DNA of 64,000 bases from Phoronis australis (lineage: Eukaryota; Animalia; Phoronida): the NCBI GenBank assembly GCA_002633005.1, contig NMRA01000279.1, forward strand, positions 337,397 to 401,396. Direction: 5' to 3'. Of this stretch, positions 1-64,000 are shown in pieces. Below the pieces are notes generated by a model, which saw only the letters and a list, made by a program, of their open reading frames with translations, made no database searches and had not been told where the DNA came from. The position numbers and the translations under genes were made by a program. Positions within the stretch are counted from its first letter, which is position 1; each line of letters begins with the position of its first letter.

Positions 1-669
1 GCCATTACGTGGTTAGTCAGTTTTCCGCAGTCTGGTGTATGGGAAAACATGTTGTCCGATATTTAGGTTCTCCGAAAGTTTGCTAGTTATGTTTTTTAAA
101 GATCAGTCAGAACATAAATATGGCTTTCGGTGACAAGATATAGTAACAGAACAATTCTATAAAGGTAAACCTTTATTTCAGCAAAGAATTCACAACAATC
201 CGGAGTATTTTCAATTATATATAATGCAAAATGTGCCAAAACGTACAGGGAAATGAAATAAGTTCCGATAACTTGTGACATATACGCAACCTAGGGCTAG
301 GTGCCGGCAGCGAAGAACACTTGATAAAAGAATTGAGGGGGTGGGGGGGAGAAAGTTTTAAAGGTCACAGGCCTCCTCAGCTTCCAATCGTCTCCAATAC
401 ACTACATTTAATACTTCAAGGTATGACACTCAGGACTAGAAATTCAACGGATGCTTCGATTCAGCCGTCCATATCAAACACATAACTCAATTAATGTACA
501 CAAAACAGGGGTTCAACAAACCACGAGCAACTGTTCTTTCTTATAATACCATTCATGGTGTCCTGCTCCAGCGAGTTCGCAAGACATTTGTAGTCAAAGC
601 ACAAAAATGTTCCCAAAAAGTCCAGGCGTACCTCACACTTTGATGGTTCGAGGTCAAGGACGGAACGGA

Positions 670-1110
670 AATTACCAATGAGTTACGGATGGACGGCTAA
701 GTGTAGAGTTATCGACACCGTGACTTAACGTGACAAACCGCCAATTTCACAATATGGCACACCAATATAAGTGATAAGCAGTCGAGTCTCCACCAGCCAC
801 ATCACTGACATATCATCCAATCAGCGATCACTGTCAGGATCTTTGTCAGGACAATAACTGTGAATGAGCTTTTGTTTAGCGCACAACTCGCTCAAATGTA
901 AGATTAATTTGTATGTTAGAACCGTTTAACTGCAACTGCCACTGGATTGGGTTCCCTCAATTTTGTTTACTTCGATCACTGCCGGTTTAATAAACTGCAA
1001 TTATTCAAGACAAAGGTGGTCGCCATACTACATAACAGTAAACTGAGAGTGGTTTCCCATATTTCAACCAATGTTATGACGTCAGTTTCATTACTTTAAC
1101 CAATGAGAAG
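670..1110. promoter_or_regulatory. CCAAT-box cluster, possible (bidirectional) promoter region upstream of STK11IP
   Basis: CCAAT/ATTGG at about 676, 741, 762, 817, 946, 1068 and 1100. A possible minus-strand donor (gag|gtacgc) lies near 631. Confidence 0.35.
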
Positions 1111-3255
1111 CCATGTTAAGCAACTTCCGACAGTGCTACCTTTCATAGCAGTGTGAAAGATTGTAGATAATAGGTATAGAAATGTTACAGCTCTAATTGA
1201 ACCATGCGAAATTGCCCGAAAAATGCATCTGTGTGATTACGTGTAACAAAATCTTTAAAACGATACCTGTGTTGTGCACTTACAACTAATAGTCATGGAG
1301 ACATTGACAATCATGTTGTTTAAAAATCGGTTCCTTTTCTGCCATTACACATTTGCCACGCCAATGCCATTAGACGTGTCACACATTCTTCATTCAATTT
1401 TCATAAAACCTGATGCAACTTCGTTATTTGTCAACCAAATTAGAAAAAATAAGATAATTTGAAACTGAAAGCTGATCTTCACGTGCTGTTGCTGGTCCCA
1501 TAGTCTCCCATATTCGTGATGTAATTAAAAGTAATTGAATAGCCTAATTAATGTAATTTTTCAACAAAGTATTACAAAAACATTTAAAACACTATAGCTA
1601 ATCATCTTTATCAAAACAAGTTAGTACCAAACTGTATTACAGGTCAATTATATAGTTTGATTAATATATTCCCATTTCAAGGTTGGTAGTACACGGTACG
1701 TTTTTCAAAGGGCTTTTCACTCGACCAGCATTCTCTTTTACTGCAAGTATTTTCTACATCAGCATTTCTTTTCCCACAAAGCTTTGCAAGACTTTCATGA
1801 ACTTCATATGTAATGGTTTTATCTTGATTCATCAATCTAATAATTTGGGATTACGTAGCCTGAACAGGAAGATAACGATTCACCCCCTCCCGTCAGTCGC
1901 CATTTTTGGTGCCCCATGGTAGATCGTGTCCCCCTGTCATCCATTTTTGTCCCGCTCCCTGCTCGGTGCGTTTGAGGGCATCCCAGAGACAAAATTTTAC
2001 AAAGTAACTCAAAAATTTACTTCATGGTCATCCAATAAATGGTCGGGCTCTAGGAACAACACACATTTCATTATTGAAATGAATGAGTATCACATTACTT
2101 GTCTGGAATCCATGACATATTAGGTGGCGCCACTGTATTTTGTACCGTACATACGGGGAACGGTATTGTTTCGCTAAGATCGTTCACTCAGTATGCATTC
2201 CATGGACAATAAATACGAGAGTCCAGGGTTTCTAGTCGAGCATGCTTATTAGTAGTGCGTGAGCAGTCCCGTGGTGGAGAACTACGTAGTCGAGTAAATA
2301 AAACAATTTGTATGTTGCACTCTATGGGACCTGGCAGTAAAATGCCGATTTCTCTTCAAATGGCAAGTAAATGGCAAAACTGCTCTTGAAAGTAAATTTG
2401 TGCCAACAGTATGTGAATATTACGGTGTTGTTTGGACACAGAAACTTACAATCATGCAATGACTTCTGTAGTTGCTATTTGAATGCGTGTTGGATTGTTT
2501 TTATAATTGGCGTCATGTATCGGCACGAATGATGCGTAACAAAGCGTGTAATTGCATATACTGTCAATTCTCACTAATTTCATACAAAAATAATTGCCAC
2601 ATTTTTCACTTTTCATGGGCTTGTAACATTCTTCTGAGTCAGTTAAGTTCATTTGTGAAATACGTTCTTGATAAATGATGAATTTGGTTGCAGGCACGAC
2701 ACTGTACTTTTTATTAGACAGCATCACTCTCTATGCTTGTATACAACTCCACCTGTTGTTTATGTTTATTTCACTGCTTGTTTCGCTGGATATATGATCA
2801 TTTCACTTATTTCCTGATGATGAGACTTGTGGTCTTGAAATATAGCAACTATTTTAACTTGTTTGTCCGTTATGTCTCTTGGTGTATATTAAAATCTCAC
2901 CAATTTAGGAAACAATATGGCCGACCAGGGAAGATTTGTTTTGTCATTTTTCCAAGAAAGATATGTAACACCAAATTAAATGGTTTTCCATGTTCAGGTC
3001 CTGTACCACAACTGTCATAGAACAAAGTTTTGAAAGATTGTGAGCATTCACAACAAGGTTAGAAGCCTTTGACAAATGAAGAAAGAGCGTTTTTGGGAAT
3101 TATTTTTGTTCGAATTTGGTGAGATTTTACCGTGAGCTGTTTAACAAAAGGTACAGTCTTCCTTCAACCAAGTTTGTGTCATTGAAGGGCTGCTACCAAA
3201 TTATACTGATGACTTAATTGCAGATCTGTTGGTAACATGTTACTGAAGTAATAAA

Positions 3256-6200
3256 ATGAATAGTCAGCTTGGAGACAAGGACAGGCGTGTGATTAAGGAG
3301 CTGGCTGTCCTCCTCCGCAGCAGTGGTATGTGCTTGTTACTTCTTTTGTTGTGAGAAATACTTGATTGCCGTAATGTTTGTAGCGTAACCACCTTCTGAT
3401 TTGCTCTCGTTTTGCCCATGACAGTGAGTTTTTCCGTCAATGTGATGGCATGTATTAATACTTAAAAGTCCATGGAAACAATGAATAGTATATACATTGA
3501 ATATACTTATATTGTTACGGTTATGTAGGACCATAGAAAAATTTTGAATTTTGGTCAAATTCCAGGGATATTCTTGATCAGGTTTGAACCTGTGCCCTTT
3601 GGGGAACCTGATGATGGAAAACTGGCTTTTTCCAAAAATTGTGCCCAACAGACTAAATGTAATTAAAGTAGTAACATATGAAGCAGAAACCCCATGAGCA
3701 ATCGAAAAAAGAAGAGACTCATAGTCATGTAAAATTTGCATTTTTATTTAAAAATTCCATACAAAAAGCCAATCTGACATAGACTTCAAACAGACTGTTC
3801 AGGTGTGGCGGAGTAAAAATACACTGACTATAAAGTTGACTAGAATCTTGCATTTTTGTAAGAGTATTGTGTTTTAATAGATGCTCCTGAGGGGTGCACT
3901 GCTGCAATGTACTGGTGCCTTATTATTTTAAGCGCTAATGGCGCAAAGGCGCCGTCCAGGAATATCCCTGAAATTCCTATGAAACTGATAAGGTTCCATA
4001 TAATCTTAACTTTCATATTCATTTGATGCTTTGGGCAAAAACCTGGATTGTCTCTTGGTTCTTCTAAACTCAGCTGATAGGATTCTCATCAAGAAATCCT
4101 TCCAGTTCCACAGTCACTGAAAAGAGGTCAAACCTGTATGGAGAAAATACATGTTTATATTGAATTTAAGCGTTAATTTTCACCTCTTTTTTAACTAGTA
4201 CTTCACATCCGCATTACATTTCCTGTAATTCTGTTTGTTTTAGTTGACAAAATCCTGAGTGGCGAGAGTAAGTTATGTCTGACAACTGTCTCACTCACTT
4301 TGCTCAACGCTGGTTTCCAAGATGTCTACCAGGGTGACTCACAGAATTCGTTTGAAGTGGTCACTCATAATCTTCCTGGTCAGTTGACCTTGGATGACCT
4401 GTTCTTTCTCTATGATGTCGTACAAAAGACCCTGTCTCTGAAGGTTTGTAGCCTATTAATATTTTGAGAACACAGTCTAGGCCACACACAAACCTTTTTA
4501 AGCGCCCACATATTTATGTTTGGACACATTATGTCATGATCCTCCGTCCGTCCGTCTGGCATCCATCCGGCATTGGTCCGGCGTCCGCTGCTCTATCTCT
4601 AAAACGCTTTGACGTATGTTCATGAAATTTTGTACATGTGTTCCTTGCAAGGATGGGACAGCATGAGCCAACTTTCGGACGGATCTGGCTGCCGGTGTGC
4701 CCCCTAGTGGTAATTTTATTTTTTACGTTTACCTCTGTATCTTCAAAGGTCCTCAACGTATTTTCATAAAACTTGACATGTAGGCATCTATTAGTGAGAT
4801 GACACTATGCACCCGTTTTTGTATGGATTTGACATAATTTGCACCCCTAGTGGTGATTTTTACCGTTTTCGAGTCTGTTTTTTGGCATCCACTCCTGTAT
4901 CAACAAAACTGCTCTAACAATGACTGTGGAAATTGGCATGTATGCTTTTGCTATGAAGAGGACGACTGACAATGATTTTCCAACGACATCGACAACTGTG
5001 GCAGTTTTATTTTGCGCCCATGGCTGTGGGTTTACCCACTGTATGATCTTTATTGAATTTAGTAAGTGTAGTTATATGAAGCTAACGACAGACGACGGCT
5101 TTCAGGTGGATCCAACGAATGCTCTGCCTTGTAGTGGCAATTTCATCTTTTTCCATTTGAAGTTCCTTGACAGATTTTTATGAAATTTGTTAAATAGCTT
5201 TCTCTTAAAGAAGCAGTGACATGTTCCTTTTTTCTAATGGATTCGATGTATCTGCGCCATGTAGTGGCCATTTTTATTCGTTGGCACATTTCAACGCTCC
5301 GCGTTGCTCTTGTTGTATGTAAAGAAATGTTAATCTTCAAAAAATTAGATGTTCTAGGGTAAACAGAATATCAGATACACCTAGGGCCAGGTTTCCCGTT
5401 GAGACATCTTGCAGAACTGGACGATGTTCCTCAGTCTTTGATGATTTAACTTACATTTGCAAGCAAACATTGTGCATTTTGATTCTTAAAAAATTGCAGA
5501 CTGAGAACCAGAATGCGTTTTAGTTTTTGTGATATATTCCATATTGCGATCAGAGAACTTACTCCAGATGTGCCAACAAGGCATAACATAAATCCAAATT
5601 ACTATGCCATTGTTTCCGTTCAGTGCACAGCTGTTGACACTAATTATCTTTTATTCAGACAATGTGATTATGTCACGCAAACATTTTTAAAACATCCTAG
5701 GTCTAGCAACATGACACCATTATTTAGAAGACTTGCCACAAAACTGGTCTTGTCTTTATTCATACTGGGATGAAAAAGATCAGACCATCCACACCGAAAA
5801 GCCAACTTTTTGAGCCTGGTTTTTAGCAATAATGAACTCAACAGTTCTCCCCAAGGCCAGAAATCACCCCCGTTACAACACTGATCTAAATAAAAGGTTA
5901 GTTTTTTATTCTGACACAAGGCGGGTTCATTGAATTTTTTAATTATTACTGTTTTGTCTGTAGATCATTCACACGTCGACCACTCTGCAAGGCCGGGTGT
6001 CCATATCTGACTTCAGGTATCTGAGGACTCTTGAGATCAAGAAGGCACCCATCCATTTGCTGCAGGGCTTTCAAAAAATCCGGTCCAAGCTGCACACCAT
6101 CATATGTTCAAGGTCCCTCAATCATCTTCAAGTAAGTTTTCAGCTGGTGATGGTGAGAAGGTGCTTCCCAACACGGGAGACAACTACTGCCCAACATGGG

Positions 6201-9200
6201 AGATAACTGCTGCTGAACATGGGAGACACTAGAGATTTGGGCTCGAATTCAAATGTCCCAACTCAAGCTCCATTTCTTTTTAATTAGATGTTTTCAGCTC
6301 TAATTTGGTACAAATTCAATATTAAAATACATTTATTTGATTTAGTGTTACAATACATCGTGTCTTACCGACTCAGATGATTACTGAATGTAAGCTCCGA
6401 GTTTCTAACCACGAGAATCAAACAACAAACACCGAGTTCAAACTCAAAGTTTTTACTCAGAATTTTGAACCTATATTTCAAAATTGTTTCTCAATTGTTA
6501 GGATCCTCAACACCTGTCTAGTTTCATGTTTCATCTTGTAATTGACCTATGGCCAGGATTTTGAGTGACGGCTTAACTGACCAATCAGAACGCAGCATTC
6601 TTGACACACCTTCGTTTTTAAGCCGCCATTTTACCTGACAAACAACACATTGCTGGGTAAAACTTATTGTTTGTTTGTTGACATTTTGCAAGGGGGCGGA
6701 GCTTGCGATAGGTCAGTTGTTGAAAACATTCATAAACTTATTCTATCTTTTGTCCAGGACTTGTTTGAAAGCTGCGGGGGTGACATGAGCGCGGCCATGT
6801 CTTGGTCTGAGTTGAGGGTTGCCATTCTATCATTCAACTTTCTGCAGCATCTGGACTCCTCACTGGTGAGAATGGCTTGTGATCCCCTCACAGTCTTCAT
6901 GGTCTATGTAGGCCAAGTTACTTGTGTCTGAAAATTTTTGAACAAATTAACCGTTATAGTCTATCATTTAAGGCATTTGCCACCTCACTTTTGAGGCAAG
7001 AGCTATCAATGAATTCACCTAGAAATTGGATTGTTATATAGTTTTGACTGTTTGTCACAAATTTGTCTTTTTTTCTGAATTTTGGTCATGCAGTACCACT
7101 GTCTTTATTATTATTTAACATAATGTGTAAATGCTTGAGTTATAATAGTGCATTCACTGTGGAGCTTAATTCAAGCACGTCTGACAACCAAAACTTGGAT
7201 TTTCATTAATGTTATCTCAAGGCAACTTACAGTCTTGTGACACTATGCGATGTGGCCAACAGGTGCCATGCAGAACAGACTTAAAATGGTTCCGTATGTG
7301 TCCCGGGACTTTGATGACATAATGTTACTCCATGCTTAGGTTTGTCCTTTGAGATGTGATGTTAAATTAACTGATACTGTCTCTGTGGTAACAAAATTCA
7401 TCTGTGAATCAATTCTCATTCTGATAATGGGCTTCTCCTTTCTTGACCTTACAGCGCCTCTTACCCAAACTGGAAGTTATTGATCTCAGTCACAATTCTC
7501 TTCAGTCTACGGAATCGCACCTTGAGGTAAATTTATGTTTGACATGCAGTCAAACTGCTGAATTTCAGATAGTTTTCTGAATTTTCTGTTGTGTTTGTCA
7601 TTTGTAGAAAATTATACTGTTGGCATTTTTCTTTGCTAGTTTACTTTGTAGCCGGTGTCACTTATTCCATGGATCCCGACATTACAGACTGAAGACAATT
7701 TTGTTGATCATAATTTATGGTAAAAGAATTTTATGTGAATTCATATTAATTATGAATTCATGTTAATGGTGTCATATGGGACGAATGCTTGATAAAAATT
7801 CATATTAAACATTGGTAGTATTTATCATGGTTTGTCAATAATCTGTATAATTCATGATTATTTCTTATCACTAAGCAATGATAAATGATCAAAGGATGTT
7901 TTAAATGATGATCAGTCTGATATCAGATACATAATCATTTATCGTCTACCCGATATATACTCATACCAACCAAAATTAGCATGTCATTTCTTCGTGATCA
8001 ATTATCTTAAATTTTTACTTCATTCCATTAACTGAGTAGTCTGAGACTCTGACACTGAGAAACAGCTTTCTTATTTGTACCATTTGTTCTTATTTTTATC
8101 ATTTGTTCTTATTTATACCATCTGTTCTTCTCTCATCCAGTACCTGACGGATATAATTCACGTCAACCTCAGCTTCAACCTTCTGGAAGCACTACCCACG
8201 TTCTCCATCAGCTCCCGCCTTAAGTTGAAAACCTTGTTGTTGCGGGGTAACAACCTGGATACACTTGCAGGTTTGTCCTGATTGATGGTTTGTTAAAAAC
8301 AATATAACTTGACAGACTATTTGAAACAGTCTTAAGGCGATGTGATTTGCTTCTCAAAAACTTACTCAATTTGTTAAACTTGTGCAAATTAAACTGCCTT
8401 GCTTATTAGTGATAGCAGTGTGTAGCACTCTTGAGTTTTTCAATAATTTTCTCCATGGTATTACAAGAAAAGCTAGAGTAATATGCTTCTTCTGGAATGT
8501 AACTGACATACTGATGGTATTATTGGAACACTTTCAAACACTGCTGTAGTAACAACTGCACCTTCTCAGCCGCTACATGGTGTCGTGCAATAAAATCATA
8601 ATGTCTAGTACTCAGTAACTTGCTGTAAAGTCACAGTGTCTATTAAGGAGAGTGTTTGTCACTCTGTTCAGGCTGAAGTCCTAATATAGCTATATAACAT
8701 TTGATTAACGTTATGTAGGACCCCAGAAAAATGTCCAATTTTGACCAAATTCAGAAAATCATATCTTAGATTTGACCGGTCAGATTCTTATGAAACTTTC
8801 AGATTCTATGCTCTATGCGGTGTTCTCCAAAATGTTCCACTTTTGCGTGAGGGGCTGTCTCAAAGTGGGACTGATTTTTATTAAAAAACTTTTAAGCAGC
8901 ATAAAACTAAAACAAAGCGATAGTTTAGAAAACTGGAACAACTTTATTGAGATTTTATGTTGAACATTTATATCATATGAAATTTGCTTTTTATTGATCC
9001 TGTTTTGCTATGAATGTGCCTAATTTTTACTAAATTTTACTAAAAAAGCTTGGTCAGGTGACCTTATTAATGGCAGATTTGTAAAAAGTCAAAAATCAAA
9101 TTCTGCAGATTTTCTACTTTGAAATTCATAAAATATATACTTTTGCGCAGAGTCAAATTCTTTAGTTTTGTACATATTTGGCTAAATGACTGTACAGTCT

Positions 9201-12200
9201 TGTCGATAAGGTCACATGTAACATTTTTTTTTTTTTTTGTATTTTTATTCTCTCTAGCATGGGTATTTACAATTTACACGACACAATAAACAATACAGNT
9301 TTCAGCTCAGTCTTGGCGAGAATCCTCTTTCATTTCATGAGAATCACCGACTGCTGACTATTCAGTACATTTCTGACATTGCTGCACCCAAGGTAGTGGA
9401 GGGTAACATGCTATACTTGGTCATGCAACACTTACTTAATAGTTACATAGTCTTGCTCTAATTGAACTGTTACTATAGGCTGCAGAACAATTACCACAGA
9501 AAGGGACCTGCATTATTCTCCACAAAGCATTTATCCTGCAAATCATTCACTTAATCCATTAAGGGTTCCGTAATTGTCGGATTTAACCTTTCCCACATTT
9601 TGAGAACCAGTTTTCTCCACAGAATATCGGGCATCAGACTGGTTCTCATAATCAAGATATGAGCATGTTATATCTGACTATTGTCCATAGTAAGCGGGCC
9701 CTGTGCATGTTTGTAGTTCAGACTGCACGATAACTGTTTTTTGTGTGTGGCTCTATTGTGTTGGCAGAGAATGGGATAATTGAAACTTGCGCTTCAGTTC
9801 ACAAAAATTTACTGGGGCTTTGGCTTAAATTTTCACCTGTACGAGGATCCTCTTGAATTCTCTGCACCTAAGTATGGGAAAATAAGGGACTTTATGGTAA
9901 GCATTGTAGTCATGACTGACAAGATTGTCATGTAGAAAGTAAATAGTTTTCATTATCCACAGTAAGGGCTCTGCTCCATGGAAAGGTTTCGGTGTTCAGT
10001 CCTATTGGCATACAATGCATGTTGTGTAATTCCAATTTCTGGGTGAATTTCTGTTGAGCATTAAATGCTTAAGTTCATCAAATCGCGACTACGACCAACA
10101 TTTGCCAGCCTAATTTAAATCCTCTCAAGTTCTCTAAAACAGAGCAGCATAATTAGCAAAATAAGGTTTTTATACTGAAATTATCACAAACATGGCAGTC
10201 ATCACTGACAAGATTTTGTGTCATTCTTTCCTTTTTAGCTTGAACTTGATGGAGAGTTGGTCTCAAGGTCAGAGTTGAAAGTAAGTACTCTAAATGTTCG
10301 ATGATATGTTCACAAAATTTCTTTGTAGGAAATAACATTGAAATGTATCACCTGAGTCGAGTTCAATAATTCTAGGACCTCGTTAGAAAAGCAAGTTCTC
10401 ACCAAATTCCACTAGATATCGCCTTATGTTTTCAATGATTGCACATGATTTTGACTAGATTTTTCTCACTGTGAGATAGCTATTCAACTCTAACGTGATC
10501 TTCTCACTTCAGTATATATCGAGGTCGCGACTGACTTCGTCAGCTGATCACCGTGAAATGCGCACAAGCAGCATGTCATCTGCTTCGGTCAATGTGTCGT
10601 CTGCTTACAAGTTTGAGAATTCTGAGGAGATCGCCACGTCACTTCGCACCAGGAAGAAGAAGAAATCACACTTGATTCATCGTAAAATCATCGCCGATCT
10701 GACTGATGACACAACTCAGTCGAGTCACGAGAGTTCACGAGGTCAGTTTGTAGTGAGCACAGGACACGCATTTTTGTCTGCTTGTTTTTGTGTTCGTTTT
10801 CTAGTCATGGTACTGTTTAGTGATTCATTTTGTGCTGAACGAGAGTCCAGCATGTTACATGTCATGTAATAACTGGCTACCAATGAATGTTNTTCCAAAA
10901 AGTTTGTAGATATGTTCACATGTAACATTAACATAATTTATGAACCCCTTCTATCCAGGCCTAGAAGCGCTGTCAAGCCTTGAAGAGCTGGACCTTTCCT
11001 TCAACTCTCTAGCTGAGCACGGTCAGCTGCAGCCATTGTGCTCACTGAATCAACTACGCTGGGTGAGTCTTGTAGAATTATTAGCAGTGGTTCGGGTGTG
11101 CGTACGTACTATGTGCTCGGTTGTAATGTTGATTTTCATGCGTGTCTTGCTTGGGGTCACTTCTATTCAATCAGTATCTTCAGCTACGTGGTTCATGTAC
11201 TTTAGGGTCAAACTTGGAAGCCCAAAGAATGTACCCAGTACCCAGGAAGTACCTAGAAATCAAACCTTAGGATTCCTAGCAATCCAATCGTTAGGCGACT
11301 TTTTGTCCCCTCTCTCCTGGTCTCATGTAGCAAGAAATGAAACCAGTGCTGAGATACCAACAAAATCTCATTTGAATATTGATGCATCAACATTAATGGT
11401 TTGAACTGGATTCTGGTAAGATACAAATATTCTTTTTTATAATACCATAATTCTGTGATGTCAGAGTTATAAAGCGTGTTTCAAACCTTAATATGATGCT
11501 TTCCATTTCAGCTCAGTCTTGGCGAGAATCCTCTTTCATTTCATGAGAATCACCGACTGCTGACTATTCAGTACATTTCTGACATTGCTGCACCCAAGGT
11601 AATGGAGGGTAACATGCAATACTTGGTCATGCAACACTTACTTAATAGTTACATAGTCTTGCTGTAATTGAACTGTTACTATAGGCTGCAGAACAATTAC
11701 CACAGAAAGGGACCCGCACTATTCTCCACAAAGCATTTACCTCGCAGATCATTCACTTCCATTAAGAAGTGCACATGGTAAGGGTTCCGTAATAGCCGGA
11801 CTTAACCTTTCCCACATTTTGAGAACCAGTTTTCTCTACTGAATATCGGGCATCAAACTGGTTCTCAGAATCAAGATTTGAGCATGTTATATCTGACTAT
11901 TGTCCATAGTATGCGTGCCTGTGCATGTTTGTAGTTCAGGCTGCATGATAACTGTTTTTTGTGTGTGGCTCTATTGTGTTCGCAGAGAATGGGATAATTG
12001 AAACATGCGCTTCAGTTCACAAATTTACTTGGCTTTGGCTTGAATTTTCACCTGTACCAGGATCCGCTTGAATTCTCAGCACCTAAGTATGGGAAAATAA
12101 GGGACTTTATGATAAGCACTGTAGTCATGACTGACAAGATTGTCATGTAGAAAGTATATAATTTTCATTATCCACAGTAAGGGTTCTGCTCCATGGAAAG

Positions 12201-14631
12201 GTTTCGGTGCTCAGTCCTATTGGCATACAATGCATGTTGTGTAATTCCAATTTCTGGTTAAAGTTCTGTTGAGCATTAAATGCTTATAAGTTCATCAAAT
12301 CACGACTATGACCAACATTTGCCAGCCTAATTTAAATACTCTCAAGTTCTCTAAAACAGAGCAGCTTAATTAGCAAAATAAGGTCTTTACATTGAAATTA
12401 TCACAAACATGGCAGTCATCACTGACAAGATTTTGTGCCATTCTTTCCTTTTAAGCTTGAACTTGATGGAGAGTTGGTCTCAAGGTCAGAGTTGAAAGTA
12501 AGTACTCTAAATGTTTGATGATATGTTCACAAAATTTCTTAGTAGGAAATAACATTGAAATGCATCACCTGAGTCGAGTTCAATAATTCTAGGACCTCGT
12601 TAGAAAAGCAAGTTCTCACCAAATTCCACTAGATATCGCCTTATGTTTTCAATGATTGCACATGATTTTGACTAGATTTTTCTCACTGTGAGATAGCTTT
12701 TCAACTCTAACGTGATCTTCTCACTTCAGTATATATCGAGGTCGCGACTGACTTCGTCAGCTGATCACCGTGAGATGCGCACAAGCAGCATGTCATCTGC
12801 TTCGGTCAATGTGTCGTCTGCTTACAAGTTTGAGAATTCTGAGGAGATCGCCACGTCACTTCGCACCAGGAAGAAGAAGAAATCACACTTGATTCATCGT
12901 AAAATCATCGCCGATCTGACTGATGACACAACTCAGTCGAGTCACGAGAGTTCACGAGGTCAGTTTGTAGTGAGCACAGGACACGCATTTTTGTCTGCTT
13001 GTTTTTGTGTTCGTTTTCTAGTCATGGTACTGTTTAGTGATTCATTTTGTGCTGAACGAGAGTCCAGCATGTTACATGTCATGTAATAACTGGCTACCAA
13101 TGAATTTTGAATGTTCATAGTATCGTTGCCAGGATTTGTACACCATCAAAGCTACTCTCTGTCTCCATTCAAGTCATTGATTTTGCACAATTGATTTATA
13201 ATGAACCTAAAAAAATGATCACTGTTTTATAAGACGCTGGTGTGCAGCAGGGTAGTTATTACAGCTCTTGTCCACTTTTTATGCATCCCTTAGTTTTGAA
13301 TTCTCAACTGCCAAAAGGCCTATTAAATCTGTGCTGGGTTACATTAAGATTCCGGAGTTATCTGCATCTAAAGTTTACTCGTCGTACGATTACCAATTGT
13401 AATGTTTGTGAGGCTAAGCTATTTTTTTTTCACACGGTGCACCTTGTATGCAACTCGTTGCTGGTGATTGTCTAAACTGTAATGCAACTGGTCCAGGCTG
13501 TTATTCATTCTCAGCGTTTCTTAATTTCGTAGCCTCCACACCACCCCTTGATCTTCCCAATGTTGAGGAGACTCGCCGCCAGATGGAGCTGGCGCGTGAA
13601 CATCAGAAGGAGTATTGGCTGCATTCCTTGAACAAACAACATAACAGCAATCTGCTGGACATTAGTAATGAGACTGAGGATGACATCTATCTGAATGAAA
13701 AGGACACTGCACTGGACACTGGTGAGAAGGAGAGGCTCACTCAGGTGAGTTGGAGACAATTTAGGAAAGCATGCACATCCCAGGATGTAGATTTGTGGGA
13801 TGCAAGTCATCCAATAAGGGATCCAGAAAATGTCATGTTGGCAATCATCTGCTCAGTAACCTTGTGGATGATTTTGGGTAAATCCTTCCTGTATCCTGCT
13901 TTGGATGATTGCTGTGTTCCACAATCCTTTGTGTATGTGACATCTATGCTGTTCGTAAACGGAACAGTTGTCTGCTTTTCAGTGAGAACTGCATTAATTA
14001 GCTTTTGATTGGCTTCATTAACATTATTTATCCTCTGTCTGTTCATACTTTATAAAATAATGTAAACTCCAGGAGACTGTGCAAGACTTAAATTGTTTGT
14101 GAGTCATGTGACTTAGTCATTTCAGGTCATTATCCTAGGCTGGTGCTTATTTTCACCCAAGTCTATTGAAGTTTGAGTCATCAGCTGTAGTCAGGCACTG
14201 CTGTATTCTTGTTGGCGTACGGTTATTGGTCACAAGATGGCGCAAGTTTCTTTTTTATTTCACATTTAGGAGGTAATCGTAAGCTGTGAGTACATGTGCT
14301 TCAATCTTTCTTAGACGAAAGCAGATGTTCATGAAACAAAGACTTCTGATGAAGATGCAACATTGAAAACCGTGTTGACAGCATCTGAGTCAGACACATT
14401 GACAGAGAATGGAGTGAGGTTTGTGGGAGTGGAAGAAAGTTTGGGTGAAAGTGAACATGGCAGGGAAGAACAATTGGAGAAAATTTTCAAGACGCGGAAA
14501 GATAATGACCTCTGGAGGACTATGTCAGAACAACTGACATCGGCAGGTAAGCCTGTCTGCTGTCAAACAAAGAACTTCCATTAATAGACACGTGTGTGAA
14601 TTAACACACACACATACGCGCATGCACACAC

Positions 14632-14671
<40 letters not shown>

Positions 14672-17600
14672 TCACACTTTCTTGGCTTCCATTATTCTAG
14701 GAGCTTAGTAGCGAACTTACTTTTTTTTGGCAGTGAACTACTTGACTTACGTTTTGCTACAGGCTTAGTAGCAAACTACTTGACTCACAATGGCTGATAA
14801 GTTTACTAATTGACTTAATATGTTTTATTAACGGCTTAGTAGTTTACTACTTGGCTTATGTTTAACTAGAGGTAGTTCATTACTTGACTTACATTTTACT
14901 AGTTGCTTAGTAGTGAACTTGCTTTTTTCTATTGGCTTGGTAGTGAACTACTTGACTTGCGTTTTGCTACAGGCTTAGTTGCGAACTACTTGACTTACAT
15001 TTTACTTATGGCTGATAAGTTCACTAATTGAGTTAATATGTTTATTAATGGCTTAGTAGTTTACTACTCGGCTTACATTTAACTAGATACTTAGTAGTTT
15101 ATTACTTGACATACAGTTTACTAGTGGCTTAGTTGTTTACTACTTGACTTATATTTCACTAACTGCTTAGTAGTGAACTATTTGACTTAAATTTTACTAA
15201 TGGCTTAGTAGTTTACTACTTGACTTATGTTTTACAAGTGTCTTGGTAGTAAGTGAACTACTTGTCATGTCTGTCTATTTATATCTGATTTTAGGAGGAG
15301 TTCGAGAGAATATTCTACTCCTCTTATAACTGTAACAGTTCTCTTGCTTTAAATTGTGATTTTTGAAGAAGTTCCCTAAAACACAAGTTTTAAGTTAATA
15401 CTTTCATTTTTTGTTATCTTGAGGTATCCTAGCATGAAGCTAGCAGAATTAGCTACTAAGTGTGAAAAGAATGTTTTATCTCATGTTGTCATTTTCGTAT
15501 ACCTTCAGAGGACCATGATGATGACATCAGCGATCCGTTCATTGCGATGTTACCCAACTCTGATAACAAACAGCTGATCATTACGGTCGGCAAGCGTTTT
15601 ATACATGAGAAGAACATTGAGTGTATGCCTTTGGATATACTGGACCTCTCCTGTCTATTGTCTGCCACCACTTCTGAGCAGGTTAGAATGCATTTCTCTA
15701 CCTTCACTAAATCGTTTTGTATTATGTACATAACCTGGATTCTCTGAAAGAATCTGCATTGAATGTGGAATTTGACTTGTAAACAAGCCACACCTGTCCA
15801 AGGATGAATTTTAAATGACTGGCTAAACAGTTGTTTTTTCAAATAATGGGGTTTCATAATGAACAGAGATAGATTAAGACGCAAGTTATACATTTGTATT
15901 TAGGCGCATTCGCCTATTGCTCTGTGTTGTTTTGTACTGCCTATTCATATTTTAGAATTTTCTGCACTATTTTCCTTTGTTTTCTAGAAAGTAGTGACAG
16001 CAAACACTGTTGTGTCTGTCAAAATGCCTGTGGTCCACTTGACTTTTGATTATGTGAAAAGAGACAGAAGGGAGCGCCACTATGTAATGGAGGATCAGGA
16101 AAATTTAAATGTAAGCATGACACTGGGTATTGATGCTGATTGGTGCTGTTTTGGGAACACAGCCCTGGTGTGGCAGTCATGGCCCATGTTCTTTGCAAAC
16201 TGCTCTTATTCCTGTCTCGGTCACCACCAATGTGACCCCCCCTTGTTGAAAACTGCTGCTTGGGTTACGCTAATGTGTGCCATTTGGTTGATACAGAATG
16301 CCAGTCACATTTAATTTGTGTTCAGAAATCACTCGACACCTTGCGGTATTTATTTCAATAACCACACAAAATGTTAAGTCATACTCTCACAAAAGGTAAT
16401 GATTTATTTTTGTGGACTCCTGAACATTGTCAGTTGGTGAAAAATTATCCTATTCAATGGCTTTGCCATCAGATTTCAAGATATTCTGACAAGAACTTGA
16501 AAGTTCACTTCCGGGTCAGTTTTGTCATGAATAAAAACACGGTAGTGTGTTTGACATATGTGACAACTTTAGATGCAAAGGAATACCGAACAACCGCACT
16601 TCATGGATGCATATTTATTGAAATCTCAGATATAATATTGTAGCGCACTGCTTGGCTTGCCTTGTGGCATTTGAATTTTTTGTGCGGCAATGCTGCAAAG
16701 TCACAGTCAAGTTACTGTTGGGCTTAGACAACAACTTTTTATTGCATGTGTTACGAGAAAGCAATCAAAAGTAGATTATTGGGTCACAATGCTTCATATC
16801 TGTAGCTTATCTGGTAAAACCACAGTATGCAAAGCTGTTTTGCAACCATCATTTTGTCGAGTCTGCCTCAAGTCAACAGTCATTTTTTCAAGTTCACCTC
16901 AGTCATTAGTTCATTTCTTAAGTCTGAAATCAACTTTATTGGTGGAAGTCTATCTCGGTGCGTTCTACTTCCAGAGGTTCTTAGAGCTCATACAGCCTGC
17001 TCTGGACGCCCGGTCATTGTCTGAGACACTCAAAGATAGACAGCAGGTATGGTCATAGTATATTGTCATATGGTCATAGTATATTGTCATAGACAAACTA
17101 GTCACTCCTAAGGAAAATAATTATGTTCTAGTGTTCAGTCTGGTAAATAATTGGTCTTTAATGTGCAAGTCACAACAGGAGTGAGCGCAGTGACTGATCT
17201 GAATATTGATTTAAAGAAAGTGAAAATTGTACTTTATACAATGAAATTCATCTTAACTGTCATTACTGTGCTGATTCAGTCAGGTGTACTGTGTTGACCT
17301 TCATCTGTGGGAATAAGAAGACACACAATAAATTGGTTAAGTCAGCAATTGTATTTTTGTCATATCAGCATGAATTTGATGTAAAACGCACAGGACAGTG
17401 TCATGTTTTTACACCTTTGGCCTTGACTTGTCTTGTGCGTTTTACATCAAATGCATGTTTATAGGGCTGATTTAACCAATTTTTTGTTGATGTCTTCTTA
17501 TTGTTTGCCTGTTGTGTTGCACAGTATGATGTGTTTCCACAAAGCTCCCCATTTGTTGTAGTGTTTCAAGTGTTCTCGAGTGTTTGACAAAAGTGAGGCA

Positions 17601-20600
17601 TCTGTCAGGGTGTTAGAGATGTCATTGTCGACTCATGGAAAGTCGTCATCGTTACCGCGGAAGTACAAGGGTTTGAAAGGTATGGCCATATGTTGTACTC
17701 AGCATTTAACTTAATTCTAGTACACAGTGGACAATCTTCACACTTGAGAGCCTGCTCTTTTCTCATTAATAAACAGTGCTCTTTTCTCATTAATACTGCT
17801 CTTTTCTTATTAATACTGCTCTTTTGTCATTAATATTGCTCTTTTGTCATTAATATTGCTCTTTTGTCATTAATACTGCTCTTTTCTCATTAATACTGCT
17901 CTTTTGTCATTAATATTGCTGTTTTGTCATTAATACTGCTCTTTTCTCATTAATACTGCTCTTTTCTCATTAATACTGTTCTTTTCTTACAAGCTGACCT
18001 TTTCTTGTAACCTCATACGTTGCTGCAGTTCTTTTCATGGCTCACAGGAGGCACTGTGAGTGTTTGATACTTACTACACAGCACATGTGTAATACACCAT
18101 ATTAAGCCTGTCTGTACACTACAACTGATAACTTGTGTGGTTTATGAGAAAAGTATTATGGTGGAGAGAGAAGAATTGCGGTATATGAGGAAAGAACACT
18201 GTAAGTTGGGAGACCAGGACTGCAGCTCGTGAGTAAGCAAGTTTATTTATAAAAGAATGAAAACGGATCTTAAATTTTGACATTGAAGGGTTACTATGCA
18301 AGATTGGCAGCATCATACCATCATTATTATTCTTGTCATGATATTTATTATTATCATCATTTTGGACGTGGAGGGGGTAACTAGTTTGCATAAGCAGCAT
18401 TTACACGGGAGACAGTTTGTTGTCACGGAGCAAGTGACATGGAAAGGCTGATCAGGCACAAAAAATGTGTAAACATGACTGACACGCAGCAAGTTGACAC
18501 TGCGGCAGCCATTTTTGACACAGGTTTGAGACTAGGTAGAGCAAGTTGCACTCGATCAGTTGCTCCTGTTTCAACTACACAAAAAACAGACTGGTGCAAG
18601 GCAGAAGGGCTCATCTCTGTTAGTTTAGGGTAATAGCCTACATGATTTGGACATTTGCTGTTCTTTATGCAAGCATACAGGACAGTCTGCGTGTAAATGA
18701 CTCGTGCTGATCTACATTTGCTATTTGTTGTCATGTAAGTGTGACTAAAGTGGAGCAAGTCGCACTGTGACTACTCGCACCATGACAACGGTTCCGCGTG
18801 TAAAAACAGCTTTAGTGGCTTATAAGTTTTCAGATAGTTGGACATCATGTGTGCCATTCACACAAAACAGGCCTTTTGAAGGCCCTGGCTAACGTTGATT
18901 TTTGGATGTTTCGTCTTTTCTGACGTGCCTTGGGGGCAATTTTGCCTTAAGTTTTTGCATCTGTATTGCCTTAATCCTTTGAAATATCTTTGCGAAATTT
19001 GGCAGATGGTGCACTATAGAGGTGGCAACAGATGATGATGAGTTTCAGACTAATCTGTCTATAGCTGTGCCCCCTAGTGTCAATTGTTTTAACGCTTGCC
19101 TCTATGTCTGAGGAATTCCCTGGCTTATTGTCACGAAATTTGACAAATAGTTGTGTATTACAGAGATGATGCCACCTTCTCAATTCGGATGAACTTGACG
19201 CATTCTGCCCCATCTAATGGACATTTTTACGATACTAAAAACATCCACAGAAGCGCACCGTTTGTGGTGCTGTCGGGGATGCATTTCAAAGCTTTGCATT
19301 GCTCTTGTTTAACGTCGAGTCAGTGGTGAGGTATTTACTGAGCTGCTTATTTTTTTAAAAAAGAAAATCCACTGAAGACGAGCAAAAATGATGCTGGATT
19401 TGTTTTTCTTCTTACTCATCTCTTATCAAGTAATGTTTCAAGCCTTGCTTACCCTTGCTTACCCTTGCTTACCCTTGCTTACATGTCTTTGTGTGGCTTC
19501 TCTAAAATGCTTAGATGAAAGCTCGGCTGAAATTGATGGAGGCCTTTTTGTTGTCAGGTCTCAAAATGAATTGGGAAGGTAAAGACTAGAACCAACTTTG
19601 CTTTTTTGGCGTAATAATAAAAATACAGGACAACGTTAAAGATATTATGTAATTTAAAAGTTTTCTTTTTACTTGTAGGAGATCTGCAGGAGCAGTCGAT
19701 ATGCCCCTACTGTAAGTCCAGTATGGTGGTCGCAGTTGATGATGACCTGGTGTCAAGGGCCAAGAGTTCAAACTCTAACTCACCTCTGGGGTCTTTATCC
19801 TCATCTTCCAGTCTCACTCCTCTAGCGACCTCGTCAACTGTCAATACACCTGTGAAGAAGGAAGAGAATAGGTGAGTCAGACAACAAGGGGGCATGTGTG
19901 TTGTCTGGCACGGGGCTTCCAATAAGTGAGTCAGACAACAAGAGAACATGTTTGTTGTTTGGCACGGGGCTCCCAATAAGTGAGTCAGACAACAAGAGAA
20001 CATGTGTGTTGTCTGGCAGATGGTTCCAGTAAGCGAGTCAGACAACAAGGGAACATGTCGATTTCTAGGTCGGCTGGACTAATGAAACACCCTCTGTTGG
20101 CCATTTTAGTTTTCGACAAGGTTATATTTGCCTGTTAATTATTGTCAAGTGGCTTGATAGATGAATATTGACACCAGGTTTTATAACTGGGCTGTGCCAA
20201 CGCTAGTCAAATATCAGCTTTTATATCATATTAACCAAGGAAGTCCAATTGTGTAACATAAAACTTAGCAAACACCCCGGAATTGTGTACTGTTTGTGCT
20301 GCAGTTGTATATCAGTGCACTGTGTTGCTCTTGTTATCAGTGTCTGTGACAGTTTTGGGCTGAATTCTGTAGACTCAAGACATTACCTTGCACTTGCACC
20401 GAAAACAGTTTGCGTATGGATCATCAACGGCAAATTCTTTTCCATAATTTACGATTATTCAATATTCCGACCTTACCAACCAATCACTTCAGTGGCCGCT
20501 ATTTTGGGTTTTGCAAACCAGGAAGGTCTCGGGCGTATTTGCAAAATGCTTGCCTTATTGTCGCGTGATTTTGTGAGCTCTTGCTTAGTGTACGGAACAC

Positions 20601-23600
20601 TTTCCCATTTTAATGCTTTGTGCAGTGCACTCATTTTGTACGCGTTATTTATTTTGGTTCCAGAGAGGAGCAGCACCTGAGTGTACTGAAGCCTTTTGAG
20701 GCAAGAGGTAAATGTACTGAAGAGCGTTCGATTTGAATCATTCTGTTATGGTTTAAACTTAGATTTTGAAACATCTTTCAAAGTCAGAGGAGGTCGTAAC
20801 CTTTATGATGTGGGATTTTTATGGAGATTTTTACTTTTCCTCTGTGCATGTGTGTGTACATAAGGATTAGATAACTCAAATATTTTGGATGGATTTTCAT
20901 TTTTTTTTAGTGAAATCAATGTTCTCTTACAAAAGTGCATTGAACTGGGTGTGACTCACGTGTCCTCTTATTTCACATAAATTGCACTCTTGGTGCTTAG
21001 CGGGATACCTTTCTGGGGTCTTACTGGTTGATAGTGGGCAGTGATCTGTTGGAAAGTATTTCAAGTGCTTGAAGGGATACCAAACCAGTTTCAGTTTGTT
21101 CACAGATATTGAGAACGACGTTCCGTATCCAATTCTTTGAAACAAAGTGATGCTCTGTAACACTCGACAACATTCAAAAGTTTGGAGCAAAATTTTAAAA
21201 CTCCTTACAAAGTCTGCGAAACTTGCAAGCGGACCTACGCTTTAGGCGAGTTACACAACGACTGTAGGGAAAGACCACCCTCTAAGAAGTGTAACATCCA
21301 ATTTGTGACTCAGTGAGTGTGAAATTTTACTTGAATCCTGCTGTTATCACTTAAGTGGGACGCCAGTGATTCATTACCAGGTGTCCGAGTGAGAATTGGT
21401 TGAAATAATTAAAACAGAGCTTAGTATGCTGTTAATTATAACATTAATATTATGAATTCAGTAAATTAATCTACAAGATTTATCAAATCCTGATATGTAT
21501 CTTACTTGATCACTTTTCAGTAAAAGCTGCTTATGATACATTGTCTCAGGACTCGAGTGATGACCAGGTTCAGAGAGACAGCTATCGAAGGCGCAGCCCA
21601 GCATTTGTTGGCGTCAAAGAGTTCAGGCATTCTCGAAACCTGTCAGACAGTGACATCTCTCTGGTTGACAGTCCGAGTCAAACGAACGTACAAAAGTCAG
21701 TCAAAGACCATATAGATGGGTCACATGAGGCACGCGAAGATATCAGTCAAAGTTCCAGTGTAGAAGTCTCGTTAAAAATAGAGTCAAGTTCTGATGACCC
21801 GCAGCGCTCTAATTCCGCAACCCCATCCTTGACTACCAGCACTTGTTCAGACATGGTGCGTAGTGTGTACGAGAACAGTATGAGCACGTCTGGGTCCAGT
21901 CATAGCTTGATAGGTAGTTCAGGGGAGCAAGTTTCAACACATAGGCCATTGTGCCGCACGGACTTTCATAGTGTTTTGGAGAGTGACCAATCAGGTGTGG
22001 ATGGTCATGATCTTGTCTCAGCTACTGTGCCATTTAAATCCCAGGTCCTGTTCAGCATAGGTACACCGGTGGACGAAAAGCCTGTTGTGGACGTGGATGA
22101 GGTTAGCTTTAAGAGTGTTGAGCAATCTTCATTCATTCCGTTGTTGGAATCTTCATCAGAGTTCCATGAGGTCAAGGAAGGGTCTGCGGTCCTCAACTCG
22201 TATCTTCAAGAGACGATAAATAAACTTGCGACAGAAGAGTTGAAGAATTTCAACTCGGCTACCGAAGTTCAGACGCAGATATCAATGGAGGATGAACCTG
22301 GCAAACTCAGGTTTAACTACGATAATTTCAATGATGTAGACCACAGACTAAAGCTCCATCTGGTGATGAATTTGTTTGATGAAGAGGAAGATGTTCAACT
22401 TCTCCTAAAGGTTTGACAAAATTGTTCATAAATAATTCACTCAACTAGATCAGATTACTACTCGTTTGGCTTAAGAGCAGGGCTTCCTCACTTAAAAGAT
22501 CATTATGGTGGCCGTCATTGTTGACCTCTTTCAACGCAGGAATGTCGATGTGTGACTTCTGTAAATAATCCGGCAGATCGCAACACAACTTGCAAACAGC
22601 AGTGTTGATAAGACATAGCTTGCCCTAGACCTTTAATGGAAAACAATAAAACAACCACTTAATGTAAAGTTTATTGTCAGATTCTAATTATTGGCATAAA
22701 AAAGTCAGTTAAGAATGATTTTAAGTGTAAAAATACGCCCACAGTTTCAGAATTATTATTTTTTAGAAAAACATTGGAAACATTACAGTGAAAATGTCGA
22801 CTTCTTTGGAAATTAAGAAGGTATCAAAGTAGTTTTTAAGGAAAACACTTTCCTTAGAAAATTTGGTATTATCTCAACCCATTTAGAGTACATGGCAAAA
22901 GTAATGACACATAATTCTATTTCCTTGTCAATACAGGTAGTCCTGTTAACTGCATAAATGTTTGATAATTATTATTGTGGAGACAAAAATTTAATCGCAT
23001 AATTGACCCATTTAACTTTTTATAGTTGCTCTTCATTCTTGGTTATGAAGAAAGGTTGCTCTGACATTGAACTCAGCTACTGCCCTGCCATCTTGTGGTG
23101 GGGGATTGTGGATCATTTTGTCTGAATACTATTGGCATATGCCGTTAACTTTGGCTGGTTTCTGACCAGTGTCAGTGTTTCATCAGATCTATATTCAGTT
23201 TAAATGATGGAATTTTTACTTTTGTTACGTCGTTCTGTTTAATTAATGTGATGACTGTGTTTCAGTGTGGCGTAGTTCAGTACATGCAACCTGATGAGTT
23301 TGTGGGTATACTAGTCGTCTCTACAAGCAAGATATATGTGCTGAAAATAATCGGTCAGGAGAGGTATGTGGAGGGTGTTATGGCTTTAAAAATTTATGTG
23401 CGATAACAGGATATCAGTCAGTTGAATGTGAGTGTGAACTTTACTCAGCAGACATATTTTACATCACTGTGGAATTCAAAGTATATATACTGATTAGTGT
23501 CTGGCTGTGTAAGATATCCTCTGAATTGTGGTTACTCTACACATTATATTGTTTTGTTACCTCGTGTTTAGCCATTCAGTGTGTTAGTTAAATTACACTT

Positions 23601-26600
23601 TATTTGTCTATCCACGCTCTCAAATTAGTTCACCGAAACTCAGTTTTTCACATAATTATATACATTAGGAGTTGTTTTATTTATGAATGGAGTCGTATAA
23701 GTTGAACACATTGCTGCTTTTTCCATGTATTTGAGTTTGAATTCTCAAGTGTTTTGTTTGCTCAAAATCTATATTTTCTACAGTTCATCTTGTTGTCTCA
23801 TCTGCAGTGCTTATACTTCTTTTAGCATTCACTCCCAGGAGAGCTGTGATGCGCTAGTAGCGCCACCTTACATCTGTTTATCAATCAGGTGTAGTTTCCT
23901 GGGGCATTATCTAAAGCAGTATTACGTGGGATCAAAAAACAACCTTTTCTGACCCGAGGTCTTTCGAAAAGCACATTAAATACAAATTGGCACTACACAG
24001 CATTTTTGCACTAGAGTGTGGAAGTTTCAGAAGAAAGACTTGCATGTGCCAACTTGCAGCATAACAAATAGTATGTCACATGTTTGTTCATGCACTGCTG
24101 GAAATCGTATGCACTTCACTCTCGATTAGGTGGCTGATGCAGTGACCGGAAATGGTTGAAGACAGTTGATAAGACGCACCGTACTACCCAGAATATAAGG
24201 CTATGGCCTTACAGGCCAAATAATACGATTTTGAGAACGCTTAAAAATAATGCAAATGACCTAGAATATAAGGCCATGACTTTCTGTTTGAGTTTTTAAG
24301 TTTTTAAAAGGACATGCCATTATTTTGGCTATAAAGTCAGTTATTTTTTTTGTTTTTGCCAAAAAGTCATGACCAAAATGTAAAAGTAATATCTACGATC
24401 ATGACGTATGGTTAAAAGCATTCCATGAAAAGATTGAATAAATAAAAAAAAACGAACAAACAGGAATTCCAAAATGGCAACACACGGTCAGGTACTCTCT
24501 GTCTTGGCAGTGCTGCATAGTGCTCTTCGGGGTATTCTCGCACACCGTGTTCACCCCAAACTTCATCAGACACTTGTGGTTAGGGTTGATGCATACTGAG
24601 AGTTCAAGATTTTTCAAAGTTCTGTTCTGTATCAACTTTTGTGCCTCAAATCGTTGCACATGCAGTCTCCTTATACAGTTTCTGTGTGTTTAATATCATG
24701 TAATACTCACTTACAGGGGTCTGCATTGTACGAACCAGTTTGTTTCACTGAATAACGAGCGTCAAATTGGTTCTCGAAAGCGGAGACCCCTGTAGGTGAC
24801 TATTGCTGAGTAATGTCAAAAATCTATTCAAAATGTTGTGTAAGAAACCCCAAAACAAGCATTCCCATATATTTTCAGTGACATGAATCTTGACCAATGG
24901 ATAAAGTGTATCGACATTCTACCAATCACAGACTTACAATTCATCGACATTGGCTACCACCAGCAGAGTTTCCGACTAGAGTTCAACCTTGAGTTCTCGT
25001 GCTACTCCTTCATTGTTCGTGATAGCAGGAGGTGTAAGAAGTTTATAAATGACCTCACATGTAAGTGTTCATAGTTTATATTGGTGGTCTCTCATGTAAG
25101 TGACCTTAGTTTATAAGTGGCCTCACATGTAAGTGATCTTAGTTTATAAGTGGCCTCACATGTGAGTGTTCATAGTTTATAAGTGTCCTCACATGTAAAT
25201 GACTATACTTTATACGTGGCTTTACATCTAAGTGACCTTAGTTCATGAGTGGCCTCGCATGTAAATGTCCAAAGTTTATAAGTGGCCTCACATATAAGTA
25301 ACCGTAATGTACAGTCAAAATATATATGTCATTATCTACTCTTCATTTTGGGTATTTTGTTGCTAGTCAAGTTTGTATGGGCAGAATGTTGTAGCGACCA
25401 AAGCCCTGACTCCCTTTATGTGCAGGTCTGAAAAATTTGCCTGCCCTGAAGTAGGAGTCGAATTTAGACCGTGCTGGGAACATGCAATATATATCTGTTA
25501 ATACTATCATTCCTGAGTGGCTTTGAAGTGACATTATTAATGACAAAAGTGATTTTCTGAAATCATCTCCTGGGCAGACATGAACCTGGAATCTTTGTGG
25601 TTGCAGCTAAGTGCTGATGAGCTCAACTGGATATTTAACTGGTAATGTCACTGGCCTTGAGTTTAGTGAATGTCTGGCAGACAATTGCTAGAATTAGCGA
25701 TTTGTTATATAATCACAAAAACACAACACATTTATTGTTTTAAAGCTCAAAGGTAATTACTTCAAAAGATCTATCTCATGCAATTATATTCCCAAAATGT
25801 GTTTTTCGACAGCACCGTAAAAACAGTAATGTCCCTTTAAGTCAACTTTATCGCCAGTTCTCAGCATGGCCCCGATGGCTCATTTTTTAAACATGCCCAG
25901 GTAGTATTCAGGAGATCCTGGGTTCGATGTCTTGGTCAGGACAGGTGTTTTTTTCAAACTGGTAAATGAAGTGTAGTACATACCGGTAATTAGTTAAAAA
26001 CGCTACACAGTGCTTTACAGAAAGAATTTTCATCATAGGATACTTTTGTATTGTAAACAGGTGATCCACCAGGTCATACGGAAGTTTGCCTGAGTGTGAT
26101 AGAGGTCTGTCAAAATATGCCCAGTTTATCTTGACAACTTCTTGATTTAGCTGTATGTGTGTCTTGCAGCCATCGTCAGAAACCTTGCGTTCCAGTCGGA
26201 CAGTAACCTGCAGGGCATCCACCAAACTAACGACCAGACCTTGATCAACTTACAGACACAGGTCTTACACACGCCACTAGATGGCTCCACGGTGGGTGAT
26301 GTGGATACCAAGATCCTGTCCTTCTGTATGGGTTACCTGAAGACAAGTGAGGTGAACAAAGAAGGTATGCAACTGTCTAATATTTTTTTCAACCCTTCTT
26401 TGCACACTTCAGTGAGCCAAAAACGAAAACCATGGGATGTTGTTTTACATTTTTTTATCCTCGACATGAGAGAAACACCAGTGCTGAAAACCACACTGAA
26501 CGTATTGGAAGCTTTGTGTTTAACTGTGATTGGCTAGCTATATTAAGCTAGTCGTTAATGGTTGAAAGCTTGGAAATTCAGTCCCTTCTAAAGGATTAGT

Positions 26601-29600
26601 AATTTTTCATATAACCTAATTGTTAAAATGTCAGAAAAAATTAACATATCACTTTCAAAGTGGAACAAAATGTGTGTGAATGTGATGATACCTGTTCAGA
26701 CTGGCCATAAGTTTGAATGTAAGCTCTCAATATGTGCTCCTCATAATGGGGCTATTCGGAGAATTCTCCTCGCGGTGTCGCTGCTGTACTAGTGGTGATT
26801 AAATTGCGCATGCGTGGCTGTCTGCATGTAAACAACTGGTAAAAGATGGAATTTTTATCAAAATACGTCGTCGCACTAAGCCTTATTACTGCTAATTTCC
26901 CTGGTGCAAGTCTTCGACAGGTGGCCACAAATTCCCAAAAGACCTAAGGTTACTATATTCGTGGACAATTGCGGTCAACAGGGTCAACTAACTGACAAAA
27001 AGTGTGTGGATGCTGAAGCCCCGTGTGTGCTCTATGTCTATGACTATGCAGTTCCATTCGGAGACTACACAACATTACTTGGTAAGTTTTTAGCAATCAG
27101 TTTCTATCAACATCGTTCGGTGATGTTATCCCCACCAGTTACCCCACTGAATAACAGTTTTATTGAGTGGAACTAAGTGTTTCTTTTTGGAAACTCACCC
27201 GATGCCGGGTAGGCTAGCAGCACATATTCATATTGTCCTGGGTGGGAGTGCTCCCAAAATAAGAGGTGTATGGTACGTGATGCACAGAAGTCAAGAGTGA
27301 CTTTTTCACAGCAGTTTCTCTTCAAAACTATGCTGTTTCCAATAAAATTCTCTAGATGAGTGAGTTTCCTTATTTTATCGTGGACCCCACCCCCAGGACC
27401 ACCAGCTCAGTTATCGAATTAACATGAATAAGCCTTAATTCAGTAAATGTCGTAACATTGCATTGGAAAAAAATTGACACCTAGAATGAATTTTACTTGT
27501 TGAGATCAGAAGCACATTTTAAGTGTCATGAAAAATACACATTGTTAAATCACTTTTAGCCTGTTTCACATATTTTAATTCAGATATTAAATAAGACTTG
27601 GGTACAAAGGTTATTAGTTTCTACACATAAACATGAAGATGAAATGTCAAGTATGTTCTGCCTTACAAAAGTAGTTTTGTCTTGTCTTTTCTTTTACAAT
27701 TTGCTAATATTTCTATTCTGTTACAGGCAAGAAAAAACAACTGAAACCAACCGCCTGACCATCTATTTCACCGTTGGACAAAGTGAAAAGCAATCCTTCA
27801 GCAATAACCTGAGAGAATTGAACGTAATTCAGAAATTCAGCACCTGATATGCCTGATTATGGACTCCCTCGCAATGTTGTTTCTTTCTGTGCTTTTTCAG
27901 TTTGCCATTTGTTTTTAAATACACTGATAATTGTTTATTCTCGAATCTTGTGCATAGCAGATTCTTATCCAGCTAGCTACAATTGAAAACATACAATAAG
28001 ACAATCGATGCAGTCACTGAATGTCATTTCCCCATAATCTGTACCAAATTGAAAAGTTTTTACCAATAGTATAAAGCCTTTCTTCTGAAAGGAAAATTTA
28101 ATGTCACTCAGCTTTTGGCTTTCATTTCACTGGGTTCTAGTTTCAATGGCCTATAGAAGCGCTTGTAAAAAAGGTCCAGTTTCAACACGTGGCTTTCTTT
28201 CATGTAACCTCATTCAGCCTCAATAACATCCACAATTAGACCCTTGAAGGTAAACACAGCAGCATATCACTTGAATCGTTTTGAGCCCAAAATCAGACTC
28301 TGAACTAGACCAGAGTGTGACTAGGTCTTCTTTAGCTTCAGTCCCTCATGTTTCTTCCAGGAAAGGAAATAAGCTATTGTCCACACATGACTCATTGCCT
28401 ATGAAAGGGCATCCTCACCAACAAGGCTTATTTGTGTAGCAGTCAGATATAGTTCGTCTGGATACACAGACACTCCACTGGCACATTGTCTTATGGTAAC
28501 TTAGTACTGCGATTCACATTTCTCCAGGGCCACTGACTTGCACATTGTGCCATGCAGCACTGCTGGTGTGTGGAAGTGCTGTGGGAAGAGAACGGAGTAA
28601 CAAAGCTTGTCTATGATACAGCTTGAAGTGGCCTTAAAATGTCACTGAACCTGGAACAAATATTGAAATATGAATAATTAAGTACTCCAGATTGGATCAA
28701 AAATGTTATCCCTGTTTTTCAAAAATATATGGTGATTGGTCTACAGTTTCACATAAAAGTAAATATTTACTATTTTCAGAAACCAAGGGTGTATATAATG
28801 AGTATTGCATAAAACTGTGTCTTTATTTTTTATCCCTAGCCATAACAATTCTTTAAACGCATCACTTGTCTGTAAAATATACAAGTTTTTTGAGACAACT
28901 TCAAACCTTTGTTACCCATTTTCAAGCTTTTTTAATTTTGATACTTTCAGCAATTTTAAACTCAGATTACAGGTTCATGGGTCTGTCAAGCATACTTCTA
29001 GCCTAAGGTTGAGGGAACCGTTTTTCTTCTAATAGAAGATATGAAGACTTGGGTCATTTAAAAATGATGGATAATCTTTCTGTTGTTTAAGAATAATTAC
29101 AAATCGTAAGGCACCATCAAAAATGCAATTTTCACAAAAATGGCAGTCATTTGAATTTATAACGACTTGCAACATTTCAAGGCATGAGTTAAGACTATTC
29201 AGTCACTGTGAATTCGGAAAATGTAATATATATCTGGTTTTACAATTGATACAAGTAACAAAACAGCATATCTCCTCTGCACGGTACAAGCCTTCAAACC
29301 TAAAAACCAAAGGTTACGTGAAAACTGACGTGATAGATTTCCATTTCAACGTGTAACAGATTGCCAGAAGACATATGATAGGGAGTAAACAAATAGTCTA
29401 ATGCAATGGATATTTATCACTCACGTACCCTTTACCATTGGGATTGGATTGTAATCTTAACTCATTAACCTGTATCGAGTTAACAGCATAAACATTCAGC
29501 ACTGATTGATGTAACTATCACTGATAAACTTTTAGAAATCATTCCAAACAACAATAATAATGCTTTGATGTACGAAAAGATCCCGATTGCTACGTCAAGT

Positions 29601-32600
29601 ATCGTATCACATATCACAATATATAAAGATTAACCAGACTCTGGCTGGCGACTGACTGCCGCGAAGTCGATATCGGCGAGTGCCTCAGTTGAACAGGCAT
29701 CGGTAGAATAATCATGGGATAATCGTAAAAATAATCACAAACCTTACCTTTGTATGAGGTCGTGCTTACTTCCTCTCATAAAAGCACCCTTTTTACGCAA
29801 TCTCAGATTCAGTAGGCACGGCTGCAAGCCATTTCACCATGTATTTAAAGGGCTCGCGAAATCGAGGCTGGTAATCTATCACCACTAGTACACGCACGCC
29901 CTCTAGTTATTGTAGATTTTCCGAATAGCCCCATTATCATAATGACTACAGAATTTGTGGTCTAACCGTTTACACTTACTATAAAATCCTTGGTTCTTGA
30001 TTCTTTAAAGTAATAGCGAGTAACACAAATTTTGTTAATATTACCGTCCCAAGTTCAAACATATATATTTAGTGTTTTGTGGTCATTTTGTGAACACAGG
30101 CAATATTGTCAGTGTAAACGCAGGAGATAGTGTCAATGTGAACTTGGGCAATATTGTCAGTGTGAACACAGGTAATATAATGATTGTAAATTGGTCTCTA
30201 AAATAAGGGTTATAGACATTGACCTGCCTAAAACTTACTGCTTATAAAGATTGGAAGAAGTGAGAAATATTGTCAGTAAAGGTCGCTTTTGGAACCAAAG
30301 AACCGTACCTTGATATGGTATGTGTACAGCCGTTTCGTCCATATCTCATGGACTTAATTCACCACCAGGTGTGCCCACTTAACCCTTATCCTGCGCTAGG
30401 CGAGGTCAGCCGACATGCCATCCTATTAAAATGCGTTGGGTGTACTCAATCGACTATAATAAGTTACAGCTGGGCTGCGCTAGGAGAGTGCACTCACCCC
30501 AGGACACTAGTGATTTTCATTCAGAAATTGTAAGAGCCCCGGAATGTTGTTTAGATACGTGACCACCAGCATTCCATACTTCACAGTTTCCTCTACAGTT
30601 CTCCAATTTAAACCATATGGATGTGATTACTAGTTTGGGAGATATTGGCAGGTTTATGTAAGTGTAGACACATAGTTTCATTACATGGCTTGAGTCATAT
30701 GGGAGAGGATGACAGTGGATCAGTTTGCTTTCACCAAGGCTATGATAAAGACTTACACATGGTGAAAATCTCCATTAAATTCGCACAAGTTTTGTATTGA
30801 CTTCCTTTCTGTTAATTTAATATTTCCCCTTCAAATTTCCAATTTAAAATTGCTAGGTCATTAGTCTGGGTGACCTCCATAACAGCTTAGTTCACAGCAG
30901 TAGTGGTGACCTACTTAGCTCAGCACACAGGGAAAGAAGTCTGAATAGAGGCTCAGCAGGATAAGGGTTAAATGTGACCCAGTAATATACATAGTCTCAT
31001 TGAAAGAAGTCTTGTAAAACTCACATTTCAGGTTTTGCTGAAGCTCAGCCAATATAGAGGATGATAGAAAATGTGCAATTTTGTTAAACCTCATTGACAA
31101 GATAAAAAACTACCCTTCTTACGATACATGTATTTTGAATGATTGTATGAACTGTGATTGGTCTCTGAACACTGTATGATTGTGTGAACTGTTATTAGGA
31201 AGTTTCTGGTTATTCACTGCAGGGAAACCCTTGCTGACGCCAATCAGCATCATCGTCACGCCAACAGATGTCTGTCTGGCCAATGAAAATCATCAGTGGC
31301 CATTACCTAGGTTACAAGTTGCGCCTTCAGGCGACATCTTGAGGACACAGTTTGAACTAAAGGACAGGCAAAAGGTTTCAAATATTGCTCAATTGGTGAG
31401 TAATTGGCACTAGATTGTTATTCATGTGTCGAGGTATGACATAAAAGTCACTTCCTTTGTGTTTGTTGAGTTCTAGTGGTCTTCAAATCTGACGTGTTGT
31501 CAAAATATAAGTGTTAAAATTGTTGTTGTTTAGAGCATGTATGCTGTCTGTTCACTTGATGAATGAGGATGCCACAACTCTGAACCATTTAAGGAAACTG
31601 AGAAAAAAGGTTTTCGGACATAAGAACACTTATAAAATGTACTTGTAATAGTCAATGATGGTTTATGTTGAAGAATGCTTAATTCTAGTTTGCACTTGAT
31701 GACCCCAGTAAGCTGGGACTGCAAACTCATCTGCAGTCCCAGAGTGTACTCAAGCAGTCAATGACGAAGCCTAAATCTGAAACTGCCATTTTTCAGAAAT
31801 TTGGAATTTGTTACTTAACCTAAAATTATGACAAAGAAACCCAATATTTATTGATTTCAGCGAATCGTTAGTATCCCCAACTTTTATACGAAAACTGGCT
31901 TCTATTAGCTCTCGTAAATTGCTTTTTTTGTTCACAAAAGAACAAATGTGTAGCTAATATGATTATCATGTAGTCATAAATGAGACTACACTACACTTGA
32001 CTTCCAAACAATGGCAACTTGCACCGATGTTGCACTTGTTTATTATGTCGTGTATGAGCTTTCTGCAAAATATTTGAATCTTTGTTTTTCTGTTCATTCG
32101 GCATTCTTTTAACGATAATCCTGTTGGCCACTTCTGCAACCAATTGTTTGCACACTGTGACTGCGTCTCGCACAACACTCCTGTTGGTCACTCCTTGTTC
32201 TTACCACAGTGTTATCTCCCATGGTACTGCAGCGCCCTCTATGTTTCGATTTTGGGGCCAAGAATAATGCTTTGCCATGTTCAAATTCTGTACCATGGTT
32301 ACCGTCAGAAAATATTTTGAAAAACTGTGAGCATTCACAACAATGTTATTCGAACTTTTAAAATGAAGAAAGGGTAATTTTGGTGATTAATTTTTTCACT
32401 CAGACATACAAGTTGTGAAGTGTCATGTGCACACCTCCTACAAAACACCGGGTAGGGGAATTTGCTGTTTGTGACTGTCTTGTTGGTCTAATCCATCAGT
32501 TTTGCTAGAAAGTATGAAAATAATTTGGAGTAGATAAGACCCAGGGTCCAAACATAATCATGGCGAGTTGTCAAGAAATTTGACCAATAAAGCCCTATAA

Positions 32601-33013
32601 CTTAACCTGTAATTGATTTTTGCATATTCTGTGAAATGTCTTCATACACTTCTCCTGGTCTTGCTCTTCTCCCTTTACTGCTTCTCCCGTTATAGCGGAG
32701 CTAACCATGAACAGACCTGCATGCTGGATGCTAGTGTGATTACTGAACCTAAGGTTGAAAGTTGCTCCACATGCAGCTCACTATAGGGCTCGAGATGTTT
32801 TTCCAAGAAATTTTTGATGACCTCGGCTCATTTTTCCAGGAAACGTTTCCAGACAATCAGCTTCAGGTGGCTGTGAACTTCTTCAACGAGGACTCGAGCG
32901 AGGACTTCACCTGGACACTAACGTTTACCACACTGAACTCCAAGCTGTGCTTTATCGACTCTCTGAAAGAGCCATGGGAGGCCTTATTTGGTGTGGACTT
33001 GACAGTATTGTGA
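3256..33013 (+). CDS. STK11IP: Serine/threonine kinase 11-interacting protein (LIP1): LRR N-terminus, CxxC..CxxC motif, Ser-rich region, PH-like C-terminus; about 1362 aa, 24 coding exons
   Basis: Exons with GT-AG borders and consistent phases: 3256-3325, 4244-4443, 5964-6131, 6758-6865, 7455-7526, 8141-8270, 10959-11062, 11512-11598, 12456-12497, 12730-12958, 13533-13744, 14315-14546, 15509-15681, 15988-16110, 16975-17046, 17562-17679, 19679-19871, 20664-20707, 21521-22410, 23266-23363, 24879-25060, 26170-26364, 31223-31395, 32840-33013 (4089 nt). The translation contains LFFLYDVVQKTLSLK, ICSRSL, SCGGDMSAAMSW, LRRs (IDLSHNSL, LLLRGNNL, LDLSFNSL, LGENPLSFHENHR), CFKC/CPYC, VDHRLKLHL and EPWEALFGVDL, which match STK11IP as I recall it. 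Confidence 0.93.
4495..5315 (+). mobile_element. Non-autonomous Helentron/HINE-like repeat
   Basis: T-rich start, (CGTC)n-like microsatellite, recurring GCCCCCTAGTGG/ATGAAATTT cores, and a 3' hairpin followed by GCTCTTGTT. Related cores occur at about 18960-19310, 39330-39610 and 58850-59800. Confidence 0.55.
9300..10891 (+). repeat. Near-identical second copy of 11506-13105 (STK11IP exons 8-10); probable haplotig/assembly artefact
   Basis: The same exons recur at 9306-9392, 10239-10280 and 10513-10741, and the ORF track shows an identical 124-aa ORF at 10495 and 12712. Scattered SNPs and indels separate the copies. This copy is bounded by single N at 9299 and 10892 and lies upstream of exon 7. 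Confidence 0.85.
14605..14670. repeat. (CA)n microsatellite
   Basis: Run of CA dinucleotides with a few interruptions. Confidence 0.95.
14700..15265. repeat. Degenerate ~39-bp minisatellite
   Basis: Recurring GCTTAGTAGT(GA/TT)ACTACTTGACTTAC units. Confidence 0.85.
17312..17503. mobile_element. Fold-back MITE-like element (~190 bp)
   Basis: Nested inverted arms AATAAGAAGACA/TGTCTTCTTATT, AATTGGTTAA/TTAACCAATT and TTTGATGTAAAACGCACA/TGTGCGTTTTACATCAAA. Confidence 0.75.
17753..17990. repeat. 20-bp minisatellite, about 11 copies
   Basis: Tandem TGCTCTTTT(C/G)TCATTAATA(C/T) units. Confidence 0.95.
18393..18812. mobile_element. MITE with imperfect TIRs
   Basis: The left end AAGCAGCATTTACACGGGAGAC..TTGTCACGGAGCAAGT matches the reverse complement of the right end, AAGCTGTTTTTACACGCGGAACCGTTGTCATGGTGCGAGT. 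Confidence 0.6.
19558..19578 (+). CDS. STK11IP: Candidate 21-nt symmetric microexon of STK11IP (adds GLKMNWE)
   Basis: Acceptor ctttttgttgtcag and donor AAG|gtaaag. Phase 1-1 matches the flanking exons 17562-17679 and 19679-19871, the frame has no stop, and the downstream intron is 100 nt. Confidence 0.5.
19867..20058 (+). repeat. 54-bp tandem repeat (about 3.5 copies) starting at a splice donor
   Basis: GTGAGTCAGACAACAAG at 19872, 19926 and 19980, with a GCGAGT variant at about 20034. Confidence 0.9.
24709..24798. mobile_element. Small hairpin MITE (~90 bp)
   Basis: Inverted arms TACAGGGGTCT..GAACCAGTTT and AAATTGGTTC..AGACCCCTGTA. Confidence 0.6.
25040..25302 (+). repeat. ~33-bp tandem repeat (about 8 copies) spanning a splice donor
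   Basis: AGTTTATAAGTGGCCTCACATGTAAGTGACCTT-like units; the first unit includes the last ~20 nt of exon 24879-25060. Confidence 0.9.
26860..27780 (+). pseudogene. THAP zinc-finger relic (transposase N-terminus), split by an intron
   Basis: YYC*FPWCKSSTGGHKFPKDLRLLYSWTIAVNR..VW..KPRVCS runs up to a donor at 27081/27082. An exon from 27727 then reads GKKKQLKPTA*PSI, the THAP AVPTIF box. Stops and frameshifts are present. Confidence 0.72.
28140..28600 (-). pseudogene. YqaJ/lambda-exonuclease-like ORF relic
   Basis: Reverse strand reads FHTPAVLHGTMCKSVALEKCESQY*VTIRQC..GVSVYPDELYLTAT..SLVGEDAL, then FPFLEE..KLKK..VFTFKGLIVDVIE..KLDLFYKRFYRP. This follows the YqaJ motif order, with stops. Confidence 0.72.
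29748..29840 (-). pseudogene. SAP-like first-exon relic of the YqaJ ORF
   Basis: Reverse strand reads LRKKGAFMRGSKHDLIQR followed by AG|gtaagg, just inside the right TIR. Confidence 0.55.
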
Positions 33014-36000
33014 AATAACTCAATATCCACTATACTTGCCATCATTTCCATAGGGGCCATAATGAAGACTAGACTCCAAAATTGACCAATCGAGTTGAAG
33101 AAATTAGTGGAAGGATAGGACTTGAGTGGTCAGTTTTTGAGTCAAGTTTCAAGTTAGTTTCCTGGTCATGAGTTCAGGCCTGGGTTGTGCAAGTATGTCT
33201 TTTGGGTAATGTTGTTGTGGGATATCATAGGCTCAACTGGGATAGAGTGTGTGCATCTGTCATGATTTCATCCAATGTGGATTATTATTTATGCAATCAG
33301 ACATTGTGATCTGTTTTATCAACAGTGATACTGACATCTGAAGGTGTCACATTCGTTGTACTCAGTCTGGTTTACGAATTAATGTTGCCCTTACTGTGTT
33401 TAACTCAGCGTCAAGGTTGTCATCATAGTCCTGTGGTGTAAGTCATTTGAACTGAGACCTACAGGCATGATTCAGCTATTACCATGCGAACAACCATTTT
33501 AAAAAGGGTCTAGTTCTATTCCTGTTCGTTTCTTACAATCTTAATACCATACTCTTCTGGGTAAACACCCATCTTCTGCTCAATGTCCACCCCTAAATTC
33601 CAAATTTTTACTTTTAAAAATCCCGCACAATCAAGACCGCCATAGAAGTATCGGTGTCAGCACCGTTCTCATGAGAATTTTAACTCCTAAAAGGTACTAG
33701 GCAACTTGCATACGTTTGGGCAATGAACTGTCAGAGGCTCCCTAACGTATTCTGGTGGAACAATGCTTCCTTTTCACTGATGGAGGCGTGAAATGGTTCC
33801 ATTTTCATTGGCTCATACGCATTCTGTGCAAAAATGTTTTAAGTATTTGTGTGAGCAAATTGAACTTGCGAGTAACCACCCATGCCAGTCTTCCCAAAAT
33901 GTTCAATGCACATTCTTGCCAGAGTGCACACCCTATTTCTTAATGTATTAATTTAAGCACCCTGGATGTCAACCTGGGATGAGTACAGTATTATTATTAG
34001 TCAAAATGCTTTTCAATGTACTGATTTATAAATAAATGTTCATTCACAAGCCAATTATGCTGTATACATGATGAACTTATGGTGGTGTTTCAATCTTGGG
34101 AGGGTTCATTGTTAACACTGTTCTGCTGTATCTATTTTAAGTCATTACCAAAGAAAGAATTGGAGAAGGCAGCTTTATTACTTTATGACATGTAAGCTTT
34201 TATCTGCAGGAGTTTGAGCACTTCACGACCAGATTGTATGAAGATCTCTAAATGTTTGTGTAGAGGTCACCAGCAGCCCAGGTTTTGAAGCTAATTACCT
34301 TCTATATCGAGTGTTGACCATTGCATACATCGAGGGTTTGTCAATACCTGGGGTTTGTTTGACTTCTAAGCTTAAGTCAAAAATTTCATCTTATGCTTAT
34401 GGAAACTGTCAACCTTCATGAAGTTCTTTCACATTTCATCGAACAATTGAACTGTTCAATTTGAACCCATGAAATATATATTTTCGAAATCCTCAAAATT
34501 GTGAAAAATTTAAAGATCTGGAAATAGGTGACGAAGATTTGCACATAACCGATGAACATGATGAAAATTTATGGATAGCAAATGAAAGTAAAGATGACTA
34601 TTTTTGATGCAATCCTTGAATATTATATTTATAAAACAACATTTCATGAAGATTGGCAATTACCTAAATCTCACTTAAGCAAAGTTAGAAGCCTTCAAAA
34701 ATTCCCATAAATTAAATTAAACTTTGATTGGATAACAGTTACATGGGAAAAACTTTATTCATTCAAAGTGGGAGCATTCGACAAACTTTCCGACTTCAGC
34801 ACAGTCATTATTATTCATCATACGTCATTATCATATTTTGCATGCTACCATAAATTTCAAAAGTTTTGAATTAGCCTTACGTATTATGGTTTTCATTATG
34901 TGTTATGTGCACTACCTGCTTTGTTGCATAATATATTTTTTGATAGCTTTCCAATTTCCTGGTAACCTGTAACAAATTTTGGGTGCCAGAGGTAGTCAAG
35001 ATTACGTACCTTTGGGTCACTTTTGGCCACTCAGCTGAGTTGTGTCATGTTTTGTGACCTTTTTATGATAAAACTTACGGCGACTTCATCGCTGGCCAGT
35101 TAATAGGCATCGTTATGTTTATTTCGGTAATTCTGTCAGATAATGAGATCTCAAACTGTCAACAAAGTCAAGCCACTGAGCTGTAAACTTATGTCTATGA
35201 TTTTATTCACTAAATATATGTTTTACAATGTGCAGATTTCCATTGCTTTCCAGATTTAAAAACAAAATCAAAAGCTGGTCACCCTCCCACTACCTAATAT
35301 CTTATACTATCAAAACAAAATTTCTTAGACATTGATCAATCTAAGAAACTTTGTGTATAAAAGAATTATGGTACCACAATTGATAAAAAGTCAGTCACAC
35401 AAAACTCTGGAATAGTTGTCCCAAATGACTTTCAATGGCAGAGAACAACCATTGACGGTCACATGATCAAGAGTTGCTCTCCGTTAAATGTGACCTGGCC
35501 ATACTTAAAGTGGAATTTACACGCTAATCTCTGTGATTTCTTGGTCAAATTAGTTTTACATAGCTCATAGTGATGATGTGCATAAGAAGTAGGTTGAAAA
35601 TTGCCAAATGTTCTTAAGAACAAGTTTTGTGCCGTAAATCACTCAACCATGTCCAGTGAGTATCCTGACGTAGTGTCGGGGAATAACACTGCATGATGCA
35701 GGCTCTGTGAGTCCCCAAGGTACGTCATTAGTGCAAAGGTCACCTATTTACTTGATTTTTTTGTTTCCACATTTACAAGTTTTCAATATATACAACTGCA
35801 CTTTGTTTAGCGTACGTGATGTTCAAATAGCATGGTCGTTTAATTCCTGCTATACATTAGCACAGTTAGGAGCATGCAAATACATTGAAAAATACTGTTC
35901 GTTTCCCCCTTGCCCCATCCTCCCTTAATTGCAATTCATTTGGAAAAAATTATTTTTCTACACTGCATTGTTGAGGTGCATTAATTTGTGTTGCAGAAAT

Positions 36001-36054
36001 AATGATTTCTGTTTTATATTAATTTTGAAAAAAATGTAATTTTCTGAGATTGCA

Positions 36055-36060
36055 AATAAA
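36055..36060 (+). terminator. Candidate distal polyadenylation signal of STK11IP
   Basis: AATAAA followed by a T/G-rich tract where the strand base skew flips. A more proximal AATAAA lies at about 34031. Confidence 0.4.
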
Positions 36061-36371
36061 ATGTTTTGAGTTGCTCACAAACTTTACAGTCAGGTCGTGC
36101 GAGTTGAAACAAAGATAAGTTAAATTCACGCCCTATCACAACACACCATCATAACTGAAAGTCCTACCACGAAAACCTATGCCACAAAAAATAACGAGCG
36201 AGAAATGATTCACATTTAATGTTCCAAAAGCAATGTATTCGAACAAAATTTTCACAGCAGACAAATGGGTTTGGGCATTAGTAACAAATGATGACACTCC
36301 GTTTAAATTTCTTTGCTTTGTTTCAAGACTACCCACACCTCAGCTGTATGCTATGTAGAAAAGCAAAACGA

Positions 36372-39300
36372 TCACCCTTTAAATTGAATATAAGCCAACA
36401 AGGGAAGGTGATCTGAGGGAAACTTGGCATTCGGCAAGAGAACGCTCTCGTTAATGGCATCCATTGGTGGAATGTCCAGCACCGCTGTGGCACGAAGGGT
36501 CTTGGAACTGAGCCACAAGTAATCGAGGCATTCTGAGAAAACATCTGTCGATCCCGGCAATGGAACGTCCAGATTGGTCGTCTTTGGTTCATGACCCTGA
36601 AACAAGTTATTTGTGAATAAAATTACAGTTGTAGAGCAAACATGGTTATTGTAACACAAAACGGCCATGATGTAATCCTAGACATCTTAATGACTAAACT
36701 GGAAATGCTAGCGTCACCGCCCATCAAGAGTAAAAATGTAAAAGCAAAGTAAATATTCATAGACTGGGCAATCTGGAGACCTGTGGTTCGATTCCCAGTT
36801 GGGGGTTTCTGATTTTTCTGTGTTTATTTGATATAAAAACAATGCATTAGATAATAGTAGTGTCAAAGCCATCACTTCAATCTCACATGGACATCACTTC
36901 GCATGTCAACCAAAAAACAAAGATTCTGGATTTCAACCATCCCAACTAAGAGTGTTGGCTACTTGTGATGGTCAACTATGCCGAAATTGCATTAAGAGGA
37001 ATATACTTAGGTTAATTAAATTGAGGAACATAAAAGTTGTAGCACGCATGGGCCCCAGGGAATTTTGCTAAGTATACGTGCGTATACTGAGTAATCAATT
37101 TGCCAAAATTAAATGATTGATCAAAATGTCTGTGACTACTGAGTGCAATTCAGTACCAAAAGCTGGTTAAAGCAACAGTGTACCATGTACTTACATCGCT
37201 CTATACGTGCCAACGGACACTTAATGCGAGTACAGCACACAAAAGAAACCCGTATGTATTACTTGTGCCTTAACCCAGGTTTGCGGCCACACAGGAATTT
37301 GAGAGGGGCACAAGTTACCCCACCTCTATAAGGTGGAGTAAGTTGTCACAAATGAGGTAAGTTGCACTAGTTTAACTAGCGTCCACACAGTCACCACACC
37401 TGGCAACAATTCGTTTTAGGAGTACCTTGTTCCACGGTAAGTCTGTGTGTGAAAGGCACAATAGACTTACCATTACGGATGAATAAGCGCTGACCAGTTG
37501 AGTGGTGATTTGGAAGTGCTGCTCCATCAGCTTACAGAAACTGTCTTCATTCTGTAACACACATGTCAACTTATAACTGACATCACGTAACCAGTTTGGG
37601 CTATTCAGAATTCATGGGGAGTAATAAAACATTATCTTCTCATCCAGGACCATAAACCTTTTGTTCAGCTGAGTTTACTGACACAGGTCAACTGAGATAG
37701 TTGTATGACTAAGAACAAGGTTCACAAAGAAGTACTTTCACTGACCTTGCAAATCCATTTAAACAGGCCTATTGTGTGTGAAGGTCACCCAGAATTTAAA
37801 AACATTCCCAAAATTCTTAGCCACCATGGGGACTAGTTACACCCTCCAAGCCCACAATGCTGGTCATCAAACACATTTTACGATAACTCACATAACATGG
37901 CACATGTTCAACTTTCACTCTTGTTATCTTCCTGCCTTGTAGAAACTCGTACGCAGGGTAGTTTACAGGAGTGTTGAAGTCTCCAACAAGCAGGTGAGGC
38001 ACATGTAGGTCACCAGCGAACTTCACCAATTCACTGGCAGCACAGCTCACCTGGAGTTAAAAATACACTTGTGGGGGAAAATTAGCAATCACAATCTCTT
38101 CCACTACCATCATCGCCATTATGATCATCATCATAAACAGAAACGTGGAGTTCAGATGAAGACCTATTCGTACATGTACATGCCGTTTTACATTACGCAC
38201 ATGTGCAGTGGAATGAGAATCTTGATTGACTCAGTGATCAGCCAGTCGGGATACAGTCGTGTTGTCATCAGTTTTGACAGTGGCAAACCAATGTTTACAT
38301 AGTCCAGCTCTCTTATTGTCTGCTTTCATCTGATAAGATCACTGACCTAATGTGGCAATTATGTTGTAAACCGATACTTAAAAATACTATTTGGAAACGA
38401 CTTTCAACAAATGTTGTGAAACAGATGTGTGTGATGAAATACTTTCACCAAAAATCTTCGAATGGAGAAAAACGGTTGACTTTCAGAGAAATTAGATTTA
38501 ACTTTCACTTGTTGATTCCTTTGTCTGAATAAGATCTGACTAGCTCAACCACAGTGCTGTGTACCAACACAAAAGGCAACTTTAATCGAGCATGATTCTA
38601 GATTAGATCGTGATAGTGGAAATTTCTTTGATTTTTACACTTCAGGAGAACGGTACGTAATGTCTTCAATTCTAACCATCATTCGGTCACTGAGGAATGA
38701 AAAGCAGCCTGACAGAACAAACAAAAGCATCCAATGAGAATCGAATACACATGGGTTCATGAGTTCAGAGCAATGGGACTGTGGAAAACAATTTGCCAAC
38801 TACACAATTGAATTTCCTAAAAAATGTGGCTACCTGTAACAGTTGTATGTCTGGTCTGCAAAGTAGTCCCCACATCACATGTAGATTCCCCACACAAATA
38901 GTTCTATTTGTTGTCAAGCAACGGAGTCTAAATAATAGCACTATCTGATCATACATGTGCAGTTCACTTTGGAGTCTTTCTTTGTCCTCTGATTTCAAGT
39001 CCACGTCCTGGAATGTAGAGAAGTACTCAAATCATGGACTAAACAAATCTTTAAGGTAAATTGTGAGCAAAAGTGAAACAGATACTATGAACAAGAGCAA
39101 TGCAGAGCATTGATATCCACACATCATGTGCACTGTAGATAGCGCATATACAAAACACGATCACTATTTTAAACATTACCAGTAAACTGAGCAATGATAG
39201 TAAACTTAATAATAGCCTATAGCGGGTGCAAAGCAAGACGGAAGTATTCTCCTCAATAGGAACATGCTTAGCACCTTCCATCTTAATTGTTCAAGAAGTT

Positions 39301-41599
39301 TGGAGGACAGGGAAAGAGACGACAAAGGAAACAAAAACAACAGACATGCCCCTAGAAGGTACACCGCAGGTCAAATTCATCTGAAACTTGGTTGGGTGTT
39401 GTTGTAAGCACGATAGTAATTAATGAATTTGCCAAATGTACAGAACATCCATCAAGGAACTTGATAGATGTCATGGCAAAAACAAAGGAAAACATTAAAA
39501 TTGCCACTAGGAGACACAGAAATAGTCAAATTTGTCCCAAAATCCACGCCAGTTGTACTCTCCTCAATAGAAACATGTGCTAAATTTCATAAAGACCCAT
39601 TAAGGAACTTCTATTGAGCCATACTTAAAAAAAACAAGATTCCCACAAAAGGACATTACCGCAGTCACACTCATTCAAAAGTCATTGTCAGCATAGAAAT
39701 TTTGCCCTGGAATGTCAACTCATCACACTGGACAGTTTAAATGTAGTGACTGTAAAGTGGAAACTATGTGGATCAAATAACAAGATGGCGACTCCTGTAG
39801 TCAGATAGCCACGGACAGTTTTAATTTCTCACCTGTATTAAAGTATCAGCTATGTTGGCCAGCAGACATGACCTCACGTCCAGCAGTTCAAACTTGTTTC
39901 TCTTGAAAGCAATCACAAGTCCTCTACTATCATTCTTGCTGGTGTATCCTTACAATGAACAACCACACGTTATTACCACGTCACACGTTACATTACAAGT
40001 AAAAACATCAATCAACAAGAGCGTTAAGTGACCAAGATATTTCAAGTGAGAAAATAAAACAGAGAGCACTGAGAAATATGGATTTAGATACAAGAATAAA
40101 TCAAGCTCGGACTTGAATACATGAATAAATGACGCATGATGTTGAGTAAATCAAGCATGGAGTTTAATTCATCAGTAAATTATGTACGGCCATGTTGAAT
40201 CCATAGTAAATCTTGGGGTCCATGGGTAAATCCAAGGTAACATTAAATTACACTATAAGCTGTAAGCAATCTAACAAAAAGGTGACTCGAAATCAATGAT
40301 TTCAAAAAAAGACTGGATTGAAAGTCAGTTTTGACCAATGTTTAAGAAATCATCTCAATATTACTTTGATTTTGGCTTCACTGCTTATTCAGTTGTTAAA
40401 TAATCAGTAAAAAACAAGAGACCCAATAAAGTACTCGCAATGCAGTCATCTTGTAATCATTAAGACATGGAATACCTTGAGAATTGCTGCTTTTATCAAG
40501 GGCTAGACACAGACACTTAATGATTCAACCACTCTAACTCTCTCACATTTATTTGGATGTCCAGTTGAAACTGTTTGCACTTACTTTAGCATACCTGATG
40601 GTAGACACCAAGTTCTACGATCATAATGACAGTCAGAGAATCTACATAACCATTGGTTTCAATGGCTACCAGCAGACGAACAGGGGCAAAATTCTAGTCA
40701 CACATTTACCAATCTTGTTTAAGTCAGCCTCAAGTTTGTCTTGAAAGTGATGATCTTCTACTTCTTGAAGGCAAATTATGTCCGCATCATATTCTTGTAG
40801 TTCTTTCATTATCCTGGGGTGGCGCCACTTGAGGTACCTCTCCGATGTACTTAGATGCGTGTAACCATCCTTGATAAACTTGTCCGCTGAAAGTACCACG
40901 AAAATTGTTATTTTGGCAACAGTCAGGGGTTCCCAGATTTTGAGAACCAGTTTGATGTCTGTTATGTAGTGGAGAAAACTGGTTCTAGAAGTCAGCCCAG
41001 TAATTAGATACAATGCATCATTCATCAAAATCACACTTAGTCATTTTAATGCATTACAGTTGAGATGTCTGCAAAGTAGTAAACTGAAGGCTTTGCTGAG
41101 TCCACTATGCTTCAACTTGCCTATTTCAGTCAGACCACAGGTATTTGAGAAACAATATTTCATCCAGCAACACGATTTTTATGATTTTAATCAGTGTGAG
41201 CGATAATTGGGCGTATGGAGGGAGTATGGAATGGGCACCGTCCGTTTATTATACCAGGTCTGTACGCTAGTAGCGTACAGACCTGGTATAATGTCTACTC
41301 CTTACGATGTACCGTCGCCTGGTCTTTGCAACATCTTTCACACAATGACTGCACTGCAGTTTCACCACAGACAACAGCACGAACAACTATAAGTATTAAT
41401 ACCCTAATTCACTAAAAACGTGTCTTTTACCCAAGATATTGTAGGTTACGATACTGAAGGAATGTTTTAGCCAATGTAGGTCATTTTCCATTTCACTTTC
41501 TCCTTTATCCACCGATCTCAACTTCCTGGGATGGACTGAAAACCCTTCCAGAAGACCTAAGTCAAGTTCGGAGGGCTCTGACACTCTATACAGAGACAT
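36372..41599 (-). CDS. CCR4/Angel/nocturnin/PDE12-like endonuclease-exonuclease-phosphatase (EEP) family protein, 366 aa, 7 coding exons
   Basis: Exons 41599-41431, 40886-40710, 39948-39833, 39007-38834, 38050-37892, 37551-37471 and 36596-36372 (1101 nt, phases consistent). Motifs TYNILAD, DIICLQEV, VGNLH, LVGDFN, LDYLW and FPSDHLPL are present. An in-frame TAA lies just upstream of the ATG; the acceptor of this exon is at about 41620. Confidence 0.9.
41248..41292. repeat. Perfect 45-bp palindrome (22-bp arms, 1-nt loop)
   Basis: ATTATACCAGGTCTGTACGCTA-G-TAGCGTACAGACCTGGTATAAT. Confidence 0.97.
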
Positions 41600-42675
41600 T
41601 ATTTAAGGCTGTCATAAATCTAAAAGTTACAAGTACAGGTCATATTTTACTGTTGACATGTTTTAACAATCGCATCTCCAAACAGTCAAGGACCCGTGAT
41701 CCCGACTTGCCCCCTAGCGGTTGTGTTTTGTCGTGGCTGTACATGAACTTGGAATCCTGTGCCCAGTTCCATGAAACAATCCCCCCAATCTCTGTCTATG
41801 ACATCATTGAATTTTTCTCTAATCTGTTCAGTGAGGAAACCTTTTCCAGGAGCAAAAGTGTTCTGACCTTTTTACTCATGTGATTGATGAGAGAGCCACT
41901 TGGAAAATACGTCTGCACTGATTCTACCCACATCTGTGTGCTGTCATTGAAACCCACGTGTTCACAGTTCCAGTGAAGCACTTGAATAGTTTGTTTGTTG
42001 GGGTTAACCCAGCTCAACACAGTGGGGTGCTTTGGATACTTTAAACTAGGTTTGGATGAACCCGCTCATTGTAAACAAAAGATACATGGAGTGTTGAAAT
42101 ACACCCACGACAACTCCAGTAGTGTTCTTACTATCGTAAAGATGGCCATTAAACGGCACTGAGAATACATTGAACCCATCGAAAGCAAGACGTAGACTTC
42201 TCAGTAAGAACTGAATGAAAATCCTCAAAGGATCTCTAAGGACAGAGACAGTCGTAACTCAGTTTTTTGAGGAAAAAACAAATTTCCATTCGGAAGCACA
42301 GCAGTAATCAATTCATTATTATCTTTAATGTAATGTAAATAAAAGCAGTGGTTCAGTTGTTTAAAATAGGACTACACGCGCCAAATTATCATTTTACAAG
42401 TTGTTAAGTAGAAAAAAACACAGATGTCAAAAAGAGCAACGAGGAGCGTTCAAATGCGCCCACGATAAGTTTAATGAGTATTTTAGATGCCGCATATTGC
42501 GTCACACCCATTCGAATTGAAAAGGTGGCGTCATCTCTGCAAAACACGGATAACTATTTCCAAATTCAATGAAAATAACTTGGCTGACGAAGACCTATGA
42601 CATACAAACATAAAAAACAACATTAGGGGATGTAAATAAAACAGTTGGTTTTAAACAGTTATTGCACAGATATCG

Positions 42676-42712
42676 GGTCCTCGGTAGCTCAGTTGGAAGA
42701 GCACAAGACCGG
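42676..42712 (+). mobile_element. tRNA-derived SINE head fragment
   Basis: GGTCCTCGGTAGCTCAGTTGGAAGAGCA (A-box/D-arm) with no complete cloverleaf. B-box-like fragments (GGTTCGA/GGTTCAA) occur at about 25921, 36786 and 47723. Confidence 0.5.
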
Positions 42713-42877
42713 CAGAGCGGCAGAGCGGCACACAGGAATACGTGCACTACATTTCAATGACATGTCAGGTTTGTAACTAAATACTAAGAATCCACTAAGA
42801 GTTAGATGTTTAACTAAATCAATTCAAAGGGCATTCATGCGCATATTTGCCATACTTTGAAAGTACGCACAAATTAA

Positions 42878-43184
42878 TATGGGGGTACGTACACTACACA
42901 AATGTTTTTATTTCACTCAAAACAACCTAACCTTTTTAAGGAAGGAAACTGTCTATGACCAATGTTGCTCACTTACCAAGTGATATTTTAATTTCATGGC
43001 ATTTGTAAACATGGGGGTACGTACACTACATCACTGTTTCTGCATCACATGGTAACATAATGTTGTATGGCCATTTATTTTTCTTTGGTGATAATAAGCA
43101 CCATGTTGTTATTTAAAAGGCAATAATTTCATTTGCAATGACCATTTGTGTTACTGAATTTCACATGGGGGTACGTACACTACA
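42878..43184 (+). repeat. Three spaced copies of the 20-bp motif ATGGGGGTACGTACACTACA, probably subterminal repeats of a DNA transposon
   Basis: Exact motif at about 42879, 43011 and 43164; a partial copy at about 42738. Confidence 0.7.
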
Positions 43185-46052
43185 TTTTTTCGCCTTTTTG
43201 GCCCATTTTCACCATAGCAGAACCCAGTCAATATCCAAACTTTTGGTTTGTTTAGATATTGAATAATTTGCTGCGTTGCCTAGGCTCACATATTCTACAG
43301 TTCTTTTTATTACAGAGTGTAAACTTTAGTTTTTAACCCTCTTTACAGTAGGTGAGGGTTAGAAACGCAGAATTTCACAAATTTCGGAACGAGTGCCTGT
43401 TCTATGACGAACCCTACCATTTCTCAATGATTAAGCACAACTTCGCCTAGGTGATTCTGAAAGTGACTCAAGTTATTCCAAGTCATATCAAAGCAAATGC
43501 TTACTTGATAAAATAAATTTCTTTTCTACTGTTGACAGTTGAAAATTGTAATTTTTAAAATGGCCACTCGTAACGCGAAAAATGCATGAAATTCTTAGAC
43601 AAAAACACGCGTAAATTTCTCAGACGTCCGATTTTTTGCACAACTAAATAAATCTTTGCATTTGAGATTCAGTTTGCATTTGGTCAGTGACCAAAAAGAT
43701 TATTTTAGACCGTAACACAGTCAACTCTCGAATATGGACCATGGTTGTGATTTAGCCGTTAGCTAAATATGTGTGTTTTGTGCGTTAGTGTGAGTGCGTG
43801 TGTGTGTGTGCGTGTCTGTTACTGTTTTCAATTGTTGTGCAATGTTTAACTGCAATGTTCCATTCAACTAAAAAAAAACAACAACGGCAACAACAAACGC
43901 TGTCGGGTGTTTTTGAGTGCTGCAACTCCCTGTTGTCAATATTATGTGTGACGAAATCTTTCAAACTGATATTCACTGTCGCTAAGGCAAACTAAATGCC
44001 AATTGTCGGAAATTCTGTTCGAAATCAAAATTGCCAGGCGCAATATATTGACGTTAAATGCCAAGGTAGCATCGTGTCTGCGCACATCGCAAGAGCAGCG
44101 TGAGACAACCGACGTCACGTTCTCGCTCAAGTCGTATAAAGAGCAAATAATTTCAAAGGCAACGAGGAAAAGAAATTGGACGCCTTCCAACTATTCCGTC
44201 TATTTTTTAGTGGTTGTGAATGACTGCCTCCGAACAAAGGACGTTATATCACGGAAACGACACATTACTATTTTAAATGAGTTTGGAGTCGCTTTCGATG
44301 GAGTAGATCTAATTTAAAATGTTGTATTATTATTTGATACATCTCCAACTTGATTCAGCTCATTAACGTTTGAAACTTAACAAAAATGTTGATTTCATCA
44401 GTTCCCTGTTAACGCGATCAGAAAAGCACCGTCACCACGCCATTTCAGGGTTTACAGTGAAGTTTTTACTTCAGAAGTGGCAGCACCCAACTACCGTAAA
44501 CGTACTACATTGCAGATACACCAATGTTTTTGTAGACACGCCAGTGCTCCAGCCTCCCATCTCAGAAAATGGTGACGATTGATATGTGTCATCATACATT
44601 ATGTTAATGAAATTTCATCCATTGAAAACATCAGGTTGGTGAAAGGTAGAGAATTTGACCGGGGCTGCCTAAAAACGTAACTTTCTGTTTTAATAGTTTC
44701 GCCAAAATATTAATTAATGAATCTAAGTATTTAAGTAACTTCCTGGTCACGACACCTAGTCCAGTCATGTTCGGCAGAACGGACGAATCAAAAGATTTTT
44801 TGAGTATTAAAAAACTTTTGTTAAGCCTTTCATGATGATCAAGACAGACACGATTTTATTGTTATTATGTTGTTATTCGATAGGATTCTTTTTAGATAAC
44901 CCTCAACTCCAATCCAGTTACTTAGACGGCATACATGCAATCGACAAAAAACACCTAGAGGATCCAAACATCAAGGAAGCAATGCTTTTGTTTAAAATAT
45001 CCTTATTATAAGGTGTTTCTTAAGAAACGTGAAGTATACCTAATGGAGGCATAATTTGATTGTTAGCAGATCAAGGAAGTCTAAAAGAAGCCCACTCGCA
45101 TTACAACAAACAAGCACGATACAAAACAATGAAATTAATACTAAGTATTCTCGCTCATTTGTTGAAACTTGAAAAATTGAATGAAAGCGATATTTTGCAA
45201 TTGCAAATGTGTACATAATTGAAAAAGTTAACATATTAATTATTGTGGAATAGAATACATCACTAATTGCAATTCTGTTCAGGCCCCCTGGTGCTGCCAA
45301 CTAAACTTGAGTAAGGTGACGAGGGGTGTGAGGGTGGTACGAATGTATTACAGGATCTCTTCAGAAAGCAACACTCAGCACTGATGAAGATAAACTTATC
45401 GAAATATAAACAAATCCTCGACGCACGGCGTCGTAAGGGCCAGGACACCATGCACATAAATGTACACTATAAAGACAACTGTTGGGTGATGCAATCTCGT
45501 GCAGCGTGTTGGTATTTGATGCCTCAGAATCGTCACTCCATGAAACGTCAACACGAACAATAAGGGGGATGTCTATTCAATGGAAATTGTGATTTATGTA
45601 GGGAAAAACACGTGACTCCAAGTAGTAACGTACGTGTACTGAGGTCATCGTCATACTACTGCAAAAATTTCGCTTGTATGTGTAGTTATGATGCCCAATA
45701 ACCGAAATTATGTGTTCCACAAACATAGTTTAGGTTACCTCACGGCAGATATTCTTGGTAGAAAGTGACATTATTTCTATTGGTTCTCGTCTTAAAATCC
45801 ACTACCTTGGTAAAAAATTCAGTAGTATTTCGTGATTGCTGTAGGCGACCTTCTTCATTCATTCATTTTTATTGCAAAGATGTTTTGAATGAAATGAATC
45901 AGTTTGTCTTTTTTACTTGCTATGTCACGAGCATAAAAAAATTGTAAAATGTTTTATCTTCTTTGCAATCACCCTGGATGTCAGCACGACTTCAATACAA
46001 GAAGTCGTGAGCTCCCGGACCTTCTTCCCACACGAACGATCGTCATGAACTC

Positions 46053-46134
46053 TATAAAAACTGCACGTGCGTTACAGTCGGGTCGTCATCTAACGAAGAT
46101 CTTTGGTTGTTCATGGGATCTTCTGGAGGACACG
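46053..46134 (+). promoter_or_regulatory. TATA box and probable non-coding first exon of the prepropeptide gene
   Basis: TATAAAA at 46053-46059, a TCA Inr-like site about 30 nt downstream, and a consensus donor ACG|gtaagt at 46134/46135. The next acceptor, tttgcag, ends at 47258, 10 nt before the ATG. Confidence 0.6.
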
Positions 46135-46389
46135 GTAAGTATTTGTGTGAGATTTATTCATTTAATTCAACTTAGGCTCTTTAGGTCAAAAACATTTAGT
46201 TGGTTTACTAGTTTACGCGCTATACAGTTTGGAGCTCTGCGCAAACGTGTGTTTGATGGAGGACTAACAATATGGCTGGCACTGCTGAATAACATTGAAC
46301 CCCCTTTTTGCAGAAAAAACATATTTTACAAAACACATATACATAGCAAGTGTGCACACTTAGTCACAAATAACAACACTAGATACTAA

Positions 46390-46765
46390 GTATGATAGGT
46401 AGAGATTCTAAATAAAATATGCAAGATCTTCCCACTTAGTTATGTGTCGCTCCAACTCAAAATTTTGCTTATAAATCAAGTAATCAACTTAAAAATAATC
46501 TATGATATAAACCCGTCAGTTATCAAAAATAGGTACGGCTTCCTTAAGTTTCTCCCTATATATAAACATTTTTGTTACGCGAAATATGATATCATGTACA
46601 AACAAACTTTTATTGCAAAAACCTAACAACACCTCTTGCGGAAATATTTATATTGTTGTGAAAAATCTGCTTGAGCCAAACTAGTAATTCGTTCCACAAA
46701 ATTTTAACATATCTACACTCCCAGAACAAATGTACAATTGATTCTCCCCTTTTATGAACGTACAA
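46390..46765 (-). mobile_element. 3' end fragment of an L1/Tx1-type non-LTR retrotransposon
   Basis: ESIVHLFWECRYVKILWNELLVWL is the zf-RVT C-terminal motif, followed by a degenerate ..KMFIYREK..KW tail. It lies antisense in intron 1 of the peptide gene. Confidence 0.75.
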
Positions 46766-47268
46766 AATTCGGTAGAAAAAACGCAAAACAACAAACAACT
46801 GCGCGTTATGTGATTTAGCCACATCCTTAGTTTCCATTTCTGTTTGATGTTTTAAATTGGTGAAAGTAAAACAACGGACATCTTCAAATTGTCTAAATTC
46901 TCTTGTTTGTCCAGGGTTTTAGAATAATATACCTGTTGGGATGAAATGACGTGCTGTTTTATTGCCGTTATTAGCAAGCAACATGTCCCACACGAAACCA
47001 TAATACAAGGACAAACTTGTGAGCAACAAGAAATCGCACAGTGCACTCAGACACATTGATGGTAGCTTTACCACCCCATAGAAGACGAATGAAACCAATC
47101 ACAATCACGCTCATAAACCATTCACCATTGTTATTCTTTCATAACTATTATAACGTATCCTGTTACCACACTACTCATTGTTCATTATAATCGTCTGATC
47201 ACCATGTTCATCGCCGTCGTCTTCGTTGCCGCCATCATTATGTGCTGGCTATTTGCAGTTGAATCAAG

Positions 47269-50200
47269 ATGAACAAGACTATAATCTCCTTTCTCGTCCT
47301 CACCGTGCTGTTGAGCGTGGTGGTGGAGAACGACGCTTGGTTTGTTCGTGTGAGAAGGGTCTGGAGATGGGTCAAACGAAAGGCAGTCAACTAGTAAGTT
47401 CTACATGCACACGTTGGTGTCGCTGCCAGGGATATTCCTGCACAGCGTCTTTGCGCCATTAGTGCATGAAAAAAAAAAAAAAAAATAAAAAGGCACAAGT
47501 ACACCGCAGCAGTACGTCCCCAGGGTGCATCTTTTAAAACTCAACACTTACAAAAATGCAAGATTCTAGTCAACTTAGTCGGGTAAAACACGACTGTTCT
47601 TATTTCGATTGCTCTTGGTTTTTCTGTTTCATATGATACCACTTAAATTACACTAAGTCTACGGGGCACAACTTTTTGAAAAAAGGCACACTTTTCATTA
47701 TTAGGTGCGCCCAAAGGGCACAGGTTCAAACCTGGTGAGGAATATCTTTGCGGTGCAAAACAATGATTGTTGTTTTCAAGTATAATCACGCTCATGCGAT
47801 ACAATGTTCGTCATTTTTCGTTCGACGTTATAACTTAATATATAGTAACGTACATGGACGAACGTCGTGCAAATAGCGAACTCGCGAATATCTATAATGA
47901 GTGTGAAAACATGTGTTTAGACAATCATCGAACGAATATCAACAAACGTTTTCCGGACTGTGGAAGAGCTGAGCACGAGTGTCGCATAAAATGATACCAC
48001 GTGACTAGCGACGAACTTATCGAGCCTGATCTCGAGCGCTAATTAGGGCGAATAGCGGCAGAATTACATACAGCAGCGTAGTTTAATGCACACAAATTAC
48101 ACGTCGTGCAAACCAGTCGGTCATCCCGTTTACCATCAACAATCCCAGTAGCCTTTGCGCACCCTAATTTCCGGACATGCGCAATCGTTAAATCGATTCG
48201 GTTGCAACTCCGCTATTGTCAGTTGTCTATTGGCCGAGTAAGAAACAAATTAGTACCAGATTTATAGCGGTAAGTACTCTAAATCAAAAGAATATTGACA
48301 AATAGCGGATATACTAGTCACTTGAAATTTTGTTCATTTAAAAAATTATATCATATTGAAAGATCCATTATTTGGACATGCGTTTTAACTAATTTGTCCG
48401 GCTATCAAGCTAACTGCGGTCTCCGGGCTGTATTACATTTTTGTGTAGGCCCCATGTCTAAAAAATTGGTAACTGTTAGTAAGTTCCGGGCTCTCATACA
48501 TGAACATCTTGATTACTATAAAGAGTGTGAAAAATGTGTTTAGACAATAAAAAAATTTAAATTGGTATTGGTTGTGTTAAAATTGGGTTATGTAAAGCGA
48601 ACATTCTATTTCCTCTTGATTTCAGTGCTGTGGTTAAAGGAGCCACGGCCCTACTGGGGAAGAGAGACGTAAGTATTTTTAAGTCCAGTTCACACGAATC
48701 TTTTTGGGGGCAGAGTTGTGAGTGTAGCGCATTTTTTTGTTTATTAGCGGGTCCAGTCACTAGGTGGCGAGACCGTCTCGTCGATGAATCGATCGACTCG
48801 CCTCGAACAGCCAAACAACATCTCGTCAAAATAGCTCGAAAAACTAAAGGAAGTTGGCGCAGTTACAAAAGGCTAAGACAGTGACGTAGAATTTTTGATG
48901 CACAATATTCCAAGACTTGTGCTTTTTCACCTGAAAATACCACATGTGGACATATCTGACAGCGTTTCAGTAAGACTCACGCAACTTTGGCTTGCGAACG
49001 GTAAATGTTAACAGATCATTAAAACTCACTTTTGCAATGAATATCTACTTTTCAGGCTAACAATCGCAAACAATATACCATACCTGTCGCAAGTTTAATT
49101 TGCTAAGTTTTGCTAAGAAAAACTATTTTGCGACACGAAATTCGACTCGAGATGTCGCAAAATTAATAGCGCCTCCTTGTAACGCAAAAATTATAATCAT
49201 AAGAAAACATTCTACTTAGATCCCTGCTGGTATTTCTCGTCCGTTCTTTGGACTTTAGAGTCTGACTTTCCCAGCTGAAGTCCGTCCTTCCCATCTGCAG
49301 AGCGAGATTGGATGGTCAAACCTTATGTAGTAAGCGAGATTGGATGGTCAAGCCTTATGTAGTAAGCGAGATTGGAAGGTCCAACCTTATATAGTAAGCG
49401 AGATTGGACGGTCAAGCCTCATGTAGTAAGCGAGATTGGAAGGTCAAACCTTATATAGTAAGCGAGATTGGACGGTCAAGCCTCATGTAGTAAGCGAGAT
49501 TAGATGGTCAAGCCTTATATAGTAAGCGAGATTGGACGGTCAAGCCTCATGTAGTAAGCGAGATTAGATGGTCAAGCCTTATATAGTAAGCGAAATTGGA
49601 TGGTAAAACCTTAATTAGTAAACGAGATTGGATGGTCAAGCCTTGTGTAGTAAGGGAGATTTGATGGTCAAGGCTTATGTAGTAAGTGAGCTTGGATGGT
49701 CAAGCCTTATGTAGTAAGCGAATTTGGATGGTAAAGCCTTAATTAGTAAACGAGATTGGATGGTCAAGCCTTGTGTAGTGTGTAGTAAGCGAGATTGGAT
49801 GGTCAAGCCTTATGTAGTAAGCGAGATTGGAAGGTCCAAACTTATATAGTAAGCGAGATTGGACGGTCAAGCCTCATGTAGTTAGCGAGATTAGATGGTC
49901 AAGCCTTATATAGTAAGCGAGATTGGACGGTCAAGCCCTATATAGTAAGCGAAATTGGATGGTAAAGCCTTATATAGTAAGCGAGATTGAATGATCAAGC
50001 CTTATCGGTAGTAAGCCAGATGGGACGGTCAAGCCTTATGTAGTAAGCGAGATTGGATGGTCAAGCCTTATGTAATAAGCGAGATTGGATGGTTAAGCCT
50101 CACGTAGTAAGCGAGATTGGATGGTCAAGCCTTATGTAGTAAGCGAGATTGGAAGGTCAAGCCTTATGTAGTAAGTGAGATTGGATGGTCAAGCCTTATG

Positions 50201-53200
50201 TAGTAAGCGAGATTGGAAGGTCAAGCCTTATGTAATAAGCGAGATTGGATGGTCAAGCCTTATATGGTAAGCGGCCAGAAGCGGTGTTCCCAGTTGACCA
50301 GGTCAGCATTACGACGAATTTACAGAACCTATAAAAACAGCCAACTATGTTTTAAAAATGTCTCTAACTTATCAAAATTCGATTGTTCAATTTTCGGAAG
50401 TATGCTCCTTTGTAAACAAACTTTTGACAAACTAATGAATTGTGTGAATTGTATATTGGACCCTTGCAAAAAATATCAGGCTGTGCGACGGCGGTAAGTG
50501 GGTTTAGTCGGCTTATAAAAACGTTCATCCGCTTGGCAAAACCTATCCTTCGTAAATACAAATTTAACGATTACTCAGACGGCATTTCAACTAGAACAGT
50601 TTTTTTTTATTTCATTTTATTTCGTTCCACGCCATGTTTAGAAGAAAAACCTGACCAGCATTGTTTTCCAAAAGCCACGCCCGCACTTAAAGAGTTGTCT
50701 GCAACCCACATTGTCGAGCAGTTCAATATCATCACATACAGTTTTCCTAGTTCTACAGTAGAACAAAGAGTGGCGCTTAGCGCTGACCCGGTATGCAGAT
50801 AATGAACAAATTTTACGTTGCGGTGTGCTTACTTATTCCACTTTTTCGTTCAAGTTGTCCAAGATGACTGACGCGGACTACCAGGCGATTATGAAGTATG
50901 TTCCAGCTGACGAAAAGGAAATAGTCCTTAGATACTTGAGGGACCCGGAAGGATTCGGTAAATAAAAACATATCTAGTTTTGAAAACAAACGCTTGTCAA
51001 ATTTACAATTGAAGAGGTCAATTTCTTTTTATTTTACGTAGTTTGAACTGCTGTAACTACTCTTGTCCAAATAAAAGGGACCAGTTAATATATCTCTGAG
51101 AGTGTTTTACTATGAAGACAAACGTGGTTCGTGGAACTAATGTGCAGCTACTAATAGTCGCGAAATGTTGCATGACGCAACTTGACCTGAACCCGGATTC
51201 TAATTACTGGCGAAATGGATCTCAAAATTATGTTTGGCATTTTCTACCCTACTGTTGTGCGAATTCAAGATAAGTGTCTATTATTCTATGCTCGAGTTCG
51301 TAATGACTTGCGTGGACAATTTTTAGTCATAGTTGATAAACCCAACATGATGGATAAAAGTTCGAGTTTAACCCGAAATTTCGAGTTTTTACTCGAGTTG
51401 TAGCACGAATATAAGGGTCATCGAGTGCAAACTTGGACTAGAAACTCGTATGCGTAAACTATAAAGTATTCGAGCACATTCTAATAACCACTTATCTTGA
51501 GTTCGCACAAAAGTAGCAGAGAAATTGTCAAAAACAATTTCGAGTTCGTTTCGAGTACTAAGATTACATTCCGGGCCCAGGCTGAAGTTGCATACTGAAT
51601 CTGTAACATAGCAACAAAGATGACGACGACGATGATAGCATTAGCGACAGCAAGTAGTCTGACGGATATTAGCTTAAGGGAAAGGAATATTTCGTAATCG
51701 TAATCTGATAATTAATAAATTAGGCCTGCACCCATTTGTAAACGAGGTAGTTGAAAGTACTATTTCAATTACTTATAGAGAGATACAACAAAAGATAAAT
51801 AAACTCGTGCCCTTTATGTAATGCTGAAGTGAGTATTTACAACGAACACTTTTCCAGTATCTCCATTGTTTCCTTCCACAGCCAAAGATAAGGACGAATT
51901 ACTTGGCGATACCGCGCATCTCAAAGAAGACACCAGGGGACTAGGTATTTAAATCGTTCTCAACTTTGCTAACTTTAGCAAACATCATGCGCGCACCCAT
52001 GCAGGAGGGGGGGGGGGGGNNNNNNNNNNNNNNNCCCCCCATTTGGCAAAGTGGGCAAAAAGGTCCACCTCAGAGAAACAAAAAGTCCGATAAAACGAGA
52101 CAAAAGTACACTAAAAAGGTGCGAAAGCAGAATTCATAGCTCTGAAAGAACGTGGTGCGCCGTTTTTCTTTAGTCCCCATTTTTTGTTAGTAAAAGGTCC
52201 ACATTGTCAAAAATACGAGCCCCCCTATATTTTAGGCTGGGTGCGCGCATGAACATTATTAAAACCACCTGTTAACCACCGTTGGTTCCATGACATCAAT
52301 GTTTTCAAATCAATTTCAAATGCAAGCGCTGATTACAGCCAGGTAACACTTGTGAGTAATATAGTCCCAGAGTATCACCAAGGACAGGGCTGGCTGTAAG
52401 TACCTTTCAAGACGGGTGTAGTTCTCCCGTTGGAGAGGGGTTGTTAGCCACGTGCCGCCGTATTCCATCTCATTGCCGAGCTCGGGTGGGGATTTCGCCT
52501 TCTCTACTGAATGGTCGACCTTTTTGCTCTCTCAAGTATCGTAGCAGGTGGGTAGTGTGCATTCAGGTATCATTTTGGGTGGGAATTCACCTTCTCAATA
52601 AACATCGCCTCAGGTGGCGTTTTCATCTTCTCGGGAAATGTGGTTTGCTTCATCATACAGTCGGAAGTTCGTTCCACAATAAAACAACACTTAGGGCAGG
52701 AAAGTGCAGAAAAGACTTTACTTTGTACAGTTTAATTTGTTACACTTCAATCATTGTCGTTACCATCATCATCTTTATCGTTAGGGTTTTTGTTGATAAC
52801 TCGTGACCATTAAATGTGCAGTTGGGCTCTTGGCACACCTAAAACTGAACCGCTTTGGCATTGATTTGCATAACCGTGCCCGTCGAAACGGGGGAAACTT
52901 ACACTTCTAATCGAAATTGCTGAATTTTAATGAATAACATTTTATCACAGAAATTTGAGTAGGTCTAGTGTTAGTATAACGGTTCCGGTCATGAGTTGCT
53001 AAGAAAAGGCAGTCCACAACAACAGTGCATCGAGGTGATGTCAACATTTTTGAATTTTTTCAGAGACTACAAATTGCTTTATCGACAGGCTTTGGTATTT
53101 GTCATAAGTTTTCTGGCGAAACAACTGTTTAATGCAAAATAAAGTGAAGTTGAGAACCATTTCAACCCCAACGTGTTCTCGGAAACCGGACAGTGAAAAT

Positions 53201-53301
53201 GTACCTCTGTACTCATCAAGAATGTATTTGCAGAGGACGAGCTTGACGACGACATGGCCAAGGAGTTTGCCAAGTACCTGAAGGAAGAAGGGGTGTACTA
53301 A
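47269..53301 (+). CDS. Secreted prepropeptide, 133 aa: signal peptide + cationic Trp/Arg-rich amidated peptide + acidic C-terminal pro-region (candidate antimicrobial peptide precursor)
   Basis: Exons 47269-47393, 48626-48668, 50855-50957, 51882-51944 and 53234-53301 (402 nt, all GT-AG, phases 2,0,1,1). Translation: MNKTIISFLVLTVLLSVVVENDA WFVRVRRVWRWVKRKAVNYAVVKGATALL GKR DLSKMTDADYQAIMKYVPADEKEIVLRYLRDPEGFAKDKDELLGDTAHLKEDTRGLEDELDDDMAKEFAKYLKEEGVY*. Confidence 0.85.
49300..50272. repeat. 32-bp minisatellite, about 30 copies, in an intron of the peptide gene
   Basis: GTAGTAAGCGAGATTGGATGGTCAAGCCTTAT head-to-tail units with no spacers. Confidence 0.97.
51189..51578. mobile_element. Fold-back MITE (~390 bp)
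   Basis: Termini CCCGGATTCTAAT and ATTACATTCCGGG, with internal inverted blocks CAAGATAAGTG/CACTTATCTTG. Confidence 0.65.
51986..52251 (+). mobile_element. MITE with 14-bp perfect TIR and 5-bp TSD
   Basis: CATGCGCGCACCCA..TGGGTGCGCGCATG flanked by AACAT on both sides (51981-51985, 52252-52256). It contains a small N gap. Confidence 0.85.
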
Positions 53302-53499
53302 AGTTGAACAAAGCGTGAGGTAATGTCATGAAACTTACGGCTCGTCTAGAGATGTCTTATAATTTATTGTTGACTCATTGATAACTTATCAAGTGTGCTA
53401 CGTGTTTTTAATCGAGTGGGAGATTCCCAGGAAGCAATGTCGGATGATCACGTAAAACCTGTGAGTTATCGCCATCTGTCTGCACCATGAGCTGCTGTA

Positions 53500-54068
53500 T
53501 GAAGCGCCTAAGGGTCCTTAAAGGAGTACCTTTCTGCGCGTAGAAATGTGCTTAACCTACGCGTACTTTTAATTCCTAAACGATCATTGCTGTGCTCTTA
53601 TTCTACGAGCACTTTTGCTTAATCTAAGCGTACTTTGCTTAATCAACGCGTACTTTTAATCAGTTCACATACTCCAGTCATGCCCTATTTTTATCCTGGC
53701 GTGTTAAAAATGGTCATTTGCCGATTTCGGCAACTGAACGAAGGGCTGCTCGAAAAAAGCTCGGCCGGGGCTTAGTTCCAGTTGGAAGAAATTGAAGACA
53801 TCGACGGCCTCCTAAAGGTATTTTATTTATAGCAACGTGACTTAGAAGTTTTAACCAGTATAGTACGAGACACAATTCACTGAAAAATTTCCGACATGGC
53901 TCCTACGGAGCTTCACCGTCTCCACTGGGTCCAGTCCGGACGGTGGCGCTGTCTAAAATATGCGTTGATAAAGAACAGAATGACGATCGTTAAGAACTTA
54001 AAGTACGCGTAGATTAAGCACATCTCCAGGTGCAGAAATACTGGTTAAGAATCCTTTAATTGGCGCTT
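53500..54068. mobile_element. MITE with ~100-bp imperfect TIRs just downstream of the peptide gene stop codon
   Basis: TGTGCTTAACCTACGCGTACTTT..AACGATC versus GATCGTT..AAAGTACGCGTAGATTAAGCACA; outer AAGCGCC/GGCGCTT. Confidence 0.7.
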
Positions 54069-54890
54069 GTACGGTTTTCCGCAGTGGGGGCATAGGGAAC
54101 TTTTGACTTTGTGAGGTCACTGGTATCCGGTCACATGTGATCAACTGAAACGTTACCATTACTAGAAAGTAGGTCTCTCATCAATAGTAGTAACAGATGT
54201 AACAATTTGTAACAAATGTAAGAATTTGTTGCCAGTGCTCACGTGACCATTCCCGTCGTGAACTTTCTTGTAGCCTTGTATAATAGCTCCTTTAAAAAGT
54301 TGACTATAGACGGGAACCAGGATTGACAGCCAGGGAAAGTACGTTTACATTGTTACGGTGTCTTTATTCGTTCTATTCCAGACTCTGATCGCCTACCAGC
54401 GGAAAATGACCGGAAAACTAGAACGATATTGTGAAACTTTACATTCAGTGGACGCAATTTCCTCTTTCTATGTAGATCTACACTGTTGCTGCTTTCGTAA
54501 ACACAAATAAAAACTTTGAGTTGACGTGAAGTTTCCTGGCCCAATATTAAGCTGATATGAACCTGTTTTCTCCCAAAAAGCTAACTTTTACACAGACCCC
54601 TAACTGAACCGTTCCCCACTCAGAATTGACAAATTTGAGTGTTCTGATCCCGGACTCTGGCCCAACAGTTTTTCGCAAAAAAGTTGGAGAACAAGGAACA
54701 GTTAAAGTAACTGCAACTAACTAAAATTGCAAAATTGTAATGCGCACAAACTTCTATTGCATTACGTCCAAACATTACAATCTGGAAAAATTGCACAAGC
54801 AAATATACAGAAACAGAACTGAATGATCATTATCAGTGGCCGGCTCATATGAACTTATGACATCATCACGGAATCGGAGTCAAACGTTTG

Positions 54891-55146
54891 CACACGCGTA
54901 CCTAGCCTTCAATATGGGGGGGCTCGAATTCCTCACGTTGTGAACCTTTTAAATTGCTAACAAAAGAGCGGGCACACTAAAAAAAAATAAAAAGGGAGTA
55001 CCACTGTGAATTGCGCGTTTGCGCTTATTGTGCACTTTTGTCCCATTATCTTGGACTTTTTGTCTCTCGGGGCAGACCTTTTTGCCCACTTCGCCAAATG
55101 GGGGGCTCCTTAGAGTCCCCCGAGCCCCCCCCTGGGTGCGCGCATG
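54891..55146 (-). mobile_element. Second, inverted copy of the 51986-52251 MITE family
   Basis: Ends in TGGGTGCGCGCATG. The internal ACCTTTTTGCCCACTT.GCCAAATGGGGG is the reverse complement of the first copy. Flanks are GTTTG/GTTTT. Confidence 0.8.
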
Positions 55147-57994
55147 GTTTTGACACGTTTCTTTCATTTTCCATCCAAAGAAGATTGTTTCTGTTCATCA
55201 TTTGATGCTTACAATTATTTGCCGTGCTTTTCCCTCTTCAAAACATTTGCGGAACCATTTGTCAGCATTAGGTTTGGTCGGCACGACTCGACTGCACCGA
55301 GGACCATACCGATTTGCTAAAAAGTATATCAGACAAAATTTACGTCTTTTCTTGGTGATTACGATTTATTGAATTGGTTATCCATGCAGTAGAATTCATT
55401 CAGACATTCAGACGTTATCGAGGCTAAAATCCAACAACTAGCCAGTTTCGCGGTGGGTATATCATGGGCTGAATGGGTACAACGGTCCACTGAGCGAAGC
55501 TGCAGCAGTGTCAGAAAGTTAATTAATATTAAAAATGAACACATACAGGTGTCCCAACTACGTTCCGCTCTTAGGTGTCCACTTCCCAACACTTTCCGTG
55601 GCTTAAAATGCAGTTGACCGCAGATTTCACTTGGGCTGTGGCCAGGTCAAGGGACCTATGACGTCACAACGGAGCATGGTGAAAGTTGACAAGTTTACTT
55701 TACTTCTCCTCCGAAGACGATTGTTTCGGTACATTTTTTGGCAATTTGCAATCGCTTGCCGTGCTTTTCCCTCTTCACAAATCTTAGACTTTTTTGTAAC
55801 GCTCACTTGGCTGGAGGACAGCCGTCGGGACGAGGGCTGTCTGGAGACGCTACCACTAACTGACAACCTGTTCTATCATAGGTTTTTAATTTTGGGGCGA
55901 AACTTTTGTCTCCAGTCTTGGCCATTACAGCTCATGAACAACGTCATTTAGTGCACAAAAGGCCGTCAAACACTTTTCGGGGTTCAAAAAAAGTAGTGTT
56001 GTTTTGGGTTTACCTCGAGCTTGCTATGCCGAGACGACCAGTTGACGTCTGCGGAAACTAATTTATTTTATTTTACATAAATTCTAAGTAGTTATTCCAA
56101 AGTAAATGTTTAGTACCTAGTATATTCCGCTATCTTAAAACACGCTCCAGCAATTTTAGAGGTTCAAAAAGCAGTATTTTCCTTGCCTGTTCACTTGGGC
56201 CGGTGGCTGGCGCGAATTAGTTAATGACGCCACCACAGAGGCGGAATCAAAGACAAGACAACTTTCGTTTCAATACTCCTGCAGAGATTGATTCTGCACG
56301 CCTTTCGATGTTTACAAACGCTTGTTGTGCTTTTGCCTTATGAAAAGCCTTTTGCACTTTTCCTAGAGTTTTGTTTTACTCCATATAACCACAAACACCG
56401 AACCAGAACCCTGCCGACTTTGCAAAAAGATTCTATCACGTGTTTAAGTTTCAAGCATATGTCTTCTTTTGGGTTTAAAGTTTAGTCAATCAACTATTCA
56501 TCTCATACAGTACACACTCAGACGCTTTTTCGGCAAAAATCGCACTAGTTTCGTCCTGGGCTTAACTCGGGCTGGGTAGAATGGTCCGCCGGGTCGAGTT
56601 GATCAGTAATAGACGGAAAGTTGATTTTATCAAAAATACGCAGGTGCTCCAACGAAGATACAGCAGCTCTTTGATATTGCTTATCGATCTTGAGTATTGT
56701 TACCTAATGAGCCCGCGGAGTTACAGCATTTAATGCTTTGCGCCATTTTCGAAATCACAATTTTAGGGTTGGCCAACCCTATTAAAGTCTGAATATGATT
56801 GGACCACTTCATGAAAACAAAAGGCCAAATTCAAATTTTGTTTTTAGCCATATACACGAAGCAAAATGCATTTTTTGATATCAGAGACAATCATTATCAG
56901 TCACAAAGATGCCATAAATTTTCCATGCGTCATTCGATTCAGTTCTAGGTATTAGCACGGTGATAATGTACACTCAGCAAACCTTCACTGTGAGCTGAGA
57001 ACCTAAAGTGTTCATTGGTTGTAACATATAAAGCAGACACTCCTAAGTGAGAAACCTCTTGCTTCATTTCTTTACCTGCAATTTGTCTCGTTTCACCAAC
57101 AGGTTCACTGAGGTGCACAATAAAATCCTCTTTATTAACCAAATATATAGACCTTAACATCACAAACAGGTGTGCATGCTATCCATAGTAATGGTGAATT
57201 ACTTGTAGTTTCATTTTGGAACTCACTAGTACCATCGACATTTATGGCAAGACAAGTTTATCAGACTACCAAAATACACATTCAACTATAGGATTCCATT
57301 TCTACTAACAAATCAAGTCAAAGGCAATGTGTAATCAAGCCATTTTTTAATTTTGCAATTTTACGGTTGACCAACACCCCAATAAAGTCTGAACATATTC
57401 TTGAGTTCCTGATAGTTTCAGTGTGCTTTTTGGAAGCAGCAAGAGAATCCTCTCACCGATGGAAGTATAAGGTCTAATTCGATTTTCATTTTCAACCACC
57501 TAAATAGAGAACGCAGCTTTAAATCGTTGATATTAGGGTTATTCATTCCACAAGCCCTCCTGTCAAAAACAGCAGGCAGTGATAGACCAATAATCTCCTA
57601 AGAGAAACGAAAGTAAGAGTAATTAAATTGAGCAAACTCATCTCGGCAAGGATTCGTCGTATCACGACTCTCGAGCTCGAAAAATTGTGCTGGAGCTCAC
57701 ACACCCTGTTTAGTCGTACACGGAAATCATATACTAGACTTTCAAAGAGATCACATGTCCTTTCTATGAATGCAGTCGAATAAACACTTGATACCTGAAT
57801 TAAAAATTGGGTAACATGCCGGACATTCCAGACGTTTGAGTTACTGTCAGTGCATGCCTATATAACCGCCACACCATGGCAACTAATATGTGATACACAA
57901 TAACTTTATCTCAAATTACAACAGAGAAAGTACAAATCTCCTCCTAAACTTCAACTATCAAAAACAAGAAGAACAGTCTATAAATTGCATGAAT

Positions 57995-58389
57995 TAGGCT
58001 TGACACAATATCAAAAGCACAAAATAATCTTGGATAATATAACAAAACTGAGCGTGTCAGGCTAGATAATAACTAGGCTTGACACAATATCAAAAGCACA
58101 AAATAATCTTGGATAATATAACAAAACTGAGCGTGTCAGGCTAGATAATAACTAGGCTTGACACAATATCAAAAGCACAAAATAATCTTGGATAATATAA
58201 CAAAACTGAGCGTGTCAGGCTAAATAATAACTAAGCTTGACACAATATCAAAAGCACAAAATAATCTTGGATAATATAACAAAACTGAGCGGGTCAGGCT
58301 AAATAATAACTAAGCTTGACACAATATCAAAAGCACAAAATAATCTTGGATAATATAACAAAACTGAGCGGGTCAGGCTAGATAATAAC
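57995..58389. repeat. 79-bp tandem repeat, 5 near-identical copies
   Basis: GGCTTGACACAATATCAAAAGCACAAAATAATCTTGGATAATATAACAAAACTGAGCGTGTCAGGCTAGATAATAACTA units. Confidence 0.97.
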
Positions 58390-61300
58390 CTTGCTCATTT
58401 TCTGGTCTTCCAAAAATGTCTTCATTGCTGACTGTGTCTGCAAAAAGAATAAGAAATATATTCAGCCTGCACCCACATGTGTTAAATGCTATCAATACGA
58501 TCCATTTCTTCAGTTGCAATAAATATTTTCTGCAATGGCCGCTAATTTTGATCAGTTCCTTCCCTAAACCACTATTAGGTTACCATTTTAAGATATTCCT
58601 GATCAAGCTCTACAAACCATTCACAAAAATGTTCAAAAAACCGCAACTGAAGTTTTCGCGAGTTCTTTTAAACAAAAGCATCGACAGTTCCCTGCAACCT
58701 CCTGACCCTGGGTGTTGTTTGGCCACATGATGCTGCTCGTGCAAAAGATCAGCGTTACGGAGAGGTGTTTTTGCAAACACAGATTAAACAAAACGCCGAC
58801 TGTTTACACAATGGACATTATTATTCATGCAGGTGAATAACTGGATGAGAAAAATTAAAAATCGCAACTTCTGAAACTTACTATAAAATAAATTATCAGC
58901 CATGACCCTCTCAGTAGGAACACATATTTACATGCCAATTTTCAAAAATAAGGAAAATGACCGCTAGTGGCATACAATACACCGAAATCATCAGAAAATG
59001 TCAAAGTCTCTTTAATGGAAAGTTAAACGTATTTGCCATGTTTCATGAAAATCGGTCAAGGCACTCCAAAGATAAGGAGGAAAACATAAAAGCTAAAATT
59101 GTCAAACAGGGGCTCAACAGTAATCAGATCTTCCTGAAAGTCATCATCATCCGTTGTCAAGCTCCAAAAAACATGCGATTCAAAGTTAACAAAGATCCTC
59201 AACTGAAAAAGCTTCAGGAGATACGCCGTGGAAGAGAAAACAACTGCACCACTAGGGCGTGCCACAGTAGTCGGCAGTCATCCAAACATCGTCAATTTTC
59301 ATAAAGAACCTTACAGTGGTTTGTCGGATAGAGCGACGCGTGCCCAAATCAGACTCAATAATAGTGTCCAATCATGGGCGGCGAACCATAGGGGGTTGGA
59401 GGGGGGTTGGGGGGGGGGNAGCCACTTTCTTCAGTGCTGCGCCGAAACTAGGGAGCACAGCATGGTCTGATCCATTCCAAAGACTTCATTCACAAGAAGA
59501 CAGCTTCTAAATTTCACAAAGAGCTGTCAAGGGGATAAGGAGGTGCAGCCAAAAGAAATACGAAATTGCCACAAGAGGGCACTATGGTCGAGATCGTGCA
59601 AAAATTAATGTCAGTCATACAAGTCTTCTCAGCACGAACACATCTGTCACTTTTCACAATGATCATTCGAACGCTTTGGCGGATAGAAAGGCGGATGCCA
59701 GGAAAACAGCCGAAAATAATAAAAAATTTCACTCGGTGGTGCAAAGTACGTCAAAACCAAGAAGCCACCATATTCCACGGAAATCCATCCAGGAAACCCA
59801 TGCATGCAACAAGGAAATTTAACGATATGAGGAGAGCATGAGGAATAAAACTGCCACTAGTGAGAGCATATCCGTAGTTGGATCAGTCCGAACCTCGTCG
59901 CCATTTGTCGCGAGCTTGACAAATTTGTCAAATCTCGTAAGGGGTTTAGCAGATACATCAGCAGTAGCTCTGACAGAGATGAAGGCAACATGCACCCACT
60001 CATGGATATGTTGGCGCATAAAAGCCAGTGTTATTATAAGCACAAGTCGACCCGGGCAAAACAAATAAACTAAATAAATGGACAATATAGAAAAAATGAT
60101 TGAAAAAAACGCAGTAGTTAACAAAGTGTACTGTTAAAATATTGTAGTTTCTAACCTCTGGTATCCTTTGTTATAACTTCACTAAGTTCAATACACTTTG
60201 TGTTGGAAATGTTTGCTAGTTAGATCAAGGCACAAAGGGTGATAAGTTTAGAAGACTTAGAAAGATCAGCTTGGTAACAGAACCACAGGCAGATTTTGGA
60301 AGGTGAGAAGGGGCAAAAGACCCACCCCTCTCCGGACAGGACCAAAAATGCCGCCGCCATGCTTTTTTTGGCACACACGGAATTTACACTTTTCACTCAA
60401 AAATTGGGGTAGAGCCCCAAGAGACAAACTTACCGGGAAAACACTGCCGTGTTGCGAGATCCTGTTGATGGAGCTAGAGAGTGCCTCTGTAGAATAAAAT
60501 AATATGAATGTAACTCAAACCTAGTGAATTATGAAATGGTAAATGCTAAAATATGGGAAATCAGTTCTCTTCGAGTGCCGCTGGAATTCATGGATCATTA
60601 GAACAACAGGTAGCTTTGAATTTATTGGTTCTCCAGTTTTTTTGTTTCTAATGGTGAAAGATAAGGTGGTATTCTTCTGCTTTAATTATGTAATATTTAT
60701 GTACATGGGCAGAATTCTATTAGGCTGCTCTACTTATTTACTAGGAATTAGTACTTGATTGACCCGACATAGTTAGGTCAGGCCAATAATTATGTAACCT
60801 GTTTACAACAAAATATTTGAAAACATTCTTGTAGGCTCCAGTACATTATTGACTACAGATATAAACAAATAGTTAGCCTTATTTTTGACAAACGATCAGA
60901 GTGATCAAACCAGATGCAATTCGCCAAATTGTACTGAGGAGATTATCTCCCATGTTATCAGTATTTGAGCCACAATTTGGGGATTTTTCTCCACTTTTTG
61001 GTCACCAATGTGTACCCATTTGTGAAATAATGGAATTTAAAACCTTCAGTAAGTTCGTCCGAGTGTATGGTTATTAGAACGTATTTTTAAGCACGTTTTC
61101 TTATGAGTACCACTGACTTGAGTGCATGTGTTCCATGTTTGACTTTCAGTCATGCAAAGCTACTTATTGGCAAATTTGTTTTTGCCTGTTATTCACAACT
61201 CTGACATCGACTTCAAATCCTGCATTCATTAGCACTGTTTGCAATCACCGTATAATTTATTCGACTGATTTAACGTACTTTCCCCATTTTTCGTAAACAC

Positions 61301-62029
61301 ACAGTCTTTGGGCCCACATTTATTCTTAAGTGAAGATTTCCTATTAGGTGTTAGGTTACACATTCTTTATTGTTGTATTTCATTATTGTATCCCTGTTAC
61401 ATACAGATGCTCCAAGCACATTCTATTCTAACTGAGACAATTTCGATGTATGAGGGCGCTACAATCAATGACTAGACGGTTTTGCTCTACCACAATCCTT
61501 ACTCTAACAGACTTCAGAACAACGCACGTAACCAAAAATTATACTACATAGACTGCCAACACCATATACTTTCAATACGCATAAGCCGTTAAGTCATTAT
61601 TCACTAGCAGCACCTGGCCAAATTATCTGGAGTTATTTCTGGCAAGTATGTCGTCTGCTAATCGTGGTCGGCTGTTGTGTGGTCCAGTGGTAGTGGCATT
61701 GCTAAAAGTACTCACGATACTAACAGTTCTACTATTGAAAGATTTTGAACACAGTTTCAATGCTGAAATAATGATTTTTTTGTTGTTGTAGACAGTAAAG
61801 TAGATGCGAGAATTTCCCAGTCACAACACACTAACTGGAAACTGCACCAGATAGTTTGAGAGAGTGGCGCCTCCTCTAGCATACCACACAAGAAAATGTC
61901 GGAGTTGCGAATCTGTTGTCTATAATCCATGATGTAGGCTAACTGAATGATTTTAATTTCAAAAAACAAACGCCAAATGCAAAGATATATGGTGCCTGAT
62001 CCACTATTAACCTCACAACAACAGTGAAA

Positions 62030-64000
62030 ACTGAAAAGATTATTGTCACGGCGTGAAAATAACGGACTCTGCGCGTGCGTATTACTGGAATTATTATGAG
62101 AAGTTACTGACAGCAACCCGTTTACCAATATGAAAAGGAATTCTTTAAAATTGTAGGAGAAATTACATATTAATTTTTTGATGACCTTTCCACTAATTGA
62201 CCTCTTCCGGTGCATTATGGGAACCGATGAGGGAGTAATTGTTAACTCGATTAAAAGTGTGGTTAATGCTAATAATCACAGATGTTATACTTTAAGCACT
62301 TCAGAATACAACATGAATGAAGTGGTCAAATTTTCAGACGAAAAATGCACCTAATGACCCCATGGGTGCACCAAATGACCTGAAAATTTAGAATTCAAAC
62401 TCAATCGCACTTAGTAAACAGATATGTAATTCTGAAGTCTCTAACTCAAAATTTTAGTTTGCACTCAATGACCTTTGACCTATTTTTTCTGATTGGTTAG
62501 GCTTATTTCGAAGTAAAGTAGGGAATTGAATTGGCATGTTTTGACTCACATCAGTGTGATGAAATTGAAAAGAATTCCTTGAAAAACGTAAGAGATATAA
62601 CATTTTGAACGTTACATGACCTTTGCACTAATTGACCTTATCCGGTGCATTTTAAGCATCTTTAGAGAATTATTGCAAAGCCCATGGAAATTGTGTTTAA
62701 CGCTGAGAATCACAGTTGTCTAACGGTTGACACATCAGAATACTTGCTGATTGAAAAGGTCAAATTTTCAGAAGAAAAATGCACCTAATGACCCCATGTT
62801 TGCACTAAATGACCTGAAACTTTGGATTCCGATTTGATTTACTTGTGGCAATCAGACCTGTCAATTTGAAGTGTCTAGCTCAAAATTTTAGTTTGCACCT
62901 AATGACCTTTGACCTATTTCACCTGATTGGATGACCCGATTACTTAGAAAAGTAATTTTTTAAATTGACATGTTGACTTATACCTGTGCACCGAATTTGA
63001 AAAAGATAGCTGTAAAACTGAAGGAGGAGTAGCATTTTGAAAATTATATGACCTTTGCACCAAACGACCTCTTCCGGTGCAATATAGAATATGATTATAT
63101 AACCAATCAAAATTTGTATACCGTCAAAAGTAATATGCTGAATTTAAAAACCGTACCTGCACCCAATTTGGAGTAATTAAGCCTCAAATTTGGTCGGAAG
63201 AAGAATAAGAAGAATAAGAAGAATAAGAATAAGAATAAAATTGAAGAAAACCCAGGAACAACAGTACTCTGCGCTTACACGCGCAGAGTAATAAGAATAA
63301 GAATAAGAACAAGAACAATAAGAATAAAATTGAAGAAAACCCAGGAACAACAGTACTCTGCGCTTACACGCGCAGAATAATAAGAAGAACTAGAAAGATT
63401 ATTGTCACGGCGTGACAATAATGGACTCTGCGCGTGCGTATTAAAGGAATTGTTATGGGAAGTTACTGACAGCAACCCCGTTTACCAATATGAAAAGAAA
63501 TTCTTTAAAATTGTAGGAGTAATTTCATGTTAATGTTTTGATGACCTTTCCACTAAATGACCTCTTCCGCTGCATTATGAACCCCAGTGAGTGAATAATT
63601 GTACAACCAATTTAAAGTATAGTTAAAGCTAAGAATCACAGGTGTTTTGCTTTAAGCACTTAAGAATACAACATGAATGAATTGGTCAAACTTTCAGAGG
63701 AAAAATGCACCTAATGATCCCATGGATGCACCAAATGACCCAAAAATTTAGAATTCAAACTCAATCGCGTTTAGTAAACAGATATGTAATTTTGAAGTCT
63801 CTAGCTCAAAATTTTAATTTTGCACTCAATGACCTTTGACCTATTTTTTCTGATTGGTTAGGCCTATTGCGTAGTTAAGTAGGTTGTTCAATTGGCATGT
63901 TGACATACACTAGTGTGCTGAAATTGAAAAGAATTCCTTGAAAAACGTAAGAGATTTAACATTTTGAACGTTAACTGACCTTTGCACTAATTGACCCTAT
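62030..64000. mobile_element. Two tandem Helentron/HINE-like non-autonomous elements (~1.36-kb period) with ~430-bp internal repeats and an (AAGAAT)n tract
   Basis: A TATTGTCACGGCGTGACAATA palindrome head at 63400 and a one-mismatch copy at 62041. TGACC-rich cores repeat at about 62190, 62625 and 63055. The AAGAAT microsatellite spans 63198-63390. The second copy runs off the window. Confidence 0.7.

Follow-up and report, generated by a model that had tools for sequence, protein, structure and literature searches.

A previously hidden seven-exon gene encodes a candidate amidated host-defence peptide with a sign of rapid diversification

Analysis of a 64-kb stretch of DNA (hereafter the window) uncovered a spliced, expressed seven-exon gene on the + strand, located between approximately 46083 and 54525. 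The encoded protein of 133 aa is predicted to be secreted and, after a cut at Gly-Lys-Arg, to yield a cationic, amidated peptide of 29 residues. This peptide likely kills microbes through membrane disruption, a reading to which we assign a probability of about 0.7. The previously hidden gene encodes a candidate host-defence peptide and carries a sign of rapid diversification. The first-pass annotation had described a gene of five exons; all of its coding coordinates (47269-47393, 48626-48668, 50855-50957, 51882-51944, and 53234-53301) were confirmed, but the model was incomplete, as RNA joints added two non-coding exons. The coding exons join in phase into 402 nt and give the Cys-free product of 133 aa originally proposed, and the coding introns are all GT..AG with phases 2, 0, 1, and 1. 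Exon 1 also carries an ATG upstream of the main one, at 46113. It starts a frame of 11 codons that crosses the first intron and whose TGA stop overlaps the main ATG (46113-47272, + strand); this frame could damp translation or allow re-initiation. The features of the gene are collected in Table 1, where the NF-kB-like motif was matched against the generally known consensus.

Table 1 Features of the peptide gene in the window, with the evidence for each.
Feature	Position	Strand	Evidence
TATA-like box	46053..46059	+	Sequence; ~45 nt upstream of the first read starts (X3 5′ read ends 46101, 46115); putative function
Exon 1, non-coding	46101..46134	+	Joint 46134/47259 GT..AG, X3 25 reads, 12 starts; true start probably near 46083
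Exon 2: 10 nt UTR, ATG at 47269, leader, peptide residues 1-18	47259..47393	+	Sequence, RNA joints
Predicted 23-aa signal peptide	47269..47337	+	Residue 3 is Lys; maximum 9-residue hydropathy 2.97; small residues in positions -3 and -1, ahead of W24; putative cleavage site
Arg/Val/Trp-rich cationic N-terminal part of the predicted mature peptide	47338..47393	+	R, V, or W at 12 of the first 14 residues
NF-kB-like near-palindrome, weak candidate	47429..47438	+	36 nt into the intron after exon 2; five consensus matches on the two strands of the window, of which this is one
Exon 3 (43 nt): hydrophobic C-terminal peptide part, Gly-Lys-Arg, first tail residue	48626..48668	+	Joint 47393/48626, X3 34 reads
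Gly-Lys-Arg, predicted convertase cut and amidation signal	48657..48665	+	Sequence; mechanism as described for myticalins in PMC12294457
Exon 4: tail residues 57-91	50855..50957	+	Joint 50957/51882; depth
Exon 5: tail residues 91-112	51882..51944	+	Joints at both ends
Exon 6: most acidic tail segment, stop 53299-53301, 18 nt 3′ UTR	53234..53319	+	Joints 51944/53234, 53319/54382; charge profile
Exon 7, 3′ UTR, AATAAA at 54506	54382..54525 (end approximate)	+	Joint 53319/54382; X3 depth stops in bin 54456-54611

Splicing was evaluated in three raw RNA runs (X1, X2, and X3, of which about 18–19% each was read); a fourth run with the same species label, X4, comes from another study. The libraries are stranded, with first mates on the + strand for a minus-strand neighbour gene and on the − strand for the peptide gene. 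Joints were seen directly for five of the six introns overall and for three of the four coding introns predicted in the first pass: 47393/48626 (34 reads in X3, 0 in X1 and X2), 50957/51882 (8, 8, and 29 reads in X1, X2, and X3), and 51944/53234 (5, 9, and 36 reads). The intron in the 3′ UTR is joined at 53319/54382 by 5, 5, and 34 reads. The remaining coding joint, 48668/50855, is supported indirectly, by depth. In X3, bin 48376-48817 holds 1733 bases, corresponding to about 40 reads of the 43-nt exon 3, and bin 50712-50867 holds 3.77 × 156 bases, or about 13 letters per read for the 45 reads present at 50862, which places the start of exon 4 at 50855. A later exon 4 acceptor at 50864 was rejected, since depth is present at 50862. 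X4 reaches a depth of 178 in bin 47050-47491, but a loose end at 47488 suggests that an intronic repeat is responsible, and this depth was disregarded.

The layout claimed for the precursor was recovered in full, with a 23-aa leader, a 29-mer with 8 K/R and 0 D/E (+8), Gly-Lys-Arg, and a tail of 78 aa that contains 23 D/E and 12 K/R (−11). The predicted amidated 29-mer has a mass of about 3528 Da, before any bromination of Trp of the kind known in marine peptides, and a pI of about 12, against a pI of 4.35 for the acidic tail, which itself contains amphipathic stretches with a moment of up to 0.46. Residues 24-37 (peptide positions 1-14) comprise 5 Arg, 4 Val, 3 Trp, 1 Phe, and 1 Lys, and the last 14 peptide residues carry one charge; the whole 29-mer contains no Pro, no His, and one Phe. 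Basic pairs occur in the precursor at 29-30, 36-37, 37-38, and 54-55 only, and Gly precedes the last of these only. The internal sites are R29-R30, inside an RVRR furin-type motif, and K36-R37-K38, and use of them could yield a mature product shorter than the 29-mer.

Helical periodicity had also been claimed for the peptide, and here the results are mixed. Computed with the Fauchere-Pliska scale, which HeliQuest uses too, peptide residues 1-18 have a hydrophobicity of 0.41, a net charge of +7, and a moment of 0.44, which is typical of such peptides, but 15% of 20,000 shuffles reach that moment (p = 0.15). Over all 29 residues the moment is 0.16 (shuffle p = 0.57), and at 180 degrees it is 0.42 vs. 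0.44 at 100 degrees. V26, W34, and V40 sit on the polar face, and the amphipathicity of the 29-mer is imperfect. AlphaFold2, run with one sequence on the exon-2 piece alone, returned a single helix over residues 2-40 (pLDDT 88, pTM 0.38), a weak sign for so short a peptide.

The precursor resembles the structural class of tripartite linear cationic host-defence precursors in its Cys-free cationic peptide, basic cut site, and anionic tail, as well as in its leader as judged by hydropathy and the -3/-1 rule only. This combination of signal, cationic peptide, and anionic tail, noted in the first pass, is supported by precursors described in PMC7387483 and PMC12294457. Among the Ciona linear cationic peptides described in PMC7387483, 17 of 22 candidates carry an anionic C-terminal helix, and all five that were synthesised were active; myticalin precursors, as described in PMC12294457, combine the tripartite layout with a dibasic cut and a Gly amidation signal; and engineered peptides of Arg, Trp, and Val only are reported in PMC11504230 with an MIC of 2–4 uM. 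In the proposed mechanism, signal peptidase would cut after A23 and a convertase after K54-R55, both along known pathways; a carboxypeptidase would trim the basic pair and PAM would turn G53 into an amide, following the pathway given in PMC12294457. Judging by composition, the R/V/W-rich first half may form an imperfectly amphipathic helix that docks on anionic lipids, the second half, uncharged and rich in Ala/Val/Leu, may insert into the bilayer and thereby disrupt the membrane, and the acidic tail may mask or sort the peptide until it is cut. A membrane-active host-defence peptide, as first suggested, is still the best reading on composition, layout, and variability, although its amphipathicity falls short of the ideal.

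The RNA runs also contain a second, divergent form of the gene. Linked differences in exons 4-6 mark this form, which at 50921 accounts for 7 of 8 X1 reads, 12 of 13 X2 reads, and 10 of 38 X3 reads (Fisher p = 2e-6), and an X4 contig has the same exon-6 letters (10 other letters in 112). Among the differences listed, at least 13 are exonic, and the residue is altered in 9 of the 11 listed tail codons. These 13 differences give a tail pN/pS of about 0.9, and the listed tail changes would have P = 0.015 if the true pN/pS were 0.2, the list of 13 changes being incomplete. The second form stays at about 7–14 reads across X1-X3, and depth on exons 2 and 3 amounts to 199 bases in X1, 133 in X2, and 7956 in X3; the second form did not align to peptide-coding exons 2-3 at 90% identity. 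Since the second form is even across the runs, yet exons 2-3 are nearly without X1 and X2 depth, its leader and peptide exons are therefore more than 10% different or absent. Both X1 and X2 have low + strand depth on either side of exon 1 (44840-46607). Over 45724-46165 the + strand depth is 1733 bases (3.9) in X1, 853 (1.9) in X2, and 703 in X3, and in X1 and X2 it may come from a first exon of the second form that is longer or different. Of 8 X1 reads, 3 have 1 nt inserted at 45908.

The second form may be either an allele or a paralogue, and the abundance of the window’s form in X3 only may reflect either induction or presence/absence. Both the second form and the abundance of the window’s form in one of three runs are new relative to the earlier reading, and the peptide gene is likely one of a set of copies or alleles that changes rapidly and is restricted to its lineage. 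We count the uneven expression and the variability of the tail for the defence reading. The window’s form has 3.1 joint reads per million in X3 and none in X1 or X2, and a neighbouring EEP gene is level at 1.2, 1.5, and 1.0 joint reads per million in X1, X2, and X3. Expression of the peptide gene is low in the three runs (up to about 3 joint reads per million), unlike that of a stored effector in its source tissue, which counts against the defence reading.

The same precursor layout is used by neuropeptides and venom peptides. In GnRH- or NPY-type precursors, the signal is followed by a single amidated peptide, then by Gly-Lys-Arg and an associated acidic peptide; Val or Lys after a cut site is poor for furin-type enzymes. 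A neuropeptide or peptide-hormone precursor, in which cleavage at K36-R37-K38 would release an uncharged amide of 14 residues that acts on a receptor, shares the GnRH/NPY-type arrangement and would fit the low expression, the internal basic sites, and the two non-coding exons. We nevertheless regard it as unlikely: Val and Lys follow the internal sites while Asp follows K54-R55, a charge of +8 with three Trp is generally atypical of receptor ligands, and the second form fails to align to the peptide exons at 90%, although a ligand should be the most conserved part. No Pfam hormone family matched any exon piece, in queries of 20–41 aa that have low power.

It is quite unlikely that the peptide acts on animal cells, by the same membrane action, as a cytolytic venom or skin-defence peptide against predators or prey. 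Low expression in the three runs speaks against this, as does the absence of a toxin family match in Pfam with single-exon pieces, and the marine tripartite peptides of this layout described in PMC10608444, PMC7387483, and PMC12294457 are mostly immune effectors. Linear cationic peptides with such precursors are nonetheless described from venoms (PMC7889660, PMC8290080), the near-neutral tail change and sample-restricted expression fit equally well, and the C-terminal half is hydrophobic. Less probable still is that function resides in the acidic 78-aa part or in the uncut protein, for example as ion or matrix binding, with the cationic part as a pro-piece; the tail is long, spread over three exons, and has the amphipathic stretches noted above, but its change between forms is near neutral (pN/pS ~0.9 from 13 changes in an incomplete list) and the amidation signal ends the cationic part exactly. 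A chance chain of splice-like sites that is not a gene, as might be argued from single-exon searches that returned no homologue, has a negligible probability, being already refuted by stranded GT..AG RNA joints at five of the six introns, and the ATG of the peptide gene is the only one of 2607 in the window to pass a filter for 41 stop-free codons, a hydrophobic leader, and a following net charge of at least +5, with thresholds chosen with the finding already in view.

Homology searches used single exons of 20–50 residues as queries. Exon 2 alone found no homologue, exon 4 alone had no match in the atlas, and two single-exon queries had no match in the PDB. In Pfam, no antimicrobial, hormone, or toxin family was found with single-exon pieces. 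Three candidates were rejected: one match to exon 4 in 1.84 billion, a bacterial repeat protein over 28 residues, as chance; a metagenome locus (one of 597 candidate stretches) that overlaps the end of a bacterial helicase-like ORF in antisense and matches in part through intron-derived residues; and the Pfam family MAM33 on the acidic last exon, a compositional hit below the cut-off. As positive controls, conserved EEP and STK11IP exons were also without a match in the same searches, and the blank results therefore say nothing on novelty. Four short precursor motifs had no match in literature full text, a search of main text with supplements, figures, and most subscription journals outside its scope. 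No relative emerged from these single-exon searches, and the novelty of the precursor is unproven; transcriptome supplements could hold the sequence. Within the 64-kb window there is no second copy of the peptide gene and no Rfam match.

The gene lies beyond two neighbour genes, a many-exon STK11IP orthologue (about 4000-34500, + strand; Pfam LRR and PH_S11IP_C) and an EEP-family (ANGEL/CCR4-like) gene (about 36300-42300, − strand; Pfam, with six CT..AC joints in all three RNA runs). The two neighbour genes have a CpG o/e of 0.51 and 0.49, the DNA separating them from the peptide gene 0.97, and the peptide gene itself 1.02. This suggests an invertebrate-type CpG mosaic in which the peptide gene falls into the unmethylated class, the state that a restricted or inducible gene would have in a mosaic methylome, and we count it too for the defence reading. 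A 129-aa frame of STK11IP is present twice, letter for letter, at 10480-10869 and 12697-13086 (+ strand), and a short exon of the region near 9300 recurs near 11510; the repetition is either a duplication at this locus or an artefact of assembly next to single-N gaps. Thirty copies of a 32-nt unit (49301-50273) lie in the intron that follows exon 3. Interspersed repeats with inverted arms, which appear MITE-like, occur at 51218-51547, 51981-52251, 54900-55151, and 40931-40986 and attract, on both strands, hundreds of reads that originate at other genomic sites, and further repeats comprise five copies of a 79-nt unit at 57995-58389 and a ~434-nt repeat with AAGAAT runs at 62014-64000.

Linear Cys-free defence peptides are a minority of the known marine invertebrate antimicrobials as surveyed in PMC10608444, and are missed by homology searches according to PMC7387483. 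If confirmed, the peptide could be made and tested at once, with a composition near that of designed antibiotics and possibly with salt tolerance; it would extend a known strategy to another lineage and bring no new mechanism. The second form makes it testable whether the animal keeps a diversifying, myticalin-like repertoire. We tentatively propose, as possible rather than probable, that natural Arg/Val/Trp-helix antibiotics form an undescribed family, confined to one lineage, of which this gene is the first member, a counterpart of the engineered RWV drugs, with hyper-divergent copies or alleles, peptide exons more than 10% different or found only in some individuals, and sample-specific switching.

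Compared with described families, among which the literature further includes PMC4805251, PMC4881601, PMC13518417, PMC8719109, and PMC7369796, the precursor appears assignable to no named sequence family and is likely lineage-restricted. The centrocins of sea urchins resemble it in their described 119–121-aa precursors and 30–32-aa cationic chain starting with Gly-Trp or Trp, but their N-terminal pro-piece of 30 aa and their light chain, joined to the heavy chain by a disulphide, have no counterpart here, where the peptide directly follows the leader and Cys is absent. The described piscidins and pleurocidins have a non-coding first exon, a signal-plus-peptide exon of 101–131 nt, and an exon of 19–49 nt, to be compared with 135 and 43 nt here. 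Piscidin genes, however, are reported with four exons and three introns and the prodomain on the last exon, vs. seven exons and a tail on four here; their coding-intron phases are 1 and 2 as derived from the exon sizes given, vs. 2 and 0, and their prodomain is 2–35 aa, vs. 78 aa. Piscidins are also from teleosts, whereas the CpG o/e mosaic here points to an invertebrate host.

The styelin precursor presumably resembles the peptide/tail border found here. Halocyntin and the styelins, from ascidians, are described as Cys-free helical peptides of 26–32 residues with a cationic first half and an Ala/Gly/Leu-rich end, as predicted here. The styelins are Phe-rich 31–32-mers whose N-terminal 20 residues are conserved, against one Phe here, and the peptide has no likeness to the reported N-termini of styelins A and B. 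Halocyntin as given in PMC4306955 is identical to the peptide by eye at 7 of 26 positions, ungapped with C-termini in register (P = 0.005 for this offset alone and 0.04 when all offsets are considered, before multiple-testing correction), and this is a resemblance only, not evidence of homology. WLBU2 and the RWV series, of which helical RWV peptides are described in PMC11504230 as perturbing bacterial membranes, are similar in composition to the first 14 residues here; these engineered Arg/Trp/Val peptides are idealised designs without a hydrophobic C-terminal half, a chemical likeness and not descent.

The myticalins of Mytilus, as described in PMC12294457, have in common with the precursor a tripartite layout, a Lys-Arg cut, and a Gly amidation signal; those of subfamily B have an anionic tail of 67–91 aa (78 aa here), and many variants occur between individuals. 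Their genes differ in having three exons with one phase-1 coding intron, vs. seven exons and phases 2, 0, 1, and 1, and subfamilies A and B are Pro/Arg-rich, whereas the peptide here lacks Pro. The Ciona Ci-MAM, Ci-PAP, and an unnamed family, as described in PMC7387483, share the signal, a cationic helix (predicted here), the anionic tail, and the absence of Cys. By eye, the leader fits neither of the Ciona signal-peptide consensuses given in PMC7387483: it has no MDRK start, and it agrees with the second consensus, of 23 aa, at six defined positions (M1, N2, K3, L9, L14, and A23). The Ciona candidates were screened at 50–100 aa in that source, vs. 133 aa with a 78-aa tail here. Ci-MAM-A (hydrophobicity 0.428, moment 0.380, +6) and Ci-PAP-A (0.449, 0.350, +4), with values from PMC7387483, are close to peptide residues 1-18.
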